Source of the DNA: Solirubrobacterales bacterium
Lineage (GTDB): Bacteria; Bacillota; Syntrophomonadia; Syntrophomonadales; DTU052
Assembly: GCA_050258755.1 (NCBI GenBank)
Contig: JBLMZI010000011.1
Coordinates: forward strand, 198,751 to 262,750
Length of the DNA stretch: 64,000 nucleotides
Reading direction: 5' to 3'
The position numbers and the translations under genes were made by a program. This document shows, piece by piece, positions 1 through 64,000 of this stretch. Within the stretch, counting starts at the first letter, position 1. The number at the start of each line of letters is the position of its first letter. The notes below the pieces were generated by a model. It had not been told where the DNA came from and did not search any database. It worked only from the letters and a program-made list of their open reading frames with translations.

Positions 1-1
1 A

Positions 2-403
2 ATCCGCGAACTCAAAGAGATGGGTGTCACCGTTTTGCTGACCACGCATTATATGGAAGAAGCGTTTCAGATCAGCGACCGGGTGATCATCATGGATAAG
101 GGGAAAAAGATCCTGGAAGGGAACCCGCGCAAATTGCTGGCGGATAACCTGGAAAACTTCGTTTTGGAGATTTACGGGTTCCCCTGGATGGAGGCCGGCG
201 AACAGTTTGCCCGGGCGGCCGAACCCGAGGCGGGAATTCGGCACGAGATTTACCAAGAGACCCTGTTTGTTTACAGCAATGACGCGGCCCAGCTGAAACG
301 GCTGGCCGAGACGCTGGCCATCAGCGATTATCATGTCCGCCAGGCCAATCTGGAGGATGTATTCCTGAAAGTGACCGGGAGGAGTCTCAATGAACTACAG
401 TGA
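2..403 (+). CDS. ABC transporter ATP-binding protein, C-terminal part (5' end lies outside the window)
   Basis: The frame is open from the window edge. LLTTHYMEEA and DRVIIMDKGK are typical of the ABC ATPase H-loop region, with a NodI/DrrA-like C-terminal extension. It overlaps the downstream ABC-2 permease by 14 nt. Confidence 0.85.
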   Translation: MRELKEMGVTVLLTTHYMEEAFQISDRVIIMDKGKKILEGNPRKLLADNLENFVLEIYGFPWMEAGEQFARAAEPEAGIRHEIYQETLFVYSNDAAQLKRLAETLAISDYHVRQANLEDVFLKVTGRSLNELQ

Positions 404-1181
404 TACCGCAAGCGTCCCATCGTTCTGGCGCCGGGTGCGCAGCGTCTGGTACCGGCACGAGCGGGTCTATAATACGAATTTTATCAGCAATGCGTTTCCG
501 CCCCTGTTAGAGCCGCTGATCCTGCTCTGGGCCCTGGGTATCGGCTTTGGCGCATATATTCAAACCATGGGTTCAATAAGCTATATTCTGTTTCTTGCCA
601 GCGGGATCATTGTAACCAGTTCGATGTTTACGGCGGCGTTCGAGTGCACTTATGGCACGTATTTCAGGCTGGAATATGAACATGTTTACGACGGCATGCT
701 TGGCGCGCCGGTTTCCCCGACCGATCTGGTTCTGGGGGAGATCCTGTTTGCCGGGACTAAGGGATTGATTTTTTCTTTCGTGGTTCTGCTGGTGACCTGG
801 GCCGCAGGGGTGATCACTTATCCACTCAGCATTCTGGCGGTCTTTGTCGGCTTCATCACCGGGCTGATGTTTGGGGCCCTGTCGATGTGGGTCACCTCCA
901 TGATTCAAAACATCAACCACTTCAATTTCTATCTGACCGGGATGATCACGCCCATGTTCTATTTCTCCGGCGCGATCTTTCCGATCGAGAATTTGCCCCG
1001 GAGCATGCGCGTGGTGGCGGAAGTAATTCCCTTGACCCATACGGTGCGGCTGGCGCGCGCCTTTTGCGTGCCGGGGCGGCTGGATCCAGTGCTGGGCTGG
1101 GACCTTGCGTACTGCGTCATTTTCGTTTTGATTGCGGGCGGGTTGGCTTTGTACGGCATCCGGAAACGGGTGATCGATTAG
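390..1181 (+). CDS. ABC-2 type transporter permease (NodJ/DrrB-like)
   Basis: 263 aa with about 6 hydrophobic helices. It is translationally coupled to the upstream ATPase, and the length and topology fit the ABC-2 family. Confidence 0.8.
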   Translation: MNYSDTASVPSFWRRVRSVWYRHERVYNTNFISNAFPPLLEPLILLWALGIGFGAYIQTMGSISYILFLASGIIVTSSMFTAAFECTYGTYFRLEYEHVYDGMLGAPVSPTDLVLGEILFAGTKGLIFSFVVLLVTWAAGVITYPLSILAVFVGFITGLMFGALSMWVTSMIQNINHFNFYLTGMITPMFYFSGAIFPIENLPRSMRVVAEVIPLTHTVRLARAFCVPGRLDPVLGWDLAYCVIFVLIAGGLALYGIRKRVID

Positions 1182-1220
1182 GAACGAAAAGAAACGGGTT
1201 GGAATGAAGGAGACATTATC

Positions 1221-2150
1221 ATGGGGAAAAAGGGGAAACTGTTTGGCTTGGGAATCCTGCTGTTGGTGTTCCTATTCGGTGTTGTCTGGTACGGCTTTTC
1301 GGATCTGATGGCCGACTGGATGGTTCAATCGGAGCGGGCAAAAGCCGGCCTGGCGCAAAAGGCGGTTACCGTTGCGGATCACCGGATTGTCTACCTGGAT
1401 GGCGGAAAAGGGGAAACCGTGGTTCTGGTCCATGGATTTGGCGGCGACAAGGATAACTGGACCCGCTTTGCCGGCCAACTGACCGGAAACTACCATGTCA
1501 TAGCGGTTGATTTGCCGGGATTCGGGGAAAGTACCCGGGATCCGAAAGCCAGCTACACGTATGAGCTGCAGGTTGAGCGGCTGCACGCGCTGTTTGAAAA
1601 GCTGAACCTGAACCAGGTGAATCTGGTGGGCAACTCGATGGGTGGCCAGATCGTCGGCCTTTATGCGGTGACTTATCCCGAGCAGGTAAAAAGCGTCTCC
1701 TTTTTCGATGCCGCCGGGGTTGTGTCGCCAAAGCCGTCCGAACTGACCAAAGCTCTGAATCAAAGCCGAAATCCGCTGCTGGTCAACAAGGAAGAGGATT
1801 TTGACCGGCTGATTGCCTTCAATTTCTCAAATCCCCCTTACATACCCGGCCCACTGAAACAGAGCTTTGCGAAAGCCGCGGTAGCGCACCGCGCGTTTAA
1901 CCAGAAGATCTTTAACGAAATCATTGGAGGCACCGGGAAGTTGCAGCCCCGCCTGGGCGAAATAAAAGCTCCGTCTTTGATACTTTGGGGCGCGGAAGAC
2001 CGGGTGCTGGATCCGTCCAGCGTACCTGTCTTTGAAGCGGGCTTAAAGGACCATACCACCGTAATTCTTCCCAACTGCGGCCATCTGCCGATGTTGGAAT
2101 TGCCGACGGAAAGCGAGAAAGCTTACCGGGACTTTCTCACAAAGGATTGA
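1221..2150 (+). CDS. Alpha/beta hydrolase with N-terminal membrane anchor
   Basis: HGFGG oxyanion motif, GNSMGG nucleophile elbow and a C-terminal GH. There is an N-terminal TM helix, and the SD GAAGGAG sits upstream of the ATG. Confidence 0.85.
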   Translation: MGKKGKLFGLGILLLVFLFGVVWYGFSDLMADWMVQSERAKAGLAQKAVTVADHRIVYLDGGKGETVVLVHGFGGDKDNWTRFAGQLTGNYHVIAVDLPGFGESTRDPKASYTYELQVERLHALFEKLNLNQVNLVGNSMGGQIVGLYAVTYPEQVKSVSFFDAAGVVSPKPSELTKALNQSRNPLLVNKEEDFDRLIAFNFSNPPYIPGPLKQSFAKAAVAHRAFNQKIFNEIIGGTGKLQPRLGEIKAPSLILWGAEDRVLDPSSVPVFEAGLKDHTTVILPNCGHLPMLELPTESEKAYRDFLTKD

Positions 2151-2186
2151 GCGCAGTACTGCCGGGAAATGCGCTGATTAGGATAC

Positions 2187-2214
2187 AAAGCCGCCCATTG
2201 TGGGCGGCTTTTTC
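2187..2214. terminator. Rho-independent terminator between convergent genes
   Basis: Hairpin AAAGCCGCCC-attgt-GGGCGGCTTT followed by a T run, preceded by an A-rich stretch. It lies between the stop at 2150 (+) and the stop at 2244 (-). Confidence 0.75.
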
Positions 2215-2243
2215 GTTCTAGCCTGGCAGCAAAACGATAAACG

Positions 2244-3422
2244 CTAAATCACACCATCCCGCTTAAGTTTGGACACGTCGGTACTGCTGTAGCCCAGCTC
2301 AGTCAACACATCCTCATTATGTTCCCCCGATTGCGGAAACTGAAGCTTGACCTGCCCGGGAGACTCGGACATTTTAAACGGAACGCCGGTGACCACAAGA
2401 TCGCGGTCGGTTCCGTGGAATCCCGCAATGCGATGAACCATTTCTCGGGCCACAACCTGGGGATGCCGGGTCATTTCCTCAAGCGTCAGCACCGGGGTCA
2501 GGCAGGGATCGCTGTCGGCGAAAAGCGCGACCCATTCGTTAAGGGTCCGGCCTGCGGTCACGGAGCGGATATCAGCGATCATTTCCTGCTGCATTCCGGG
2601 AGTCCACTGGTGCGGCACATACTGCGAACGGCCGAGGGTATTGCAGAAGTGGGCCCAAAAGCGTTCTTCAAGGGCAGCCAGGGTGAAATACCGGCCGTCG
2701 GAAGTCGGATAGACATTGTAGAAGGCCATGCCGCCGGTAAAGGTATCGCCGCCGCGTTCGGGCAGAACGCCATTGCCGAACCAGCAGCCCATGATATAGA
2801 CCAGCAGCTGAATTGAGCCGTCCAGCATGGAAACATCGATATACTGCCCCTGTCCAGTGCGTTCCCGGTGGAAAAGTGCCATCATCACGGCGATTACCGC
2901 ATTCATGGTGCCGCCGGTGATGGCGCCGGTCTGCGCTGCCGAAAGGGCGGGCATTCCCTGATCGGTTCCGGTCAATCCGGTCACGCCGGCCAGGCTCAAG
3001 AAATTAATGTCATGGGCCGGGCGGTCGGCAAGCGGTCCGGTTTGCCCGTAACTGGTCAGGGAACAGTAAATCAGACGCGGGTTGACCGAACGCAGCGATT
3101 CATAATCCAGCCCGAGTTTTTTCATGACACCGGGTCGAAACTGTTCCATGACGATATCGGCATTCGCGGCCAGCTTCCGGAAAATCTCCTTGCCTTCCGG
3201 GGCTTTAAGGTTCAGCGTCAGGCTTTTTTTATTCCGGTTTACGCCGGGGAAACAGGCGCTTTCCCCGTTCACCACAGGCTGCATCAAGCGGCCCAATTCG
3301 CCGCCCGGTTCCTCGATTTTAATGACTTCGGCGCCAAAGTCGGCTAAAAACTGGGTGCAAAACGGACCTGCCAGATACCGGGTCAGGTCCAGAACTTTGA
3401 TTCCATTCAATGGCAAAGTCAT
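2244..3422 (-). CDS. Family III CoA-transferase (CaiB/BaiF / alpha-methylacyl-CoA racemase family)
   Basis: GIKVLDLTRYLAGPFCTQFLADFGAEVIKIE is the family III N-terminal signature. The start was trimmed to the ATG preceded by AGGGGGA (Met7 of the track ORF). Confidence 0.88.
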   Translation of the reverse strand: MTLPLNGIKVLDLTRYLAGPFCTQFLADFGAEVIKIEEPGGELGRLMQPVVNGESACFPGVNRNKKSLTLNLKAPEGKEIFRKLAANADIVMEQFRPGVMKKLGLDYESLRSVNPRLIYCSLTSYGQTGPLADRPAHDINFLSLAGVTGLTGTDQGMPALSAAQTGAITGGTMNAVIAVMMALFHRERTGQGQYIDVSMLDGSIQLLVYIMGCWFGNGVLPERGGDTFTGGMAFYNVYPTSDGRYFTLAALEERFWAHFCNTLGRSQYVPHQWTPGMQQEMIADIRSVTAGRTLNEWVALFADSDPCLTPVLTLEEMTRHPQVVAREMVHRIAGFHGTDRDLVVTGVPFKMSESPGQVKLQFPQSGEHNEDVLTELGYSSTDVSKLKRDGVI

Positions 3423-3630
3423 GTGCAATCCCCCTAACACTGCGATAGATGATCATTCGATGCGGCGGTGCTTTTATCCTTTCCGTTTCACGCAGGGTCA
3501 ACCCACCGACAAATTGCGCGGATACAAATTTGTAACAAACAGGAAAAAGCAAGCTCATATTCTTTCGTTAGGATCGGTATAACGGCATGCCGGACCGGGG
3601 AGTCCGGAACGAAGAAAGCGAGGGGTTTGG

Positions 3631-4779
3631 ATGAAGATCGGTCAATGGGGCAAACGGGTGGTTGCGGTTGGATTGATTCTAGCCATGGCCGGGGTCGGGC
3701 TGATGGTCAATCCTATGACGGCACAGGCTGACAATCACGGCCGCGGCAAAGGAAAAGGCAGGGTGACTGTCAACCAGCAATGCAGTATTCAGATTGACAT
3801 CGACAATCAGTATCGCCGGGCGCATATTTCCACACAAAAGCCGGTACAGGGGCAGAAAGGGTTTGGCGGGATCTGGTCAACACCCTGGGGTGAGATGCGG
3901 TTATCCCAAGCCGGCGGCAAGGTGACCGGGACCTACGCGAAGAACCAGGGAAGGATTACAGGAACGGCCGCCGGTCTGACGCTGGTCGGGACCTGGTCCG
4001 AAGCGCCCGATTATTCGGTGCCGGACCACGCGGGATCGGTACTGTTCATCCTGCGTCCGAATGGGAAAGCATTCGCTGGCTGGTACCGGGAGGGTGCGCT
4101 GGGACCCTGGAAAAGTCTGAGCGCGACCCGGACCGGCACGGTTACGCCGCCGCCAGTGGTTCCGGTAACGCCGCAGCCGGCGAATCCGGCATGGAGCGGG
4201 ACCTGGGCGACCACTTGGGGCGAAATGAAGCTGATCCAGGATGGCACCAAGCTGATCGGAACGTATCAGCATGCGAGCGGAAAAGTTTCGGGAACGTTTA
4301 CGAACCGGACCTTCACCGGGATTTGGTCAGAAGCGCCGGATTATACCGCTCCCTACAACGCCGGCGAACTGGTGCTCTGGCTCTCTGCCGACGGGAAAAC
4401 GCTTACCGGGAAATGGCGTTATGGGACGTCGGGTGATTGGCAGACGAACTGGAAAGGAACCTTGGGCGCGAACGAGACCCCCACCACGGATGCACGGGTT
4501 TGGAGCGGCAGTTGGGCGACCACCCGCGGATTGATGAAACTCACCGTGAGCGGGAACCGGGTAACCGGGACGTTTTCACAGGATAACGGCCAGTTCAGCG
4601 GTACGGTCAGCGGGAACACCCTGACCGGAGTATGGTCAAAATCGCCGACCTATGCCGCGCCGAACGACAGCGGGGACGCGGTCTTGACGATGGGCCAAAG
4701 TGGTAAGAACTTTTCCGGGCAGTGGCGAACCGGAAACTCGGGCGCCTGGCAGACCTGGGACGGGATTCTGGAGTTCTAG
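3631..4779 (+). CDS. Secreted protein of unknown function built from three Trp-rich ~100-aa repeats
   Basis: N-terminal signal peptide ending in an AQA-D AXA-type site, followed by three tandem copies of the W(S/A)xxWGxMxL...GT(Y/F)...G(T/I/V)WSxxPxYxxP...GxW(R/Y)xGxxGxW module. Confidence 0.8.
   Translation: MKIGQWGKRVVAVGLILAMAGVGLMVNPMTAQADNHGRGKGKGRVTVNQQCSIQIDIDNQYRRAHISTQKPVQGQKGFGGIWSTPWGEMRLSQAGGKVTGTYAKNQGRITGTAAGLTLVGTWSEAPDYSVPDHAGSVLFILRPNGKAFAGWYREGALGPWKSLSATRTGTVTPPPVVPVTPQPANPAWSGTWATTWGEMKLIQDGTKLIGTYQHASGKVSGTFTNRTFTGIWSEAPDYTAPYNAGELVLWLSADGKTLTGKWRYGTSGDWQTNWKGTLGANETPTTDARVWSGSWATTRGLMKLTVSGNRVTGTFSQDNGQFSGTVSGNTLTGVWSKSPTYAAPNDSGDAVLTMGQSGKNFSGQWRTGNSGAWQTWDGILEF
3862..4776 (+). 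repeat. Three in-frame tandem coding repeats, period about 310-320 nt
   Basis: Repeat starts are near 3862 (IWSTPWGEMRL), 4188 (AWSGTWATTWGEMKL) and 4498 (VWSGSWATTRGLMKL). The units are divergent at the DNA level and conserved at the motif level. Confidence 0.8.
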
Positions 4780-4827
4780 GCGGTCCAGTCAAACACACTG
4801 AAGATACTCCTCTAAATACAAATGATG

Positions 4828-4864
4828 CCGCCGTTTCTGTAAGTCGGGAACGGCGGTTTTTTTC
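4828..4864 (+). terminator. Rho-independent terminator
   Basis: Stem CCGCCGTTTC/GAACGGCGG followed by TTTTTTT, about 50 nt after the stop at 4779. Confidence 0.8.
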
Positions 4865-5149
4865 GGCTGGCTTCAATGACGATCATCATGAAGCAATAAC
4901 CGATTATTCGCAATTCGGGCGATTTTCCGTTTCGGAAAAGAACTTTCTGAGTCGATTGATATCGAACCGGAATCAATAAAAAGGGTTTTTACCGATAAAC
5001 GTGGAAAAAAACATCAAACACAGTACTGCACAGCTGGATCAAACCTTTGACAAGAACCGGCACCGCCGCAGACGTTCTGTACCACCTGCCGGACTGCCCA
5101 GTTATAGAGAATCAGCCGAAATATCTGTCCGCTTGAGGGAGGGGCTTTT

Positions 5150-7999
5150 GTGTCCAAGCCATGCTTAACTATTCTTGGTGAAGCGTTAATTGCCACAGAT
5201 CCGACTGGAGCGATTACGTCCATGAATCGCGCGGCGCAGCGGCTTATTGGCCGGGGCGAAATGGAATCGATCGGAATCCCGGTCTCTGAATGTATTCGCA
5301 TTCTTGACCGGTATAAACTCCAGCCGATCGAAATTCCCTGGGAATCCGTCCTTCAAGACGAAATCACCCTGATCATCGATCAGCCGGAAACGGCGCTCCG
5401 GATACCCGGTGCCGCACCGCTTCCGGTTTCGCTTCAGATTCTTCCCTACCGGACCCGGATTGATTTATCGGCTGGTCTGCTGGTCATTCTGAATGCGGCT
5501 GACCCGGTCCAGAATCAAACCGGCGATTTCCAGATGTCCCTGGAAGACTACCGGGATCTTTTTGAGAATTCCGGCACCGCCAATCTGGTTCTGGGCGTGG
5601 ACACGACCATTCTGCTGGCGAACGCGGCGGGCACCACGCTTACCGGGTACACCGGCCAGGAACTCAGGGGAATGCGGTGGACCGCATTGGTGCTCCCTGA
5701 GGACTTGGAACGCATTCAATATATTCACCAGACCAGCCGAGGCGAACAAACCTTTGGCCAGATTCAATACGAGTTCCGCCTGCTTCGGCGGGACCGGGAT
5801 ATTCGTGAGGTGCTCGCGACTGTGACCCGCATACCCGGTACGCGGCACAGTGTCGCAACGGTGCTCGATATTACGGAAAGGAACCGGCTTGAACTGGCCT
5901 GGCGCGAATCCGAACAGGTGTATCGGACTGTTTTCGAAAATACCGGAACGGCAACGATTATTATTGAGGCAGATACCACGATTGCGCTCGCCAACAGCGA
6001 AACGCAAAACCTGATGGGATTCACAAAGGAAGAGTTGGAAGGCCGGATGAGCTGGACCAAGCTGATCCATCCCGATGATGTTCAAACCATGATGGGTTAT
6101 CATAAGGCCCGGCGGGAGACCGGTAAGGAAGTCCCGCGAAACTACGATTTCCGTTTGATCACGAAAGACGGGGAGACCAAAAATGTCATGCTTACGGTTG
6201 CGCTCATTCCAGGAACCGGCCGGAGTATCGCATCTTGTCTGGATGTCACCGAAGCCAGAAAGCTGCAGCAGGCCCTGCGCGAATCGGAGCAAATCTATCG
6301 GACCGTGTTTGAGAATACCGGAACCGCAACGATCATGATCGAAGCGGATACGACAATTTCACTGGCTAACAGCGAGTTTATCAGGCAATCCGGGCATTCT
6401 CGGGAAGAACTGATCGGGATGAGCTGGACCAAGCTGGTCCACCCGGACGACCTGAAAATGATGGTGCAGTATCACCAGACGCGGCGGGAACTGCCTGGGG
6501 AGGTTCCACGGACCTACGAATTCCGTTTTGTATCAAAGACCGGCGGCATCACGGACATTTTCCTCACGGTCGCCCTGATTCAGGGAACCGATAAGAGTAT
6601 TGCATCCCTGCAGGATATCACTGAGCGAAAGCGGCTCGAAAAGGCCTTGCGGGAATCAGAGGAGATGTACCGGACGGTCTTCGAAAATACCGGGACCGCG
6701 ACCGTCTTGATCGACAACGACACGACGATCTCATTGGTTAACGAAGAGTTCTCTAAGCTGTACGGCATCAGCAAGGAAGAAATCGAAGGAAAGATGAGCT
6801 GGCTGGACTTCGTTTACGAACCGGACAAGGACTGGATGAGGCAGTACCACGAAGAAAGGCGCCGGTATCCGCTGGGTACGCCCAACCGCTACGAATTCCG
6901 ATTTGTGGGGCGGGATGGAGTGATTCGCAATACCCTCAACTGTGTTGCGATGATCCCGGGAACCAACAAGAGTGTCGCCAGCTTTGTGGACATCAGCGAT
7001 CTGCGCCGGGCTCAGGAGGAGATCCGCGAACTGAATGCGGAATTGGAACAAAAGGTGATCAGCCGGACCCAGGATCTGATGGCAATGAACGAGGAATTGC
7101 AGGCGATGAACGGCGAACTGGTCCAGACCAATTCCACGCTGGCCGAAGAAATCGCTGAGCGGGAGCGGATCGAACAGGCCCTGGAGCAGACCAACCGGGA
7201 ACTGAGCCGGTCGATTGAACAGTTGAAGGTCGCGCAGAGCCAGTTGGTCCAGTCCGAAAAACTGGCGTCCCTGGGAAGCCTGGTCGCCGGGGTTGCCCAT
7301 GAGATCAACACGCCGGTCGGGCTCGGTGTAACAGCCGCATCCACGTTGGATAAAGTGACCCGAGAGTTCACCCGGGCTTATCAAGAAGGGAACGCTGACA
7401 AGCAGGACCTTCTGGAATACCTGGACGATACCAAGACCGCGGTCTCGATCATTCTCCCGAACCTGCAGCGGGCAGCCCGGCTGATCCGCAGTTTCAAGCA
7501 GGTATCGATCGACCAGTCCAGCGAAGTCCGGCGCGAATTCAACGTTCGTGAGTACCTGGACGAAATTTTGTTAAGTCTGCATCCCAAGCTCAAAAAGACT
7601 CAACAAACCGTGGTTATCGATTGCGAGCCGGATATCGAAATCGACAGCTTCCCCGGACCGTTTGCCCAGATCATTACCAATTTGGTGATGAACAGTCTAA
7701 CCCATGCGTTTGAGCCGCAGCAGCCGGGCGAGATCCGGATCAATGCTCGGAATGACGGAGACGATGTCGAAATGGTTTTCTCGGACAATGGCTGTGGGAT
7801 GGCACCGGAGGTGCTGGCCCGTATTTTTGATCCGTTCTATACGACCCGCCGTGGTCAGGGCGGAACCGGGCTGGGGCTTTATATCCTGTACAATATCGTC
7901 ACCATGCAGTTCGGCGGAACGATCCAATGTGAGAGCGAGCCGGGCAAAGGAACGGTGTTTACGATTCGATTTCCCGCGAGAAAGGAGGCCGCTTCATGA
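5150..7999 (+). CDS. Multi-PAS sensor histidine kinase (cytoplasmic, five PAS domains)
   Basis: GTG start five nt after GGGAGGGG. It has one N-terminal PAS plus four tandem PAS units, a coiled coil, the H-box VAGVAHEINTPVG, and HATPase boxes NLVMNSLTHA, DNGCGM and GTGLGLYI. Confidence 0.92.
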   Translation: MSKPCLTILGEALIATDPTGAITSMNRAAQRLIGRGEMESIGIPVSECIRILDRYKLQPIEIPWESVLQDEITLIIDQPETALRIPGAAPLPVSLQILPYRTRIDLSAGLLVILNAADPVQNQTGDFQMSLEDYRDLFENSGTANLVLGVDTTILLANAAGTTLTGYTGQELRGMRWTALVLPEDLERIQYIHQTSRGEQTFGQIQYEFRLLRRDRDIREVLATVTRIPGTRHSVATVLDITERNRLELAWRESEQVYRTVFENTGTATIIIEADTTIALANSETQNLMGFTKEELEGRMSWTKLIHPDDVQTMMGYHKARRETGKEVPRNYDFRLITKDGETKNVMLTVALIPGTGRSIASCLDVTEARKLQQALRESEQIYRTVFENTGTATIMIEADTTISLANSEFIRQSGHSREELIGMSWTKLVHPDDLKMMVQYHQTRRELPGEVPRTYEFRFVSKTGGITDIFLTVALIQGTDKSIASLQDITERKRLEKALRESEEMYRTVFENTGTATVLIDNDTTISLVNEEFSKLYGISKEEIEGKMSWLDFVYEPDKDWMRQYHEERRRYPLGTPNRYEFRFVGRDGVIRNTLNCVAMIPGTNKSVASFVDISDLRRAQEEIRELNAELEQKVISRTQDLMAMNEELQAMNGELVQTNSTLAEEIAERERIEQALEQTNRELSRSIEQLKVAQSQLVQSEKLASLGSLVAGVAHEINTPVGLGVTAASTLDKVTREFTRAYQEGNADKQDLLEYLDDTKTAVSIILPNLQRAARLIRSFKQVSIDQSSEVRREFNVREYLDEILLSLHPKLKKTQQTVVIDCEPDIEIDSFPGPFAQIITNLVMNSLTHAFEPQQPGEIRINARNDGDDVEMVFSDNGCGMAPEVLARIFDPFYTTRRGQGGTGLGLYILYNIVTMQFGGTIQCESEPGKGTVFTIRFPARKEAAS
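5540..7021 (+). repeat. Four tandem PAS-encoding units (~372-375 nt period)
   Basis: Units start near 5540, 5903, 6278 and 6650. The last three share RESE(Q/E)xYRTVFENTGTAT...DTTIxLxN...MSWxxxxHPDD...Y(D/E)FRxxxxxG... almost in register. Confidence 0.85.
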
Positions 8000-9582
8000 A
8001 CGACCGCGAACGAGAGCCGATTTTTAAACCCAAGAACGAAGCGGGCCGCAATGATGCAGTGAGATCCGCAGAACCGGCGGCACCACCCTGGAAGGTGCTG
8101 ATGGTGGATGACGAGGAAGAGGTCCATCGCGCCACGCGATGGGTTTTTCGGCGGCTTGATTTCGACGAACGGCCCATTGAATTTTTAAGCGCCCGGTCAG
8201 CGGAGGAAGCCAAGGTTATTCTCAATGAGCATCCGGACATCGCGATTATCCTGCTGGATGTGGTGATGGAACAAGAGGACGCGGGACTCAAGCTGGTGCA
8301 TTATATCCGGCAAGAGCTGAATAATAAAATGATCCGCATAATCCTGCGAACCGGGCAGCCTGGTCAGGCGCCGGAAATTGAGGTCATGCGCTACTACGAC
8401 ATCAACGACTACAAAGAGAAAACCGAATTGACCTCGGAAAAACTCTTTACCACCATCATCAGCGGGCTCCGGTCCTACCGGGACTTGAGCATTATCGATC
8501 ACAATCGGAAGGGCCTGCAGAAAATCATTGAGTCTCTTTCCGGGATTTATGAGATCCAGAGCATCAGCAAGCTGGCGTCAGGGGCTTTGGAGCAGCTGGC
8601 GGCGGTGCTTCGGCTGGGGCCGGATGCCCTATATGGGACGACATCCGCATCCGGAATGGCGGTTTCGGGCAGCGTGGACGGGGAATTCAAGGTGCTGGCG
8701 GCAACCGGTGATTATGGATGGATGATTGGCAAAACGATCAATGGCGGTGTTCCGCAACAGGTGCTGCAGGACATCGATGCGGTATTGCAGCAAAAGCACA
8801 CCCTGTTTTTCCCGAACCGGTTCGTGGTCTATTTCCGCAGCCGGCAGGGGTCTGACAATATCATCTACATGGAAGGGATTCAGCAGTTAAACGAATGGGA
8901 ACGCGATCTGGTCGAAGTTTTCTGCATGAATGTTTCGGTTGCGTTCGATAATGTTCAACTGAATCAGGAGATTGTCGCAACCCAGAAGGAGATCATATTT
9001 ACCCTGGGCGAGGTGGCCGAAGCCCGCTCCTATGAAACCGGGCAGCATGTTAAGCGGGTCGCCGAGTATGCGAAACTGCTCGCGGTTAAGTACGGGCTGC
9101 CCACGGAGGAAGCGGAACTGCTGCGGCTGGCGGCGCCGACCCATGATGTGGGCAAGCTGGCCATCGCGGACGCGATCCTGCATAAGCCCGCGAAGCTGAC
9201 CGCGGAAGAGTTTGCGGCCATGAAGGCGCATTGTGAAGTAGGGCATAAAATGCTCTTCAAGTCAGACCGGTCACTGCTTCGCAACGGGGCGCTGATTGCG
9301 AAGCAGCATCATGAAAAGTGGGATGGCACCGGCTATCCGGAAGGATTGATCGGGGAGCAGATTCACATCTACGGCCGGATCGTTGCGCTCGCTGACGTGT
9401 TTGACGCCCTGGGGAGTCACCGAGTGTACAAACAGCCTTGGCCGCTCGACGAGATTTTGGATTATATCAAGGTTGAGCGCGGACGCCATTTCGATCCGAA
9501 ACTGGTGGACATCTTCTTTGATAACCTGGAGGAAATCCTGGCGATCCGGAAGGCTTACCCGGATGAAACGGACGAGAAGTGA
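7996..9582 (+). CDS. Response regulator with HD-GYP phosphodiesterase output domain
   Basis: ATGA overlap with the kinase stop. It has an REC domain (VLMVDDEEE...ILLDVVM...K), a ~160-aa linker domain, and HD-GYP motifs HDVGKLAI and HHEKWDGTGYP. Confidence 0.9.
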   Translation: MNDREREPIFKPKNEAGRNDAVRSAEPAAPPWKVLMVDDEEEVHRATRWVFRRLDFDERPIEFLSARSAEEAKVILNEHPDIAIILLDVVMEQEDAGLKLVHYIRQELNNKMIRIILRTGQPGQAPEIEVMRYYDINDYKEKTELTSEKLFTTIISGLRSYRDLSIIDHNRKGLQKIIESLSGIYEIQSISKLASGALEQLAAVLRLGPDALYGTTSASGMAVSGSVDGEFKVLAATGDYGWMIGKTINGGVPQQVLQDIDAVLQQKHTLFFPNRFVVYFRSRQGSDNIIYMEGIQQLNEWERDLVEVFCMNVSVAFDNVQLNQEIVATQKEIIFTLGEVAEARSYETGQHVKRVAEYAKLLAVKYGLPTEEAELLRLAAPTHDVGKLAIADAILHKPAKLTAEEFAAMKAHCEVGHKMLFKSDRSLLRNGALIAKQHHEKWDGTGYPEGLIGEQIHIYGRIVALADVFDALGSHRVYKQPWPLDEILDYIKVERGRHFDPKLVDIFFDNLEEILAIRKAYPDETDEK

Positions 9583-9700
9583 GATGAAGTGAAAGGCCCG
9601 CAAGTGGTTCTGAGTAAAAGCTTCCCACCCGGAACAGGCTGGTAAAAGGCCAACGGGTGGGTCAATTGTTTTTGCGGAATAGACGAAGGAGGATACCCCT

Positions 9701-10153
9701 ATGCAGTACCGGTTTGGGCATACCAACATCATCGCCCGGGATTGGCGCAAGCTGGCTCGGTTTTACACGGATGTTTTCGGCTGTGTGCCGGTCGGGCCAG
9801 AGCGGGATCTGGCCGGGGATTGGGTCGACGAGCTGACCGGGATTCACAATGTCCGCATCCGGGGAACCCATCTTGCCCTGCCCGGATGCGAGGACGGACC
9901 GACGCTCGAAATTTTCTCCTATGAACCGGTGGCGCCGGAAGAGGCGCCGGGCGCGGTCAACCGGTTCGGATTCGGCCATATTGCGTTTCAGGTGGACGAC
10001 GTCGAAGGTGCGCTGGCTGCGCTGCTCTCCGCCGGCGGTTCTAAGCTGGGCGGACTGATTCGCAAAGATTACCCGGAACTGGGCTTGCTGACCGCGATTT
10101 ATGTGCGGGATCCGGAAGGAAACGTCATCGAACTGCAGAATTGGAAGCGGTAA
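9701..10153 (+). CDS. VOC / glyoxalase-bleomycin resistance family protein
   Basis: 150 aa with FGHTNI...FGHIAFQVDD...DPEGNVIEL, typical of the paired beta-alpha-beta-beta-beta VOC fold. A strong AGGAGG SD is present. Confidence 0.8.
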   Translation: MQYRFGHTNIIARDWRKLARFYTDVFGCVPVGPERDLAGDWVDELTGIHNVRIRGTHLALPGCEDGPTLEIFSYEPVAPEEAPGAVNRFGFGHIAFQVDDVEGALAALLSAGGSKLGGLIRKDYPELGLLTAIYVRDPEGNVIELQNWKR

Positions 10154-10184
10154 CGATTCGATCGGGAACGAGGAGGAGAAACGT

Positions 10185-10514
10185 ATGAAGCGTGCATTTG
10201 CGGCACTGGCTTTGGGCGCAGCTGCTGGCGTGGTCGACGTATTGCCGATGCTGGCAATACAGACGGACACATGGGCTATGATTTCGGCCTTTTTGCACTG
10301 GCTGTTTCTTGGGGTGGTTTTGGTCTATCTGGACTGGCAGCTTGCTGGATGGCTCAAAGGGCTGATCATATCGCTGTTCGCGGCGCTTTCGGTAGTCACC
10401 ATGGTGTACCCGGTTGATCCGGTCAGTGTGGGACCGATTCTGGGTATGTCGGTGGTACTCGGGCTTTTGGTCGGTGCGGCCAGCGATCGGATTAACCGGT
10501 GGGCTCGGGGATAG
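10185..10514 (+). CDS. Small integral membrane protein, unknown function
   Basis: Start trimmed to the ATG after AGGAGGAG. 109 aa with three to four hydrophobic helices and no recognisable motif. Confidence 0.6.
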
Positions 10515-10645
10515 ACGGTTTTTCTTGTCTGTCTGGGAAGACTCTTTCTAAGGGTGGCAAACTACAGGAATCCGCAAAGGCAGGAATGAAGTATAGTGAA
10601 AGAACCAGAAAAACAATCCGGACAACAATTTGTGGGGGAATGAGC

Positions 10646-12040
10646 ATGGAAAGAGTCGTGGTAAGACAGCTGGTCCGCGATCCTGCGCGTTATGTCGATT
10701 CGGAAGTCGAACTCAACGGGTGGATTCGGAGCAATCGTGACCAGAAAGCGTTCGGCTTCATTGCCTTAAACGACGGCAGTCATTTTAACACGGTTCAAGT
10801 GGTTTATGAACGGGAAAACCTGGCCAATTTCGATGAGGCCGCGAAGTTTCGCGTCGGCGCGGCGCTGACGATCCGGGGCAAAGTGGTCCTCACCCCGCAG
10901 TCCAAGCAGCCGTTCGAGATTAAAGCGCTGGCGATAATCCTGGAAGGGGATTCCCCGGAGGATTACCCGATTCAGCCCAAGCGGCATACCCGCGAATATC
11001 TGCGCGAGGTGGCGCATCTGAGACCGAGGACCAACCTGTTTGCAGCAGTCTTTCGGGTTCGGTCCCTGCTGGCTTACGCGATTCATACGTTTTTTAACGA
11101 GCGCGGGTTTTTGTACCTGCACGCCCCGATTATAACCGCAAGCGATGCCGAAGGTGCGGGCGAGATGTTTCGGGTCACCACCCTGGATCCGAACCAGCCC
11201 CCGCGAAACGAAACCGGCCAGGTTGATTTCAGCCAGGATTTCTTTGGGCGCAAATCCAATCTGACCGTCAGCGGGCAGTTGGAGGCCGAAGTCTTCGCCC
11301 TGGCGTTCCGGGACGTTTACACTTTCGGACCGACCTTTCGGGCCGAGAATTCGAATACGCCCAGGCATGCGGCCGAGTTCTGGATGATTGAACCGGAGAT
11401 CGCATTTGCCGATCTGACTGATGACATGCGCCTGGCTGAGGATATGGTGAAGTTCGTGATCCGGTATGTGCTGGAAAACGGCCGTGCGGAAATGGACTTC
11501 TTTAACGAGTTTGTCGACAATGGCCTGACAGAGCGGCTGCAGCGCATTGTGAATGCCGAATTCGCCCGGGTGACTTACACTGATGCCGTGGAAGCGCTGA
11601 AGGCCTCGGGAGAAAAGTTCGAGTACCCGGTGGAATGGGGCTGTGACCTCCAGACGGAACATGAACGGTTCCTGACCGAAATTGTGCACAAGAAACCGGT
11701 GTTTGTCACCGACTATCCCAAGGAGATTAAAGCCTTTTACATGCGCATGAATGATGACGGCAGGACGGTGGCGGCCATGGATCTGCTGGTGCCCGGGGTT
11801 GGGGAACTGATCGGCGGCAGCCAGCGCGAGGAGCGGCTCGCGGTACTGGAAAAGCGCATCGCGGAGCTGCACATGGATACCCGTGATTTGTGGTGGTATC
11901 TGGAGCTGCGGAAATATGGCGGCGTGAAGCATGCCGGTTTCGGGCTCGGCTTTGAGCGGCTGGTCATGTACGTCACCGGGATGAGCAACATCCGGGACGT
12001 GATCCCGTTCCCGCGGACGGTAAGTTCCTGCGAGTTTTAG
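10646..12040 (+). CDS. asnS: Asparagine--tRNA ligase
   Basis: Class IIb N-terminal OB fold ([21 protein letters not shown]), motif 2 [21 protein letters not shown] and motif 3 [12 protein letters not shown]. The length is AsnRS-like. The start was chosen about 8 nt after the GGGGG SD. Confidence 0.92.
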
Positions 12041-12065
12041 CCCTCGGGGGTTCCTTGCCTTGAAG

Positions 12066-12103
12066 AGCGGGCTGGGCTTTAAAGGCCTCAAGCCCGCTTT
12101 TTT
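12066..12103 (+). terminator. Rho-independent terminator after asnS
   Basis: Stem AGCGGGCT/AGCCCGCT with an internally paired loop, followed by TTTTTT. Confidence 0.75.
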
Positions 12104-12260
12104 GCGTGATCGCCAAAGCGCCCGCATATGGCGGTTAAAGGCTTTTTTTCGGGAGATCCCTGGTGCAACCATTTCTTCCGGTTCGCGGGGCTTGAAATAA
12201 GTTGATGCACGTGAGAGTCTAAAGTGAAGAAGCCGGCTGAACCGGCCGGAAATACGAAAG

Positions 12261-13478
12261 GTGTGTCCCATGTTTTCGTTCTTTGCCATCTTCTTTGTAC
12301 TCTACATTGCCGCAAACCTTTACTTATTGATCAGAGCCCGTGAGGCCCTCACCGCCTGGTTCCCGCAGATCAACCGGCAAATCTTTGGCCTGGCATTCTG
12401 GCTGCTGGCTATCGTTTTCCCGCTGGGTCACCAGTTCGAGGAAGGGCTTTCATATACGGCCGCGAATCTGGTTAGCCTCGTGGGATATACCTGGCTGGCA
12501 GTCATTTTCTACGGGTTTTTCATTGCGTTGGCCTTCGATGTGATCAAGCTGATCGACCGGTTCATCGGGTTTTTGCCAACCCGGCTGAAGGAACCGCGCG
12601 TGGCTGGAATTCTGGCGGCCGTCGTGCTGGTGGCGATATTGGCTGGCGGCACCTGGAACGCCAGCAGCCCGAAACTAACCCGGTATACGGTCGATGTGAA
12701 CCGGGCAGCCGGCGGGGCCCGGCAGCTTCATATTGTGATGGTCAGTGACCTGCATCTGGGGGCGGTCGTGAACAATGGGCGGCTGTCCGAAATGGTGCGG
12801 CGGATCAATGCGCAGAAACCTGATCTTGTGGTCATCCCCGGCGATTTGATGGATGAGAACGCGGTGGTGTTTGAGAAGCAGCAAATGGCCAAGACCCTGC
12901 GCGGGATTCGGTCAAAATACGGGGTTTACGCAAGTCTGGGCAATCATGATGACAACCGGGAGGGCGGCTCATATGATAAAAAGCTGGCGGATGCGGGGAT
13001 TGTGCTGTTAAAAGACCGGAGCATCCAGTTGGGCCGCAGTTTTTATTTGGCTGGGCGCGCCATGCAGAACAATCACGATTTTAATCCGGAAAAGGCCGTT
13101 CCGCTGCGCCAGGTGCTGGGGGTCCGGCAGCCTGACTTGCCCGTTATCCTGCTGGACCATGCGCCGACCCGCTTTGCCGAATCTGCCGCGGCAGGTGTCG
13201 ACCTGCTGCTGTCCGGTCATACGCATCGGGGACAGATCTGGCCCATCAATTATCTGACCGAAAGGATGTATGTCACGGATTACGGAATGTACTCAAAAGG
13301 CGGATTTCATGCGATAGTTTCGGACGGCTTCGGGACCTGGGGGCCGCCGCTTCGAATCGGAAACCGGCCGGAGATTGTCGATATTACGGTTCATTTTGCC
13401 CCCCGGCAGGCCGCGCCGAAGGCCGGCGGAAGTGACTCACACCGGCTTTCCAGTCAAAGCCCTGCGGCCGCGCCCTAA
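12261..13478 (+). CDS. Membrane-anchored metallophosphoesterase
   Basis: Four N-terminal TM helices, then calcineurin-like motifs VSDLHLG, GDLMDE, GNHD and SGHTHRGQ. Confidence 0.88.
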   Translation: MCPMFSFFAIFFVLYIAANLYLLIRAREALTAWFPQINRQIFGLAFWLLAIVFPLGHQFEEGLSYTAANLVSLVGYTWLAVIFYGFFIALAFDVIKLIDRFIGFLPTRLKEPRVAGILAAVVLVAILAGGTWNASSPKLTRYTVDVNRAAGGARQLHIVMVSDLHLGAVVNNGRLSEMVRRINAQKPDLVVIPGDLMDENAVVFEKQQMAKTLRGIRSKYGVYASLGNHDDNREGGSYDKKLADAGIVLLKDRSIQLGRSFYLAGRAMQNNHDFNPEKAVPLRQVLGVRQPDLPVILLDHAPTRFAESAAAGVDLLLSGHTHRGQIWPINYLTERMYVTDYGMYSKGGFHAIVSDGFGTWGPPLRIGNRPEIVDITVHFAPRQAAPKAGGSDSHRLSSQSPAAAP

Positions 13479-13489
13479 GAACCGGCTGG

Positions 13490-14653
13490 TTACCGTGCGG
13501 CGATTCGGGCGACGGCGGTAATGACACGGCCCATCAACCCCGCCTGTTTCAGCGCGATCGCGCCTTCCGGGCAGAATTCCTGGCAGCAGAAGCACTCGAT
13601 GCATTTTTCCCGCGCAAACAGCATTTGCCCCTGTTCGTTAAAGCGGATGGCCTCCACCGGGCATGAATCAACACACATTTCACATTGAATGCATTTCTGA
13701 GGGTCGCATTCGGGCGAATATTTCAAGGCCCGAAGAATCCAGCCGGTTACCCAGGTCGGCGTGTTTTGCGAAAACCAGTTGCTTGGAAGCGCGAAGCGCG
13801 GTGTTACCGGCAGCCGAACCGGATCACCCAGCACATTGACTTGTGCCGGATTCGGGCCAAGCCCTTGCTCGACGCCGAGTTTTTGATGAAGCACCCGGGA
13901 AGGATCGAGTCCCATGATCCGGCATCCAATGGCATCGACGGCGAACGCGTTCGGCCCGCCCATGATTAAACCGACCGGCTTCGGTGAACCGTTGGCCGGG
14001 CCGTTGCCTTCCATGGCGGTGACAGCATCGACTATGGTGAAATCAGGCGTCACGGTCCGGTAAATATCGACCAGAATCTGTTCGAATTTGCCCGAGAAGC
14101 CGGCTTCCCGGTGGTAGCCGGTTTTTCGCGTTCCGGGGACGACACCGAACATGTTTTTAACCCCACCGGTCATCAGGGTTCCGGTGTGGGTTTTCAGTTT
14201 GGCAACATTGATGATCTTGTCGGCTTCAAGAGCCGCCCGGGAAACGATGAGTTCGGAAATGAACCCGTTTTGCACAGGAATGGTTTCGGTGCCGAAGGTA
14301 TCGAAATTCACCGCTTCAATGCCAAGCCGCTCGCATACGGCGCGAATGCCGCTCACCGTGAGCGTTTCCTCGGTCGGATACATCCCGCCGATGATGCCGC
14401 CCGAGCTATCCCCGACCTTGACTGTGGCTCCCGCTTCCAGCAGCCGCCGCGCGACGGCCTCGACGATCATGGGATGGGTCGTGGCAGCCGCTTCGGGAGG
14501 GCGCGGGCCCAGCAAGTTCGGCTTCAGCAAAACGCGGTCACCGGGTTTGACGAGTCCTGCCCAGCCGCCGAATGGCGCTACCACCCGGTCTAAAGCTTCG
14601 GTAACGTTTGCCGATTCGTAATTCCGGCACTGGATCAGGGATACATCCTGCAT
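13490..14653 (-). CDS. DUF362 domain protein with C-terminal 2x[4Fe-4S] ferredoxin domain
   Basis: DUF362-like core (VLLKPNL...GDSSGG...KTHxxT...NMFG) plus CIQCEMCVDSCP and CIECFCCQEFCP. The start was trimmed to the ATG six nt after GGAGGA. Confidence 0.8.
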   Translation of the reverse strand: MQDVSLIQCRNYESANVTEALDRVVAPFGGWAGLVKPGDRVLLKPNLLGPRPPEAAATTHPMIVEAVARRLLEAGATVKVGDSSGGIIGGMYPTEETLTVSGIRAVCERLGIEAVNFDTFGTETIPVQNGFISELIVSRAALEADKIINVAKLKTHTGTLMTGGVKNMFGVVPGTRKTGYHREAGFSGKFEQILVDIYRTVTPDFTIVDAVTAMEGNGPANGSPKPVGLIMGGPNAFAVDAIGCRIMGLDPSRVLHQKLGVEQGLGPNPAQVNVLGDPVRLPVTPRFALPSNWFSQNTPTWVTGWILRALKYSPECDPQKCIQCEMCVDSCPVEAIRFNEQGQMLFAREKCIECFCCQEFCPEGAIALKQAGLMGRVITAVARIAAR

Positions 14654-14905
14654 AGCCATCCTCCATTCGCTGCGTTCTATCCGAACCGAATTCCCGGGCA
14701 TTAAAAGCTTGAGTCGTCGCCGTTAGGCTTAGCATATCACATGACGCATCGAAAAAAACGCAGGGGTGAAAGCCGAAACGACCGGGTTGGCAGGCCGGGG
14801 ACGTGCGGGCTGTACGGGATGATTTTAGCCCACGGCGTGCTACAATGAAAGTATACGGGACAATCGATACCGGCGGCAAAGTGCCGCCAATTGGAGGTGA
14901 GCCGC

Positions 14906-15472
14906 GTGAAGCATACCCTGGGACGAAGGAATTTGCTTTATCCGACCCTGACGGTTCTGGTGGGAGCCATGGTCCACGGAAGGCCGAATTTTATCACGAT
15001 CGCGCATGTCGGCATTCTAACCCCGCAGACGATCTCGATCGGGGTCAATAAATCCCATTATACGAACGATGGGATAAAGGAAACCGGCACCTTCAGCATC
15101 AACATCCCATCAGTCGAGCTGGCGGTAAAAACGGACTACTGCGGGATTGTGTCCGGCCGGCGGGTGGATAAGTCCGAGGTGTTTGAGGTTTTTTACGGCG
15201 AACTGGGCAATGCGCCGATGATCAAGGAATGCGCGGTGAACATGGAGTGCCAATTGGTGACGGTAATCGATATGTTAAGCCATGATATCTTTGTCGGGAA
15301 ACCGGTTCAGACCTATGTTGACGAAGCGGTTTTAAGCGACGGTTATCTGGATCTGGCCAAACTGAATCCGCTGTTGTTCGATATGACCAGCCGGTATTAC
15401 TGGACGATTGGCGAGAAACACGCACCCTGCTGGAAAATTGGCAATCAGCTGAGTAAGCCAGGCCAGCCGTAA
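14906..15472 (+). CDS. Flavin reductase-like (FMN-binding split-barrel) protein
   Basis: LTVLVGAMVHGRPNFITIAHVG...TFSINIP pattern of the flavin reductase family. GTG start eight nt after GGAGG. Confidence 0.75.
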   Translation: MKHTLGRRNLLYPTLTVLVGAMVHGRPNFITIAHVGILTPQTISIGVNKSHYTNDGIKETGTFSINIPSVELAVKTDYCGIVSGRRVDKSEVFEVFYGELGNAPMIKECAVNMECQLVTVIDMLSHDIFVGKPVQTYVDEAVLSDGYLDLAKLNPLLFDMTSRYYWTIGEKHAPCWKIGNQLSKPGQP

Positions 15473-15592
15473 GGGTGGGAAGCGCGATGAACCGATCGTA
15501 ATGTGGGCGATGCATTTCAGGCCGGCGGCTCGGGCGGTTAAGCGCACGGACTGCCGGATTTCGTTTGTGCGCTGCAGTCGTTCGGGATTGAA

Positions 15593-16252
15593 TTGATGGG
15601 AGGTTTCGGATTGACCGTGTGGAAGCAAATCCGGCGGAAAACCTGCCGATGGATGAGGAATAACCGGTTACTGGCTGGGTTTATAATCGCCGGCCTGATG
15701 ATTTGTGCCGGAATTGAGGGAAGCGTCATCGGGTTTGGGATGAATACGCAGCCACAGCAATCCGACGCGATTGTGATCCTGGGCTGCCGGCTTCGGGGCG
15801 AGAAGCCGAGCACGTTTTTGGCGGCCCGGGCGCGGGAGGGCCTGCGGCTTTACCGGCAGGGATACGCGCCGCTGATTGTTGTCTCCGGCGGGAAGGGGCC
15901 GGGAGAAACGCTTTCGGAAGCCGGCTGGATGCGGGATTATCTGGTTGCGCGCGGCGTTCCCGAACGCGCCGTACTCGTGGAGGACCGGTCCCATACCACA
16001 GAGGAAAATCTGCGGTTTACAGCCGCGCTGCTCTCGGCGCGGGGGAAAGATCACGTTTTGATTGTCAGTAATGGTTTTCATCTCAAACGGGCAGACTTCT
16101 ATGCTCGAGAAGCCGGGCTGCGTCCCAGCTTCTCGGGGGTTTATCTGACAAATTGGCGATTTTTGATCAAACAGGCCTGGGGATACGGGCGCGAGGTGCC
16201 CGCGCTGATCGTCGCTTGGACGTCGCGGTTGAAGCCCGAGGGCGGCTTATAG
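15593..16252 (+). CDS. YdcF/DUF218 family protein with N-terminal TM helix
   Basis: DAIVILGCRL, PLIVVSGGKG, SEAGWMRDYLVARGVP and EDRSHTTEENLRF are DUF218 hallmarks. The start codon is uncertain. Confidence 0.8.
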   Translation: MMGGFGLTVWKQIRRKTCRWMRNNRLLAGFIIAGLMICAGIEGSVIGFGMNTQPQQSDAIVILGCRLRGEKPSTFLAARAREGLRLYRQGYAPLIVVSGGKGPGETLSEAGWMRDYLVARGVPERAVLVEDRSHTTEENLRFTAALLSARGKDHVLIVSNGFHLKRADFYAREAGLRPSFSGVYLTNWRFLIKQAWGYGREVPALIVAWTSRLKPEGGL

Positions 16253-16408
16253 CAATCAGTCTCGGTCGAGGATGAAGCGGTGTCCCAGACACCGGACAAA
16301 CGCTGGAAAGTTCTAGTGGAAAGGCCTCTGGTTTGATAAGATGGAAGCAAGTTTGCGGCGAATAGCTTTCACGCGGTCTGGGAAATCACACCGCAGCAGG
16401 AGAAAAGC

Positions 16409-16424
16409 AGGATGCACGCATCCT
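16409..16424. promoter_or_regulatory. Perfect 7-2-7 inverted repeat, candidate operator
   Basis: AGGATGC-AC-GCATCCT lies about 50 nt upstream of the first ferredoxin-nitroreductase gene. Confidence 0.3.
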
Positions 16425-16475
16425 CGCGGAAACGAAGCCGGCCCACCCGATAAAATGGAGGATGGAGCTGATACC

Positions 16476-17291
16476 ATGATTGTCATTGAATCCGAAAAAT
16501 GCAAACGGGACGGAATATGTGCCCAGGAATGCCCCTTAAGCCTGATCAGTTGGAGCAAGGGCGAGATGCCGGAGATGGTCCAGGACGCCGACAACCGATG
16601 CGTTGCCTGCGGGCACTGCCTGGCGGTCTGCCCGCAGCAGGCCTTATCCCTGGAAGGTATGCCGGTTATCGACTGCCAGCATGTCAACAAAAAGGAACTG
16701 CCTACCGCGGATCAGGTGGAACATTTTATGAAGACCCGCCGTTCGATCCGGATTTACCAGAAAAAGAACGTTTCCCGGGAGATGGTTGAACGGCTGCTCG
16801 GCATCGCCGGCTATGCGCCTTCCGTCCATAATTCCCAGCCGGTCAGCTGGCTGGTGGTGGATGACCGGGAGAAGATCCAGCGTTTGAACCATTATGTGGT
16901 GGAGTGGATGTCGATGGTCATGGCGCAGAATTCGGAAATGGCCAAGGCGCTTCACTTCGATCAGATCATTGAAGCCGCCGAGCGCGGCGAGGACAGGGTC
17001 AGCCGCGAGGCGCCCTGTATGGTGATGGCCTATGCCCCGGCCGATAGCCCGGTGGGGCCGGCCGCGTGCCTGATTGCCGCGACCTATCTGGAACTTGCGG
17101 CTTACGGGCTCGGATTAGGGGCTTGCTGGGCCGGCTATTTCAACGTCGCCGCCGGCGGTTACCCCCCTATGGAAGCCGAACTCGGCCTGCCTGAAGGCCA
17201 AAAGGTTTTCGCCTCGATGATGATTGGTTATCCGAAACTGCAGTACTATGTGGTGCCCAAGCGGATCGAGCCGCGGGTGAGCTGGCTGTAG
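16476..17291 (+). CDS. Ferredoxin-domain/nitroreductase fusion protein
   Basis: N-terminal CxxxxxCxxxCP and CVACGHCLAVCP clusters, then nitroreductase motifs (RRSIRIY, APSVHNSQP, ACWAGY). The start was trimmed to the ATG eight nt after GGAG. Confidence 0.85.
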   Translation: MIVIESEKCKRDGICAQECPLSLISWSKGEMPEMVQDADNRCVACGHCLAVCPQQALSLEGMPVIDCQHVNKKELPTADQVEHFMKTRRSIRIYQKKNVSREMVERLLGIAGYAPSVHNSQPVSWLVVDDREKIQRLNHYVVEWMSMVMAQNSEMAKALHFDQIIEAAERGEDRVSREAPCMVMAYAPADSPVGPAACLIAATYLELAAYGLGLGACWAGYFNVAAGGYPPMEAELGLPEGQKVFASMMIGYPKLQYYVVPKRIEPRVSWL

Positions 17292-17369
17292 TCCCCGGAA
17301 ACCAAAAAACCGATAATGGAAACAGGAAAAGGACGCCGAAATTTTAGCGAAATCCAGGAGGCCTTATCG

Positions 17370-18257
17370 ATGGATTCCCTGACCGTGAATCCGGAAACCT
17401 GTACCAAATGCGGACTGTGCGCCGAAGTGTGCCCGGCCCGGGCGATTCGGCACGCCGCGAAAGCGCTCCCGGCGCAGGATCCGGAACGGGCCGCGATCTG
17501 TATCGAATGCGGCCAGTGCATGGCGGTTTGTCCCAGCCAATCGATTGTAACGGGACAGCTGCGGTACGGCCAAGATTTCATCCCGATAGCCAAATCCCGA
17601 ATCGATTACGCGATGCTGTTCGAGTCGCTGGCGTCGCGGCGTTCGGTTCGAAATTTTCAACCCCGACCGGTGCCGCGCGAGTTGCTGGAGCAAATCATCG
17701 CAGCCATTGAACTGGCGCCGATGGGATTCCCTCCGCACAAAACCCACCTTACCGTGATTCAGGAGCGCGCGGCAGTGGAACGGCTGCTGCCGCCGATGGT
17801 TTCGTTTTTTGAGAACATGCTTCGATGGATAAGAAATCCCATCATGCGGTTTTTCATTCGGCGGGATGCCGGAGAGGAACAGTTTCGCACGATTCAGAAC
17901 CACCTGATTCCGATCATGAAGCTCAGAGTTCCTACGATGAAGCAGCCGAACGCGCTTGACGAGATCACGCGCGGTGCGCCTGTGCTGATCCTTTTTCACG
18001 CTCCGATCAGCGCGGAAGGGCATACCGCGGATGCCTATATCGCCATGACATACGGGCTGCTGGCCGCCCACGCATTGGGACTTGGTGCGACCTCAATCTC
18101 GCTGGTGCCGCCGGCCATTAATAAGACGCCGCAGCTTCGCGATATGGTGCAGCTGCCACCCAATCACGAGGTCGTGACCAGTATTATCCTGGGGTATCCC
18201 CGCTTTAAGTACCAGCGCGGAATCCGGCGGCGTTTGGCGTCGGTTCACTGGCGATAA
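17370..18257 (+). CDS. Ferredoxin-domain/nitroreductase fusion protein (paralog)
   Basis: CTKCGLCAEVCP and CIECGQCMAVCP, then RRSVRNF and a nitroreductase fold. The start was trimmed to the ATG eight nt after AGGAGG. Confidence 0.85.
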   Translation: MDSLTVNPETCTKCGLCAEVCPARAIRHAAKALPAQDPERAAICIECGQCMAVCPSQSIVTGQLRYGQDFIPIAKSRIDYAMLFESLASRRSVRNFQPRPVPRELLEQIIAAIELAPMGFPPHKTHLTVIQERAAVERLLPPMVSFFENMLRWIRNPIMRFFIRRDAGEEQFRTIQNHLIPIMKLRVPTMKQPNALDEITRGAPVLILFHAPISAEGHTADAYIAMTYGLLAAHALGLGATSISLVPPAINKTPQLRDMVQLPPNHEVVTSIILGYPRFKYQRGIRRRLASVHWR

Positions 18258-18397
18258 TCAGCCTTCAAGGGCTATTTGTGGATTTTTTCTTGGAATTTCG
18301 ACGAATTATCCCTACAGACGGCGGCCTAAGCGTGCTATGATGGAAACGTAATGCGTTTCAATGGGTGCTTGATTAGAATCGTTGGGAGGCGTAACGG

Positions 18398-20596
18398 TTG
18401 AAAAAGAGCAAGGTGGCGACGGGGATTTACTGGGTGGAGATTCCGGAGGTGGATCTGCGGATTCTTTGCGGATGTCCGGCCGATGCGATCAAGCATCTCA
18501 TGAAAAAGGACTTTATCACCACGGTCGAGGCCGAGGGTTACTCGTTTGAAACCGGGCCGAACGCCATCCTGCTTTCCGATTTGCCCCTGCAGAACGAACG
18601 CTTTGCCAACCTTGCCGAATTCCCAGTGCTTCAGATGCTTTACCGCCAGGGGATGCTGCTGCCCAAACACCCGAACAACAAAGGCGTCCGCCCGATGCTG
18701 ATCGGTGCCGCGGATTGCGTAAACGCCCAGGCGGAATACATATTCCGGGGGAATTACGGCTTAGTCAGCCTGGAAGAAATCATGTCGACTGGCGTGAGCG
18801 AAGCCGAGGCACAGGAAATGATGCGGGTGAAGCTTCGATTTGCCTTTGGGCGGATTCGCCCGACCGAGGAATTGCTCGATCTTCAGGTTGTTGGCGATGA
18901 GCCGCTTGAAATCCGGACCGGTGTGTTCGTGGAGCGGAAGAGCCTGAACCGGTATGAAATCCGGTACGAAAACGAGACCGTAATGGTTGATTTAAACCTT
19001 GAATCCACAGAGGCCTACGAGCCGGCTTACCAACTTGGCTTTACCGATGCCGGCGCGCAGTACTTTTCCATTATCCATACCGGCGAAGGCGATGGCTGGG
19101 ATACCCACCGTCCCTGCATGGCAAGCATTGTGACCTTCCAGGGCAGATACTATCTGGTGGATGCCGGGCCGAATCTGCTGCACAGCCTTGAAGCCCTGGG
19201 GATTGGCATCAGCGAAATTGAAGGCGTCTTTCAGACCCACGCCCATGACGACCATTTCTGCGGCATTACCACCCTGATCCGTTCGGATCACCGGTTAAAA
19301 TACTATGCCACCCCCACAGTCCGAAAATCGGCGCAGTTGAAGCTCGAAGCGCTCACCGGGATTACCCCGGAACAATTCGCGGTTTATTTCGATACTCACG
19401 ATCTCGTGCCAGACGAATGGAATGATATCGAGGGGCTCGAGGTAAAACCCATCTATTCGCCGCACCCGGTTGAAACCACCGCCTTTTTGTTCCGGGCCTT
19501 GTGGAGCGGCGGATACCGAACGTATGCCCACCTGGCCGATATTGTTTCCCTTCCCGTCCTAAAGCGAATGATTTCTGACAGTACCGCCATGACCGGGATT
19601 TCGCGCGAACGATACAATAAGGTGAAAGCGGACTATTTTGAGCCCGCCAATCTCAAGAAAATTGACGTCGGCGGCGGAATGATTCACGGATCGGCCAAGG
19701 ATTTTCGGCATGATCCGTCCCCGTTGATTCTGAGTCATACGGCCTTGCCGCTGACTGACCAGGAAAAGGAACTCGGGGACAGCGCGACCTTCGGCTCGGT
19801 TGATGTTTTGATCCATTCCCAGCACGATTATCTGCTGAAGGTGGCGGTCAGGCATTTCAGCGAGTTCTTTCCGGATGTGCCCCAGCATGAAATCGCGATG
19901 CTGCGGAACTGCCCGCTGGTGTCTTTCAATCCGGGCCGCAACCTGATTCGGAACGAAGAGCGGTGCAAGGAAGTCTACTATATTTTGTCCGGCCTGGTGG
20001 ATTACCGCAATGCGCATTCAAATTTCCACAGCATTCTTGGAATCGGTTCGTTTATCGGCGAGCTTTCCTGCCTAATGGCGGGCGAGACTCAGGGGACTTA
20101 CCGGGCGGCCAGCTATGTGAAAGCGCTGGCCATTCCGAGTGAACTGTATATGGCTTTCTTAAACCGGAATGGGATACTGGAGTCAGCCCGGAGCCATGCT
20201 GAAAAAAGGTTGTTTCTTCAGAACACCTGGCTGTTTGGCGAGCGGATTTCCTGTCCGGTGCGCGGCCGGATCGCCCGGGAGATGACCGAGGAGTCGTTTG
20301 AGGCAGGCAAGACCATTCGTTTCTCCAACAAGCCGGCGCTTTATCTTCTGGCCAGCGGGGAAGTGATTCTTTCGGCCGGGAAGCGGGAATTTGAATACTG
20401 TCAGGCCGGCAAATGTTTCGGCGAAGAAAGCATTATCTGCGGGAGACGGCTGTATTCGGCGAAGGCGTACGACCCGGTCAGCGTATACCGGATTCCTGCG
20501 GAAACGCTGAAGGATATTCCGATTGCCCAGTGGAAGCTCCTGGAGGTTTACGAACGGCGCCGGCGCGGCGCGATGGATATTCGCGGCTGGAAATAG
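18398..20596 (+). CDS. Three-part protein: unknown N-terminal domain, MBL-fold hydrolase, two cyclic-nucleotide-binding domains
   Basis: TTG start after GGGAGG. THAHDDHFCG is an HxHxDH metallo-beta-lactamase motif. Two CAP/CNB-like segments are present (FIGELSCLMAGETQGTYRAAS and CFGEESIICGRRLYSAKAYD). Confidence 0.8.
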   Translation: MKKSKVATGIYWVEIPEVDLRILCGCPADAIKHLMKKDFITTVEAEGYSFETGPNAILLSDLPLQNERFANLAEFPVLQMLYRQGMLLPKHPNNKGVRPMLIGAADCVNAQAEYIFRGNYGLVSLEEIMSTGVSEAEAQEMMRVKLRFAFGRIRPTEELLDLQVVGDEPLEIRTGVFVERKSLNRYEIRYENETVMVDLNLESTEAYEPAYQLGFTDAGAQYFSIIHTGEGDGWDTHRPCMASIVTFQGRYYLVDAGPNLLHSLEALGIGISEIEGVFQTHAHDDHFCGITTLIRSDHRLKYYATPTVRKSAQLKLEALTGITPEQFAVYFDTHDLVPDEWNDIEGLEVKPIYSPHPVETTAFLFRALWSGGYRTYAHLADIVSLPVLKRMISDSTAMTGISRERYNKVKADYFEPANLKKIDVGGGMIHGSAKDFRHDPSPLILSHTALPLTDQEKELGDSATFGSVDVLIHSQHDYLLKVAVRHFSEFFPDVPQHEIAMLRNCPLVSFNPGRNLIRNEERCKEVYYILSGLVDYRNAHSNFHSILGIGSFIGELSCLMAGETQGTYRAASYVKALAIPSELYMAFLNRNGILESARSHAEKRLFLQNTWLFGERISCPVRGRIAREMTEESFEAGKTIRFSNKPALYLLASGEVILSAGKREFEYCQAGKCFGEESIICGRRLYSAKAYDPVSVYRIPAETLKDIPIAQWKLLEVYERRRRGAMDIRGWK

Positions 20597-20637
20597 CCGT
20601 CTGCTGACAGAGAACAAGAAGGAGGGTTTGACCAGGA

Positions 20638-21537
20638 ATGCTTATCCGTTTAAGAAACAGCTTGATTTTCAGATCTTTTGACGAGTATGCCCGGGAACCG
20701 GTTGGGAAAGCCATGGGGTTTTTGGCCGTCCTGGTCCTGCTGGTCAGTCTCCCGGTGCTGGGTATGTACTGCTATAACCTGATGCAGGGCATTGACGAGA
20801 TGACAAAGGAAGCTGCTAAAATGCCGGACTTCACGTTTTCCGGCGGAAAGCTTACGGTGAACGCTCCGATGCCGATTGTCCAGGAAAACGGAGCTTCGCT
20901 GATCGTCATCGACACGAGCAATCAGACGCCGCCGACAGTTCTGGACCAATACGCCGACGGCATGATCATTTACAACGACCGGATGATTCAGAAACAGGCA
21001 GGCGGCTCTACCCGCGAAACGAAATTTGAACCGTTTGCCAAGTATTCATTCAATAAAGCTGAACTGATTCGAGCGGTTCCGTATTTAAAATGGATCAGCG
21101 TCCTGGTGGTCGTTTTCGGCTTAATCTATTTCTTCCTCGGCAAACTGCTGCAGGCCACGGTTTTTGCTTTGATCGGCCTGGTAGTGGGAGCGATCCGCAA
21201 GACTGAATTTGGCTACGGTTCGGCATTCATTATCGCAATTTACGCGCTGATCTGGCCGTCTGTCATTCAGGCGGTGCTTCGGATCGGATTTGATGCGTAC
21301 CCCTACCCGTATCCCGGGTGGACCTATTGGGGGCTGTTCCTGATCTGTATGATTGCCGGTGTCATTATGGCAACGCCGCCGAAGACCGAACCGGTGCCGG
21401 AAGCCGCCGGCGCACCGTTTGCGGCTACGCCAACCCAGGTCATCGATGTGACACCAGCGGAACCGGAAGCCGATGTCGCACCCACGCCGCCTGAGGGGGC
21501 GCCGTTGACCGGTGAAGAGCCATCGAAGCAGGAATAA
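20638..21537 (+). CDS. DUF1189-like polytopic membrane protein with Pro/Ala/Glu-rich C-terminal tail
   Basis: N-terminal TM, an extracytoplasmic segment PDFTFSGGKLTV...IVIDTS, four more TM helices, then TPPKTEPVPEAAGAP...PAEPEADVAPTPPEGAP. Confidence 0.65.
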   Translation: MLIRLRNSLIFRSFDEYAREPVGKAMGFLAVLVLLVSLPVLGMYCYNLMQGIDEMTKEAAKMPDFTFSGGKLTVNAPMPIVQENGASLIVIDTSNQTPPTVLDQYADGMIIYNDRMIQKQAGGSTRETKFEPFAKYSFNKAELIRAVPYLKWISVLVVVFGLIYFFLGKLLQATVFALIGLVVGAIRKTEFGYGSAFIIAIYALIWPSVIQAVLRIGFDAYPYPYPGWTYWGLFLICMIAGVIMATPPKTEPVPEAAGAPFAATPTQVIDVTPAEPEADVAPTPPEGAPLTGEEPSKQE

Positions 21538-21565
21538 AGGCAGCGCAATCGAATACGAAACCGAG

Positions 21566-21590
21566 AGAGCCGGAAATACCGGCTCTTTTT
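21566..21590 (+). terminator. Rho-independent terminator
   Basis: AGAGCCGG-aaata-CCGGCTCT followed by TTTTT. Confidence 0.8.
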
Positions 21591-21694
21591 ATGTCCAAAC
21601 AGCATAGAATCCCCTAAATTTAGGCGAACTGCGAACTATTTCGGGTGTATCGCGTATTCTGGTAGCAGAATGGGCTGAACAAGGAGGGAACGAT

Positions 21695-22153
21695 TTGGTG
21701 AGGCAAGGAAGATGTCCGTCATATATCCAACCTGATTTTCCGGGCACGGTACCGGGGCTGGAAGAAGCCATGCGGGGCGAGTCGGGAGCGATTGTTTTTT
21801 ATTCCTATCTGATCGACATGGCGCCGGACGAAAGGCAGCGGCGGGTCCTGATGAGTATTCGGTCGGATGAGGAGCGCCACTTGAACAATTTTCAGGCGGT
21901 GTACTGCCAGTACACCGGGAGCACGTACCGGGTTCCGACACCGGACGTAAGGCCGCCGGAAACGTATTTGGACGGACTGGAACGTGCTTTTCAGGATGAA
22001 CAGGAAGCGTATGAGTTTTACAAGGCGAATTATGAAGGCAACCGAAATCCGCGGATTAAGCAGGCCTTTTTTGACGCCATGCTTGATGAGGCAGAACATG
22101 CCCGATGGTTCAACAACATCATTCTATTGACGCATCATCAACACATGCCGTAA
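21695..22153 (+). CDS. Ferritin-like / rubrerythrin-family four-helix-bundle protein
   Basis: Two ExxH motifs (DEERHLNNF, DEAEHARWF), each preceded by a Glu-containing helix. This is diiron-carboxylate-like. The start codon is uncertain. Confidence 0.65.
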   Translation: MVRQGRCPSYIQPDFPGTVPGLEEAMRGESGAIVFYSYLIDMAPDERQRRVLMSIRSDEERHLNNFQAVYCQYTGSTYRVPTPDVRPPETYLDGLERAFQDEQEAYEFYKANYEGNRNPRIKQAFFDAMLDEAEHARWFNNIILLTHHQHMP

Positions 22154-22180
22154 TCGTCGGCCGCAGCGATTCCGACGACT

Positions 22181-22220
22181 GCCATGCCGCCCGGACCAGG
22201 CGCGGCATGGCTTGTTTGTG
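22181..22220 (+). terminator. Possible terminator (weak T tract)
   Basis: 10-bp stem GCCATGCCGC/GCGGCATGGC followed by TTGTTTGTG. Confidence 0.4.
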
Positions 22221-22316
22221 ACTGGTAAAACGGCATGATTCCAGGGAATACAGTACATACTGAAAGCCAAAGGAAACTGCGCCGAATCCGTTGGCGCGAA
22301 GAAAGAAGCAAGCTCC

Positions 22317-24644
22317 ATGTCCCAAATCGGTGCGGCGATTCCCCGAAAAGACGGCTGGGAGAAGGTCACCGGAACAGCGAAGTACAACAGCGATTTCCTG
22401 CCGGCCGGGACGCTCCATGCCCGATTACTGACCAGCACGCAAACCCATGCGCGGATAATTTCGATTGACGCAACCGGGGCCTGGGCGATTCCGGGGGTTC
22501 GTGCGGTAGTCACCGGCGACACTTTCCCGGTGCCGACCGGCCCGCTCATCGAAGACCGCCCGCCGCTCGCCTGGCAGAAGGTGCGGTACTACGGTGAGCC
22601 AATTGCTGTCGTGGTCGCCGCTAACGAGGCCCAGGCCAAGGCGGCGGTGGACCGGATCACTGTGGCGTACGAGCTGCTGCCGCCCGTCCTTTCGGTAACC
22701 AGCGCGATGCAGCCGGGGGCCCCATTGGTCCACGAAAAGCTTGCCGACTACACCCTAACCGCCCTGGATATTCACCCCGAGCCAAATTCCAATATTGCCG
22801 ACCGGATCAAGATCCGGAAAGGGGACATGCAGAAAGGATGGGATCTGGCCGAGGTTGTGGTTGAGGCGTCCTATTCCCTGCCGCAAGCGGATCATATTGC
22901 GATGGAAACCCGAAATGTAGGGCTCGAAATTTTGCCCGGAGGGCAGGTTAACGTGTTTTCGTCGACCCAGGCCCCTTTTGAGGTCCGCAAGGCGATCAGC
23001 CAATATTTCGGGGTTGCGCCCGGTGACGTTGTCGTCCACACGCCGCTGGTGGGCGGCGGCTATGGCGGCAAAGCGCCGGTGCAGCTGGAATTGATCGCCT
23101 ACCTGGCATCCAAGGCAGTCGGCGGCCGCATGGTGCGGCTTGCGAATACGCGGGAAGAAGATATCGTCAGTTCGCCCTGCAAACTGGGGCTGGAGGCCAG
23201 AGTAAAGCTCGGAGCCACCTCAAACGGGGAACTCACCGCAGCGTCATTTACCTTTCTGGTTGATACCGGTGGCTATGCCAACACCGGGCCGCGGATGGCC
23301 AAATCAATGGCGGTCAGCTGCACCGGGCCGTATCAAGTGCCCAATGTCTGGTGTGATGCGCTGTGCGTGTATACCAACCATCCTTATGCTACGTCATTCA
23401 GGGGGTTTGGCCACCTGTCCTGCACTTTCTGTATGGAACGGGCCATGGATAAACTGGCCTACGCGCTTCAGATGGATCCGGCCGAACTTCGCCGGAAGAA
23501 CGCGATCCTGCCCGGAATGAATGCGCCGACCCAAATGAAGCTGACGGAGAGCAATCTGGGCGATGTAAGCGCGTGTTTGGCCAAAGCCCGGGAATTGATT
23601 CGCTGGGATGAAGGAATACGCATTGAGATAGGCCGCGGCAAGGTGCGGGCGAAAGGGATCGCTTGCTTTTGGAAGACGTCGGATTCCCCGACAGACGCTC
23701 ATTCGGGGGCAACGATCACGTTTTTATCCGATGGGACGATCAATCTGAACGTGGGGGCGGTTGAAATCGGCCCGGGCACGAAAACAGCCCTGGCACAGAT
23801 TTTGGCCGACCGGCTGCGAATCACCACCGATCAGGTTTTTGTCGAATTGCCGGTGAATACCCGAACTTCTCCTTATCACTGGAAAACGGTCGCCAGCATG
23901 ACAACCTATATGGTGGGATCAGCGGTCGTTGAAGCGGCCGACGATGCCATTCGTCAGATCAAAAGTCTGGGCGCGGCGGCGCTCCGCTGTTCACCCGAGC
24001 AGTTGGAGGTTGCCCATAATCAGGTTTTTCTAAAGGCTGACCCGGGCCGATTTATCGATGTTGATAAACTGGTTTACGGGTACAAATACACAGACGGCAA
24101 CGCCATGGGCGGTCAGGTGATCGGGCGCGGCAGCTTTATTATGCGTCATCTGACCCCATTGAATCACGAAACCGGGGAAGGCAAGCCCGGACCTTACTGG
24201 ACGCCCGGGGTACAGGCGGTCGAAGTCGAATATGACACCGCCGATCACACCTACCGGCTGGTCACTGCGGTGACCGTGATTGACGCCGGCCGGGTCATCA
24301 ATCCAAAAATCGCGCGAGGGGTGATAACCGGCGGGATGAATATGGGATTCGGCATCGGCAGCCGGGAGGAATTCCTGTACGGCCCGGACGGCACGGTCCT
24401 GACCACCAGCCTGCGAACCTATAAACCAATGCGTTTCGGCGAGAATCCGGCTTATCGGGTCCACTTTATTGAAACCCCGCAGGCCGATTCGCCGGGCGGT
24501 ATGCGGGGTATGGGCGAACACGGCATTATTGGCATTCCGGCTGCGCTTGCGAATGCGCTTTCCGCCGCGGCGCAGGCGGAAATTAATCAAATTCCGGTTA
24601 CGCCGGAGCTGATCTGGCGCCTGAAGGAGGGGCCGGTGCGATGA
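22317..24644 (+). CDS. Xanthine dehydrogenase/aldehyde oxidase family molybdopterin-binding large subunit
   Basis: 775 aa with RKDGWEKVTGTAKY at the N-terminus, GGGYGGK, and the C-terminal GMGEHGIIGIPAALANAL. Confidence 0.92.
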   Translation: MSQIGAAIPRKDGWEKVTGTAKYNSDFLPAGTLHARLLTSTQTHARIISIDATGAWAIPGVRAVVTGDTFPVPTGPLIEDRPPLAWQKVRYYGEPIAVVVAANEAQAKAAVDRITVAYELLPPVLSVTSAMQPGAPLVHEKLADYTLTALDIHPEPNSNIADRIKIRKGDMQKGWDLAEVVVEASYSLPQADHIAMETRNVGLEILPGGQVNVFSSTQAPFEVRKAISQYFGVAPGDVVVHTPLVGGGYGGKAPVQLELIAYLASKAVGGRMVRLANTREEDIVSSPCKLGLEARVKLGATSNGELTAASFTFLVDTGGYANTGPRMAKSMAVSCTGPYQVPNVWCDALCVYTNHPYATSFRGFGHLSCTFCMERAMDKLAYALQMDPAELRRKNAILPGMNAPTQMKLTESNLGDVSACLAKARELIRWDEGIRIEIGRGKVRAKGIACFWKTSDSPTDAHSGATITFLSDGTINLNVGAVEIGPGTKTALAQILADRLRITTDQVFVELPVNTRTSPYHWKTVASMTTYMVGSAVVEAADDAIRQIKSLGAAALRCSPEQLEVAHNQVFLKADPGRFIDVDKLVYGYKYTDGNAMGGQVIGRGSFIMRHLTPLNHETGEGKPGPYWTPGVQAVEVEYDTADHTYRLVTAVTVIDAGRVINPKIARGVITGGMNMGFGIGSREEFLYGPDGTVLTTSLRTYKPMRFGENPAYRVHFIETPQADSPGGMRGMGEHGIIGIPAALANALSAAAQAEINQIPVTPELIWRLKEGPVR

Positions 24645-25474
24645 TTCCGTTTGATTTCGAGTATTACCAGCCCCAAACGGCCGAGTCTGCTGCCAGCACC
24701 TTTCATAAGCTTGAAAAATGCGGTAAAGAGCCTCGATACTACGGCGGCGGCACCGAAATCATCAGCATGGCCCGGGTGGGCAACCTGTATGCCGGTGCGG
24801 TGGTCGATATCAAAGGCATCCCTGAATGCCGGGAACTTGGATTTCGCCAGGACGAACTGGTTATCGGGAGCGGGGTCACCCTGACGCAGATTGCCGAGTC
24901 CGGGCTGTTCCCACTGCTGGGCAAATGCGCCGGCCGGGTGGCTGATCATACGATTCAAGGGAAGATTACGCTGGGCGGAAACCTGGCCGGGACGATTATC
25001 TATCGGGAAGCGTCGCTTCCCTTGCTGCTGGCAGATACGAACGTCGTTGTTCAGAGCCCGGACAGCCGGCGTACGGTGCCGCTCACTGCGGTCTATGACG
25101 GGGAGATGCACCTGGCACCCGGGGAATTTCTGCTGCAATTCCTCATCCCGCGTGAATTTACCGAACTCCCGTATGTCCATGTCAAGCGCACCAAAGCCGA
25201 CAAAATCGATTATCCGCTGGTTACTGTGGCAGCACTGAGGCGCGGCGATAGGCTGCGCTTCGCGTTCAGCGGACTGGTTCCCAAACCGTTCCGGTCAACG
25301 GCGGTTGAAGGCATTTTGAATAACCGGCTGGTGCATCCGAAAGAACGGGTTGATGCCATGCTGCGGGCGCTTCCGGAGCCGGTTCTGGCCGACAATGGCG
25401 GATCGCCGGAATACCGCGCGTTTGTACTCAAAACGATTCTGCTGAACACCTTTGATGCACTGGAGGGGGCGTGA
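24641..25474 (+). CDS. FAD-binding subunit of the molybdenum hydroxylase (CoxM/XdhB-like)
   Basis: ATGA overlap with the large subunit. FDFEYYQP...YYGGGTEI and a CO dehydrogenase flavoprotein-like C-terminus. Confidence 0.88.
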   Translation: MIPFDFEYYQPQTAESAASTFHKLEKCGKEPRYYGGGTEIISMARVGNLYAGAVVDIKGIPECRELGFRQDELVIGSGVTLTQIAESGLFPLLGKCAGRVADHTIQGKITLGGNLAGTIIYREASLPLLLADTNVVVQSPDSRRTVPLTAVYDGEMHLAPGEFLLQFLIPREFTELPYVHVKRTKADKIDYPLVTVAALRRGDRLRFAFSGLVPKPFRSTAVEGILNNRLVHPKERVDAMLRALPEPVLADNGGSPEYRAFVLKTILLNTFDALEGA

Positions 25475-25478
25475 ACCG

Positions 25479-25958
25479 ATGCCGGAGGAAATGAGAGAGC
25501 CCGGGATGGTTGTCTTAACCGTAAACGGCGAGCAAAAATCGGTATGGGTGCGCCCGGCCGATACCTTGCTCTTCGCCCTGCGGGAAAGAATTGGACTCAC
25601 CGGGTCTAAGCCGGGTTGTCTCAATGGGGACTGCGGTGCCTGCACGGTCCTGGTGGACGGGTGGCCGATCAAATCGTGCCTGATGCTCGCGGTGGAGGCG
25701 GTTGACCGTCAGATTACCACTATCGAAGGGCTGAGTGACATGCCGATGGCGCGGGCGTTTTTTGAAGAGTTTGCCTTCCAGTGCGGGTACTGTACCTCCG
25801 GGTTTATCGTAAACGCGCACGGTTTAACGATTCAGCATCCGGACGCCGATGAGTTTGTGATCGAAGAATGGCTTCAAAGTAATTTGTGCCGCTGTACCGG
25901 CTATGAGGAGATCAAGGAAGCGGTGTTGGCGGTTTTGGAACACAGGATTTCGGGATGA
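25479..25958 (+). CDS. [2Fe-2S]-binding small subunit of the molybdenum hydroxylase (CoxS/XdhC-iron-sulfur type)
   Basis: GCLNGDCGACTV and QCGYCTSGF...CRCTGY motifs. The start was trimmed to the ATG after GGAGGGGG. Confidence 0.9.
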   Translation: MPEEMREPGMVVLTVNGEQKSVWVRPADTLLFALRERIGLTGSKPGCLNGDCGACTVLVDGWPIKSCLMLAVEAVDRQITTIEGLSDMPMARAFFEEFAFQCGYCTSGFIVNAHGLTIQHPDADEFVIEEWLQSNLCRCTGYEEIKEAVLAVLEHRISG

Positions 25959-26035
25959 TGCCGGCCGCCGCTGGTTCTAGGCGGGCACCGGGCCGAATAC
26001 CTTTGGGGTAAAACGGCTTCAGGGGAGAGGAACTT

Positions 26036-26653
26036 ATGCGCCGAGATGTTCTGTGGTTCATTGTGTTCTGGGGAGCCTTGTGGGGATTGACTGAGGCGAC
26101 CGTCGGGTATTTTCTCCATCTGCTGCCGGTCAATATCGGGTGGTTGTTCTGGTTCCCGATTGCGTTCTTTTTCATGGCCAGAGCCTGGCGGGACAGTGGC
26201 CGCCCGGAAGCCGCTTTCGGCGCTGCGCTTTTGGCCGCATCAGTCAAGCTGACCAATCTGATGAATGCTGTTCCCGTGGACCGGGTGATCAATCCAGCGG
26301 CTGCGATTGTCTTCGAAGGGCTTGGCGTCTATGCGGTGTTCTATCTTCTATCCCGGTCCAAACAATGGCGGCGCAACCCTTTAACCCTGTCCTTTGCCGC
26401 CAGTCTCGCCTGGCGTGCGCTGTTTGCGGTCTATCTGCTGTTAATTCCAACGAATTGGCCGCCTCCGGGGCAGCTTACCGGCCTTGGGCCATTCCTAAAC
26501 TTCCTTTTGTTTGAAAGCGGGGTTAACGCCCTGTGCATATGGCCGGTGCTCATCCTCACCCCGCGCCGGCGTTCGCATCTTCAGCTGGCGGTTTTGCCGG
26601 TGGCGGCCGTGGTTTTGCTGGGACTGTCGATTGTTGCCCAGCTGGTCGTCTAG
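26036..26653 (+). CDS. Polytopic membrane protein, unknown function, embedded in the molybdoenzyme cluster
   Basis: 205 aa with about six hydrophobic helices and no recognisable motif. Same strand and tight spacing with its neighbours. Confidence 0.6.
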   Translation: MRRDVLWFIVFWGALWGLTEATVGYFLHLLPVNIGWLFWFPIAFFFMARAWRDSGRPEAAFGAALLAASVKLTNLMNAVPVDRVINPAAAIVFEGLGVYAVFYLLSRSKQWRRNPLTLSFAASLAWRALFAVYLLLIPTNWPPPGQLTGLGPFLNFLLFESGVNALCIWPVLILTPRRRSHLQLAVLPVAAVVLLGLSIVAQLVV

Positions 26654-26656
26654 TTT

Positions 26657-27259
26657 ATGCGCGTCGATGGCGTTATTCTGGCGGCCGGGCGTTCAAGCCG
26701 AATGGGCGCCAATAAGCTAACCCTGGATCTTGCTGGCAGAACGGTCATTGAACGCGCGCTAGCCTGTCTTATGCCATATTGTCGAACGGTTTATGTGATA
26801 ACCCGCCCAGGAACCTCAGGGTTGGAGCCGTTGTTCGCAGCAAACCCACGGATTATTCCGGTGGAAAACCCGATGCCGGACCGGGGGATGTTGAGCTCGA
26901 TCAAGACGGGGCTGTCAGCGGTTAAGGCAGATCAGGCGCTGATTCTGCCGGGAGACTGCCCGCTGGTGAAGCCGTCCACCTGCGCCCGGCTGCTGGCCGC
27001 GGAAGCGGATATTGTGGTGCCGGTATACCATGGAGAAAGCGGTCACCCGGTCCTGATTGGCAAGCGGATGATCTCGGCATTGCTTCATTCCTGCTCGGGG
27101 AGCCTGCGTGACTTTATTGTCGGGCAGGACTGCACCCGAATTGAGGTGCATGACCCGGGGATTCTGGTGGATGTCGATACACCGGAAGACCTGGCCTTCT
27201 TACGGGAAATGGCCATGCCCCCGGACACCTCCGGAACAGCGATCCGCCGATGGTGCTGA
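26657..27259 (+). CDS. MobA/MocA-like nucleotidyltransferase (molybdenum cofactor cytidylyl/guanylyltransferase family)
   Basis: GVILAAGRSSRMGANKL N-terminal motif and LPGDCP...VD(V/T)PEDL. Confidence 0.82.
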   Translation: MRVDGVILAAGRSSRMGANKLTLDLAGRTVIERALACLMPYCRTVYVITRPGTSGLEPLFAANPRIIPVENPMPDRGMLSSIKTGLSAVKADQALILPGDCPLVKPSTCARLLAAEADIVVPVYHGESGHPVLIGKRMISALLHSCSGSLRDFIVGQDCTRIEVHDPGILVDVDTPEDLAFLREMAMPPDTSGTAIRRWC

Positions 27260-27717
27260 TCATCACTGGACGGGTCCGCGCGGGGAAAACGACGCTGCTG
27301 CGCGCGCTGCATCAGGCATGGCAGGTGGGGGACGGGCTGTACAATGAGCGGACTTTGCCCATGGAGGCGGGACAGGCGTTGATTCGGATGAAGACCGGGG
27401 AGCGAAAACTCTTCGCGTGCAAACAAGGTGCCGAACCGGCGGATTGGGTGCCGGCGGCGTATTTCGGGGATACGTCATTCTCAAAGGACGGGCTCGAATT
27501 TGCCGCAGGTGGACTGGATGAGGTTGTATTCAACGGGAGCGGACCGATCTGGGTGGATGAAATCGGGCCGTTGGAACTGCAGGGAGACGGATTGTGCAAG
27601 CCTTTTCAGGCGGTTCTGGAAAGCGGCCGCGATGTGATCGTGGTCATTCGTGAAGGCTGTCTGAACGAAGTTAAGGATCGCTTTCAGATTGAAATGCCCG
27701 TGATTATTAGGGTTTGA
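27250..27717 (+). CDS. Small P-loop NTPase (DUF2478/THEP1-like)
   Basis: Walker A ITGRVRAGKTTLL and Walker B-like WVDEIGPLE. It overlaps the 3' end of the MocA-like gene by 10 nt. Confidence 0.7.
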   Translation: MVLIITGRVRAGKTTLLRALHQAWQVGDGLYNERTLPMEAGQALIRMKTGERKLFACKQGAEPADWVPAAYFGDTSFSKDGLEFAAGGLDEVVFNGSGPIWVDEIGPLELQGDGLCKPFQAVLESGRDVIVVIREGCLNEVKDRFQIEMPVIIRV

Positions 27718-27875
27718 ACAAATCGACACGCTTCCTTTTGACTTAAACGCTTTCCATTCTATACACTTATAGAAGAAGAGCACCGATTAGAGAGAAGAAA
27801 TGTCGGAAGCGGAAGCAGCGGGAAGGTTCGCGTGGTCATACCGCGCAAACATATTCGAAAAGGGAGAGTGTTCCA

Positions 27876-28646
27876 ATGGCGTATGAGACCAGAATCGAAG
27901 ACGGGATTATCGTTTTTCAGTTCAAAAGCAATCGAGTCAGCTCCATCAGTCTGGAAACCCTGAACGGCCTGAGCCAGGCGATCGACCGCGTGAATAGCGA
28001 GGACGACCTGAAGGGCCTGATCCTGATCGGAACCGAAAAATACTTTTCGGGTGGCTTTGACCTGAACGAATTCGTCAGCTTTTCGGGGCCGGAGGCGATT
28101 ATCAATTGGTTTAAGGTGGAGGAGGACGTGCTGTACAAGCTGTTCACCTGCAGCAAACCCGTGGTTGCGGCTGTCAACGGACATGCCACCGCGGCCGGGA
28201 TGATCGTGACCATGGCTTGTGACTGGCGTATCGCGATCAACAACCCGAAAGCCAAGATCGGCATGACCGAGATCAAAATCGGCCTTGCGCTGACGCCGCT
28301 GGAAGCCGGCTTGATGCGCTGGGGGCTCGATACCGAAAAGAATTACCGGGATATCATCTTCAAGGGTGAGTTGATCGGTGTTCAGGAAGCGGTGGATCGG
28401 CAGATCTTTGACGAACTGGCAGACTCCCAGGAAGACCTTCTGGCGAAAGCGAAAGCCAAAGTATCGGCACTGATCGATACCCCGGGGCGGCCGTTTATCA
28501 ACCTGAAAAAGATGCACCGGATGCACTGGGCGGGCGTGCTGGAACAGCAGCTCAAGGCGTATGATTTCAATTCCCTGGTTGTTACCTTTACCGATCCTAC
28601 AGTCGTTCAGACCTTGACCATGGTCAAAAACGCGATCGGAATCTAA
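27876..28646 (+). CDS. Enoyl-CoA hydratase/isomerase (crotonase) family protein
   Basis: FSGGFDL and PVVAAVNGHATAAG oxyanion-hole segments. 256 aa. Confidence 0.85.
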   Translation: MAYETRIEDGIIVFQFKSNRVSSISLETLNGLSQAIDRVNSEDDLKGLILIGTEKYFSGGFDLNEFVSFSGPEAIINWFKVEEDVLYKLFTCSKPVVAAVNGHATAAGMIVTMACDWRIAINNPKAKIGMTEIKIGLALTPLEAGLMRWGLDTEKNYRDIIFKGELIGVQEAVDRQIFDELADSQEDLLAKAKAKVSALIDTPGRPFINLKKMHRMHWAGVLEQQLKAYDFNSLVVTFTDPTVVQTLTMVKNAIGI

Positions 28647-28672
28647 TCACAAACCCGGCAATATTGGAAACA

Positions 28673-28722
28673 AAAGCCTTCGTCAAAAGGAAACGCCTTG
28701 AAGACGGAGGCTTTTCCTTTTC
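28673..28722 (+). terminator. Rho-independent terminator
   Basis: 12-bp stem AAAGCCTTCGTC/GACGGAGGCTTT followed by TTCCTTTT. Confidence 0.7.
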
Positions 28723-28828
28723 AAGGGAGAACCCCCGTTCCGGGAAGATTTAAGCGAGTATTCCTTCTTTGTCCCGGGCTGATTTTGGGGCGCCGATATG
28801 GTATCGTAAAAAAAGAAAAGACAAACAT

Positions 28829-28866
28829 ACGCGCTGAAAGGCTTAAAAGCTTACAGGCGCGTTTTT
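28829..28866 (+). terminator. Second terminator-like hairpin directly upstream of the next SD
   Basis: ACGCGCTG...CAGGCGCGT stem followed by TTTTT. It ends about 15 nt before the GGAGG SD of the 28891 gene. Confidence 0.4.
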
Positions 28867-28890
28867 GATTCTCGAATCGGAGGAATTTTC

Positions 28891-29877
28891 ATGGTTCAAA
28901 GAGCGCACCCGCCCCGCGTGCAACTGGGCTTTTTCCCGACGCCGCTTCACCCGATGAAGCGGCTGGGCGCGTATTTGGGGGGAATCGATTTGTGGATCAA
29001 ACGGGACGACTGCACCGGTCTGGGTCTGGGCGGCAACAAGGTTCGAAAGCTTGAGTATATCATGGCCGCGGCGCTGGCCGAAGGCGCGGATGTGATCCTG
29101 ACCACCGGAGCGGTCAGTTCAAACCACGCACGCCAGACGGCCGCCGCCGCCGCGATGCTTGGCTTGCCCTGTCATCTGGTCCTTTCCGGGCGGCTTCCGG
29201 AGGCCCCACAGGGGAACTTCCTGCTGAACGGCATCTTCGGCGCGCAAATGACCTGTGTGAAACTGGCCGATATCGAGTCCGCGATCTTATCAGTGATGGA
29301 CGCCTACCGTGCGCAGGGCAAAAAGCCATATTTTATTCCTGCCGGCGGGCACACCCCGGAGGGTGCCATTGCCTATGCCGGGGCATTTCGGGAAATCCGC
29401 TCCGAACTGCCGCAGCCCGGCACGATCATAACCGCGGTCGGGACCGGAACGACTTATGTCGGGCTGGAGTTGGGCCGCAGGGAGACGGACCCTAGCTCCC
29501 AAATTATCGGCATCAGCGTAGGGCAGGATACCGAAGGCTGCCAACGCGAGGCCTTCGAACTGCTGTCAGAAATGCTTCAAGGGACGAAAGCGGCCCCGGC
29601 CGCGCCAACAGAACTCGAAATCATCGATCGGTATGTCGGGGAAGGCTATACCCTGGTTTATCCGGAAGTTCGTGAAGTCATCGAAACTACCGCCCGGCTT
29701 GAGGGCATCTTATTGGACCCGGTATACACCGGAAAGGCCATGGTCGGCTTGTTTGATCTGGCCCGCAGCGGCCGGTTTTCCAATGGCAAACCGGTGGTGT
29801 TTCTCCACACCGGCGGCGCGCCGGAAGTGTTCAGCTATCGGCACATTTTTCAGGAAGGGGGCGGAGCAGCCTGCTGA
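28891..29877 (+). CDS. PLP-dependent D-cysteine desulfhydrase / ACC deaminase family protein
   Basis: TPLHPMKRL...IKRDDCTGLGLGGNKVRKLEY (PLP lysine context) and the C-terminal HTGG. Confidence 0.85.
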   Translation: MVQRAHPPRVQLGFFPTPLHPMKRLGAYLGGIDLWIKRDDCTGLGLGGNKVRKLEYIMAAALAEGADVILTTGAVSSNHARQTAAAAAMLGLPCHLVLSGRLPEAPQGNFLLNGIFGAQMTCVKLADIESAILSVMDAYRAQGKKPYFIPAGGHTPEGAIAYAGAFREIRSELPQPGTIITAVGTGTTYVGLELGRRETDPSSQIIGISVGQDTEGCQREAFELLSEMLQGTKAAPAAPTELEIIDRYVGEGYTLVYPEVREVIETTARLEGILLDPVYTGKAMVGLFDLARSGRFSNGKPVVFLHTGGAPEVFSYRHIFQEGGGAAC

Positions 29878-30509
29878 TCGATATTTTTCTTTCCATCGGC
29901 GTTGTTGCGGCAGCCATTTCCGGGGCTTTGCTCGGAACCCGAAAGCGAATGGACTTTTTCGGTATCATCGTTCTGGGGATCTCAACCGCTTTAGGCGGGG
30001 GAATTCTGCGGGACATTCTGATTGGGAACCTGCCGCCGGTTGCGCTGCGCGAACCGCTTCATATGGGTTTGAGCACCGCGGCTGCGATTCTAGTCATGTT
30101 TTTTCCGAAACGGTTCGCACGGCCGGCTTCCCTGCTGCTGTTTTTTGACGCTGTCGGCCTGGCCGTATTTACCGCCGTGGGAACCCGAATTGCCATGGAC
30201 CAGGTGGTCACATCGACCTTCATCGCGGTGACGGTCGGCGTCATTACCGGGGTTGGCGGCGGGATTCTGCGTGACCTGTTCGCCCAGGAGATCCCGCTGG
30301 TGTTCCGGAAGGAGATTTATGCCACAGCTTCGATCATCGGCGCATTGGGGCTGGTATACAGCCGGCCATATTTTGGGTCGGGGAGTATGGCTCCTTTGTA
30401 TATCTGTTTCGGCGTTACGCTGTTGGTTCGGCTGCTGACCCTCTATTTCGGCATCAATTCGGGTCATCCGGCGGAAGCGAACGAGCCGGCGGCCAGCGAA
30501 TCGATGTAA
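29871..30509 (+). CDS. TRIC / UPF0126 family cation channel. The start is probably non-canonical and its coordinate is uncertain.
   Basis: Two GGG(I/T)LRD repeats (GGGILRDIL, GGGILRDLF). The conserved first helix ...AISGALLGTRKRMDFFG extends upstream of the only canonical start (TTG 29928). Confidence 0.7.
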   Translation: MLIDIFLSIGVVAAAISGALLGTRKRMDFFGIIVLGISTALGGGILRDILIGNLPPVALREPLHMGLSTAAAILVMFFPKRFARPASLLLFFDAVGLAVFTAVGTRIAMDQVVTSTFIAVTVGVITGVGGGILRDLFAQEIPLVFRKEIYATASIIGALGLVYSRPYFGSGSMAPLYICFGVTLLVRLLTLYFGINSGHPAEANEPAASESM

Positions 30510-30566
30510 GCCGGACGGAATAAATAGCGTAGAGTAAGGCAGACGGTGATGAAGGGGTGGCGTGAA

Positions 30567-30959
30567 ATGAGAAAGTGGACAGCAATCCTGCTTGGCATGG
30601 TAATGTTCGGGCTTTTAGCGACCGGGTTGGCCTGTGCCGCGAAAACAAAAAGCGTTCGGGTCGACGAAAGCAATGCCGGGAAGGTGGTTCAGCTGCAGCG
30701 GGGGGATACGCTTCTGGTCTGTTTTAAAGAAAACCCAACGACCGGATACAGCTGGACCGGGCCTAAACCCTCGGCCAATCTGACCGTGACCCGGGACGAG
30801 TTTATTCCGCCGAAGAGCCAATTGGTGGGGGCTGGCGGCCAGCATTACTGGGCGTTTAAAGCCCGGTCGAAGGGAACGGTTTCCCTGGCATTTCGCTACG
30901 CCCGGCCCTGGGAAAGCGTGCAGCCCAAATGGGTGACCGTGACGGTCAAAATTCGCTGA
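30567..30959 (+). CDS. Secreted chagasin-family (I42) cysteine peptidase inhibitor-like protein
   Basis: Signal peptide, then NPTTGYSW and GAGGQHYWAFKA...G motifs characteristic of chagasin/ICP. The start was trimmed to the ATG six nt after GGGGTGG. Confidence 0.75.
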   Translation: MRKWTAILLGMVMFGLLATGLACAAKTKSVRVDESNAGKVVQLQRGDTLLVCFKENPTTGYSWTGPKPSANLTVTRDEFIPPKSQLVGAGGQHYWAFKARSKGTVSLAFRYARPWESVQPKWVTVTVKIR

Positions 30960-30982
30960 ATCAGCAAGTATATCACACAATG

Positions 30983-31008
30983 AAAAACCCGCCGTTTGGC
31001 GGGTTTTC
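30983..31008. terminator. Bidirectional terminator between convergent genes
   Basis: AAAAACCCGCC-gttt-GGCGGGTTTT, with an A run on one side and a T run on the other. Confidence 0.8.
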
Positions 31009-31011
31009 GCT

Positions 31012-31578
31012 TTAGTAGATGTCGAGACAGAAGTTTTCCGGATATCGTCCTTTAATGTCTTTGTAATAACTTTTCAGCAGTTCCATATCGGCTTGAAAGT
31101 CGCCGGTAGGCATGAACCACGGGCCGATCTCGGCGATTCGTTTACCGTAGTCCAGATAGCTCAGCACAATTGGAACCCTGGCCTTCAGAGCAGCATAGTA
31201 AAAACCGGTTTTCCACTTGGGTACCCGGTTCCGGGTTCCTTCCGGCGGAATCAGCATAATGATGTCTTCTTCCCCGGCAAGCAGCGCAGCGAGCGCATCC
31301 ACCTTGTTCATGCTCTTTTCCCGGTTCACGCCGACTGCCCCCGATTCCCGCAGCAGGCCGCCAACCCAAAACTTATGCAGCCATTCCCGCTTGATCACAA
31401 AGCGGACCGGAACATTCATCCGGTAAAACGCCGCCCGTGCAATGACGAAATCCCAGTTGCTGGTGTGCGGCGCCGCGACCATCACGCACCGCTTGATCTC
31501 ACCCGGAAGTCCCCCTTGAAATTTCCACCCGAAAAACCAGAAGAAAAACAATAATACCTGCTTCAGCACGCCGTTCAT
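31012..31578 (-). CDS. Lysophospholipid (1-acyl-sn-glycerol-3-phosphate) acyltransferase family protein
   Basis: HTSNWD is the Hx4D motif, and PPEGTRN is acyltransferase block III. Confidence 0.82.
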   Translation of the reverse strand: MNGVLKQVLLFFFWFFGWKFQGGLPGEIKRCVMVAAPHTSNWDFVIARAAFYRMNVPVRFVIKREWLHKFWVGGLLRESGAVGVNREKSMNKVDALAALLAGEEDIIMLIPPEGTRNRVPKWKTGFYYAALKARVPIVLSYLDYGKRIAEIGPWFMPTGDFQADMELLKSYYKDIKGRYPENFCLDIY

Positions 31579-31851
31579 CGCTCCTCTATATAAGTGCTTC
31601 TAAGTGTATCATGCGGGGGACGCACTTGTCGAAAAGATGCTCGAATAGATCGCCGCTGGGTGTCGGCCGGGTCGATGCAGGCGTTGTGAACGATGAATCG
31701 GCGGTGCGGCGGTTCCGGTGCTTGGCCTGCACTTGCCCCTAAATTTGGGCGAAGCCGGGTCATAAAATAGGAAGGAAATTGATCGAATTTTGTCGAAACT
31801 CAAAAATAGAAGACCGGGCAGCCCGGTCAGAGAGAAGGAGGAGGAGTTTAG

Positions 31852-32688
31852 ATGATACTAGAGACAACTTTCGAAGAATTTGCGGCGGCGTTTGCCCTGG
31901 TGATGCCCTATTTAAAAACAATATTCGGCAGGGATCTTGCGGTGAACATCTCAACACCAGACCACTTTGTGGCCTATCAGGGGGCGGATAGTTTTGATCT
32001 TCCAGTTCAACCGGGTATGCCGATTCCGAAAGAGGACCCGATGAATGCCGCCATGTCGATGAAACAGCAACTGATCGCACCAGTTCCAGTCGAGGCTTAC
32101 GGCGTTCCGTTTAAGGCGGTGGTTACGCCGCTTCTGGATCGCCAGGGCAAGGTGCTTGGCTGCATTGGGATTGGACTGGTTCAAAAAACCGAGTCCCAGG
32201 TCATCGAATTAGCCAATAATGTCGGAGAATCCATGGACGAGGTTGCCGGTGCGGTAACCCAGATCGCAAGCGCTGCAATGGGGATCAATGAGCGGGAAAA
32301 GGAACTGCATAACAGTATCGAGCAAATTTCGGGCATCGCCCGCAAGATTGACGATGTGTTGAATGGCATCAAGGTGATTGCTGACCAAACCAAAATGCTT
32401 GGCCTTAATGCCGCCATTGAAGCCGCCCGGGCTGGAGAAGCGGGCCGCGGATTCGGCGTGGTGGCAGAGGAAATTCGGAAGCTGTCCGATGAATCAAAGA
32501 ATACGGCGGAACAGATCCGCGCGTTGACGGTTCAGATTGACCGCTTCATTGCCGAAACACTTCAGAATTCCGAATCAACCGTTCGTTCCAGCGAAGAACA
32601 GGCCGCGGCGACCGAGGAGATCACGGCGAGCATCGAAGAAATTACGGCACTGGCGGAACAGCTTCGCCGGATTGCCCAGCAGCTGTAG
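31852..32688 (+). CDS. Soluble methyl-accepting chemotaxis protein
   Basis: Highly conserved MCP hairpin [37 protein letters not shown]. There is no TM helix, and a strong GGAGGAGGAG SD is present. Confidence 0.88.
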
Positions 32689-32705
32689 GCGGGTCATTAC
32701 ATCCG

Positions 32706-32731
32706 AGGCCGCCTTAATGGCGGCCTTTTTC
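32706..32731 (+). terminator. Rho-independent terminator
   Basis: AGGCCGCC-ttaat-GGCGGCCT followed by TTTTT. Confidence 0.8.
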
Positions 32732-32855
32732 GTACCGCAGTCCCGGAGTAGAATCCTTTCCGAATGATGCGAATGAGTATGTTCCGATCGAAGCGGGGAA
32801 ACCTTGAATAGCGTCTTTGTTGGCATTATATTGGGAAAGGCAGTGCTTTGGTTCG

Positions 32856-33896
32856 ATGAGTCCAAATGATCAAAAACAAGCGATTTTCGCAGGCGGCTGC
32901 TTCTGGTGCATGGTCCCGCCCTTTCAGGCCCTTGATGGGGTGATTGAGGTCGAGGCCGGATACACTGGCGGGGAAATGCCCAACCCTACGTATGAAGAGG
33001 TTTGCGCGGGCGATACCGGGCATATTGAGGCTGTGCGGGTCACCTACGATCCCAACCGGGTCGCTTATGAAACCTTGCTGGAGACCTTCTGGCGCCAGAT
33101 TGATCCAACCGATCCGGAAGGCCAATTTTTTGACCGCGGCGCCTCTTACCGGACCGCCATCTTTTATTTTGATAAGGCGCAGCTGCGCGCAGCAGAGGGA
33201 TCGAAGGCCGAATTGGCGCAAAGCGGGCTTTTTTCCGCGCCGATTGTGACACCGATTCTGGAGGCCCGCCCTTTTTATCGGGCGGAAGAGTATCACCAGG
33301 ATTATCATGAGAAAAACCCGGTGCGGTATCAACTGTACCGGAGCGGATCCGGGCGCCAGCGGTTCCTGGATACGGTTTGGCGCTGGAAAGACTACCAACG
33401 CCGGGAAGAATTGAAGAAGCGGTTAACCCCGGTTCAGTTTGCGGTGACCCAGGAGAACGAAACAGAGCCTCCCTTTCGCAACGAATACTGGAATAATGAA
33501 CGGGACGGGCTGTATGTGGACATTATTACCGGAACCCCTTTGTTCAGCTCGCGTGATAAATACCATTCCGGCTGCGGTTGGCCAAGTTTCACCCGCCCGA
33601 TCGCCCCGGAAGCGGTCATTGAAAACACGGATCTCAGCCATGGCATGATTCGGAATGAAGTCCGCGGCCGGAATTCGGCCGCCCACCTGGGACACGTCTT
33701 CGATGACGGCCCCGGCCCGGACGGGCTTCGCTATTGCATTAACTCGGCGGCGCTGCGCTTTATTCCATTGGAGGAGCTTGAACAGGAAGGTTATGCGAGT
33801 TACCGGGCATGGTTTGAAGACGAATCCCAAAGGCCCATGGATAATCGGGATTCGCATACGATTGGCGGAGACGAGCGGGGGCTGAATAACGGATAA
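32856..33896 (+). CDS. msrAB: Bifunctional peptide methionine sulfoxide reductase MsrA/MsrB
   Basis: GGCFWCM is the MsrA active site. CGWPSF and RYCINSAAL are MsrB motifs. The start was trimmed to ATG 32856. Confidence 0.92.
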
Positions 33897-33929
33897 TCCA
33901 GCGGCCCCCCGAACAACCCGCTTCAGGCG

Positions 33930-34265
33930 CTACCAGATCCGGCGGTCCGGAATAGACTGCGCAGCCGCTTCGCCCCGGGCAATCCTTTCGGAAACATAAA
34001 GGGCGCAGTAGCAGGAGCCGTGCTCTTCGAGATCCTCGTCGCGATAATAGCAGGGGCAGATGATGTCCAGATCATCCGATTTCGCGCCCATCGCCAGCCG
34101 GCAGGGACAGGCCATATAGCCATAGCGGTCCTCATTGACCAGAAGGCCTTCCAGCAGATCGTTCACCAGGCCGCGGTCCGGATTCAGCTGGTAGCCGCAA
34201 TCCGCGGCATCCCTGGTCAACCGTTGATAAAGGGCCTCGATGTTTTTCATTTCAATGTCACTCAT
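33930..34265 (-). CDS. Ferredoxin:thioredoxin reductase catalytic-subunit-like protein (ferredoxin:disulfide reductase)
   Basis: CPCR...CPCYY...CYC spacing matches the FTR-beta [4Fe-4S]/disulfide motif. ATGA overlap with the upstream glutaredoxin-like gene. Confidence 0.8.
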   Translation of the reverse strand: MSDIEMKNIEALYQRLTRDAADCGYQLNPDRGLVNDLLEGLLVNEDRYGYMACPCRLAMGAKSDDLDIICPCYYRDEDLEEHGSCYCALYVSERIARGEAAAQSIPDRRIW

Positions 34266-34540
34266 AGGCTGATCGCCGCCTTGATTTGATCTTCTTTGAA
34301 ACCGATAATGCACTGTTCTCCGATGATCAGGGTCGGGAACGACATGGCCGGATTGAATTTCGCCAGTTCACTGATCGTTGTTTTTCGTTCCTCGCCTTTT
34401 AGCCGGTCCACCTCAATCACATCAAAAGCAATACCCTGTTCCTGCATGAATGCGCGGGTTTTCTTGCACCACCCGCAGGTGCTCAAGGCATACAGCAGGA
34501 CCGGGCCAATATCTTTTCCATCCGTATGAATCATAGACAT
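34262..34540 (-). CDS. Glutaredoxin-like thioredoxin-fold protein
   Basis: 92 aa with the CGWC active site and a downstream FPT cis-Pro region. The start is ambiguous (see findings). Confidence 0.8.
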   Translation of the reverse strand: MSMIHTDGKDIGPVLLYALSTCGWCKKTRAFMQEQGIAFDVIEVDRLKGEERKTTISELAKFNPAMSFPTLIIGEQCIIGFKEDQIKAAISL

Positions 34541-34651
34541 TTCTTATTCATGAGCCTCCTTTCACAGGACTTTGTCTAGTATCTTCATGGTACGGGATTC
34601 GAAGGGGCTTGAATAGTCAATTTTCGATAAACGAACGCGGGGTTATCTTTC

Positions 34652-34686
34652 AAGAAAACACAAGCCGGGGGATAAAACCCCCGGCT
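34652..34686 (-). terminator. Orphan intrinsic terminator on the minus strand
   Basis: On the minus strand it reads AGCCGGGGG-uuuuau-CCCCCGGCU followed by UGUGUUUUCUU. No CDS ends nearby. Confidence 0.55.
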
Positions 34687-34753
34687 GTGGTTGGGTGGGT
34701 ATGGGAATCGGATGTTAGGGCGTAAAAGGATCTGAATACCAATAACGGATGCT
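34652..34753 (-). ncRNA. Candidate ~100-nt small RNA or cis-regulatory leader
   Basis: A perfect TATAAT box (34765-34760, minus) lies about 100 nt upstream of the orphan terminator. The sequence between them is C/A-rich and non-coding. No family was recognised. Confidence 0.25.
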
Positions 34754-34984
34754 TGACTCATTATAAAATGAAAGCAGGTATTTTGGTAGCAGAATTTTTG
34801 AGAATCAAACATTACACGTCGGACTTTCTGTGTCGAATCATTGGAACACATATGGCCAATGCCGGACAATGATCCCGAGAAATAGGCGATAACGGCCGAT
34901 CCGCTTGGGCGCCAAAGAATGGATATGATATTCTTAACCCAAACCCAATAACGATAGAGCGACGGATGATGGAGGTTTGGCTGC

Positions 34985-35320
34985 ATGTTTATCCTGTCCG
35001 ATAAAACCAGCCGTTATATTCTAGAGAACGGGGGTCATGTCACGCTGAAAGTGGAGCGGGGACACGGGTATCACGAATCCCGGGACCTGGAAACCTGGAT
35101 TGCGACGGCTTCCCTGGGTCAACCGGCGCCCGAAGAGCGGGAGCTGTTCCTGGTTACGGAACGAAAAGGGGTGACTATCTGGCATGCGCCTGAAATCCAG
35201 CCGATTGTCGGCGGCCGAAAAATCGAGATCCTGAGCAAATGGCACCTGCGCGGGAGGCAGCTAAAGCTCAGCGAGGCCAAACAATATCCGCGTTTCGTCA
35301 GTCCTAAATCCAAGAAATAA
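34985..35320 (+). CDS. Hypothetical protein (111 aa)
   Basis: GGAGG SD eight nt upstream of the ATG, and no overlapping alternative. No motif was recognised with confidence. Confidence 0.55.
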   Translation: MFILSDKTSRYILENGGHVTLKVERGHGYHESRDLETWIATASLGQPAPEERELFLVTERKGVTIWHAPEIQPIVGGRKIEILSKWHLRGRQLKLSEAKQYPRFVSPKSKK

Positions 35321-35450
35321 GTTCCTTCAATTCACGCAAGGCCGAATAGAGTCGGCAGTCAAATCGCCATAGCTACGGCCACAGAGTTGTGCTATTTTTA
35401 CACTAGATGCCTTGCGGGTACTTGATTATGAGTTTGGGGGGGCTTGCTTC

Positions 35451-36581
35451 ATGGAACGGCAGCAGATTATCGATAAGGCCATGGAATTGGGCTTTTGCGA
35501 TATCGGATTCACCACCGCCGAGCCGTTTGAAACCCAGCGCGAGATATTGAGGGAACGGGCGGATTCCTACGCCTGGTTGGCTGAAAAGGGGACCGATCTT
35601 TTCGCGGGTGTAGATCCGGCTTCGGTCATGCCGAATGCACAATCAATCATTGTTCTGGTGGACAACTACTATTCAGGCGCCTTTCCGGCTTCACTGGTCG
35701 GCAAATTTGGGCGCTGCTACCTGGACGACGACCGCGTGACCCGGGACGGGCTTGCGGTACGGATCAAACAATTTCGGGCTTTTCTCCGGGATCTCGGCAT
35801 TGATTCAAAGGTTCCGTTTAACGTGCCGCACCGGCTGGCGGCAGCCCGAGCCGGGCTCGGGACATTCGGAAAAAACTGCCTGTTTTACGCTCGGGAAGGG
35901 GTGCGCGGGGCCTCATGGGTGAGCCCAATGGCGATTGTGGTCGATCGCCGGTTCGAACCGGACCCGCCTACAATGCGGCTCGGGTGTCCGGACTGGTGCC
36001 GGAATGCCTGCATTGCCGCCTGCCCGATGGGCGCGCTGCGCGGTCCCCAGAAAATTGATCCCAAACGCTGCATTTCCTATCTGAGCTACTATGGCGACGG
36101 TATTACCCCACCGGAACTCAGGGAACCGATGGGTATGTGGGTGTATGGCTGCGACCGGTGCCAGACGGTTTGCCCGCGCAACGAGCCGTGGACGGCGCAG
36201 AACCTGGCGCCCAATCCCCGTGTGGCCGCCAAAGCGGAAGATTTCGATTTGATCGCCCTGCTGCATATGGACCGGGACTACTTCAAACAAAGAATTTGGC
36301 CGCACATGTTTTACATGTCGTCCAAGGATATCTGGCGCTGGAAGATGAATGTTGCCCGGGTGATGGGCAACAGCCATGATCCGGGTTATGTTCCGGAACT
36401 TCTGCGGGCGTTTCGCGAGAATGAGGATGAGCGGGTCCGCGGGATGATCGCCTGGGCCATGGGACGGCTTGGCGGGACTGAAGCGGCGGCGTTTTTATCG
36501 GACCAGGCGCCGGATGCCGAAGGGTTGGTCCGGGAAGAGATTGAAAGGGCCATGATCGCCCTTGCCGGATCAATTAAATAG
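35451..36581 (+). CDS. queG: tRNA epoxyqueuosine(34) reductase
   Basis: DUF1730-type N-terminus, CPDWCRNACIAACP and CDRCQTVCP clusters, and a C-terminal HEAT-like DERVRGMIAWAMGRLG. Confidence 0.85.
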   Translation: MERQQIIDKAMELGFCDIGFTTAEPFETQREILRERADSYAWLAEKGTDLFAGVDPASVMPNAQSIIVLVDNYYSGAFPASLVGKFGRCYLDDDRVTRDGLAVRIKQFRAFLRDLGIDSKVPFNVPHRLAAARAGLGTFGKNCLFYAREGVRGASWVSPMAIVVDRRFEPDPPTMRLGCPDWCRNACIAACPMGALRGPQKIDPKRCISYLSYYGDGITPPELREPMGMWVYGCDRCQTVCPRNEPWTAQNLAPNPRVAAKAEDFDLIALLHMDRDYFKQRIWPHMFYMSSKDIWRWKMNVARVMGNSHDPGYVPELLRAFRENEDERVRGMIAWAMGRLGGTEAAAFLSDQAPDAEGLVREEIERAMIALAGSIK

Positions 36582-36593
36582 GGATCAGAAGAA

Positions 36594-36640
36594 AACGGCC
36601 GGGATTGCACAGCACCGTAATCCTGGCCGTTTTTTGTTTC
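36594..36640. terminator. Bidirectional terminator between queG and the flagellin gene
   Basis: 13-bp stem AACGGCCGGGATT/AATCCTGGCCGTT. TTTTTGTTT follows on the plus strand and TTTTCTTCT on the minus strand. Confidence 0.8.
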
Positions 36641-36646
36641 TTGTTG

Positions 36647-39600
36647 CTATTTTCCGCCCAGCAGTTGGAGCACCATTTGCGGCCGCTGGTTGGCCTGGGC
36701 CAGCATGGCAGTTCCGGCCTGGCCCAAAATATTGACCTTGGTGTATTCCATCATTTCCTTGGCCATATCGACATCGCGGATGCGGGATTCTGAGCTGGTC
36801 AGGTTTTCCTCGGCAACGGAAAGGTTGTTTATGGCATGTTCCAGGCGGTTCTGAAGTGCGCCCACATCGGAACGCAGACCCGATACCCGGCTGATGGCGG
36901 CATCCAGGTGACTAATGGCCCGTCCCGCGAGTTCCCGAGTAGTGACTAAAAGGCCGGCCACACCGAGCCCGCGCGAACCGATTTCACCGAGCGCTAGACG
37001 GAGCGCCTGGTTTTCGCCGGCGCCGCCCTGTAGCGCGATCTGACGGTCGGCAAGGTGTATATATTCCCGATCCGCGCCGCCCTTTAAGGTGAAGGAATCG
37101 GTATCGGAATCGTAAGATGCCTGGGTCATGCCCAGCGATGCGCCCAACTGCAGCTCGATACCGTTGCTGAATACCGTTTCCATTGACTGTCCGGACGGAA
37201 GGACCTGCTCGGCCAGGGTTTCACCGGTATTCGCATCGGCGACGCTGACGGTAAGGGTATTGTCGGTTCCCTTCTGCAGCGAAGTCAGACCCAGGGCCCG
37301 CATGATGTCCTCATCCCCGACAATATTCAGATCTCCGGCCGTGCCAGCGACTGCGGAGCGAATCACTAGACTGCCCTCAACCTGTTCCAGCCCGGTTGAA
37401 TCACTTACCCAATCGACAAAAGTCGCGAATTTGTTTTTATCATTTCCGGCGACCAGTGTGTTCTGGCCCAGGTCTTCGTAAACCGCCTGGTTGATGCGGT
37501 CGAGAATATCGATGATCTCGTCAGTGGCATAAAGCGACACTTCGGCGGTCTTGCCGTTGCTGATCAGGGTCAGGGTTCGCGGCGTATCAAGCAGATACCG
37601 CCCGTCCCCGTTATAGAAATTGGTGATATCCTGCAGTTTTGTGTAGTGATGCGCCATTCGGGCATCGGTTCCGGTTTCGCCCGTGGTGAAAACCGCGGCA
37701 TCAGTGACTTTGCGCGGGGTCATTAAGTTGTTGGTGACGCCAAGGGCGGTGCCGCCCAGGAAGTCATTAAAACCAAGCGCCATTTCGGCATCGTGGATAT
37801 CCCCGTTTTGGCTGTTGGTCTGGTAAAAACGCAGGGGCGTGGTCCGGCTGTCCAGAACGCCTTCATTAAAGCGCCAGGAAACCGGGTAGGGGGTTGGTTC
37901 TCCCAAGTTCATCGCCTGGAAGAGATCCAATTCATCCGCAGCAGGGCTTGCCTGTGCATCAGCCGAGACCGAAAGACAGACTCGGTCGCCGGTTTGCAGT
38001 TCACTTAAATCCGCCCAATCAAAGTTGGTAAAGTTGATGCCGCTGAATCCGGACGTGGAGAACAGGTTGCAGTTCGGGTTGTTAAGCCCCATGGAAATCG
38101 AATCGTCATAGACGTAGGTATAATTGCCGTTCTTGTCGTAGCAATGGGCCTGACCGCGCAGAATCACCCGGTTGTCCAGCACGGTCAGCACCTCGAGCAT
38201 GATGGAGGCATTGTATGGATTGGCGGGATCTGCTTCAATTTGGCCGATAAACGCCCCGATTGTATCGCTTGAACCGCGGCCTTGAAAATAGGAGCTGGTA
38301 ATGGATGCGCCACCCGCCGGAACAGTACGGCCTTGATAATTGACTTCCAGCGTGGCGGCGGAATTGGTGCCAAATACAGTGCCGGCGGCCAGGCCGGTCC
38401 CTTCGAGTATGGCCAGAATACTGCCGGTTTCGACCGAACCGTCGAGCGGATTAACGAACCAACCGGCCAGATTCAAGGTCAACCCGTTTTCGGCATCCTG
38501 CGCAAACCGGTATTCGATCGTACTTCCGCCGGATGCCCAGGGATTTCCCGTTACCCGGATGTTGGCATCGGAGTGCTGGTTGGGCGGTAGGTTGTGATAA
38601 GCCGCGTCACCCGCCCGGGCGGAGACATTGACCACAAACCGGTCACCCACCGTCAGGCTGCCGCCAAGGTTAAACTGGTCGAATTGGAGCGGGCCAACCG
38701 TTAAGGCGCCGCCCGGAACCGCCAGATCGACCGGCCCAAAGTCATTTGGCAGGCCGTTTCGGTTGTAACCCTTGCCTTGAAAACGGATGGTCGGCGGAAT
38801 CCCGTTGCTGACCACCTCGCACAAAAGGGAACAGTTGTCATCTTCCTGGCTCCAGGCGTTGATTCCGGTCAGGTAAGTGGCCGGGTTTCCGCCATTGGCA
38901 AAATAGTAGGTCGTATCGCTGCCATAAGAAGCGTATGCTTCGTGGTTGAAGCCAGCGGCGGCGTATCGTTCGCTGTAAGTGACCGCATTAGCCTGGGTGG
39001 CGATGGTGCCGAAATCGATATTGTGCTGAACCGTGGCTGAGGTTCCGATGCCAGTTCGAACCAGCTGCGGCAGCAGAACCGCGCTGTTGTTGTCCAGCAC
39101 TCCATTATTAAACCGGTAGCGGGTAGTGAACGTGTCGTTGGTCGCGCCGTCGAGCAGTTCCGAATCAACCTGATCATAGGCGCCGGCGGCCGCGGCCGAG
39201 GTATATAGAGTCCAGGAATCACCGACGGCCAGTTCGGCCCCGTTTGTGCTGTCGGGCAGGGTAATAGAGGTAAATGGCAGCGGCTGACCGGAGAGCACCA
39301 GCGAGTTGTTGGTGCCAAGCCGGCCTTCCCACCAATCGTCGGAGTGGGTTCCGGAAACCAGCGTGCCGTTATTGCTGACTCCGGTCCAGGTCGTCTGAAC
39401 GGTAACCCGGTCTCGTGCCTGCAGCCACAGTGTGTTGACTGGAGCCGCACCGGCCCGTATGGTTTGAGCGCCTCCGAAAAGGGTAGTGCAGCCGGCTCCG
39501 GTCAGGCGGACTTCCCGGCGGGTGGGAGCGGTATCGTTATTGTCAAACTGGAATTGTCCGTAGGCCTGGCTGGTGTCATCCGGGGTGGTCAGCCAGTTTA

Positions 39601-41839
39601 CAGCAAAGTTGGCCGGATCCCAGGCTGCCATCGCGGCCCGAGCCTGTTCTATTGTTGAACCAGCGGGAATCACGGCGCCCAGCACGGTATTGTAATCTTT
39701 CGCGGTACCGAACACAGCCGCGCCGCGGCCGCAGGCACCCGCGATACCGCATTCGGTGATGGTGGAACCGCCGCCGCCGACTGTAATCTGATACCGGGTA
39801 TTATTGAGGTCGTTTCGAACATTGATAACCTGCTGGGCCCCGGCCGCCTGCATCTGAAAGACCGGTCCCGCAGGGGGGGCTAAATCGGCAAGGGCAATTG
39901 CGTTGGTCATCGCGGTATTCAAAGCAGCAGTGATTTGGTTGAGGACTATAGCGTTAAAGGCAATTGGGTTGCTGGTATATCCATGCAGAACCCGATTGCC
40001 GGTCGAGCTTCCGCTAGCCGTCACCGTCATGCCGCCCAGCCCCAGGTCGGTTTCGGCCGAACCGGCCGCCCCATCGGTCAGAAACGTAACCGAACGATCG
40101 GCCGTGTTGTTCACGACTTGAAGCCGGTACACCCCGCCGGTAAGATCGACTGCCATCGCGTCAACATTATAGCCGGGAACGCCGGCAAACGCAGCATCGA
40201 TCGCGGTGCCGATCTGCTGAATGTTTCTTGAGCTGATGTCAATGATCAGCGATCGGTCGTAATCCTGGGCTGTGCCATCGGTCAGCCCGGACGGTATGAA
40301 GCCGCCAGTCAAAGCGCCATCAACACCGAGCGTTGTTGCAGCGGAACCCGACAGCTTAAGCGTGATTCCGGCGCCTAACGTATTGTTGATCCGAAGCTGC
40401 AGTTGGTCGCCTCCGGCGACAGTCGATAAGGTGACATCCGTGGCCAAGACTCCGCCATGCAGCCCGTTGGCGGCTGCTTCCAGCGCTAACGCGGTATCAT
40501 CCATATTCAGGCCGCTGACGTCGACGTCGACATCATCCGTGGTGCCATTGTCGTCTATCTCGATATTAATTACCGAGCCGGGCGGATTGGTGTAGTAAAG
40601 CCTGGCTTCCACGGTTTCCGCGGCACCAGACATATAGGTCAGGCCGAGGGTTGCATTATCGCCGTTAGCCGACCGGTAATAGGTCCGGGCCGAGATGGTG
40701 CCGGCCAGCGTGGTTCTGGCCTGGGTACCGGTTACCTCAAAAGATGTGTACATGTTGTTGGCGTAATTGGGATTGGTCGTATAAGATACGTCGCCGCCGG
40801 CGGGAGCACCATTGATGGTTATTGAGCCGCCCCCGGCGCCGCCGATATCGGTCCAGGCGGCCTGGGTTTGGGAGGTGGCCGGCCCGGCCGCGGCCGTGAT
40901 ATCCATCTGGACATCGATATTAGCACGCCCGGTTGCGCTTACCCCGTTGATGACATCAGGCCCGGCCACAGTATCGGCATAAACGGCCATAAACGGAACC
41001 GTGTCCGCGACCTGTACCGTATAGTCCCCGTAAGGAACCAGATCCGGGCTGGGAGTGCTTGACACGGTGATGCCCAGATCAACGTCCGGTGTGGCGGTGT
41101 CAGCGCCGCCGGGATCTATATAAGAAATGCCGCCAAATGGGGTTTCTCTGGCCTCCAACCGATAATCGCCTTCGGCTAATCCGGCCGCCTGCAGAGACTT
41201 CAACCCGGTATAGGCACCGGAAGCCGGTTTATCGGTGAATTCGGTAACTCCGGTAACCCGCGCGAGCATGGCGTTGGTTCCCTGAATTTGCGCGGTACCC
41301 GGGGTTGCCTGAAGATCCAGTCGGTACTCGCCGCTGGCCGGAACCGCGCCAGGTTTGGTGCCGACCGAACCGGTGGACACCACCCGCACATCGTTGCTGG
41401 AACTGCTCCAGAGCAGGGACGATGAGCCATCTAGAAGGTTTTTCTGGTTAAAGGTCGTGGAGCGGGAGATTTCATCCAGCCCTTGCTTCAGTTGATCCAT
41501 TTCTTTCTGGATTTCCATCCGGTCGTTCATGGTATTGGTGTCATTGGCCCCTTGCACGGCCAATTCGCGCATGCGCTGCAGAATGCTGTGGCATTCGGAA
41601 AGCGCGCCGTCAGCGGTCTGCAGCAGGGAAACCCCGTCCTGCAGGTTTCTTCCCGCCTGAGAAAGACCGGCGATTTGCGCGCGCATTTTCTCGGAAATCG
41701 CAAGGCCAGCCGCGTCGTCCGCCGCCTTGTTGATTCTGAGACCGGAAGATAAGCGCTCCAGAGCCTTCCCGGCCGATGTGCTGGTGCGGCTGAGCGCATG
41801 ATATGTATTTAATGATTGAATGTTATGGAAGATGCGCAT
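36647..41839 (-). CDS. fliC: Giant flagellin (about 1,730 aa)
   Basis: N-terminus MRIFHNIQSLNTYHAL...LSSGLRINKAADDAAGLAISEKMRAQI...ILQRMRELAVQGAND. C-terminus LQNRLEHAINNL...SRIRDVDMAKEMMEYTKVNILGQAGTAMLAQANQ. The start was set at the ATG seven nt after GGGAG, not at the track Met at 42004. Confidence 0.9.
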   Translation of the reverse strand: MRIFHNIQSLNTYHALSRTSTSAGKALERLSSGLRINKAADDAAGLAISEKMRAQIAGLSQAGRNLQDGVSLLQTADGALSECHSILQRMRELAVQGANDTNTMNDRMEIQKEMDQLKQGLDEISRSTTFNQKNLLDGSSSLLWSSSSNDVRVVSTGSVGTKPGAVPASGEYRLDLQATPGTAQIQGTNAMLARVTGVTEFTDKPASGAYTGLKSLQAAGLAEGDYRLEARETPFGGISYIDPGGADTATPDVDLGITVSSTPSPDLVPYGDYTVQVADTVPFMAVYADTVAGPDVINGVSATGRANIDVQMDITAAAGPATSQTQAAWTDIGGAGGGSITINGAPAGGDVSYTTNPNYANNMYTSFEVTGTQARTTLAGTISARTYYRSANGDNATLGLTYMSGAAETVEARLYYTNPPGSVINIEIDDNGTTDDVDVDVSGLNMDDTALALEAAANGLHGGVLATDVTLSTVAGGDQLQLRINNTLGAGITLKLSGSAATTLGVDGALTGGFIPSGLTDGTAQDYDRSLIIDISSRNIQQIGTAIDAAFAGVPGYNVDAMAVDLTGGVYRLQVVNNTADRSVTFLTDGAAGSAETDLGLGGMTVTASGSSTGNRVLHGYTSNPIAFNAIVLNQITAALNTAMTNAIALADLAPPAGPVFQMQAAGAQQVINVRNDLNNTRYQITVGGGGSTITECGIAGACGRGAAVFGTAKDYNTVLGAVIPAGSTIEQARAAMAAWDPANFAVNWLTTPDDTSQAYGQFQFDNNDTAPTRREVRLTGAGCTTLFGGAQTIRAGAAPVNTLWLQARDRVTVQTTWTGVSNNGTLVSGTHSDDWWEGRLGTNNSLVLSGQPLPFTSITLPDSTNGAELAVGDSWTLYTSAAAAGAYDQVDSELLDGATNDTFTTRYRFNNGVLDNNSAVLLPQLVRTGIGTSATVQHNIDFGTIATQANAVTYSERYAAAGFNHEAYASYGSDTTYYFANGGNPATYLTGINAWSQEDDNCSLLCEVVSNGIPPTIRFQGKGYNRNGLPNDFGPVDLAVPGGALTVGPLQFDQFNLGGSLTVGDRFVVNVSARAGDAAYHNLPPNQHSDANIRVTGNPWASGGSTIEYRFAQDAENGLTLNLAGWFVNPLDGSVETGSILAILEGTGLAAGTVFGTNSAATLEVNYQGRTVPAGGASITSSYFQGRGSSDTIGAFIGQIEADPANPYNASIMLEVLTVLDNRVILRGQAHCYDKNGNYTYVYDDSISMGLNNPNCNLFSTSGFSGINFTNFDWADLSELQTGDRVCLSVSADAQASPAADELDLFQAMNLGEPTPYPVSWRFNEGVLDSRTTPLRFYQTNSQNGDIHDAEMALGFNDFLGGTALGVTNNLMTPRKVTDAAVFTTGETGTDARMAHHYTKLQDITNFYNGDGRYLLDTPRTLTLISNGKTAEVSLYATDEIIDILDRINQAVYEDLGQNTLVAGNDKNKFATFVDWVSDSTGLEQVEGSLVIRSAVAGTAGDLNIVGDEDIMRALGLTSLQKGTDNTLTVSVADANTGETLAEQVLPSGQSMETVFSNGIELQLGASLGMTQASYDSDTDSFTLKGGADREYIHLADRQIALQGGAGENQALRLALGEIGSRGLGVAGLLVTTRELAGRAISHLDAAISRVSGLRSDVGALQNRLEHAINNLSVAEENLTSSESRIRDVDMAKEMMEYTKVNILGQAGTAMLAQANQRPQMVLQLLGGK
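37650..39260 (-). repeat. Three divergent tandem ~190-220-aa modules inside the flagellin variable region
   Basis: L(A/T/Q)(V/T)GD(S/R)... motifs lie near 39222, 38648 and 37990. Each is followed 110-145 nt later by (Y/W)RF(N/A) near 39110, 38505 and 37875. Modules one and two also share (I/L)R(F/G)Q(G/A)...(N/D)(R/K)NG. Confidence 0.6.
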
Positions 41840-42084
41840 GAGAAAGCTCCCAGCGGCCGTCGGGAAAAAACCAAACGGCGGATTCCGGGCGCATTTGGCG
41901 GCGCGGCATGAACCAGACAGCCGTCGGAGCGGATTTCCCCCTTTTTGACCAGGGAAACCCCCTCGTATTGCAAGACTGCGCTGGTGCAGAGGCGGATGCG
42001 TCATTCAGTCGGCATCCAGGGGCATCTCTTCCGTGAGAGGCCTGCCCGTTTTAACCCGCGAAACCAACCCGGTTTCTGTATACT

Positions 42085-42111
42085 ATATCGAGCACTTGTC
42101 AGAGATTCTTG
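42085..42111 (-). promoter_or_regulatory. Weak candidate sigma-28 (SigD/FliA)-type promoter upstream of the flagellin gene
   Basis: On the minus strand CTCGATAT matches the GCCGATAT consensus at six of eight positions. The -35 is poor (CAAG vs TAAA at 15-nt spacing). It would give a ~240-nt leader. Confidence 0.25.
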
Positions 42112-42262
42112 AGTGCCGGCTGGCACTAAAATGAGCCACATGCCAGAAAAAGGACATACCCCAAGCCGTCGGCATGTTCTATGAAACAAAGTGTGCGGGT
42201 GCTGTTATCCAGATGCGAGCGGAGTGGCTGGGCAGAAATGAAGCGGCGAAAGGCGTTGACCG

Positions 42263-43327
42263 TCATTGTTTGATGGCTTGCCAGATGGCCAGACCGAATT
42301 CAAGGGCGATCAGGACGATGATGGTCCACTCCAGGAAATTGGAGTGCTGGATATTGACCTCGTTGCTGAGCATCACATAGTTTTCCTGAATGACCTGAAT
42401 CTTGCGGTTGACACTGACGGTCCACTGCTCAGAGCGGAGCACGCGCAGGGCGGTTTCGTAGACCCGTGCGTAATAAACGTCTTCGGTGATCTTGATCAGG
42501 TTGTCAATCTTTTCCCGGATATCCGAAACATCGGCATGCAGTTCCATGATGTCGGCCATGATCCGGCGGTACTGCCGCAGGCGAAGGAACCGGTTCATGC
42601 GATCCGCCGAGGCCAGGTCGTCATACATTAAATCCATCTGGCGGCTGAGTTTTCGGTCATAGTAACGCAGAGCAAGCAGCTGTACATTGGCGAACTCGAT
42701 GAGATCCATCAGATCGGTGGAAGGGTCGGGACCGGAAAGCAGTGCGGTATCCCAGGTCAGGACCGCTCGGTCTTCGGCGCTGTAGCTCAGGCTCCCGCGC
42801 AGGATATCATCCCGGATTGAAGGTGAGAAATTGTTTTTTTCGCCCATTAGGACCGTGACCGGATCAAGGCGCTCATGGAGGGTATCCACCCGGTATATGG
42901 TGTAGTCCTCATAGAAATCAGGATCGGTGTCAACGCTGCCCAGATGCGGTTCCAAAATGGACAATACCGCCTTTAAGTACTGGTCAAACGGATCGTCCAG
43001 ATGACGCTGACCGGCAAAAAACAGGGCGATGGATTCAAGTTCCTCCGGGTCCGCGGCCAAGTCCTCAAACATCATAGCAAGACTGATCGAGCCGGTATCG
43101 AAAATCCGGGCACGAACGTCAAAGCGCAGGGAACGGTCTGGATACGGGCACACAAACGGGTTCAGCCGAAGGGTCAGCGGCCAGGTGCCGATGACGATAG
43201 ATTTCGGCCGTATTCTTACGAAACGGGTCCGGGCAATCGAATGGTCCTGGGCCAGCCGGGACTCCAGCCGGTCCAGGTCGATCTCCAGACCGGTCTCAAA
43301 GATGCGATAGAATTTCACGGCGATCAT
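42263..43327 (-). CDS. RMD1/DUF155-like protein with a single C-terminal TM helix
   Basis: 354 aa, a soluble body plus the C-terminal NFLEWTIIVLIALEFGLAIW. This resembles the DUF155 C-terminal (R/F)LEWxIIxLIxxE motif. The family assignment is from memory. Confidence 0.5.
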   Translation of the reverse strand: MIAVKFYRIFETGLEIDLDRLESRLAQDHSIARTRFVRIRPKSIVIGTWPLTLRLNPFVCPYPDRSLRFDVRARIFDTGSISLAMMFEDLAADPEELESIALFFAGQRHLDDPFDQYLKAVLSILEPHLGSVDTDPDFYEDYTIYRVDTLHERLDPVTVLMGEKNNFSPSIRDDILRGSLSYSAEDRAVLTWDTALLSGPDPSTDLMDLIEFANVQLLALRYYDRKLSRQMDLMYDDLASADRMNRFLRLRQYRRIMADIMELHADVSDIREKIDNLIKITEDVYYARVYETALRVLRSEQWTVSVNRKIQVIQENYVMLSNEVNIQHSNFLEWTIIVLIALEFGLAIWQAIKQ

Positions 43328-43575
43328 CCCGAAAAATCAACCTCCGTCAACGGTGCGCGGCGTCTTTGCTGATTTTCAAAAAGGCAGCGCCGCGGAAATG
43401 ACTGCAAGTTTAATTTTTCCCCGAAAGCTTGGAATCTAAAGCGGAAAACGAGAGGATGGCGAACCAAGGCATATTGGGAAACGCATAGGCCGCCAATGCT
43501 TGATAAGGTAGGCGGCCGGCAATACTATGATATACAATAGGACATGAACAACAGAATGCAAGGAGAAGCAATCAC

Positions 43576-45276
43576 ATGACCACTACGCCGGTTTCGACCA
43601 ACTTCATTCAGCAGATTATTAATGAAGACCTGAAAACGGGCAAATACGGCAATCGCGTTCATACCCGGTTTCCGCCCGAGCCCAACGGGTATCTACATAT
43701 CGGGCACGCCAAATCCATCTGCCTCAATTTTGGGATTGCGGCCGCGAACGGCGGCTTGTGCAACCTGCGCTTTGATGATACGAACCCGAGCAAAGAAGAA
43801 GTCGAGTTTGTCGATTCGATCATGGAAGATGTCCGGTGGCTCGGGTTTTCCTGGGATGACCGCCTGTTCTACGCATCAGGATATTTCGAACAGCTCTACG
43901 ATTTTGCGGTTCAGCTGATCCAAAAGGGCAGGGCGTTTGTGTGCGATTTAAGCTCGCAGGAGATGCGGGTATATCGCGGCACCTTGACCGAGCCAGGCAA
44001 AGAGAGCCCGTATCGGAATCGTTCGGTGGATGAGAACCTGGACCTGTTCCAGCGGATGCGCGGCGGCGAATTCCCGGACGGGACGAAAGTGCTGCGCGCT
44101 AAAATCGATATGGCGTCTCCGAACCTGAATCTTCGCGACCCGGTACTGTACCGGATTATTCACGCTTCGCATCATCGGACCGGGGACAAGTGGTGTATTT
44201 ACCCGATGTATGACTATGCGCACCCGCTGTCTGACGCCCTGGAAAAGGTGACCCATTCGATCTGTACCCTGGAATTCGAGGATCACCGGCCGTTGTACGA
44301 CTGGATTCTGCGGGCCCTGGACATTGAGAGCCCACCGCAGCAGATCGAGTTTGCCCGGCTGAATCTGACCCATACCGTGATGAGCAAGCGCCACCTGCGC
44401 CGTCTGGTCGAGGAAGGCCAGGTCAGCGGGTGGAACGATCCGAGGATGCCGACCCTGTCCGGGCTGCGTCGGCGGGGCGTCACCCCAGAAGCCATCCGGG
44501 ATTTCTGCGACCGGATCGGCGTGGCCAAGGCCAATAGTATGGTCGATCTCGCGCTGTTAGAACACTGTATCCGGGAAGATTTAAGCGCGAAGGCGGCCCG
44601 GGGTATGGGCGTGCTCCGGCCTTTGAAGCTGGTGCTGACCAATTATTCCGAGAGCGAAAGCGAGATGCTGCCGGCGGAAAACAATCCCGAAAACCCGGAC
44701 ATGGGAAGCCGTATGATCCCGTTTTCGCGGGAGTTGTATATCGAACAGGACGATTTCATGGAGGAGCCGCCGAAGAAATTCTTCCGGCTGGCCCCGGGGC
44801 AGGAAGTCCGGCTGAAGAATGCCTATATTATCCGGTGCGAGTCGGTGGTCAAGAATGCGGCCGGGGAAGTGGTCGAAGTCCACTGCAGTTATGATCCGGA
44901 GACGAAAAGCGGCGGCGCCGCCAGCGGGAAAAAGGTAAAGGGAACACTCCACTGGGTATCGGCCGCGCATGCGGTGGATGCCGAGGTGCGGCTGTACGAC
45001 CATCTGTTCGTCGAGGAAGCGCTGGACGCAGACGAGACGGATGAAGAAAAACCGGCCGCCAAGGATGGTTTTAACGTAAACTCGGCTTCACTGGAAGTCC
45101 TGAACGCAAAACTGGAGCCTGAACTGGGACACGCGCCGGAGGGGTCGAGGTTCCAGTTTATGCGGCACGGCTATTTCTACCTTGATCCGGTGGACACCAA
45201 GCCCGGAAAACCGGTTTACAACCGGATTGTCGGGCTGCGGGACACCTGGGCCAAGATCCAGAAAAGCGCCGAATAA
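43576..45276 (+). CDS. glnS: Glutamine--tRNA ligase
   Basis: [17 protein letters not shown] is the HIGH motif and VMSKR is the KMSKS motif. The length and C-terminal anticodon-binding barrels are GlnRS-like. Confidence 0.92.
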
Positions 45277-45301
45277 GTACAAGTGACAAGCAAGAAATGT
45301 G

Positions 45302-45336
45302 AACCCGGGTTCTTTGGAGAGCCCGGGTTTGGTTTT
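45302..45336. terminator. Terminator between convergent glnS and the dehydrogenase gene
   Basis: AACCCGGG...CCCGGGTT stem followed by TGGTTTT. Confidence 0.65.
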
Positions 45337-45351
45337 GCCCTTTAAGATCGA

Positions 45352-46335
45352 TTATTTGCGTTCCGGTGAAAACGTGACGAGAATCTTGCCGGTGACTGGC
45401 CGTATCGCATGTTGAAACGCCTCTTCGAACCGGCTGAATGGATAGATTTGCTCAATCAGCGGGGTTGGATCGACCTTTCGAGCCTGCAGGTAGTCCAGGG
45501 CTTCCACCATGTTGCCGCAGCGGGAGCCAATGATGGTTATCTCGTCGACGACCACCCGGTTGAGATCGATCTGACTGAGCTGGTGGGAGGTGGTCTTCAC
45601 CACCAGCGTGCCGCGCGGGCGGACCGCCTCCAGCGCACTCTGCACGCCGGTGGGGCTTCCGGTCGCTTCAATGACCAGATCGTACCGCGAGGTCATGGAC
45701 CCGGACCGCTTGCCCACGATTTCCAGGGTGTCGAGCCCGACATTGGCGGCGGACGCAAGGTGCTTTGGATTCCGCCCGGCCAGCGTCAGTTCATCGGTAA
45801 AGTGGCGCAGGACCAGCGCGCTCAGCAGCCCGAGTTTGCCGTCCCCGAGCACCAGTGTGCGGGTTTCTTTTTTAATCGGAACCTGATGCGTGATTTCCAG
45901 CGCGGCTGCAAGCGGTTCGGCGAATACGGCGATTTGATCGGGTACCTCGTCAGGAACCAGGTGGAGATTGCGCAGCGGCGCCAGCACGTATTCCGCAAAA
46001 GCGCCGTCCCAGTCATGAATGCCCAGCGCTTTGCGGGACGGACAATGCTCGCTGCCGATGGATAAGCAGGTTTCGCAGGTACCGCACCCCCGGTTAATCG
46101 CGATCACCACCCGCCGGCCCACCAGCATCGGATAATCGTCAGCCTGCTCGACCCGGCCCACCAGTTCATGTCCGGCAATCCCGGCAAAGTCGTAGTAGCC
46201 CTGATACAGCTCCAGATCAGTGTTGCAAATCCCGGAAATGACCGTTTTCACCAGGGCCTCTCCCGGTCTCGGGACCGGGATCGGGACTTCGATTATCTCC
46301 AGCGTTTGGTTCTCAAACCGAACCGCTTTCATCAT
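45352..46335 (-). CDS. Zinc-dependent medium-chain alcohol/polyol dehydrogenase family protein
   Basis: GICNTDLE, GHELVGRV, CGTCETC (structural zinc) and a GDGKLG Rossmann motif. Confidence 0.88.
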   Translation of the reverse strand: MMKAVRFENQTLEIIEVPIPVPRPGEALVKTVISGICNTDLELYQGYYDFAGIAGHELVGRVEQADDYPMLVGRRVVIAINRGCGTCETCLSIGSEHCPSRKALGIHDWDGAFAEYVLAPLRNLHLVPDEVPDQIAVFAEPLAAALEITHQVPIKKETRTLVLGDGKLGLLSALVLRHFTDELTLAGRNPKHLASAANVGLDTLEIVGKRSGSMTSRYDLVIEATGSPTGVQSALEAVRPRGTLVVKTTSHQLSQIDLNRVVVDEITIIGSRCGNMVEALDYLQARKVDPTPLIEQIYPFSRFEEAFQHAIRPVTGKILVTFSPERK

Positions 46336-46525
46336 CGGCTTTCAGCACCTCGTTCATCATGATGCCGGACCCGGTTTCCCCAGGTCCTTTGTCTCATTGT
46401 ACCCCGGTGTGTGGAAAGAAAATAGGGTCAGTTCTTCCAGCAAATGCGGGCAGGGCTTCTAAACGACACAGCAGCATGGGATACTGAATGGATAAAAGGA
46501 ATATGCATCCATCGAGGTGGTATTT

Positions 46526-47098
46526 ATGAAAAAACAATCAAACCGATTTCGGTTCAGCGGCAGTCGGGGCGTGGTGGCCGGAATACTCATCGGGATGGTC
46601 TTTCTGATGCCAGGATGTCACGGCGCCGAAAAGAAAATCGGCGCCAATCCGGTAAAGAAGGCCGAGTCAGGAGAAAGAGCGCAGCAGCAAACGGTTCAGC
46701 TGTATTTTGCGGACGCCGAAGCCACGGCCTTGGTTGCGGAACCGCGCCGGCTTCAAGCCAGTGAGGCGGAACTGCCAAAAGCCATCGTTGAGGCGTTGGT
46801 TCAGGGCCCCAAACGGCCGGGATCATTTCCGACCATTCCGCCAGGCACGAAAGTAAATCGCGTTTCTGTCGCTGGTGGGACCGCCGCGGTTGATTTCTCG
46901 AACGCCATCCGAACCGCGGGCTGGGGCGGATCAGCCGGGGAAGGACTTCTGGTGTATTCTGTGGTGCAAAGCCTGACGCAGCTGCCGGGGATCGAACGGG
47001 TCCAGTTTCTCATCGACGGGAAAACGGTTGAAACCTTCTGGGGGCACATGGATACAACACAGCCGTTTCTGCCAATGCCGGACCAGGTCCGCGAATAG
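46526..47098 (+). CDS. GerMN domain protein (sporulation/germination-associated), probable lipoprotein
   Basis: Signal peptide ending in PGC, then the GerMN pattern VQLYF...ALVQGP...TKVNRVSVAGGTAAVDFS...SLTQLPGIERVQFLIDG. Confidence 0.8.
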   Translation: MKKQSNRFRFSGSRGVVAGILIGMVFLMPGCHGAEKKIGANPVKKAESGERAQQQTVQLYFADAEATALVAEPRRLQASEAELPKAIVEALVQGPKRPGSFPTIPPGTKVNRVSVAGGTAAVDFSNAIRTAGWGGSAGEGLLVYSVVQSLTQLPGIERVQFLIDGKTVETFWGHMDTTQPFLPMPDQVRE

Positions 47099-47195
47099 CG
47101 CTTAAGGAACAAGAAAGGCCGAAGCAAGCGGGAAGCATTATGGTATTCTGGAAATACACGGGTTTATCCTTCGGCGTCGTTGGAGGTTATGATTC

Positions 47196-49316
47196 ATGAA
47201 AATTAAAAACTACATGACCAGAAATCCGATAACGCTGCGCCCGAGCCGTTCGCTGGCCGAGGCAGCTTCCTTGTTTCTCGACCACAAAATCGACGGTGCG
47301 CCGGTGGTGGAACAGGGGGCACTGGTCGGTTTGTTCACGAAGACGCATCTGATCCGGGCCCTGGCGATGCGGGTCGACCCGGACAAAGCGCAGGTCGGCG
47401 AATTTATGAGCCGCAACGTAAAGACGGTTTCTCCCGAGGACGGAATTTGGGATATCGACATCCTGTACACCGGGCGCTACCCGGTTGTGGATGACGGGCA
47501 GTTGATCGGCTTTATCACCAAATCGGACATCATGGTGGCTTTGAACCAGATTGTCGGGGATGTCACCGGCCAGCTAAACACCGTGATCGACTCGGCGTAT
47601 AACCCGATTATTGCGATCGACCGGCAGGGCTTGATCCGGATCTGGAACAATGCCGCTGCCAAACTGACCGGCGTGTCCGACGAGAAAGTCCTCGGCCGGT
47701 TTATTAATGATGTGATTCCCAGCAGCGGACTGTTTAACGTCGTAAAAACCGGCAAACCGGAGTATGGGGTCCACCTTCGGATCGGTCTGGTCAACACCAT
47801 TACCAACCGGGCGCCAATCATCAAAAACGGCGAGATAACCGGTGCGGTTGCCGTGTTGTACGACCTTTCGGAACTGGAGAAGGTTTCGCAGGAACTTGAA
47901 TCAGTCAAGGCCTTAAACGCGGAGTTGGACGCGATCATCAACAATTCGTTCGACGGCCTGTATATTACGGACGGCAATGCCCGGACCCTGAGGATTAATC
48001 AGGCGGTGACCCGGATGACCGGCATCGGCCCGGACCAGGTACTCAACCGGACCATGGGCGAACTGGTCGAGGATGGAATCTTGTCCGGCTCGGGGACGCT
48101 CCTGGCACTGGAAAGCCGCAGACCGGAAACGACCATTCTGACCACCAATACCGGGGCGACCCTGCTGGTCAGTTCCACGCCGGTCTTTGATGAAAACGGC
48201 GACGTCTTTCGGGTGGTTACCAGCGTTCGCGATATCAGCGAACTGAATATGCTCAAACAGCAATTGGAACAGATGGAAGGGTTAAAAGACCATTTCGAAT
48301 TCCAGATGAAACAAATGCGGCTCCGGGATTCCGGGGAACTGGTTTTCAAAAACGCCGAAATGGAGCGGATCGTTTTCCAGGCCATGAAGATTGCCGAAGT
48401 GGATTCCACCGTCCTGATCACCGGCGAATCCGGGGTCGGCAAAGAGGTCATTGCGGAACTGGTTCAAAGTAACAGCCGGCGTAAGAAAGGGCCGTTTGTT
48501 AAGGTTAACTGCGCGGCGATTCCAGAGAATCTGATGGAGTCCGAGCTGTTTGGCTACGACGCCGGGGCGTTTACCGGTGCCAAACGGGAAGGCAAACCTG
48601 GACTGTTCGAGGTGGCGAACAATGGGACGCTGGTGTTTGATGAAATTGGCGATATTCCAATGCACCTGCAGGTAAAGATGCTGCGCGCGATTCAGGAAAG
48701 GGAAATATTACGGGTCGGGGGCACCAAACCGATCCGGGTGGATGTCCGGATTATCGCGATTACCAACCGGGACCTGGAGGAAATGGTGCGCCGGGACGAA
48801 TTCCGGGAAGACCTGTTCTACCGATTGAATGTGGTGCCAATTCATGTCCCGCCGCTGCGCGACCGGAAAGAGGATATTCCGCTGCTGGTTCGTCATTTCC
48901 TCGACAAGTTCAACCGCCGGTATGACCTGAAGAAGACCATATCTGCGGAGGTCGTTGATCTTTTGACCAAGCATTCGTACCCGGGCAACATTCGCCAGCT
49001 GGAGAACCTGATTGAGCGCTTGGTGGTGACCAGTACCAGCGGCACGATTGGGGTTTCCGAACTGCCGCGCGGCTTCGGCAAGGGTGACGAACCGGAAATT
49101 CGCAGTGGGGTGCGCCCGGTGGAACTGAACCAGATTCTGCCCTTGAAAGCGGCGGTGGAGAATGTTGAACGAATGCTTCTGGAGCGGGCGTTCAGCGTGG
49201 TTGATTCGTGCCATAAGGCTGCGGATCTGTTGAAAGTCGATGCATCGACCGTGTCACGGAAAGCAAATAAATATGGGATCCGGATTCCGATGAATGACCG
49301 GGGACCGTCTGTATAA
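47196..49316 (+). CDS. Sigma-54-dependent transcriptional activator (CBS pair, PAS domains, AAA+, Fis-type HTH)
   Basis: Two CBS motifs at the N-terminus, PAS segments, GESGVGKE Walker A, ESELFGY, the GAFTGA sigma-54 contact loop, and a C-terminal HTH. Confidence 0.92.
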   Translation: MKIKNYMTRNPITLRPSRSLAEAASLFLDHKIDGAPVVEQGALVGLFTKTHLIRALAMRVDPDKAQVGEFMSRNVKTVSPEDGIWDIDILYTGRYPVVDDGQLIGFITKSDIMVALNQIVGDVTGQLNTVIDSAYNPIIAIDRQGLIRIWNNAAAKLTGVSDEKVLGRFINDVIPSSGLFNVVKTGKPEYGVHLRIGLVNTITNRAPIIKNGEITGAVAVLYDLSELEKVSQELESVKALNAELDAIINNSFDGLYITDGNARTLRINQAVTRMTGIGPDQVLNRTMGELVEDGILSGSGTLLALESRRPETTILTTNTGATLLVSSTPVFDENGDVFRVVTSVRDISELNMLKQQLEQMEGLKDHFEFQMKQMRLRDSGELVFKNAEMERIVFQAMKIAEVDSTVLITGESGVGKEVIAELVQSNSRRKKGPFVKVNCAAIPENLMESELFGYDAGAFTGAKREGKPGLFEVANNGTLVFDEIGDIPMHLQVKMLRAIQEREILRVGGTKPIRVDVRIIAITNRDLEEMVRRDEFREDLFYRLNVVPIHVPPLRDRKEDIPLLVRHFLDKFNRRYDLKKTISAEVVDLLTKHSYPGNIRQLENLIERLVVTSTSGTIGVSELPRGFGKGDEPEIRSGVRPVELNQILPLKAAVENVERMLLERAFSVVDSCHKAADLLKVDASTVSRKANKYGIRIPMNDRGPSV

Positions 49317-49325
49317 GCATCCTTG

Positions 49326-49415
49326 TTGCAAGATTGCATTTTGCCATTGCAGTATTGCAACGGCAGTTTCGAAAAGGCTGAAAATTTAGGCAAATAGACC
49401 ATTGCAATATTGCAA
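49326..49415. promoter_or_regulatory. Three TTGCA-N4-TGCA(A/T) dyads, candidate enhancer (UAS) sites
   Basis: 49326-49339 reads TTGCAagatTGCAT. 49347-49360 reads TTGCAgtatTGCAA. 49402-49415 reads TTGCAatatTGCAA, a perfect palindrome. The flanks CCA...CGG are also repeated. Confidence 0.6.
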
Positions 49416-49430
49416 CGGTAGATGGGTTAA

Positions 49431-49470
49431 AAAGGGCGCCAGAAGGAAATGGCGCCCTTTTTCTGTTTCT
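49431..49470 (+). terminator. Rho-independent terminator between the UAS and the sigma-54 promoter
   Basis: AAAGGGCGCC-10 nt-GGCGCCCTTT followed by TTCTGTTTCT. Confidence 0.8.
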
Positions 49471-49543
49471 GCGGCACAGGCGGAAACCCTGGATTTGCCA
49501 GGAAAAGGGGCCGCGAAGTGTGCAAGGACCATCCCGGCACAGT

Positions 49544-49559
49544 TGGCACGCATCTTGCA
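49544..49559 (+). promoter_or_regulatory. Sigma-54 (-24/-12) promoter
   Basis: TGGCAC-gcatc-TTGCA is an exact match to the TGGCAC-N5-TTGC(A/T) consensus, about 60 nt upstream of the ATG at 49621. Confidence 0.85.
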
Positions 49560-49620
49560 ATTATAAAAAGATAAAGGCGGTTTGCCCGTTTGCGGGCAGA
49601 AAAATAAGGAGGAAAGCGCG

Positions 49621-50967
49621 ATGAAATTTCAGAACGAATATGCAAAAAAACTGGTAAGTGCTGAGGATGCTGTGAAGGTGGTCCGTTCCGGGGATCTGGT
49701 TCACTACGGAGAATTCATGATGAATTCGCACGTCCTGGATGCTGCCCTGGCCGCGCGCAAGGAAGAGTTAAAAAACGTGGACGTCCGTTCCGTTTGCTGC
49801 CCATTTGTGCCGAAAGTGGTTCAAGTAGATCCGTCCCGGCGCCATTTCATCTACAATGACTGGCATTTCAGCACCGCCAGCCGCCGGATTCACGACGAGA
49901 ACCTGTGCAACTACATTTCGCTCGTCTACCATGAAGGCCCGACTTTCTTCGCCCGGGGCTATGTCAAGCCCGATGTTGCGATGATCAAGGTCGGCCCGAT
50001 GGATGCGAAAGGATTCTTTAACCTTGGAACCAGCAATTCCATTTCACTGGCGATGTGTCAGGCTTCGAAAGTGGTGATTGCTGAAGTCAATCACTCGATT
50101 CCGAAATGTCTCGGCGGGGCCAACGAGGTGATTCATATTTCCCAGATCGACTTTCTGGTCGAAGGGGACCACAGACCGCTGATCGAACTGCCAACCATTC
50201 CTTTAGGCGATGTGGACCGAAAAATTGCGCAACACGTCATGAACGAGCTGACCGACCGGGCTTGCCTGCAGCTCGGTATTGGTGCCATGCCGAACGCGGT
50301 CGGTCAGATGATCGCTGAATCGGATCTCAAAGATCTCGGGGTTCACACTGAAATGCTGGTCGATTCGTTCGTCGATATGTACGACAACGGAAGAATTACG
50401 GGGAAATACAAGAACATTGACGTTGGGCGGATCGTATACACCTTTGCGATGGGCTCCAAGAAGCTGTACGACTTTCTGGACAACAATCCGGTCTGCTCAA
50501 GCTATCCCGTCGATTACACCAATGATCCCTTCCGCATTGCGCAAAATGACAATGTGATCGCGATCAACAATGCAATCGAGGTCGATCTTTACGGGCAGGT
50601 TTGTTCCGAGTCATCCGGCATTCGGCAGATCTCCGGGACCGGCGGCCAATTCGACTTCATCTTCGGAGCGTATCGCTCCAAGGGCGGCAAGGGCCTAATC
50701 TGCCTGAAATCAGCCAACATGGGCAAGGACGGCAAATTGAAATCGCGGATTGTCCCAGTGCTCCCGCCGGGCGCAACCGTAACCATTCCGCGCAGTATTA
50801 CGTCATATGTGGTTACCGAATACGGGGTAGCGATGCTGAAGGCTAAATCGACATGGCAACGGGCGGAGGCCCTGATCGGTATTGCCCACCCTGATCTGCG
50901 GGAGGACCTGATCCGGATGGCGGAAAGCCAGAAGATATGGGTAAGAAGCAATAAGATTGCGGTGTAG
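49621..50967 (+). CDS. Acetyl-CoA hydrolase/transferase family protein (butyryl-CoA:acetate / 4-hydroxybutyrate CoA-transferase-like)
   Basis: 448 aa. N-terminus KLVSAEDAVKVVRSGDLV, and central and C-terminal EVN...GIGAMPNAV...SGTGGQFDF motifs of the family. AGGAGG SD. Confidence 0.85.
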   Translation: MKFQNEYAKKLVSAEDAVKVVRSGDLVHYGEFMMNSHVLDAALAARKEELKNVDVRSVCCPFVPKVVQVDPSRRHFIYNDWHFSTASRRIHDENLCNYISLVYHEGPTFFARGYVKPDVAMIKVGPMDAKGFFNLGTSNSISLAMCQASKVVIAEVNHSIPKCLGGANEVIHISQIDFLVEGDHRPLIELPTIPLGDVDRKIAQHVMNELTDRACLQLGIGAMPNAVGQMIAESDLKDLGVHTEMLVDSFVDMYDNGRITGKYKNIDVGRIVYTFAMGSKKLYDFLDNNPVCSSYPVDYTNDPFRIAQNDNVIAINNAIEVDLYGQVCSESSGIRQISGTGGQFDFIFGAYRSKGGKGLICLKSANMGKDGKLKSRIVPVLPPGATVTIPRSITSYVVTEYGVAMLKAKSTWQRAEALIGIAHPDLREDLIRMAESQKIWVRSNKIAV

Positions 50968-50993
50968 CCAACCGCTTTTCAAGCCAAACTTTC

Positions 50994-51040
50994 GGCCGGG
51001 GGAACATTTTGTTCATGCGACACCCCGGCCTCTTTTTTTT
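50994..51040 (+). terminator. Rho-independent terminator
   Basis: GGCCGGGG...CCCCGGCC followed by TCTTTTTTTT. The T tract overlaps the stop of the convergent LysR gene. Confidence 0.75.
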
Positions 51041-51947
51041 ACCGAACCGCGGCCAGGGACGGTTTGGCGCCGAAGTAATCCTCCACGAAATCGAGCAGGG
51101 ATTTTAAGGTCGGGGATACCCATTTGCCGCGGTGATAAACCAATTGGGTCCGCATATCAAAAGCGGTGCCTTTCCAGGTCAGCTGGGCCAGTTTCCCCTG
51201 AGCCAGCTCTTTTTCCACGGCGGCACGGGGCAGCAGAGCGATGCCCATTCCGCTCATGACAAACTGCTTGATGGCTTCCACGCTTTCGAACTCAAGGGTC
51301 GAGGCAGGCTGTACGCCCGCTTCTGCAAGCTGGGCCTCCAACTGGGCGCGATAACTGCACCCGCGCTCCGTAAAAATCACACATTCGTGCGCAACGTCCG
51401 CGGCTTCAATGAGACTGGATGATGCCAGGCGGTGGTCTTTTTCACAGATGATGACCATCGGTTCCACCAGCAGTTCCCGGACCACTAAGTCCGGGTCTTC
51501 CACCTTGCGGTCGAGGAAAAAAGAGATATCAATGGTGTTGTCCCGGAGCCAGCGCCGAAAATCGATTGGCGTTCCAAGTTTTAAAATCAATTTAACCTGG
51601 GGATGCTGCCGGCGGTATTCCCGGAAGAGGTCCGGCAAACGGAACACGCAGAGGGATTCCGGAACGCCAATATTGATGGTGCCGTTCGGTTCTCCGCCGC
51701 TGATCGACTCTTTCGCTTCGCCCGCCAGCTTCAGAATTCGCTCCGAGTAACTCAAAAGCCGTTCGCCTTCAAGGGTTAATGCGATGCGGCGGCCAAGCCG
51801 TTCGAACAGGCGAACGCCAAGTTCGTCCTCCAAACAGCGAACCTGTGCGGTGATGTTTGACTGGGCGTAACCAAGCGCCTCGGCTGCGCGGGTAAAGCTC
51901 TGCAAATCGGCTACGGCGGCAAAAATCCTCAACTGACGCAGTTCCAT
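51039..51947 (-). CDS. LysR family transcriptional regulator
   Basis: MELRQLRIFAAVADLQSFTRAAEALGYAQSNITAQVRCLE is a winged HTH. The start was trimmed to the ATG after GGAGGG. It is divergent from the EamA transporter. Confidence 0.9.
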   Translation of the reverse strand: MELRQLRIFAAVADLQSFTRAAEALGYAQSNITAQVRCLEDELGVRLFERLGRRIALTLEGERLLSYSERILKLAGEAKESISGGEPNGTINIGVPESLCVFRLPDLFREYRRQHPQVKLILKLGTPIDFRRWLRDNTIDISFFLDRKVEDPDLVVRELLVEPMVIICEKDHRLASSSLIEAADVAHECVIFTERGCSYRAQLEAQLAEAGVQPASTLEFESVEAIKQFVMSGMGIALLPRAAVEKELAQGKLAQLTWKGTAFDMRTQLVYHRGKWVSPTLKSLLDFVEDYFGAKPSLAAVR

Positions 51948-51975
51948 GGCAAACCCTCCAGATAAATCAATTGAC

Positions 51976-51992
51976 TTGATGGTAAAAATCAA
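51976..51992. promoter_or_regulatory. Interrupted dyad in the LysR/EamA divergent region
   Basis: TTGAT-ggtaaaa-ATCAA. A second 10-bp inverted repeat, CATTTTCATT/AATGAAAATG, lies at 51999-52008 and 52029-52038. Confidence 0.35.
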
Positions 51993-52091
51993 ATCAATCA
52001 TTTTCATTTATACCACATTCAATGATACAATGAAAATGTTATGAAGTCTATCGGGGTAAATCCTTAGCCGCAGTTCGGGGAAAGGGGAAGT

Positions 52092-53030
52092 ATGTCGGAC
52101 AAACGTGTGTATGGATTGATGGTCTTAACCACCCTTTTTTGGGCTGGAGCGTTCATCGCCGGAAAGCTTTCGATTGCACAGTTTCCCCCCTTTGCCCTGA
52201 CCTTTTTTCGATTCCTGATTGCACTGGTTCCGGTATTCCTGATTCTGATCTGGCGCGAGCCGGGAAACTGGATGCCGCGCCGGCATGAATGGGCGGCTTA
52301 TGCCACGCTCGGCTTCATCGGGATTTTTATGTACCATGCCCTCTTTTTTACCTGCCTTCGGTACACGACGGCGGTGAATTCCTCGCTGATCGCTGCGACA
52401 AATCCCATGATGGTCATGCTGCTGGCGTTCCTGTTCATGAGAGAGCGGGTTACCGGCTGTAAAATAATTGGGTTGCTCCTGTCATTTGGCGGGGTTTTCC
52501 TGACTGTCACCAACGGAGACTGGGCTATTGTGTCCGGGCTTCGGTTCAATCCCGGCGATCTTTTGATGCTGGCGGCCGTGTTCTGCTGGGCCATCTACGG
52601 CATTTTAAGCCGCCGCATGATGGAGAAATACCGGATCAGTCCACTGAAGGTGACGGTGTATACGTTTTTGGTGTGTGTGTTGATTTCAGCGCCGCTGGCC
52701 TGGTGGGAAACCCCGAGTCTTGAATGGGGGGCCGGAAGCGATGGTTGGATGGCGGTCGTATACATGGCGATCTTTCCGTCCGTGCTCGGTTATCTGTTTA
52801 ACCTGATTGCGATTCAGCGGATCGGCGCGCCCCGCGCCGCGGTGTTTATCAATCTGGTACCAGTGTTTACGCTTGCACTCTCGGCGCTGGTGTTGGGCGA
52901 TGTTCCCGGGCCGCTAAAACTGGTCAGTGCGGCGATTATCATCGTCGGGGTTTATCTGGGCACCCGGCCTGACGCGCCGCTGGTGACCCCGATCAAACAA
53001 GCGGAGGAAAGCATGGCGGCCGCAAACTGA
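52092..53030 (+). CDS. DMT superfamily (EamA-type) transporter
   Basis: 312 aa with ten predicted TM helices in two EamA halves, following the typical LFWAGAFIAGK...and...NLVPVFT pattern. Confidence 0.85.
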   Translation: MSDKRVYGLMVLTTLFWAGAFIAGKLSIAQFPPFALTFFRFLIALVPVFLILIWREPGNWMPRRHEWAAYATLGFIGIFMYHALFFTCLRYTTAVNSSLIAATNPMMVMLLAFLFMRERVTGCKIIGLLLSFGGVFLTVTNGDWAIVSGLRFNPGDLLMLAAVFCWAIYGILSRRMMEKYRISPLKVTVYTFLVCVLISAPLAWWETPSLEWGAGSDGWMAVVYMAIFPSVLGYLFNLIAIQRIGAPRAAVFINLVPVFTLALSALVLGDVPGPLKLVSAAIIIVGVYLGTRPDAPLVTPIKQAEESMAAAN

Positions 53031-53101
53031 AGGCGAAAAGCTGAGATTTGGAGACGGACCAACACGATACACTCGCAAAACGTGAAACATAGGGGAAATA
53101 G

Positions 53102-53149
53102 AAAACCGGGCCTGCACTTTTCGCAAAGCGCTGGCCCGGTTTTTTATTT
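53102..53149. terminator. Bidirectional terminator between convergent genes
   Basis: AAAACCGGGCC...GGCCCGGTTTT with T-rich tracts on both strands. Confidence 0.75.
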
Positions 53150-53170
53150 ATGACGTTATTCGATTGTCGA

Positions 53171-54319
53171 TTATAGAAGGGATGCGATAATTAATTTCTG
53201 GATGTTGTCCGTGCCCTCGATGGTTGCCATGCCCCGGGCATCGCGGACCAGCTTGTCGACCGGATGACCAGCCATGTAACCGCCGGCGGCCACCAGATCG
53301 GCGGCCAGATCGGCCGAATCCCGGGCAACCCGGGTCGCGGCCAGTTTCGCCATGGAAGAAGCGGTGGTATAGTCCTGATCGCGATCGATCAGCCAGCAGG
53401 CCTTCCAGGTCATCAGCCGGGCCATCTCGATGTTGGTCGCGATCTCGGCGAGCGCGAAGGCTACGGATTGGTGCTGAATAATTTTTTTGCCGAAAGTCTG
53501 CCGGTTTCGGGCGTGCTCCAGAGCCATTTCGTAAGCGCTCCGGGCAATCCCAACCCCTGCGGCCCCGACCAGGGCGCGGCCCCGGTCAAAGGTTTGGGTT
53601 AGCAGCAGGTAACCGCTTCCTGCCCGGTCCCCGCCGATCACCTGATCAGGGGTTACCCGAACCCGATGAAAGGTTACGCGCGCGGTGTTGGCATATCGCA
53701 GTCCAACTTTACTCAGCACGGGGCCGACGGTCAGGCCGGGCGAATCAGCCGGAACAATGAAGGCGCGGATCGAGGCTTGTTCCCGCTGCGGACCGGCGGC
53801 GGTAAAGACCGAGAAAAAGCTTGCCACGCTGGCGTTTAGTATGTATTCCTTCGTACCGCTGATCAGATAGTCGGCGCCTTTTGGTATGGCCTGGGTTTGA
53901 ATTGAAAGCAGGTCAGAACCGGCCTGCGGTTCGGTCAGAGCAAAAGCAAGCAGTTTCGGGGAAGGCGTCGTCAGCAGTGGCAGATAGGCAGCTTTCTGGG
54001 CAGCTGTTCCTGCCAGCATAATCGGGCTGGCGGCATGGAGGTTGGCGGCAACGACCGCCGCGACGCCGGCACATCCGGCCCCAAGCTCCTCAATAATCAG
54101 CGCGGTGGTCAGGTGCCCCAGGCCGAGACCGCCATACTCTTTCGGGATCGTGGGACAGAGCAGATTGTGGCGTGCCAGCAGGTTCACCAGAGACCAGTCA
54201 AATGCCTGATCCCCTTTTTTGTCGAGAGCCAGCGCTTTCGGGGCAATTTCTTCTTGGGCCAGTTCCCGGACTAGATCCACCAGCTTCTTTTGTTCACGGG
54301 TCAAGTCCATGCTGATCAT
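53171..54319 (-). CDS. Acyl-CoA dehydrogenase
   Basis: 382 aa. LTEPQAGSD, the C-terminal ...GGYMAGHPVDKLVRDAR...EGT and overall ACAD layout. Confidence 0.9.
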   Translation of the reverse strand: MISMDLTREQKKLVDLVRELAQEEIAPKALALDKKGDQAFDWSLVNLLARHNLLCPTIPKEYGGLGLGHLTTALIIEELGAGCAGVAAVVAANLHAASPIMLAGTAAQKAAYLPLLTTPSPKLLAFALTEPQAGSDLLSIQTQAIPKGADYLISGTKEYILNASVASFFSVFTAAGPQREQASIRAFIVPADSPGLTVGPVLSKVGLRYANTARVTFHRVRVTPDQVIGGDRAGSGYLLLTQTFDRGRALVGAAGVGIARSAYEMALEHARNRQTFGKKIIQHQSVAFALAEIATNIEMARLMTWKACWLIDRDQDYTTASSMAKLAATRVARDSADLAADLVAAGGYMAGHPVDKLVRDARGMATIEGTDNIQKLIIASLL

Positions 54320-54334
54320 GCTTCGTTACGCCTC

Positions 54335-54673
54335 CTATCGGTTGCGGCGCCACCGCAGGTATTCAAGGAACACGGCTAGTTCCCGGCGCTCTTCGGAAGT
54401 CATGGTGCGCACCTCGTTGATCAGCCACTGCAGCTCGTTTTGATCACCCACCGGATTTTCCGGTTCGAGACGCGACTGCATAAAGTATTCGATCGGGCGT
54501 TCAAGCGCCTGTGACAACAGTTCGAGCTGGGACAGGTACAGCCGGCGCTTGCCCTTTTCATAGTTGGAAAGAGCCGACTGAGAACAGCCAATCAGCCGGG
54601 CCAACTGGTCCTGAGAAAGGCCGCGCTCTTCGCGTGCCTGTTGAATTTTGAGACCGATTTCCTTGAATTGCAT
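54335..54673 (-). CDS. XRE family helix-turn-helix transcriptional regulator with C-terminal extension
   Basis: GLKIQQAREERGLSQDQLARLIGCSQSALSNYEKGKR. It lies 15 nt upstream of the ACAD gene on the same strand. Confidence 0.85.
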   Translation of the reverse strand: MQFKEIGLKIQQAREERGLSQDQLARLIGCSQSALSNYEKGKRRLYLSQLELLSQALERPIEYFMQSRLEPENPVGDQNELQWLINEVRTMTSEERRELAVFLEYLRWRRNR

Positions 54674-54757
54674 CCGGAAACCTCCGAATCAGTAATGCGC
54701 CCCAAAACTCGATTACGGCCCGCCGTCTTTCGAATTATCCTGCGCGTCTTCACTTAA

Positions 54758-54786
54758 ATTCTAGAATACCGCAAATGGGTTTTCAA
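54758..54786 (-). promoter_or_regulatory. Sigma-70/SigA-type promoter for the XRE-ACAD pair
   Basis: On the minus strand: TTGAAA, a 17-nt spacer, then TAGAAT. It lies about 85 nt upstream of the XRE ATG. Confidence 0.5.
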
Positions 54787-54796
54787 TGTGATTCGG

Positions 54797-56284
54797 TCAG
54801 TCGCGGTTAAGCAGGTTGGACAGAAGCTCCCGCCGATTATTGGCGCCGGCCTTGCGAAGGATATTGCGCACGTGGAATTTGACGGTATTTTTGGAGATCA
54901 CCATTTCGTCGGCAATCTCCTGGTCAATGCAGCCACTGCAGATGAGACTGTAGACCCGTTTTTCGGTGGGCGTCAACGAGGCGATCAGGGGATCGGCAGC
55001 CGGCTCGGGTGCGATGGGAGCAGCATTGTCATCCCGTGCCGCCGATTCCTCCGAATTCTGCGATGCGAGGGCAACCTCCCGGGGATGCAGTTCGAAGCCG
55101 GCGTCCAACGCAAGATCAGCTGCGGGGCGTGCGTTCAGATACAGCACCGGGAGGGATAAAAACAAAAAGAAAAGGAACAGATTCGAAGCCAGTGGATTCT
55201 CCAAGGGTGATCCTAGAATGCCGGTACCTGCGATATATCCCACGAAAGCCAGCAAGCCCATGTTTACGCCCAAGCCAATACCAAAAGTTCGCTCCAAGCC
55301 CAGGCGGTAACCGAAAATCAGCAGCAGGATCCAATACACGACCATTGACATGCCCAGACCGACCATGATCAGCCAGTATCCGATGATCATTCCGTTCCAC
55401 CCGGGTGCGGATTCAAAACTAAGGGTAAAGCCGACCCCAAGCAGACTGAATGCGACAAAAGCCAGCAAGGCGACATTCGTTTCGTTCCGAACGATGGATG
55501 CAATGAGGGCGCCGCAACAATAAAACAGAAGCCCCCAGCGCACGGTTTCGGGATAAAGCCGGCTGACCAGCGGGGTGAGGTAATTGTACATCAACCCCCC
55601 GGCCAGATTCATAATCAGGGCGAAGAGAAAGATTCCGATCACTGACCTCAAAAGAATTGAGGGCGTCATTGGCCGCCCCAGGGGATCGGAATAGAAGTGT
55701 TTAGGCGCGGATAGAGCAAGATCCCAGGGTTGAAATCTGCCGAGCAGAGCCCCTGCGATCAGCGGAAGCAGTGAGGCAGCCGCGGCAATGCAAGTTAGCG
55801 CGGGCTGGGACCATTCGGTTGGCGGCGGCAGCAAAGATGATGTCAGGATCAGCGGTAGATTAGCGACGACCAGGCTCCCGCCGACGACCAGCGCGGGCCG
55901 GCGTAAAAGTGTCAGCCATTGTGCGCCCAGAAAAACCAGCACGGCGCTGCCGATTCCCATGCCGCAATACATGAGGGTCATACCGGTGTCCGAAAGGCGG
56001 GTAAACGCAATGAGACAGGTTGAGACCGACAGCAGAGCGGCGGCAATCCAGGCAGCGGCGCGATGACGAAGCTGCGCGGACAGAAGCGTGCCGCCAAGCC
56101 ACATCGTCAAGGCATGGGAGCCAAGGAACGCAATACAATACAAAAAGACGCTTCCGCCGTGTAACGCGGCGCTCAACGGCCCGAAGAACGGAAATATTAG
56201 CATCCAGGCAAACACCGCGCTAAGCACCAGCCAGGGTGGATAGGCGGAAACCTCTTTATTCAAAGCCGGGTATTCATCGTTCAT
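54797..56284 (-). CDS. Polytopic membrane protein fused to a C-terminal LuxR-type HTH
   Basis: About 12 hydrophobic helices, then LTPTEKRVYSLICSGCIDQEIADEMVISKNTVKFHVRNILRKAG. The start is uncertain (ATG 56284 or TTG 56311). Confidence 0.8.
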   Translation of the reverse strand: MNDEYPALNKEVSAYPPWLVLSAVFAWMLIFPFFGPLSAALHGGSVFLYCIAFLGSHALTMWLGGTLLSAQLRHRAAAWIAAALLSVSTCLIAFTRLSDTGMTLMYCGMGIGSAVLVFLGAQWLTLLRRPALVVGGSLVVANLPLILTSSLLPPPTEWSQPALTCIAAAASLLPLIAGALLGRFQPWDLALSAPKHFYSDPLGRPMTPSILLRSVIGIFLFALIMNLAGGLMYNYLTPLVSRLYPETVRWGLLFYCCGALIASIVRNETNVALLAFVAFSLLGVGFTLSFESAPGWNGMIIGYWLIMVGLGMSMVVYWILLLIFGYRLGLERTFGIGLGVNMGLLAFVGYIAGTGILGSPLENPLASNLFLFFLFLSLPVLYLNARPAADLALDAGFELHPREVALASQNSEESAARDDNAAPIAPEPAADPLIASLTPTEKRVYSLICSGCIDQEIADEMVISKNTVKFHVRNILRKAGANNRRELLSNLLNRD

Positions 56285-56449
56285 TTTGAAATCTAAACCC
56301 CAATCGATCAAAAAACATGGCGAAATCCGTCATAATTGGGCGATTATTAAACACATTATATACTGCGGTCATCATTTGCAGGTGGGGTGTGCAGGAAAAA
56401 CACAGCGAGATTTCCGAAAGGTATGCCGAAGCCGATGCGAAAAAAAGAC

Positions 56450-56482
56450 GCGTGTTGTGCGCATCGCGTCTTCTCTATATTA
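56450..56482 (-). terminator. Rho-independent terminator after the cyclophilin gene
   Basis: On the minus strand: AGACGCG-12 nt-CGCGTCT followed by TTTTTTT. Confidence 0.75.
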
Positions 56483-56525
56483 GTCGGTTTCTTTTTAGAG
56501 TAGTTCGCATTGGTTTGCGGGACGC

Positions 56526-57065
56526 TTACCGGCTGATCGTTTCGGGTTCGTCGTACTCTACACCGTGCGTATCAACGGTCATCCGGCTAATCTTAATCGC
56601 CACCAGCGGCCGGTCATTATAATCGGTAGCAATATCGGAAATCTCCATGACGGTATCCAGGCCTTCAACCACCTTGCCAAAAGCGGCGTATTCTCCGTCT
56701 AGATGCGGGGAAGTGCCTGTGACGATGAAAAACTGCGAACCGGCTGAATCAGGTATCCGGGTTCGGGCCATCGAAAGCACGCCTTTCTGGTGGCTCAACG
56801 AATTGGGGCACCCATTGGAGGAAAACTCGCCTTTTATTGAATAGCCGGGGTTTCCGGTGCCGTTCCCAAGCGGGCAGCCCCCCTGAATCATAAAACTGGC
56901 AATCACGCGGTGGAAAACCAGGCCGTCGTAAAAACCTTTTCGAATCAAGGAGATAAAATTGTTCACAGTATTCGGGGCTATGTCCGGATAGAGCTCGATT
57001 TTAACCGTATCGCCGTTTTCCAGAACCATCGTAACCAACGGATTTTGGGTTGCCATGCGATTCAT
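56526..57065 (-). CDS. ppiB: Cyclophilin-type peptidyl-prolyl cis-trans isomerase
   Basis: NFISLIRKGFYDGLVFHRVI..FMIQGG...GSQFFI. The start is either ATG 57065 or 57056. Confidence 0.9.
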   Translation of the reverse strand: MNRMATQNPLVTMVLENGDTVKIELYPDIAPNTVNNFISLIRKGFYDGLVFHRVIASFMIQGGCPLGNGTGNPGYSIKGEFSSNGCPNSLSHQKGVLSMARTRIPDSAGSQFFIVTGTSPHLDGEYAAFGKVVEGLDTVMEISDIATDYNDRPLVAIKISRMTVDTHGVEYDEPETISR

Positions 57066-57232
57066 CCTTTCTCCCTTTGTAAGCCCGGCGGCACGCTGCT
57101 GCAATCCACATTGTATCATAAGTTGTTTCAAAATGACGAACTGGATGCGCGTCTCATCGGTCCCAATGCGCCACGGACGGCGAAAAGACAGTATAATAGA
57201 TGGAAGATGATCCAGATTTGGGAGGAATACGC

Positions 57233-57994
57233 ATGCGGGAAGCGATTATCGATTCGATTCGGAACACGGTGGCGGACCGGAACCGGACAGGGCAAGCGTG
57301 GTGGCGCGAACCGCTGATCGGTTTTGCGGCGGCGAGCGATCCGCTGTTTGCTCGGCTGAAGACCGTGATTGGGCCGAGCCATGCCCTGCCGGAGGAACTG
57401 CTTTCCGGCGCCCAAACCGTTGTCGCTTATTTTCTGCCCTTTGCGTCCGCGATCGTGTCTGAAAACGCTGCCGACGGGCCAAGCTCCCCCTCCTGGGCCC
57501 GGGCTTATATCGAGACCAACCGGCTGATCGCTCAAATCAATCAAAGGGTTCACGAATTTCTGGCGGAGGGCGGCTATGAAAGTACGCTTATTCCGGCTAC
57601 GCATAATTTTAATGAAGAGCGGCTGGTCAGCGACTGGTCTCACAAGCATGTGGCGTATATCGCGGGCTTGGGGACGTTCGGGGTGCATACCAACCTGATT
57701 ACGGAAGCCGGCTGCGCAGGCCGGGTGGGCAGTCTGGTCACAACGGCCAATATTACCGCAGACCCGCGCGCTGAAACGGAACGGTGCCTGACCAGAGACG
57801 GGAGAAAATGCATGAAGTGTGCCGCGCGATGCCCGAAACAAGCCTTAAGCGCGGACAGCTTTGACCGGCATCGCTGTTACGAGCAGTGCCTGGAAAACGC
57901 GGCGCTTTATCAGGACATGGGGCGGGCTGATGTCTGCGGCAAGTGTATTTCACGGGTGCCGTGCGCGCTCCGAACACCGACGCGAAAAACGTAG
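57233..57994 (+). CDS. QueG-related / reductive-dehalogenase-superfamily Fe-S protein
   Basis: HKHVAYIAGLGTFGVHTNLIT resembles the QueG core. C-terminal Cys clusters CMKCAARCP and CGKC. The start was trimmed to the ATG seven nt after GGGAGG. Confidence 0.65.
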   Translation: MREAIIDSIRNTVADRNRTGQAWWREPLIGFAAASDPLFARLKTVIGPSHALPEELLSGAQTVVAYFLPFASAIVSENAADGPSSPSWARAYIETNRLIAQINQRVHEFLAEGGYESTLIPATHNFNEERLVSDWSHKHVAYIAGLGTFGVHTNLITEAGCAGRVGSLVTTANITADPRAETERCLTRDGRKCMKCAARCPKQALSADSFDRHRCYEQCLENAALYQDMGRADVCGKCISRVPCALRTPTRKT

Positions 57995-58027
57995 ACGGAC
58001 TTTTGCGTTCCGAATCACCTGAAATAT

Positions 58028-58059
58028 GAAGCCGCGCTGTTGAGACAGCGCGGCTTTTT
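58028..58059 (+). terminator. Rho-independent terminator
   Basis: AAGCCGCGCTG-ttgaga-CAGCGCGGCTT followed by TTT. Confidence 0.7.
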
Positions 58060-58090
58060 GACTGGAAACGGTATTTGGGGTTGGAATGGA

Positions 58091-59275
58091 TTACTCGGGT
58101 TGCGGCGGTTCGGCGCCGCTCCTTTCGGTTAAGCTTCTTTGAACCGCCAGCAGGACCGAACCGAAGGCCAGCAGGACCACCACTATGGTGATCAGGCAGC
58201 CGACAAAGGGGATCAGCTTGAGCAGAGACAGCAGGAAGATGCCAAACAGGGCGATCAAAGCCGGGTGTTCGATCTTTAGCGTTTCCGGGAAGACCTCAAC
58301 CAGCGACTTGCCCAGCTGGCTGCCGACCAACATGCTGGCGGCCAGGGTGAGCGCGGTCAGGAACATCACTCCGATCACCGCCAGTGGGATGCCTACGATC
58401 GTGATGAATATCAGAAGCAGGGCAACCGGTGAAACGACGGCCAGGAAGATGCCCCAGGCCAGGCTGCCGCCGGGCTTCTGCTGGATTTCACGCTGAACCG
58501 CGGCCAGCGAAGCCGGGCTGAGATAATACCAGAGTCCCCAAAGTACCAGCAGCATGAGCACACCGATCAGCATTTGCACAACCTTTCCGGCCAGAGACGT
58601 TTCTTTGGGATGCGGTGGCTGCTGATTCGGCACCGGTTTCTGATAAATGGTTTTCCCGGCGATTACGGCGCCCGGATCGACGGCCGCTCGTTGGCTGCTG
58701 GTATAGCTCAAATCGCCCTGAACCCGGGCGTTGGTTCCCAGGGTCAGACGAGAGCAGCCAGCTTTGACATTACCGCCAACCGGGGCGTTCAAGAAAAACT
58801 TTTCCGATCCGAGGGTTACATTTTTTCCGATCGGACCATTCAGGGTCATGGTCGGAATCCAGCCGGTAAAACTGCCGGCGATCTTCGAACCCGGCGCGGT
58901 ATCCCCAGACTGGCAGAACAACAGCGCATTCCGGCCGATCGTTCCGTTGATTTGGAGCGTCTGCGACATACTGCGCAGATTATTGTCGACCTGGCCGTTG
59001 ATCACGACGTTCTGCGAGAAGAGAATCAAATCCCCGGTCACGGTGCCGTTCAACTCAAAATCCTGCGCCGACACGGCGAGGTCGCCATATACGGTGCCAT
59101 TGACAACCACGCGCTGTGCGGCGAGGGCCATGTCGTCCTGAATGACTTCGCCGGAACCGATGGTAATGGTTTGGTCGGCCGAGCGCTGATCCCAGGCCAG
59201 AGCCGGCATCGCCGTAAGAAACATGAGCAGCAGGGCCGCCGCTAGAATCCAACCGGCTTTTTGTTTGTTTTTCAT
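58091..59275 (-). CDS. Exported beta-helix repeat (bactofilin/polymer-forming-like) protein with C-terminal multi-TM anchor
   Basis: Signal peptide, then about nine ~20-aa repeats of the form xxxxxNGxVxGDLxxxxx, then four to five TM helices. The start was trimmed to ATG 59275. Confidence 0.7.
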   Translation of the reverse strand: MKNKQKAGWILAAALLLMFLTAMPALAWDQRSADQTITIGSGEVIQDDMALAAQRVVVNGTVYGDLAVSAQDFELNGTVTGDLILFSQNVVINGQVDNNLRSMSQTLQINGTIGRNALLFCQSGDTAPGSKIAGSFTGWIPTMTLNGPIGKNVTLGSEKFFLNAPVGGNVKAGCSRLTLGTNARVQGDLSYTSSQRAAVDPGAVIAGKTIYQKPVPNQQPPHPKETSLAGKVVQMLIGVLMLLVLWGLWYYLSPASLAAVQREIQQKPGGSLAWGIFLAVVSPVALLLIFITIVGIPLAVIGVMFLTALTLAASMLVGSQLGKSLVEVFPETLKIEHPALIALFGIFLLSLLKLIPFVGCLITIVVVLLAFGSVLLAVQRSLTERSGAEPPQPE

Positions 59276-59292
59276 GGTTTTTCCCCCCAATA

Positions 59293-59847
59293 TCAATGAA
59301 TCGTACGGGCTGTTCCGCGGGGACGCCAGCCCAGATACATCATCACAAGCATGACGGCGCTTACGGTCAGGCACCAGAGGGCGGCGTAGTCCGTCAGGCT
59401 GTTCAGCAAACCGGGTCGCACGGCAAGATGATTAATCATGGACACAATCAGGCCCGACAAGCTGGTAATAAGCCGCGTAACCGCAATATTGCCTGCAGAG
59501 CCGCTGATCCATGCGATGCTGGCACCGCCCGGCGCCGCCAGAACCGCCTGCCAGAGCCAAAAGCCCAGATAGACGCCGAAGCTAAGGGCAAACATAAGCA
59601 GGAAGCCGGAACGGGTTTGATATTTCACCGGTGAATGGAGCGGAATCGGTGCGGCTGCAAGCTGTTCCTCCGCTTCCGCTTGAAACAACCGAGTCAGCCA
59701 GAGATCGGAGGCGGCGATGCTTTCTAACCGACTGCGGCAGGCGGCGCACAGATCAAGATGGTTTTGGACAGCACTCGCTTCTTCCGGGGTCAGTTCACGG
59801 TCTTGAAAAAACTGCAGGGTTGTTTCCGGAATACAGAATGGATTCAT
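59293..59847 (-). CDS. Anti-sigma factor (zf-HC2) with membrane domain
   Basis: HLDLCAACR is the Hx3Cx2C motif, followed by TM helices. ATGA overlap with the sigma gene. Confidence 0.8.
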   Translation of the reverse strand: MNPFCIPETTLQFFQDRELTPEEASAVQNHLDLCAACRSRLESIAASDLWLTRLFQAEAEEQLAAAPIPLHSPVKYQTRSGFLLMFALSFGVYLGFWLWQAVLAAPGGASIAWISGSAGNIAVTRLITSLSGLIVSMINHLAVRPGLLNSLTDYAALWCLTVSAVMLVMMYLGWRPRGTARTIH

Positions 59848-60404
59848 TGATTTGCGCCTCCTTCCTTCATGGCCTGCATCAACTGTTTTTTCGCCCGGTG
59901 CAGCCGGGTGCCGATGGTACCGCTTGGCATTCCGGTAATCCGGGAGATATCCTCGTACGATTTCCCCTGATCGTATTTCAGGGACAGGATCAGTCGGTCA
60001 TCGGGATCAAGGACCGCCAGTGCGGATCGAAGCCGATCAAGGCGGTCCGCTTGGTCCAACTGCTCATGGAATTGTTGAATTCCCGGGTCATCTGCCGCGG
60101 CTGCGGTGTCCTCCAGGGGGCTTTCCCGGGAATGGGACCGGCGCCGGAGCGAGTTATTGGCCTCATTGACGGTGATCCGGTAAAGCCAGGTTGAAAAGGA
60201 TGCTTTGCCTTCGAAGCGTGCCAGGCCCCGGTACGCTTTCAGGAAGGTTTCCGATACGACGTCCAGTGCGTCATCCTGATTTCCGCACATCCGCCAGGCC
60301 AGTGCAAAAACATCTTTCCGGTACCGTTCGTACAGGTCTTCGAAAAGTGCGTTTTCTCCGGCCACTATTCGGGCGATCATGGCTTTTTCGTCGATCGCAG
60401 ACAC
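59844..60404 (-). CDS. ECF-type RNA polymerase sigma-70 family factor
   Basis: Region 2 (DVVSETFLKAYRGLARFEGKASFSTWLYRITVNEA) and region 4 (SYEDISRITGMPSGTIGTRLHRAKKQL). GTG start seven nt after GGAGGG. Confidence 0.9.
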   Translation of the reverse strand: MSAIDEKAMIARIVAGENALFEDLYERYRKDVFALAWRMCGNQDDALDVVSETFLKAYRGLARFEGKASFSTWLYRITVNEANNSLRRRSHSRESPLEDTAAAADDPGIQQFHEQLDQADRLDRLRSALAVLDPDDRLILSLKYDQGKSYEDISRITGMPSGTIGTRLHRAKKQLMQAMKEGGANQ

Positions 60405-60460
60405 GTGCTGCCCTCCTGTTTCGGATCTAACAAGGGAAACTTAATTCCGGCGTCTATCTT

Positions 60461-60489
60461 TTAGACTCCGCATTTCAAAGAATATTTCA
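60461..60489 (-). promoter_or_regulatory. Candidate autoregulated ECF-type promoter
   Basis: On the minus strand: TGAAAT, a 17-nt spacer, then GTCTAA. It lies about 55 nt upstream of the sigma GTG and resembles the GAAAC...CGTCTA class loosely. Confidence 0.3.
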
Positions 60490-60518
60490 AGTTATATTTT
60501 CCGGATTTGTTCAAGAAA

Positions 60519-60568
60519 CGAACGAACCCCTACGCCCGCCTGCCCGGGGTAGGGGTTCGCATCGTTCG
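60519..60568. other. Long imperfect inverted repeat (15 bp paired) in an intergenic region
   Basis: CGAAC-GAACCCCTAC...GTAGGGGTTC-gcatc-GTTCG. No clear T tract on the plus strand, and a modest TTTCTT on the minus strand. Confidence 0.4.
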
Positions 60569-60861
60569 TGTGAGGCTTGAACGATTTTGGCTTACATAAA
60601 TTGGTTGACCCACCCGGCGCCGCTGCAGGGATCGGCGCCAGAGCCGAAGCATAAAGCCTCCCGCTGTTAATGGACAGTCCGCGGCGAAAGACCGGTCATT
60701 TCGCAAGACGCGTGGTCCCCCGAAGAAAGCGATCAATACACCATAAGCGCATCCAATGACAGCGGATATGATTATCCTACCAGAGGGTTGTAAACAAAAT
60801 ATGAACGGCGCGAAACAATACGGTTTTTAGTGGACAGAATAGGGGCCAGCGGAAAAATTGG

Positions 60862-60891
60862 TTGCCCCAAGGGCCCGGTAAATGATAAAAT
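60862..60891 (+). promoter_or_regulatory. Candidate extended -10 promoter for the liv-like operon
   Basis: TTGCCC, an 18-nt spacer, then TGaTAAAAT. It lies about 55 nt upstream of ATG 60948. Confidence 0.3.
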
Positions 60892-60947
60892 CTCGGATAA
60901 GTTGTTTTTATAAACAATTAATGTAGGAAAGAAGGATGGTAGGACGT

Positions 60948-62150
60948 ATGAACGGTAAAAAGGGTAGGTTTTCTGCACGGAAACTAAAGGTATCATTGAT
61001 CAGTCTTCTGCTTGGGACGGCATTGCTCGTCACAGGCTGTGGCACAAAAAACGTGAGCGCACCGACAGCGGACAAGGATAAACAGCCAATCAAAATTGGC
61101 GCCGTCATCGACATTTCTGGTCCCGGAGCAAGCCTCGGCGTTCCCGAACGTGATTCCATTGAACTTTGGGAAGAACAGGTCAATAAAAACGGCGGCATCA
61201 ATGGCCGGCCGGTAGATGTTATCATTCTTGACAATGAAAGCGATGAAACCAAATCGGTTCTCGCCTTTAAAAAGTTAGTTAATGAAGAAAACGTTGTTGC
61301 CGTAGCGGGCGCAAGCCAGAGCGGAACCTCGATCGCCATGATCAATTCGGCGACCCAAGCTCAGATTCCGCTGGTTTCCGCTGCCGCCTCCAAGAAGATT
61401 ATCGATCCAATCGGCGAGAGAAAATGGATCTTCAAGACCGCTCAGAACGACTCCGTCGTAGCGGACAAAGCGATTGAGTATCTCAAGGCCAAAAAACTGA
61501 CCAAAATCGCGTTCCTCTCCATGAATAACGCATTTGGCGACAGCGGTCTGGTGGAATTCGCCGCTCTGGCGAAAAACGCTGGCATCGAAATCGTGGTTCA
61601 GGAAAAGTTTGGCGCAACCGATGTGGACTTTACGCCGCAGTTGACCGCAGTAAAGAGTAAAAAGCCGCAGGCAATGGTAGTCTGGGCGATTCCGCCGAGT
61701 GCGGCGCTCATTACCAAGCAAGCGCGTGAATTGGGGATCAATACGCCGATCCTCCACAGCCATGGCATTGCGAACAAAGCGTTTATCGATCTTGCCGGAC
61801 CGGCAGCCAATGGCGTTGTATTCCCGGCAGGAAAACTGTTGGTGGCAGAGAAGCTTCCCGACAGCGATCCGCAGAAAGCAGCCCTGCTGACCTACATCAA
61901 GGACTATGAAAAAGCGGACCGGCCCCGGTCGGCGTTCGGCGGACATGGCTATGACGCGGTTACCCTGATCGGAAAAGCGATCCAAGCCGTGGGAACCGAC
62001 CCGGCAAAGATACGGGAAGCCCTTGAAAAAACGGATATTGCAGGCGTATCGGGAATCTTTAAGATGACCCAGGCGGATCACAGTGGGATCAGCAAGGAAT
62101 CATTGGTCATGATCGTGATTAAAGACGGGAAATGGGAGCTGACCGAGTAG
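60948..62150 (+). CDS. Branched-chain amino acid-type ABC transporter substrate-binding lipoprotein (LivK/Peripla_BP_6 family)
   Basis: LLVTGC lipobox, IKIGAVIDISGPGASLG, and an overall type I periplasmic binding fold pattern. Confidence 0.88.
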   Translation: MNGKKGRFSARKLKVSLISLLLGTALLVTGCGTKNVSAPTADKDKQPIKIGAVIDISGPGASLGVPERDSIELWEEQVNKNGGINGRPVDVIILDNESDETKSVLAFKKLVNEENVVAVAGASQSGTSIAMINSATQAQIPLVSAAASKKIIDPIGERKWIFKTAQNDSVVADKAIEYLKAKKLTKIAFLSMNNAFGDSGLVEFAALAKNAGIEIVVQEKFGATDVDFTPQLTAVKSKKPQAMVVWAIPPSAALITKQARELGINTPILHSHGIANKAFIDLAGPAANGVVFPAGKLLVAEKLPDSDPQKAALLTYIKDYEKADRPRSAFGGHGYDAVTLIGKAIQAVGTDPAKIREALEKTDIAGVSGIFKMTQADHSGISKESLVMIVIKDGKWELTE

Positions 62151-62182
62151 GGTTTTCTCCATAACCGGATACTGTTTTGCGG

Positions 62183-62203
62183 CAGCCCCGTGATGCGGGG
62201 CTG
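62183..62203 (+). other. Intercistronic GC-rich hairpin without a T tract
   Basis: CAGCCCCG-tgatg-CGGGGCTG between the binding-protein and permease genes. It may be an mRNA-stabilising or partial-termination element. Confidence 0.4.
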
Positions 62204-62270
62204 TCGCCATGCGTCCGGCCAATTCTTTACAGGTGTGTCCCTTATCCTCAATCGAAAGGTGCTTATTGAC

Positions 62271-63149
62271 GTGGAAATCGCTCAGTTCAGCCAACTGCTC
62301 ATATCCGGTCTGATCGTCGGCGGCATTTATGCGCTGATTGCGGCAGGATTCATTATCGTGTTCAATGTGACCGGCATTTTAAATTTCGCGCAGGGCGAAT
62401 TTGTGATGCTGGGAGCCTTGATTTCGGTAACGGGTTACAAAGCCGGTCTGCCTCTGGCACTTGCGGTTTTGCTGGCCGTGGCTGCGGTGACCGTCGCCGG
62501 AATTGCACTGGAGCTGTTGGCGATACGTCCTGCCGGGAATGCGACCCCGGTTACGTTTATTATTATCACGATTGGCGTTTCGATTGCGATTCGCGGCTTT
62601 GCTTTGCTAAACTGGGGAACTGACTCTTATACCCTGCCTGCGTTTAGCGCAGGTTCAAGCTTTGACATCTTTAGTGTGAAGGTCGGGCCCCAGGGAATTT
62701 GGATTTTGGCGGCCACCGCGGCTTGTTTTGGCGCATTGATCTGGTTTTTCGAACGGACCTATGCCGGGAAGGCTGTACGGGCTTGTGTCATCAACCCGCA
62801 GGCAGCCCGTCTAATGGGGATCAGTCCGAAAAAAATGTCGCTGCTGGCTTTCGCGATGGCCGGTGCCATGGGGGCTCTGGCGGGTGCGACCATTACCCCG
62901 ATGACTTCGGCCACGTATGATATGGGACTGATGCTGGGGCTCAAGGGCTTTGTCGCCGCTGCGCTCGGCGGGCTGACCAGCATCCCGGCCGCGCTGCTTG
63001 GCGGGCTTTTGCTTGGGGTCATCGAAACCCTTGGCGCGGGCTTTATCTCCAGCGGATTTCGAGACGCCATCGCCTTTTTCATTTTGGCGGTGATTCTGTT
63101 TGTTCGGCCAGAAGGGCTGCTTGGCGCGATTGGAGGGAAACGGGTATGA
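62271..63149 (+). CDS. livH: Branched-chain amino acid ABC transporter permease (LivH family)
   Basis: LISGLIVGGIYALIAAGFIIVFNVTGILNFAQGE N-terminus. GTG start nine nt after GAAAGGTG. Confidence 0.88.
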   Translation: MEIAQFSQLLISGLIVGGIYALIAAGFIIVFNVTGILNFAQGEFVMLGALISVTGYKAGLPLALAVLLAVAAVTVAGIALELLAIRPAGNATPVTFIIITIGVSIAIRGFALLNWGTDSYTLPAFSAGSSFDIFSVKVGPQGIWILAATAACFGALIWFFERTYAGKAVRACVINPQAARLMGISPKKMSLLAFAMAGAMGALAGATITPMTSATYDMGLMLGLKGFVAAALGGLTSIPAALLGGLLLGVIETLGAGFISSGFRDAIAFFILAVILFVRPEGLLGAIGGKRV

Positions 63150-64000
63150 AATGGCTTCAATCTTACGGCATTCAGACCCTCGTGGTGCTTGCGGTAATCA
63201 GTTTCCCGATCCTGAGCGACAGCCCGTATTTACAGAGTACGTTGATTTTTATTGGCATCTACTCGATTGTTACCATTAGCTTGTGCTTGCTGATGGGCTA
63301 TGCCGGCCAGATCTCGCTGGGGCATGCCGCCTTCTTCGGCCTCGGGGCCTATGGTTCAGGGATTCTCACCGCTAAATATGGGATCAATCCCTGGGCCGGA
63401 ATGCTTGCGGCCGCAGTCATTACCGGCTTTATAGCCTGGATCATCGGGATCCCCACCCTCCGGCTGAAAGAGCACTTCCTGGCCCTGGCTACCCTCGGTT
63501 TTGGGGTCATTGTTTACATTTGCCTGACGCAGCTAACCGCGCTGACCGGCGGACCATCCGGCTTGACCGGGATTCCGCCCCTTTCAATCGGGGCGTTTCA
63601 GTTCACAACGGATTTCAGCTATTACTACCTTGTTTGGGCGTTTGTTCTAATTACGATGTTCATTGCCTCCAACATTGTCAATTCGCGGCTCGGACGAGCC
63701 CTGAAGGCCATTCATGGGTCGGAAGCGGCCGCCGAAGCGATGGGAATCGATACAGCCGCGGTAAAACTTCAGATTTTCGTGGTCAGCGCGGTCTTTGCCA
63801 GTCTGGCGGGCAGCCTGTACGCGCATTACATTACGATGATCAATCCTTCGCCGTTTGGATTTAAAATGTCGATTGAATTTGTCACTATGGCTGTGGTTGG
63901 CGGGATTGCGAGCATATGGGGACCGATGCTCGGGGTCGCTGCGGTAACGGCACTGACCGAAATGCTGCGCGAAGCGATTCCGGCCGTGATTCCAAGCGCG
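63146..64000 (+). CDS. livM: Branched-chain amino acid ABC transporter permease (LivM family), 3' end outside the window
   Basis: My own translation from the ATG overlapping the livH stop (ATGA): MKWLQSYGIQTLVVLAV...LLMGYAGQISLGHAAFFGLGAYG...ALKAIHGSEAAAEAMGID. The frame stays open to position 64000. Confidence 0.85.
   Translation, partial: MKWLQSYGIQTLVVLAVISFPILSDSPYLQSTLIFIGIYSIVTISLCLLMGYAGQISLGHAAFFGLGAYGSGILTAKYGINPWAGMLAAAVITGFIAWIIGIPTLRLKEHFLALATLGFGVIVYICLTQLTALTGGPSGLTGIPPLSIGAFQFTTDFSYYYLVWAFVLITMFIASNIVNSRLGRALKAIHGSEAAAEAMGIDTAAVKLQIFVVSAVFASLAGSLYAHYITMINPSPFGFKMSIEFVTMAVVGGIASIWGPMLGVAAVTALTEMLREAIPAVIPSA

Follow-up and report, generated by a model that had tools for sequence, protein, structure and literature searches.

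The window analysed here, a stretch of DNA 64,000 nucleotides in length, contains on its forward strand a complete gene of 732 amino acids (18398..20596) whose product comprises an N-terminal domain (N-domain), a metallo-beta-lactamase (MBL) hydrolase domain and two cNMP-binding-type (CNB) domains, CNB1 and CNB2, as delimited from the open reading frame (ORF) list, an identical protein, homologues and an AF2 model. The ORF list gives TTG as the start codon, a ribosome-binding site (GGGAGG, 18384..18389, forward strand) can be read directly from the sequence 8 nucleotides 5' of it, and the N-terminus of the protein aligns with the starts of its homologues. Given that an identical protein (P0001) exists and that full-length homologues with 50-58% identity were recovered by homology search from many phyla, 18398..20596 is a real gene. 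The full-length AF2 model has a pLDDT of 89.3 and a pTM of 0.90, the latter indicating that the predicted domains pack against each other in a fixed arrangement. An Rfam search for a 5' riboswitch or other RNA element gave no match at E<=1 in the window region and, for 8 related loci, none that reached the gathering score, and promoter and terminator scans returned nothing beyond chance. A DUF1189 gene lies 41 nucleotides downstream in the window, and this pairing is not conserved elsewhere. The statement in the first-pass annotation that the window encodes no cyclase holds for every ORF of at least 185 amino acids.

The catalytic MBL-fold domain spans residues ~221-478 (19058..19831, forward strand) and scored above the cut-offs of both Pfam Lactamase_B (33.0 bits versus 22.7) and Lactamase_B_2 (31.1 bits versus 27). 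Its motif 2, HAHDDH (H281-H286; 19238..19255, forward strand), is evident in the translation and invariant in alignments, so that the MBL fold with an HxHxDH motif, as first annotated, is borne out. All five MBL metal-ligand motifs (D; HxHxDH; H; D; H) are present, with motifs 3 to 5 assigned from the alignment combined with secondary structure. Among 202 relatives, reaching down to 36% identity, conservation is 97% or higher for D255, H281, H283, D285, H286, H356, D381 and H447, and equally so for H378, K420, K421, D423, H430 and D435. Judged from these residues, the MBL catalytic site is intact.

Placing this domain among MBL subfamilies proved less straightforward. When its profile was compared with the PDB, the best match was Apyc1 (7u2s, 3.9e-7), with further Apyc1 structures (7u2r and 7t28) among the top matches, followed by the arylsulfatase 8gyg as the fourth-best match (3.9e-5), ELAC1 (5.7e-5) and RNase Z (1.8e-4), and with RNase J also among the matches. 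The Pfam Apyc1 model (PF23023) reached 22.3 bits versus a gathering cut-off of 50 and covered residues 243-307 alone. The best NCBIfam matches were RNase Z models, with 42.5 bits versus 292.95 for TIGR02651 and 39.3 bits versus 252 for NF000801 (E 4.2e-11 and 4e-10, respectively), both being partial and confined to residues 236-366. Matches to the NCBIfam YtnP and AidB lactonases and to glyoxalase II were weak (E>=7.6e-4) and limited to the generic HxHxDH region. The resemblance to class II phosphodiesterases originally read from their HxHLDHxxG signature did not survive, HxHxDHxxG being generic to the MBL superfamily and the class II model PF02112 giving no Pfam match at E<=1. A full-length Foldseek search against the PDB was dominated by CNB matches, and a viral fold search with the full-length model returned generic MBL hydrolases only, both leaving the MBL subfamily unranked. 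Because the scores to both families are far under their cut-offs, the domain would thus be placed between Apyc1 and RNase Z as a member of neither, and whether it clusters with RNase Z or with phosphodiesterases, the check proposed at first annotation, came out ambiguous. We infer from these nearest characterised neighbours, which are phosphodiesterases or nucleases, that the MBL core probably has phosphodiesterase chemistry, and go no further than this because all characterised MBL families score far below cut-off and PF02112 is absent.

The family-specific N-domain (residues 1 to ~220; 18398..19057, forward strand) is the most conserved part of the protein in the family alignment, with LCGCPADxxKH, ETGPN, LLSD, NLxEFPxLQ, PxHPNNxG and YxxRGNYGL as signature motifs and with no HxHxDH. 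C24, K32, N71, E74, Y82, Q84, Y114, K145 and N184 are invariant residues. It had been singled out earlier as unrecognised and it stays so, residues 1 to ~220 having no match in Pfam, NCBIfam or PDB sequences. Searching 1.84e9 representatives with the N-domain yielded only 274 matches, all of them members of its own family, and in 81 of the 82 representatives that could be checked it is followed by an MBL domain with HxHxDH; the 82nd, P0225, has the MBL domain with its metal ligands lost. Because the N-domain matches its own family only and is followed by the MBL domain in this way, the two constitute an obligate unit. The modelled N-domain (pLDDT 87.6) was then related by fold: the only Foldseek matches in the PDB with a TM of at least 0.27 were MBL-fold proteins, with PqqB as the best (E 2.8e-3, TM 0.40) and with RNase J1, RNase Z and the arylsulfatase 8gyg among the others. 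An MBL duplicate detectable by sequence was considered and rejected, since aligning the N-domain profile with the family's own MBL profile in hhalign revealed no similarity (probability 0.2%), leaving the weak fold matches as evidence. With fold matches of this order (E>=2.8e-3, TM<=0.40) and no sequence-profile support, the N-domain is probably a degenerate MBL-like half.

The two C-terminal domains announced in the first-pass annotation as cNMP-binding were both recovered, and the peptides cited there can all be located in the protein. Pfam cNMP_binding (PF00027) matched in two stretches with 73.3 bits versus a gathering cut-off of 27.5 (E 1.6e-20), the best-scoring stretch being residues 632-706 in CNB2, and Foldseek related the C-terminal third to the tandem CNB-A/B fold of PKA-R and PKG (E 2e-15, TM versus target 0.45-0.50). 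CNB1 (residues ~495-605; 19880..20212, forward strand), also supported by HMMER alignment to SthK and HCN2, carries GELSCLMAGETQGTYRA (20057..20107, forward strand) as the equivalent of the phosphate-binding cassette, located from the translation, the SthK and HCN2 alignment and the family columns; it aligned without gaps to the CNB domains of SthK (...GEMALILRAPRTATVRA) and HCN2. CNB2 (residues ~606-726; 20213..20575, forward strand), for which NtcA was the best PDB sequence match (2xgx, 9.8e-5), carries the cassette equivalent GEESIICGRRLYSAKA (20420..20467, forward strand), placed by translation and family columns and including an NtcA-like RLYSAKA.

An Arg in the phosphate-binding cassette (Arg209 of PKA RIalpha) defines canonical cassettes, for which 17-mers have been compiled (PMC2246266). 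In CNB1 of the window protein this position is T564, and across ~200 relatives the column holds S (35%), A (15%), V (10%), L (7%) and T (6%). The corresponding CNB2 column is variable with Arg in ~8% of ~200 relatives, and the Arg in CNB2 of the window protein is not kept across the family. We also considered R569 as the phosphate-binding Arg, brought into register by a 5-residue insertion, and rejected it for two reasons: the HMMER alignment to SthK and HCN2 runs gaplessly through the cassette, and the family cassette, with 17 residues, matches the canonical bacterial 17-mers in length. R569 is therefore equivalent to the Arg/Lys in "VRA" that follows the conserved Thr by two residues. The Gly-Glu at the cassette start, which contacts the ribose 2'-OH, is retained in ~200 relatives (G 88% in both domains; E 76% in CNB1 and 72% in CNB2), and cassette position 3 is S in 53% of the family. 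Because neither CNB keeps the phosphate-binding Arg, canonical control by cAMP or cGMP is doubtful. A precedent is found in trypanosome PKA-R, where loss of the Arg accompanies a switch to nucleoside ligands (T318/N442; PMC10959531).

Relatives are encoded in at least 533 species genomes and come in several architectures. The N-domain plus MBL core occurs alone as a protein of ~480 amino acids, long contigs showing that such a gene is complete, or is joined to two CNB domains, to an added C-terminal hemerythrin, or to an N-terminal REC, GAF, CHASE2 or SBP_bac_3 domain, and one SAR324 MAG has three paralogues. All neighbouring ORFs from ~80 genome loci were clustered, and the sole recurring neighbours, seen at 30 of these loci, were REC, histidine-kinase, GGDEF or SpoIIE genes, in many cases directly upstream of the core gene and on the same strand. 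Beyond these, the ~80 loci revealed no conserved operon partner, no recurring metabolic partner and no cyclase recurring near relatives, and in the neighbour clusters sampled no partner of a defence type was seen repeatedly. A tblastn search with the core gave no match in 50,697 records of phages and 72,556 of plasmids, PHROGs offered a generic "metal-dependent hydrolase" match only, and the PADLOC matches of CNB1 (E 4e-6 to 5e-5), which were weak, lay in the CNB portion of Pycsar effectors and spanned ~60 residues of generic fold. A full-text literature search found no paper on this architecture and no characterised member. From its modular reuse and its signalling neighbours, as read from sequence, the core is behaving as a signalling output module, and by analogy its architecture resembles that of second-messenger enzymes.

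These results can be accommodated by a model in which the gene at 18398..20596 encodes a sensor-gated phosphodiesterase, its N-domain and MBL core cleaving a small nucleotide signal under regulation by the CNB domains, a proposal that we favour with a little under half of our confidence. The product would be a stand-alone cytoplasmic signalling enzyme, its N-domain, probably MBL-like, degenerate and metal-free, being packed on an MBL hydrolase that belongs to the RNase Z/Apyc1 branch and is active with a binuclear metal site. The substrate of the core would most likely be a small nucleotide signal, cleaved at a phosphodiester bond; a 3',5'-cyclic mononucleotide is the first candidate, and a dinucleotide, cyclic or linear, is possible. 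The N-domain may replace the second protomer of homodimeric relatives, forming a pseudo-dimer, and may aid substrate recognition, its invariant residues then being expected at the entrance to the active site. The tandem CNB module, similar to CNB-A/B of PKA-R and PKG, would serve as the regulatory input by binding a small ligand, which need not be cAMP or cGMP because the Arg that clamps the cyclic phosphate is kept in neither domain, and in its ligand-bound state this module might either relieve or impose inhibition of the core.

An alternative is that the protein is a ligand-gated ribonuclease with an RNase Z-like core, in which the pseudo-MBL and MBL halves mimic ELAC2 and the sensor permits RNA cutting. 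That RNase Z models are the best NCBIfam matches, that ELAC1, RNase Z and RNase J appear among the PDB profile matches of the MBL domain, and that RNase J1 and RNase Z appear among the fold matches of the N-domain would all fit such an enzyme, as would the succession of an inactive N-terminal and an active C-terminal MBL half, which is the layout of long RNase Z. However, the RNase Z score of 42.5 bits is far from the cut-off of 293 and comes from residues 236-366 only, and the alignment leaves 25 residues between motif-3 H356 and motif-4 D381, a gap that seems to exclude a flexible arm (exosite) at its usual site. Fusions to REC, GAF, CHASE2, SBP and hemerythrin domains together with paralogues typify second-messenger enzymes rather than RNA processing, and we consider a ribonuclease unlikely. 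It is also conceivable that the protein, like many other MBL subfamilies, hydrolyses a small molecule that is not a nucleotide (a lactone, sulfate ester, thioester or xenobiotic, for instance) and does so under the control of its sensors. The arylsulfatase 8gyg, fourth among the profile matches and again an N-domain fold match, the weak YtnP, AidB and glyoxalase II matches, and CNB domains devoid of the cNMP Arg, and so of a direct tie to nucleotides, can be read in this manner. But the lactonase and glyoxalase matches are generic ones around HxHxDH, the neighbours are signalling genes with no metabolic operon partner recurring, and the architecture is akin to that of second-messenger enzymes, so that this activity appears quite unlikely.

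The model put forward in the first-pass annotation, in which a canonical cAMP/cGMP phosphodiesterase is switched on when its substrate binds to the CNB domains, could draw on the cNMP_binding score far over the Pfam cut-off, the retained cassette Gly-Glu (G 88%, E 72-76%), Apyc1 as the best PDB match and the precedent of Bd1971 (CNB-EAL) as a cAMP-sensing phosphodiesterase (PMC6717892). Control by its own cNMP substrate is nevertheless opposed by the phosphate-clamping Arg, which is absent from CNB1 (T564) and which neither CNB conserves in ~200 relatives, by the missing PF02112 match and by the lack of a nearby cyclase, making this version very doubtful. Finally, a defence or counter-defence component, that is an Apyc1-like degrader or a regulator of Pycsar/CBASS-type signals, is extremely improbable: the top Apyc1 PDB match, the weak PF23023 match and the weak PADLOC matches of CNB1 are set against a core unmatched in the phage and plasmid records, neighbours that are housekeeping and signalling genes with no defence-type partner in the clusters sampled, and PADLOC coverage of ~60 residues of generic CNB fold. 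Thus, of the parallel with Apyc1 drawn at first annotation, the part that stands is that Apyc1 is the closest solved relative by profile, while the anti-Pycsar context falls away with the missing phage or plasmid copies and defence partner.

Bacterial second-messenger turnover is ascribed to EAL, HD-GYP and DHH/DHHA1 domains, to class I-III phosphodiesterases and to small MBL enzymes (YhfI, Apyc1). The present family is large, retains 50-58% identity between phyla and is wired to REC, GAF, CHASE2, SBP, hemerythrin and CNB sensors; its most conserved domain is matched by no Pfam or NCBIfam model, and the public annotations that we saw are generic names. If the core is a phosphodiesterase, signalling censuses would gain a new output module, and a route of degradation that has so far been missing would be indicated for Desulfobacterales, Syntrophomonadaceae, Spirochaetota, Magnetospirillum, Magnetococcales and SAR324. 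The fusions to hemerythrin point to a connection with oxygen or redox sensing, and the tandem CNB domains lacking the Arg would parallel, in bacteria, the ligand switch of trypanosome PKA-R. A more ambitious version, possible yet on the doubtful side, is that the family represents a new output-domain class in anaerobic and microaerophilic bacteria, a pseudo-dimeric MBL phosphodiesterase that degrades a nucleotide second messenger, whose tandem CNB domains have switched to a non-cyclic-nucleotide (nucleoside-like or metabolite) ligand and which in many species is also gated by O2 or redox via hemerythrin. Cultured Magnetospirillum and Paramagnetospirillum carry the family and may permit a genetic test.

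Several known systems share parts of this design. In long-form RNase Z the N-terminal MBL half is inactive and the C-terminal one active, as proposed here for the window protein, and RNase Z, ELAC1 and ELAC2 belong to the same MBL branch, RNase Z being the best NCBIfam match. Unlike RNase Z, the window protein scores far under the RNase Z cut-off and its 25-residue spacing between motifs 3 and 4 seemingly affords no room for a flexible arm; we know of no sensor-domain fusion of RNase Z. Apyc1, which hydrolyses 3',5'-cNMPs in a metal-dependent manner and is grouped with the likewise homodimeric YhfI, PDE1 and RNase Z (PMC9117128), has in common the MBL fold with HxHxDH and is the best solved-structure profile match (3.9e-7). 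However, it is a single-domain homodimer of ~250 amino acids that is mainly phage-encoded, whereas the window protein adds a 220-residue N-domain along with two CNB domains, and its core is unmatched in the phage and plasmid records. Class II phosphodiesterases (PF02112; yeast PDE1 and Vibrio CpdP) likewise possess the MBL fold and an HxHxDHxxG-type motif, but the motif is generic to the superfamily and the window protein is not matched by PF02112 at E<=1.

On the regulatory side, the C-terminal third shares the tandem CNB-A/B fold of PKA-R and PKG, yet its cassettes are without the conserved Arg (Arg209 and Arg333 in PKA RIalpha) and its CNB module is fused to a hydrolase instead of inhibiting a kinase. 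Closer in this respect are the CNB sensors of non-cNMP ligands, trypanosomatid PKA-R, NtcA and CooA, in which the cassette Arg is replaced by a small or polar residue, the RLYSAKA of CNB2 being similar to RFYHAVA of NtcA; the trypanosome-specific Glu at cassette position 3, by contrast, is unconserved here. Bd1971 (CNB-EAL) and the eukaryotic GAF-PDEs also fuse a small-molecule sensor to a phosphodiesterase output (PMC6717892), but with an EAL or HD catalytic fold in place of MBL and with sensors that bind cAMP or cGMP canonically.

The 732-amino-acid ORF at 18398..20596 on the forward strand is a real, conserved gene, located where the first-pass annotation had put it. It has a TTG start in the ORF list, and a GGGAGG ribosome-binding site was read from the sequence 8 nt upstream of that start. 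The N-terminus (MKKSKV...) lines up with the first residues of homologues in the alignment, an identical protein (P0001) exists in a public MAG, and full-length homologues of 50-58% identity were found in Syntrophomonas, Deltaproteobacteria, Spirochaetota, Lentisphaerae, Anaerolineae, Latescibacterota, SAR324 and others. The protein comprises four modules: an N-domain (aa 1-~220), a metallo-beta-lactamase (MBL) domain (aa ~221-478) and two cyclic-nucleotide-binding (CNB) fold domains (aa ~495-605 and ~606-726). The peptides HAHDDH, GELSCLMAGETQGTYRA and GEESIICGRRLYSAKA reported earlier were all recovered by translation, and the earlier domain assignments stood in Pfam, where Lactamase_B and Lactamase_B_2 both exceeded their cut-offs and cNMP_binding matched two stretches (E 1.6e-20, 73.3 bits against a cut-off of 27.5). 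Likewise, residues 1-~220 stayed unassigned, with zero matches in Pfam, NCBIfam and PDB sequences. A full-length AlphaFold2 model built with 27 homologues was confident overall (pLDDT 89.3, pTM 0.90), and such confidence over the whole protein implies a fixed inter-domain packing.

The MBL domain, assigned by Pfam and carrying conserved metal ligands, is predicted to be an active enzyme rather than a scaffold. D255, H281, H283, D285, H286, H356, D381 and H447, and likewise H378, K420, K421, D423, H430 and D435, were at least 97% conserved among 202 relatives reaching down to 36% identity. Searching the MBL profile against all PDB sequences placed Apyc1 at the top (7u2s 3.9e-7, 7u2r 1.4e-5, 7t28 2.2e-5), followed by arylsulfatase 8gyg (3.9e-5), ELAC1 (5.7e-5) and RNase Z (1.8e-4). 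The first-pass annotation had expected the domain to cluster with phosphodiesterases rather than RNase Z-type enzymes; here the outcome is ambiguous, with Apyc1 leading the PDB ranking and NCBIfam placing RNase Z first, yet with a score of 42.5 bits where the cut-off is 293. A ligand-gated RNase, the reading which that NCBIfam rank favors, is unlikely in view of the same low score. The Pfam Apyc1 family reached 22.3 bits against a cut-off of 50, and the class II phosphodiesterase family PF02112 had zero match to the protein in the Pfam search; the HxHxDHxxG likeness to class II phosphodiesterases proposed earlier is generic to the superfamily. Taken together, the PDB profile ranking, the sub-cut-off scores and the PF02112 miss place the domain, on sequence comparison, within the RNase Z/Apyc1 branch but outside every named family there. 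Apyc1 is a metal-dependent cNMP phosphodiesterase, and Apyc1, YhfI, PDE1 and RNase Z form one structural group, all of them homodimers (Hobbs et al., PMC9117128).

In the alignment, conservation along the protein peaks in the N-domain, which has the motifs LCGCPADxxKH, ETGPN, LLSD, NLxEFPxLQ, PxHPNNxG and YxxRGNYGL. Searched with phmmer, 1.84 billion representative proteins gave only 274 matches to it, all in the family sharing this N-domain and MBL core, and an MBL domain with HxHxDH directly followed the N-domain in 81 of 82 checkable representatives. The remaining one, P0225, retains the MBL domain with all metal ligands lost. This 715-aa relative from the N-domain search still has the N-domain and CNB regions, carries SSNLHDDNF for THAHDDHF, SIDSVES for SPHPVET and ILNQNS for ILSHTA, and is an apparent pseudoenzyme paralogue. 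Modelled alone, the N-domain was again confident (pLDDT 87.6). Foldseek against the PDB gave no strong match (best E 2.8e-3); matches with TM of at least 0.27 were MBL folds only (PqqB, arylsulfatase, RNase J1, RNase Z, PNGM-1, the ComEC MBL domain, glyoxalase II and PqsE), and those outside the fold had TM<=0.18 and probability <=0.05. Because every match at that TM level is MBL-fold, the N-domain is probably a highly diverged MBL-like half without the HxHxDH metal site, a reading held with moderate to low confidence. Profile-profile comparison with the family's own MBL domain revealed zero sequence similarity.

The core stands alone (~470-483 aa; long contigs confirmed that the gene is complete), carries a CNB pair as in the target, or combines that pair with a C-terminal hemerythrin; this last form (~865 aa) is the most frequent at the 80 best genome loci, where the median ORF measures 862 aa. 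The core also follows N-terminal REC, GAF, CHASE2 or SBP_bac_3 domains. Scanning one genome per species detected relatives in at least 533 species, among them Desulfobaculum and cultured strains of Magnetospirillum and Paramagnetospirillum. In the SAR324 MAG nPCRbin10 there are three separate paralogues (L034, L049 and L065), one immediately preceded by a double-REC protein gene. A MAG labelled 'Promethearchaeota archaeon' (Asgard) has a full-length copy of 50% identity on a contig of 13.6 kb (L079, 3673-5850); this copy could represent horizontal transfer or a binning contaminant. Clustering all neighbor ORFs at ~80 loci gave no conserved operon partner; the sole recurring neighbors were REC, histidine-kinase, GGDEF and SpoIIE signalling proteins, in 30 of ~80 loci, often ending 10-250 nt upstream of the relatives on the same strand. 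In the diverged core-only members P0133 and P0196 (~480 aa), a 180-aa TerB-domain gene on the same strand precedes the core gene by 10-73 nt (L087 6386-6928 and L090 2143-2685); it is absent at P0230, which is also core-only.

In the window, tandem ferredoxin (4Fe-4S)-nitroreductase fusion genes (16341-17291 and 17316-18257, forward strand) lie directly upstream, and a DUF1189 gene (20638-21537) and a rubrerythrin-like gene downstream; none of these is conserved beside homologues elsewhere. Rfam found no riboswitch in the window region (E<=1) or in 8 related loci (gathering score). That the window encodes no cyclase was borne out among ORFs of 185 aa or more. About 9 kb upstream, genes for a multi-PAS histidine kinase (5150-7999) and an HD-GYP-type, RpfG-like REC-DUF3369-HD_5 response regulator (7996-9582), both on the forward strand, overlap by 4 nt and likely form a c-di-GMP phosphodiesterase pair. 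A 1785-aa giant flagellin (36647-42004, reverse strand) has Flagellin_N (aa 58-195) and Flagellin_C (aa 1698-1782) around a central insert of ~1500 aa without a Pfam match. The Germane (spore germination) domain protein at 46517-47098 on the forward strand, together with closest homologues from Syntrophomonas, suggests a Firmicutes-like origin; P0001 is labelled as coming from a 'Solirubrobacterales bacterium' MAG, a taxonomic label that may be wrong.

In the standard view of signalling output domains, variable sensor fusions, paralogy and two-component adjacency are the pattern of enzymes that synthesize or degrade second messengers. This pattern, the integrity of the binuclear-metal site and a closest kinship with nucleotide phosphodiesterases or nucleases lead us to infer tentatively, for every functional step and as the best-supported reading, a sensor-gated phosphodiesterase whose substrate would be a small nucleotide signal. 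The MBL domain would cleave the phosphodiester under sensor control, while the N-domain, as a degenerate MBL half, might stand in for the second protomer of the homodimeric relatives and help build the substrate site; numerous polar positions in the N-domain are invariant (C24, K32, N71, E74, Y82, Q84, Y114, K145 and N184) and point to a role beyond a structural one. The tandem CNB module could serve as a PKA-R-like switch, autoinhibitory or activating, that answers to a ligand. That the enzyme instead hydrolyzes a non-nucleotide small molecule is distinctly unlikely.

In Foldseek, the two CNB domains together matched the tandem CNB-A/B modules found in PKA-R and PKG (E 2e-15). The CNB1 family cassette is a 17-mer, equal in length to the canonical cassettes of bacteria in the table of Kannan et al. 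(e.g. GELSLLTGGPRSATVRA; PMC2246266), and its HMMER alignment to the cassettes of SthK and HCN2 is gapless (GELSCLMAGETQGTYRA against GEMALILRAPRTATVRA), so that their phosphate-clamping Arg falls on T564. Across ~200 family members this column holds S (35%), A (15%), V (10%), L (7%) and T (6%), and the equivalent CNB2 position has no conserved residue, with Arg in ~8% of ~200 members; the cassette-start Gly-Glu is retained in both domains by family column statistics. The cassette Arg is the key phosphate ligand, and Arg-less families sense other ligands (Kannan et al., PMC2246266); in trypanosome PKA-R, its replacement by polar T318 and N442 goes together with a change to nucleoside ligands (PMC10959531). 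Among PDB sequences, CNB2 matched the 2-oxoglutarate sensor NtcA best (RLYSAKA versus RFYHAVA), and the Arg of the target RLYSAKA is not conserved across the family. Because the phosphate-clamping Arg is not conserved in CNB1 or CNB2, the pair, judged from these alignments, is a real but non-canonical sensor fold for which cAMP or cGMP cannot be assumed as ligand. The first-pass annotation had envisaged a phosphodiesterase controlled allosterically by its own substrate or a second nucleotide; nearest relatives that include the cNMP phosphodiesterase Apyc1 agree with the enzymatic part, but canonical cAMP/cGMP cassettes fell away, with T564 at the CNB1 Arg position and no conserved Arg in CNB2, and the same arginine loss makes a self-substrate-activated cAMP/cGMP phosphodiesterase quite improbable. 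A defense-related role is very improbable, and the core had zero matches in 50,697 phage and 72,556 plasmid records.

We found no publication on this architecture, and members encountered in public databases carry generic names ("cyclic nucleotide-binding domain-containing protein", "MBL fold metallo-hydrolase", "hemerythrin"). The folds are already known and not categorically new; what is new is a family-specific, undescribed domain obligately coupled to an MBL hydrolase, a core of the two that would serve as a signalling output module, and the proposed gating of that core by arginine-less tandem CNB domains. The family is relevant to bacterial signalling, and the sensor-gated phosphodiesterase hypothesis is open to direct biochemical test. 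Compared with known systems, the C-terminal module has the tandem CNB-A/B arrangement in common with PKA-R and PKG, its CNB1 has the cassette Arg replaced by T564 as trypanosome PKA-R has by T318 and N442, and its CNB2 motif resembles that of NtcA.

Follow-up and report, generated by a model that had tools for sequence, protein, structure and literature searches.

A 1,730-residue flagellin that probably belongs to a conserved family of super-giant flagellins in anaerobic bacteria

The gene at positions 36647..41839 on the minus strand of the window (the whole stretch of 64,000 nucleotides analysed here) encodes a complete flagellin of 1,730 amino acids. To judge from its sequence, the protein would be a structural flagellin, a subunit of the filament, within a conserved, experimentally uncharacterised 'super-giant' family, and the probability of this reading is put at roughly 0.8. 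Lengths in that family extend from about 1,730 to 2,320 amino acids, and no other complete member is as short; its members occur among anaerobic bacteria belonging to three phyla. A sequence-only reading of the same DNA had described an orphan giant flagellin at the extreme end of the size range. At 1,730 residues the protein does belong to the giant class of more than 1,000 amino acids and is a real giant flagellin, but it is no orphan and does not set a record for size. NCBI already lists an identical protein under the title 'MAG: flagellin [Solirubrobacterales bacterium]' (P0001).

Flagellin identity is evident at both ends of the protein. The N-terminal D0/D1 helical region (residues 1-145; 41405..41839, minus strand) was delimited with Pfam, NCBIfam and PDB flagellins, and the C-terminal D1/D0 helical region (residues 1601-1730; 36650..37039, minus strand) with Pfam Flagellin_C and a long helix in the AlphaFold2 model. 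Flagellin_N (PF00669) aligns residues 3-140 with profile positions 1-138 of 139 (E 4.9e-44; 150 bits, cut-off 26.6), and Flagellin_C (PF00700) aligns residues 1643-1727 with positions 2-86 of 86 (E 1.4e-28; 99.5 bits, cut-off 23). The termini thus score strongly in the profile search proposed earlier, and their description as canonical D0/D1 domains holds over the full length of both profiles. Sixty solved PDB flagellins match the termini, the best match being Geovibrio thiophilus flagellin 9AU6 (E 6e-90). The top NCBIfam model is flagellin Hag (1.6e-85, 287 bits), and 20 other flagellin models score 108-228 bits, the E values of the flagellin models ranging from 1e-85 to 1e-42. In all studied flagellins, the D0/D1 segments hold the type III export signal and form the inner core of the filament.

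Flagellin_N is matched by FlgL as well, and two family representatives are named 'flagellin-like hook-associated protein FlgL' in their source, while a giant FlgL of 1,184 amino acids is encoded beside relatives of the gene (L001). That the protein is an FlgL-like hook-filament junction protein and not a flagellin is nevertheless extremely improbable, and this identity was rejected, as the flagellin models far outscore the FlgL model TIGR02550 (Hag 287 bits vs 106 bits, 1.9e-30). The TIGR02550 score falls under its 127-bit cut-off; the full-length NCBIfam flagellin cut-offs are all missed too, which is expected, since the termini alone align. Flagellin_C, moreover, is matched over its full length, and in L001 the homologue has a distinct FlgL as its neighbour, which starts in the usual way with MGYRITNNMM and shares only 26% identity over 123 residues with the present protein.

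The open reading frame is uninterrupted over 5.2 kb, and positions 36647-41839 translate into 1,730 codons plus a stop (36647-36649). Its product is an acidic protein of 181 kDa with a pI of 4.4. The stop-to-stop frame reaches upstream to an ATG at 42004. Three lines of evidence support the ATG at 41839 as the likely true start, because a Shine-Dalgarno sequence, GGGAG, lies 7 nt upstream (41847..41851, minus strand), the match to the Flagellin_N profile starts at residue 3, and homologues begin with MRI at the corresponding position. On retranslation, this ATG and the terminal sequences reported earlier were reproduced exactly. A strong hairpin with a 19-bp stem and A/T runs on both sides (36590..36635) is located between the convergent queG-like and flagellin genes and is probably a bidirectional intrinsic terminator. 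The gene, which has its own Shine-Dalgarno sequence and terminator, is apparently monocistronic and set apart from the remaining flagellar regulon. The sigma-28/sigma-D-like promoter candidate upstream (TCAA-N15-GCTCGATA; 42086..42112, minus strand) is weak and tentative, a poor match; the homologues in L024, L008 and L006 have clear sigma-28-type sites upstream. An assembly chimera seems unlikely because the whole protein can be aligned colinearly with P0002 (39% identity), and a single HMMER stretch (query 18-1200) joins it to P0007 (48% identity).

Pfam scans of about 55 ORFs of the window (those taken for real genes, almost all of at least 150 amino acids) identified no further flagellar family, and tblastn queries taken from homologous loci (FliW, CsrA, FlaG, FlgK, FlgL, FlgN, FlgM, Maf and FliS) gave nothing credible there, in agreement with the earlier observation that the gene stands alone across 64 kb. 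The downstream gene (35412-36581) shows the QueG-like architecture of Fer4_16 and HEAT that had been anticipated. The upstream neighbour, a gene of 354 amino acids (42263-43327), matches no Pfam family at a threshold as loose as E<=1, so that its earlier label of DUF155-like is not supported. A gene for MCP signalling is located 4 kb from the flagellin gene, and a 42.5% homologue of it is encoded near the closest relative's gene; its presence hints at a motile lifestyle.

This isolated position, together with the weak promoter candidate and a family distribution over several phyla that suggests transfer, would suit a silent or decaying relic, acquired horizontally by a host that no longer builds flagella. 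Such a history is very improbable: the 5.2-kb frame is intact and retains its Shine-Dalgarno sequence and terminator, all family motifs are kept, the GC content agrees with that of the flanks, and the MCP gene is close by. The genes of the two closest relatives (L008, L009) are likewise stand-alone and intact, with no flagellar neighbourhood at the locus.

Function as a filament subunit is the best reading because several homologues are found in canonical late flagellar clusters. A flagellar neighbourhood is present at the homologue loci L001-L004, L020, L022, L024, L005 and L015. The gene of P0002 (Synergistaceae) is flanked by FlgM-FlgN-FlgK-FlgL on one side and by FliW-CsrA-Maf-flagellin-FlaG with nonulosonic-acid genes on the other, the L005 homologue (Syntrophomonadaceae) adjoins FliS, FlaG and FlgN, and FliW-CsrA is located upstream of the homologue in L015. 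L001 also encodes a flagellin of 975 amino acids.

The insert between the termini contains about 1,450 residues. It had been described as rich in G, T, A, N, S, D and V and poor in Lys and Arg, which agrees well with the composition found (A/G/T/L/D/V/N/S-rich; K 0.9%, R 3.7%), and the outer domain carries 151 D+E vs 68 K+R. The N-proximal outer region (residues 146-428; 40556..41404, minus strand) was defined by blastp and the family alignment. Its first ~80 residues are common to flagellins of 800-975 amino acids, and blastp aligns residues 1-226 with the 975-aa flagellin of L001 (48% identity). Behind this region are four tandem modules of ~90 amino acids, weakly Flagellin_IN-like (residues 429-508, 524-603, 616-701 and 713-791; 39449..40555, minus strand), which were located with a module HMM. 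An HMM from the six modules of P0008 alone recovers the four at i-E 2e-3, 1.4e-10, 2.8e-7 and 4e-4. The repeats are visible solely with an HMM from a relative's modules; blastp self-comparison, relaxed settings included, detects no internal repeats, and the module profile finds nothing under E 0.05 among PDB sequences.

The conserved outer-domain core (residues 798-1394, about 600 amino acids; 37658..39448, minus strand) was recognised by family conservation and invariant columns, and includes the motifs WQARD, WWEG, SERY, WRQEDxN, KGYxRxG, GDKFVxNxAARAG and EYRF. Conservation is 0.37-0.48 per 50-residue block in the core vs 0.41-0.58 in D0/D1; judged by these values, the core is about as conserved as D0/D1 and the insert is not hypervariable. 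The core has no Pfam match, residues 800-1130 match no PDB sequence, and the core profile finds nothing under E 0.05 in PDB. Residues ~1195-1394 of the core are common to flagellins of 800-900 amino acids. As the insert aligns colinearly at 39-48% with P0002 and P0007 and its core is conserved, the gene is considered real and under selection.

The C-proximal outer region (residues 1395-1600; 37040..37657, minus strand) is defined by homology to the G. thiophilus flagellin's outer domain and is also common to P0003-P0006. Residues 1395-1580 align with residues 455-642 of 9au6_A by phmmer (E 1.1e-10), and Foldseek matches the AlphaFold2 model with the same chain (E 1.9e-14). Flagellin_IN-like segments had been named in the insert: the C-proximal one does lie in a conserved module, homologous to the G. 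thiophilus flagellin, but the whole-protein Pfam scan yields no PF07196 match at E<=1, the four central modules included. An HMM search with the C-proximal IN-like module (1418-1525) leaves the central modules undetected, and the two are therefore not demonstrably one domain. Structure prediction, proposed earlier for residues ~180-1600, produced no usable fold: residues 141-1140, with an alignment of two sequences, gave an unusable pLDDT of 29.5, and residues 1101-1730, with six sequences, 43.9. The domain picture is therefore one of sequence analysis alone. From the second model, the Foldseek match to 9AU6 is the sole result used, and weak Foldseek matches (E>0.09) to a norovirus P-domain and to phage were disregarded.

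Word-indexed searches with the insert, alone or as an alignment, return just the protein itself and P0002, and the apparent orphan status is a sensitivity artefact. An exhaustive HMMER search retrieved 34 representatives at 50% clustering, among them one spurious repeat protein (P0031) that was rejected, and a scan of species-representative genomes gave 37 loci. The source genome is outside the scanned species representatives, where the best match has 57% identity. The loci come from MAGs labelled mainly as Syntrophomonadaceae/Bacillota, Thermotogota and Synergistota. The family (P0002, P0007-P0029 and L005-L041) is characterised by the core motifs D[KR]FV[IV]N[VI][AS]A and W[RS]QED[DV]NxS together with the tandem ~90-aa modules, and the present protein shows this signature. 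Genes are complete at 21 of the 37 loci and encode 1,731-2,319 amino acids. Module copies number from 4 in members of 1,730-1,830 amino acids to 9 in the member of 2,319 (Spearman 0.93), and the repeat array would explain most of the family's size range.

These results alter the standing first given to the protein. Its length is not at the extreme, in view of the 21 complete members and of UniProt flagellins of up to 1,965 amino acids in 2017, and giant flagellins, which had been thought to come from only a few lineages, are reported from many phyla (PMC6248924). Homologues of equal length are indeed common in the clade, as had been considered possible; they are experimentally uncharacterised.

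In the filament, the ~1,450 residues of the insert would be displayed on the surface in a nested arrangement, in which regions 146-428 and 1395-1600, akin to the outer domains of the G. thiophilus flagellin, may enclose the four weakly Flagellin_IN-like modules (429-797) and the ~600-residue core (798-1394), the latter beta-rich according to low-confidence models. An unusually thick and strongly acidic filament would be expected, and size within the family may shift mainly by gain or loss of the ~90-aa modules. The core might stiffen or sheathe the filament, or might mediate adhesion to surfaces or partner cells. It is rather doubtful, though conceivable, that the core is a binding or catalytic domain, spread between phyla by gene transfer and presented in thousands of copies per filament, and not passive decoration. 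It could then attach syntrophic partners or substrates, with the modules as a tunable spacer setting how far the core projects, and the flagellum would be an interaction organelle. The isolate names of core-bearing MAGs suggest anaerobic digesters and termite guts.

Conservation of the core at about the level of D0/D1 across three phyla is unusual for a region usually termed hypervariable, and could also be expected of an exoprotein derived from flagellin, exported by the type III route via D0/D1, that serves as a secreted or minor adhesin or as an enzyme carrier, limited for instance to one section of the filament, with the core as payload. Smaller flagellins that co-occur at the locus of relatives (975 amino acids in L001), the position of the window copy apart from flagellar genes, and the enzymatic flagellins on record, flagellinolysin among them (PMC7643111), are in line with this explanation. 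It is unlikely all the same, as the core contains no HExxH or other catalytic motif that could be found and has no Pfam or PDB match, and D0/D1 are of full length, typical of polymerising flagellins. Flagellinolysins themselves form filaments, which makes a payload compatible with the filament-subunit role preferred here.

A single gene adds little, given that giant flagellins are an established class, flagellins just as long have been in UniProt since 2017 and the NCBI annotation is already flagellin. The gain is a coherent family with a member in at least 37 species-level genomes, whose insert contains a strongly conserved core without Pfam or PDB sequence relative. The largest solved flagellin has 793 amino acids, and none of about 1,730 has been examined structurally. 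A structure or filament from a cultivable relative would indicate how a subunit of 180-250 kDa can leave the cell and be accommodated on a core of 11 protofilaments, and which role the conserved domain plays in communities of anaerobes.

Among known systems, flagellinolysins (NF033876) resemble the present protein in being flagellin scaffolds whose 'variable' region holds a conserved functional domain. The protein is not a flagellinolysin, as HExxH is absent from all its 1,730 residues and the NF033876 match is restricted to the C-terminal helices (residues 1573-1658 vs profile 315-383). The Flagellin_IN motif (PF07196) of flagellins, FlgL and FliD has a similar pattern, with a conserved ELGL-type motif at the end, and is matched by 2 of 24 family modules (best E 1.6e-5); the ~90-aa modules may at best be a divergent, longer relative of it.

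Giant flagellins were defined as those of more than 1,000 amino acids by Thomson et al. (2018, PLoS One, PMC6248924), with experimental demonstration for Bermanella marisrubri (1,020 amino acids) and Oleibacter marinus (1,190). Published filament cases stop at these two lengths, and none is shown for a flagellin above ~1,200 amino acids. Their 2017 UniProt data include flagellins of 1,965, 1,943, 1,932, 1,815, 1,675, 1,652 and 1,623 amino acids (PMC6248924, S1 File), and the sources of those of 1,600-1,965 are the genera Desulfosporosinus, Dethiosulfovibrio and Aminomonas as well as a Synergistetes MAG. The three longest are those of Desulfosporosinus youngiae (H5XV80, 1,965), Dethiosulfovibrio peptidovorans DSM 11002 (D2Z309, 1,943) and Aminomonas paucivorans DSM 12260 (E3D0Q9, 1,932). 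Like the present protein, these giant flagellins carry a very large insert at the surface between canonical D0/D1 ends and grow by internal domain duplication, whereas the Oceanospirillales inserts ('DE/DX' regions) are set apart as another homology group by the description in PMC6248924.

The closest structural comparison is the Geovibrio thiophilus flagellin (PDB 9AU6), a protein of 793 amino acids with outer domains D2-D5 that forms a filament of 240 Angstrom whose surface is negatively charged, and similar outer domains have been noted in Clostridia and Synergistia (Nat Commun 2024, PMC11532411). The present protein is more than twice as long, and neither 9AU6 nor any other PDB entry has an equivalent of its residues ~230-1394, the stretch with the four modules and the greater part of the core. 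The two share an acidic outer surface, and 9AU6 provides the only PDB match for the insert (1395-1580 vs 455-642).

The flagellin coding sequence runs from 41839 to 36647 on the minus strand and encodes 1,730 residues in an unbroken frame, with termini exactly as quoted in the sequence-only reading. Its stop-to-stop frame also holds an upstream in-frame ATG at 42004; the start is placed at 41839 because GGGAG lies 7 nt 5' of this ATG, the Flagellin_N profile is matched from residue 3, and homologues open at the same MRI.... Flagellin_N (residues 3-140, E 4.9e-44) and Flagellin_C (residues 1643-1727, E 1.4e-28) are each matched over nearly the whole Pfam profile, and the claim that this is a giant flagellin holds at that length. 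The termini match 60 solved flagellins, and the protein is already named flagellin at NCBI. It scores up to 287 bits with NCBIfam flagellin models versus 106 bits with FlgL, and a FlgL-like junction protein is hardly credible. The lack of an HExxH motif rules out flagellinolysin. The predicted mass is 181 kDa with a pI of 4.4, and the outer region carries 151 Asp and Glu against 68 Lys and Arg, with Lys accounting for only 14.

The gene is alone within the window, as had been claimed: Pfam finds no flagellar families in about 55 ORFs, a set that covers those taken for real genes (nearly all with 150 aa or more), and tblastn with FliW, CsrA, FlaG, FlgK, FlgL, FlgN, FlgM, Maf and FliS proteins from homologous loci gives only chance-level matches inside unrelated genes. 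The downstream convergent gene has a QueG-like architecture of Fer4_16 and HEAT, in line with the queG call, and is separated from the flagellin stop by a hairpin (36590-36635; 19-bp stem, flanking A and T runs) that is probably a bidirectional terminator. The upstream neighbour, described as DUF155-like, matches no Pfam family, even with the threshold relaxed to E<=1; this gene (42263-43327, minus strand) encodes a 354-aa protein with a hydrophobic helix at its C-terminal end, and none of the related loci has a homologue of it. The closest motility-related gene is that of an MCP-signalling protein about 4 kb away (31852-32688, plus strand). Farther off (5150-9582, plus strand), the gene of a 949-aa multi-PAS histidine kinase overlaps by 4 bases that of a response regulator that combines DUF3369 with an HD_5 domain of the HD-GYP type; the two are likely to act together as a c-di-GMP phosphodiesterase pair and could be relevant to how motility is controlled. 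Three genes at 58091-60404 (minus strand) appear to form an operon: their products are a sigma factor of the ECF type (59844-60404), a zf-HC2 anti-sigma protein (59293-59847) and a protein of 427 aa that matches bactofilin weakly (58091-59374).

The insert belongs to a family and is no orphan. When it was used to query 5.8 billion proteins by word-indexed search, the hits were limited to the window protein itself and P0002, a protein of 1,830 aa that is 37-39% identical and colinear throughout. Exhaustive HMMER search, run against 1.84 billion cluster representatives, gave 34 hits at E<=1e-3, and 21 of these reach E<=1e-30; one of the 34 (P0031) is a spurious repeat protein and was rejected. 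The relatives are mostly 1,600-2,100 aa long, their flagellin N- and C-termini share 48-68% identity with those of the window protein, and MAGs of Bacillota, Syntrophomonas and Synergistales are among the sources named. Scanning one genome per GTDB species with an alignment of core residues 800-1130 gave 37 family loci. Their MAGs are labelled Syntrophomonadaceae, Syntrophomonas or Bacillota; Thermotogaceae or Thermotogota; or Synergistaceae, Synergistales, Aminobacteriaceae or Fretibacterium. A few bear odd labels, among them Acidobacteriota, Chitinophagales and Patescibacteria. Complete genes, measured from flagellin N-terminus to C-terminus, are present at 21 of the 37 loci and encode 1,731-2,319 aa, so the window protein is the shortest complete member.

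"Solirubrobacterales" is the NCBI label on the source MAG and on P0001, the entry identical to the window protein. The window has a GC content of 53-59% and encodes a GerM/Germane sporulation-type domain protein (46517-47098), a sigma-54 activator, many Fe-S proteins and acyl-CoA enzymes. Gene content and the affiliations of the closest flagellin homologues suggest an anaerobic Bacillota host; with the GC content, the GerM/Germane protein, the Fe-S-rich anaerobic genes and the Syntrophomonadaceae/Bacillota relatives, the label may be a misclassification.

The neighbourhoods of homologues support a genuine flagellar role for the family. In Synergistaceae (L001-L004, L024), the P0002 gene has FlgM-FlgN-FlgK-FlgL on one side and FliW-CsrA-Maf-flagellin (975 aa)-FlaG with NeuB/epimerase sugar genes on the other, and L020 and L022 are arranged similarly. 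In a Syntrophomonadaceae locus (L005), sugar-modification genes as well as FliS, FlaG and FlgN flank the 1,735-aa homologue, and FliW-CsrA lies upstream of the homologue in L015. Sigma-28-type promoters (TAAA-N15/16-[GA][CA]CGATA) precede the homologues in L024, L008 and L006; the window offers only a poor sigma-28-like candidate, at 42086-42112. The closest relatives, P0007 of a Bacillota MAG (L008, 48% identity) and that of L009, stand alone like the window copy. About 5 kb upstream of P0007 lies a GAF-MCP gene (936-2072) whose product is 42.5% identical to the window MCP, the sole conserved neighbour found between these two loci. The window gene, whose GC is uniform with its flanks, is very unlikely to be a silent relic.

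Junction proteins beside the Synergistaceae giant flagellin are oversized, with an FlgL of 1,184 aa (15550-19104) and an FlgK of 877 aa (19123-21756) in L001. Enlarged FlgL and FlgK occur likewise at L002-L004, L020, L022 and L024, together with the second large flagellin, which suggests that junction and filament are enlarged together. Genes for an NAD-dependent epimerase/dehydratase and a DegT-type aminotransferase lie directly 5' of the giant flagellin in L005 (440-3206), and Maf and NeuB-type genes adjoin it in L001; these sugar genes suggest that family members are glycosylated.

The insert comprises three kinds of part: proximal regions, a tandem array and a conserved core. Across the aligned family, conservation runs at 0.41-0.58 in D0/D1, the terminal helical segments, drops to 0.22-0.32 over residues ~400-750 and recovers to 0.37-0.48 over residues ~800-1500. 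The array holds four tandem modules of about 90 aa, at residues 426-513, 522-610, 614-706 and 711-797 (independent E 2e-3, 1.4e-10, 2.8e-7 and 4e-4), detected with an HMM built solely from six visually delimited modules of the homologue P0008. Module number rises with length, from 4 at 1,730-1,830 aa to 9 at 2,319 aa (Spearman rho 0.93; 21 complete members and the window protein); the longest member seen, of about 2,319 aa, is from a Thermotogota MAG (L014, 1128-8225). Pfam Flagellin_IN is matched by 2 of 24 family modules (best E 1.6e-5) and by none of the window protein's own four, so that a relationship to Flagellin_IN is plausible but weak. The core (residues 798-1394) has invariant motifs including WQARD, WWEG, SERY, WRQEDxN, KGYxRxG, GDKFVxNxAARAG and EYRF, and has neither a Pfam match nor a sequence relative in the PDB; that it is a functional domain, serving in binding or catalysis on the filament surface and passed between syntrophic anaerobes, is a doubtful proposal. 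For the proximal regions, the 975-aa flagellin encoded beside P0002 aligns with window residues 1-226 (48% identity) and 1138-1727 (34%), and residues ~1195-1600 align with flagellins of 800-900 aa and a Syntrophomonas fragment. Predicted structure for residues 141-1140, from a two-sequence alignment, has a pLDDT of 29.5, too low to be usable.

With a probability of about 0.8, the window protein is a filament subunit. Its D0/D1 ends would direct export and polymerisation, and its large insert would form a very large acidic outer layer and hence a thick filament. Both filament formation and thickness are extrapolated from what is known of flagellins in general and from Thomson et al. 2018 (PMC6248924), where thick filaments were shown for flagellins of 1,020 and 1,190 aa. 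It is unlikely to be a carrier that exports a payload or a minor component of the filament.

The literature consulted yielded no delineation of this family, with its conserved core, varying module number and spread over three anaerobic phyla. To our knowledge, flagellins of this size class have not been the subject of experimental work. Giant flagellins, those of more than 1,000 aa, form an established class and are reported from many phyla rather than a few lineages (PMC6248924). By length, UniProt flagellins of September 2017 include those of Desulfosporosinus youngiae (1,965 aa), Dethiosulfovibrio peptidovorans (1,943 aa), Aminomonas paucivorans (1,932 aa) and a Synergistetes MAG (1,815 aa), and others of 1,675, 1,652 and 1,623 aa (PMC6248924, S1 File); 1,730 aa is therefore not exceptional, and the family itself extends to 2,319 aa. 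The sequence-only reading was thus right about a giant flagellin alone in the window, and its orphan status, extreme length and rarity among lineages fall away. The filament of Geovibrio thiophilus (9AU6), 240 Angstrom in diameter and with an acidic surface, is described as having the largest outer domains (D2-D5) of any flagellin solved to date, and similar domains were noted in Clostridia and Synergistia (PMC11532411). Window residues 1395-1580, within the C-proximal region, match residues 455-642 of its chain 9au6_A (E 1.1e-10), which is also the sole significant Foldseek match (E 1.9e-14) of a low-confidence AF2 model of residues 1101-1730.
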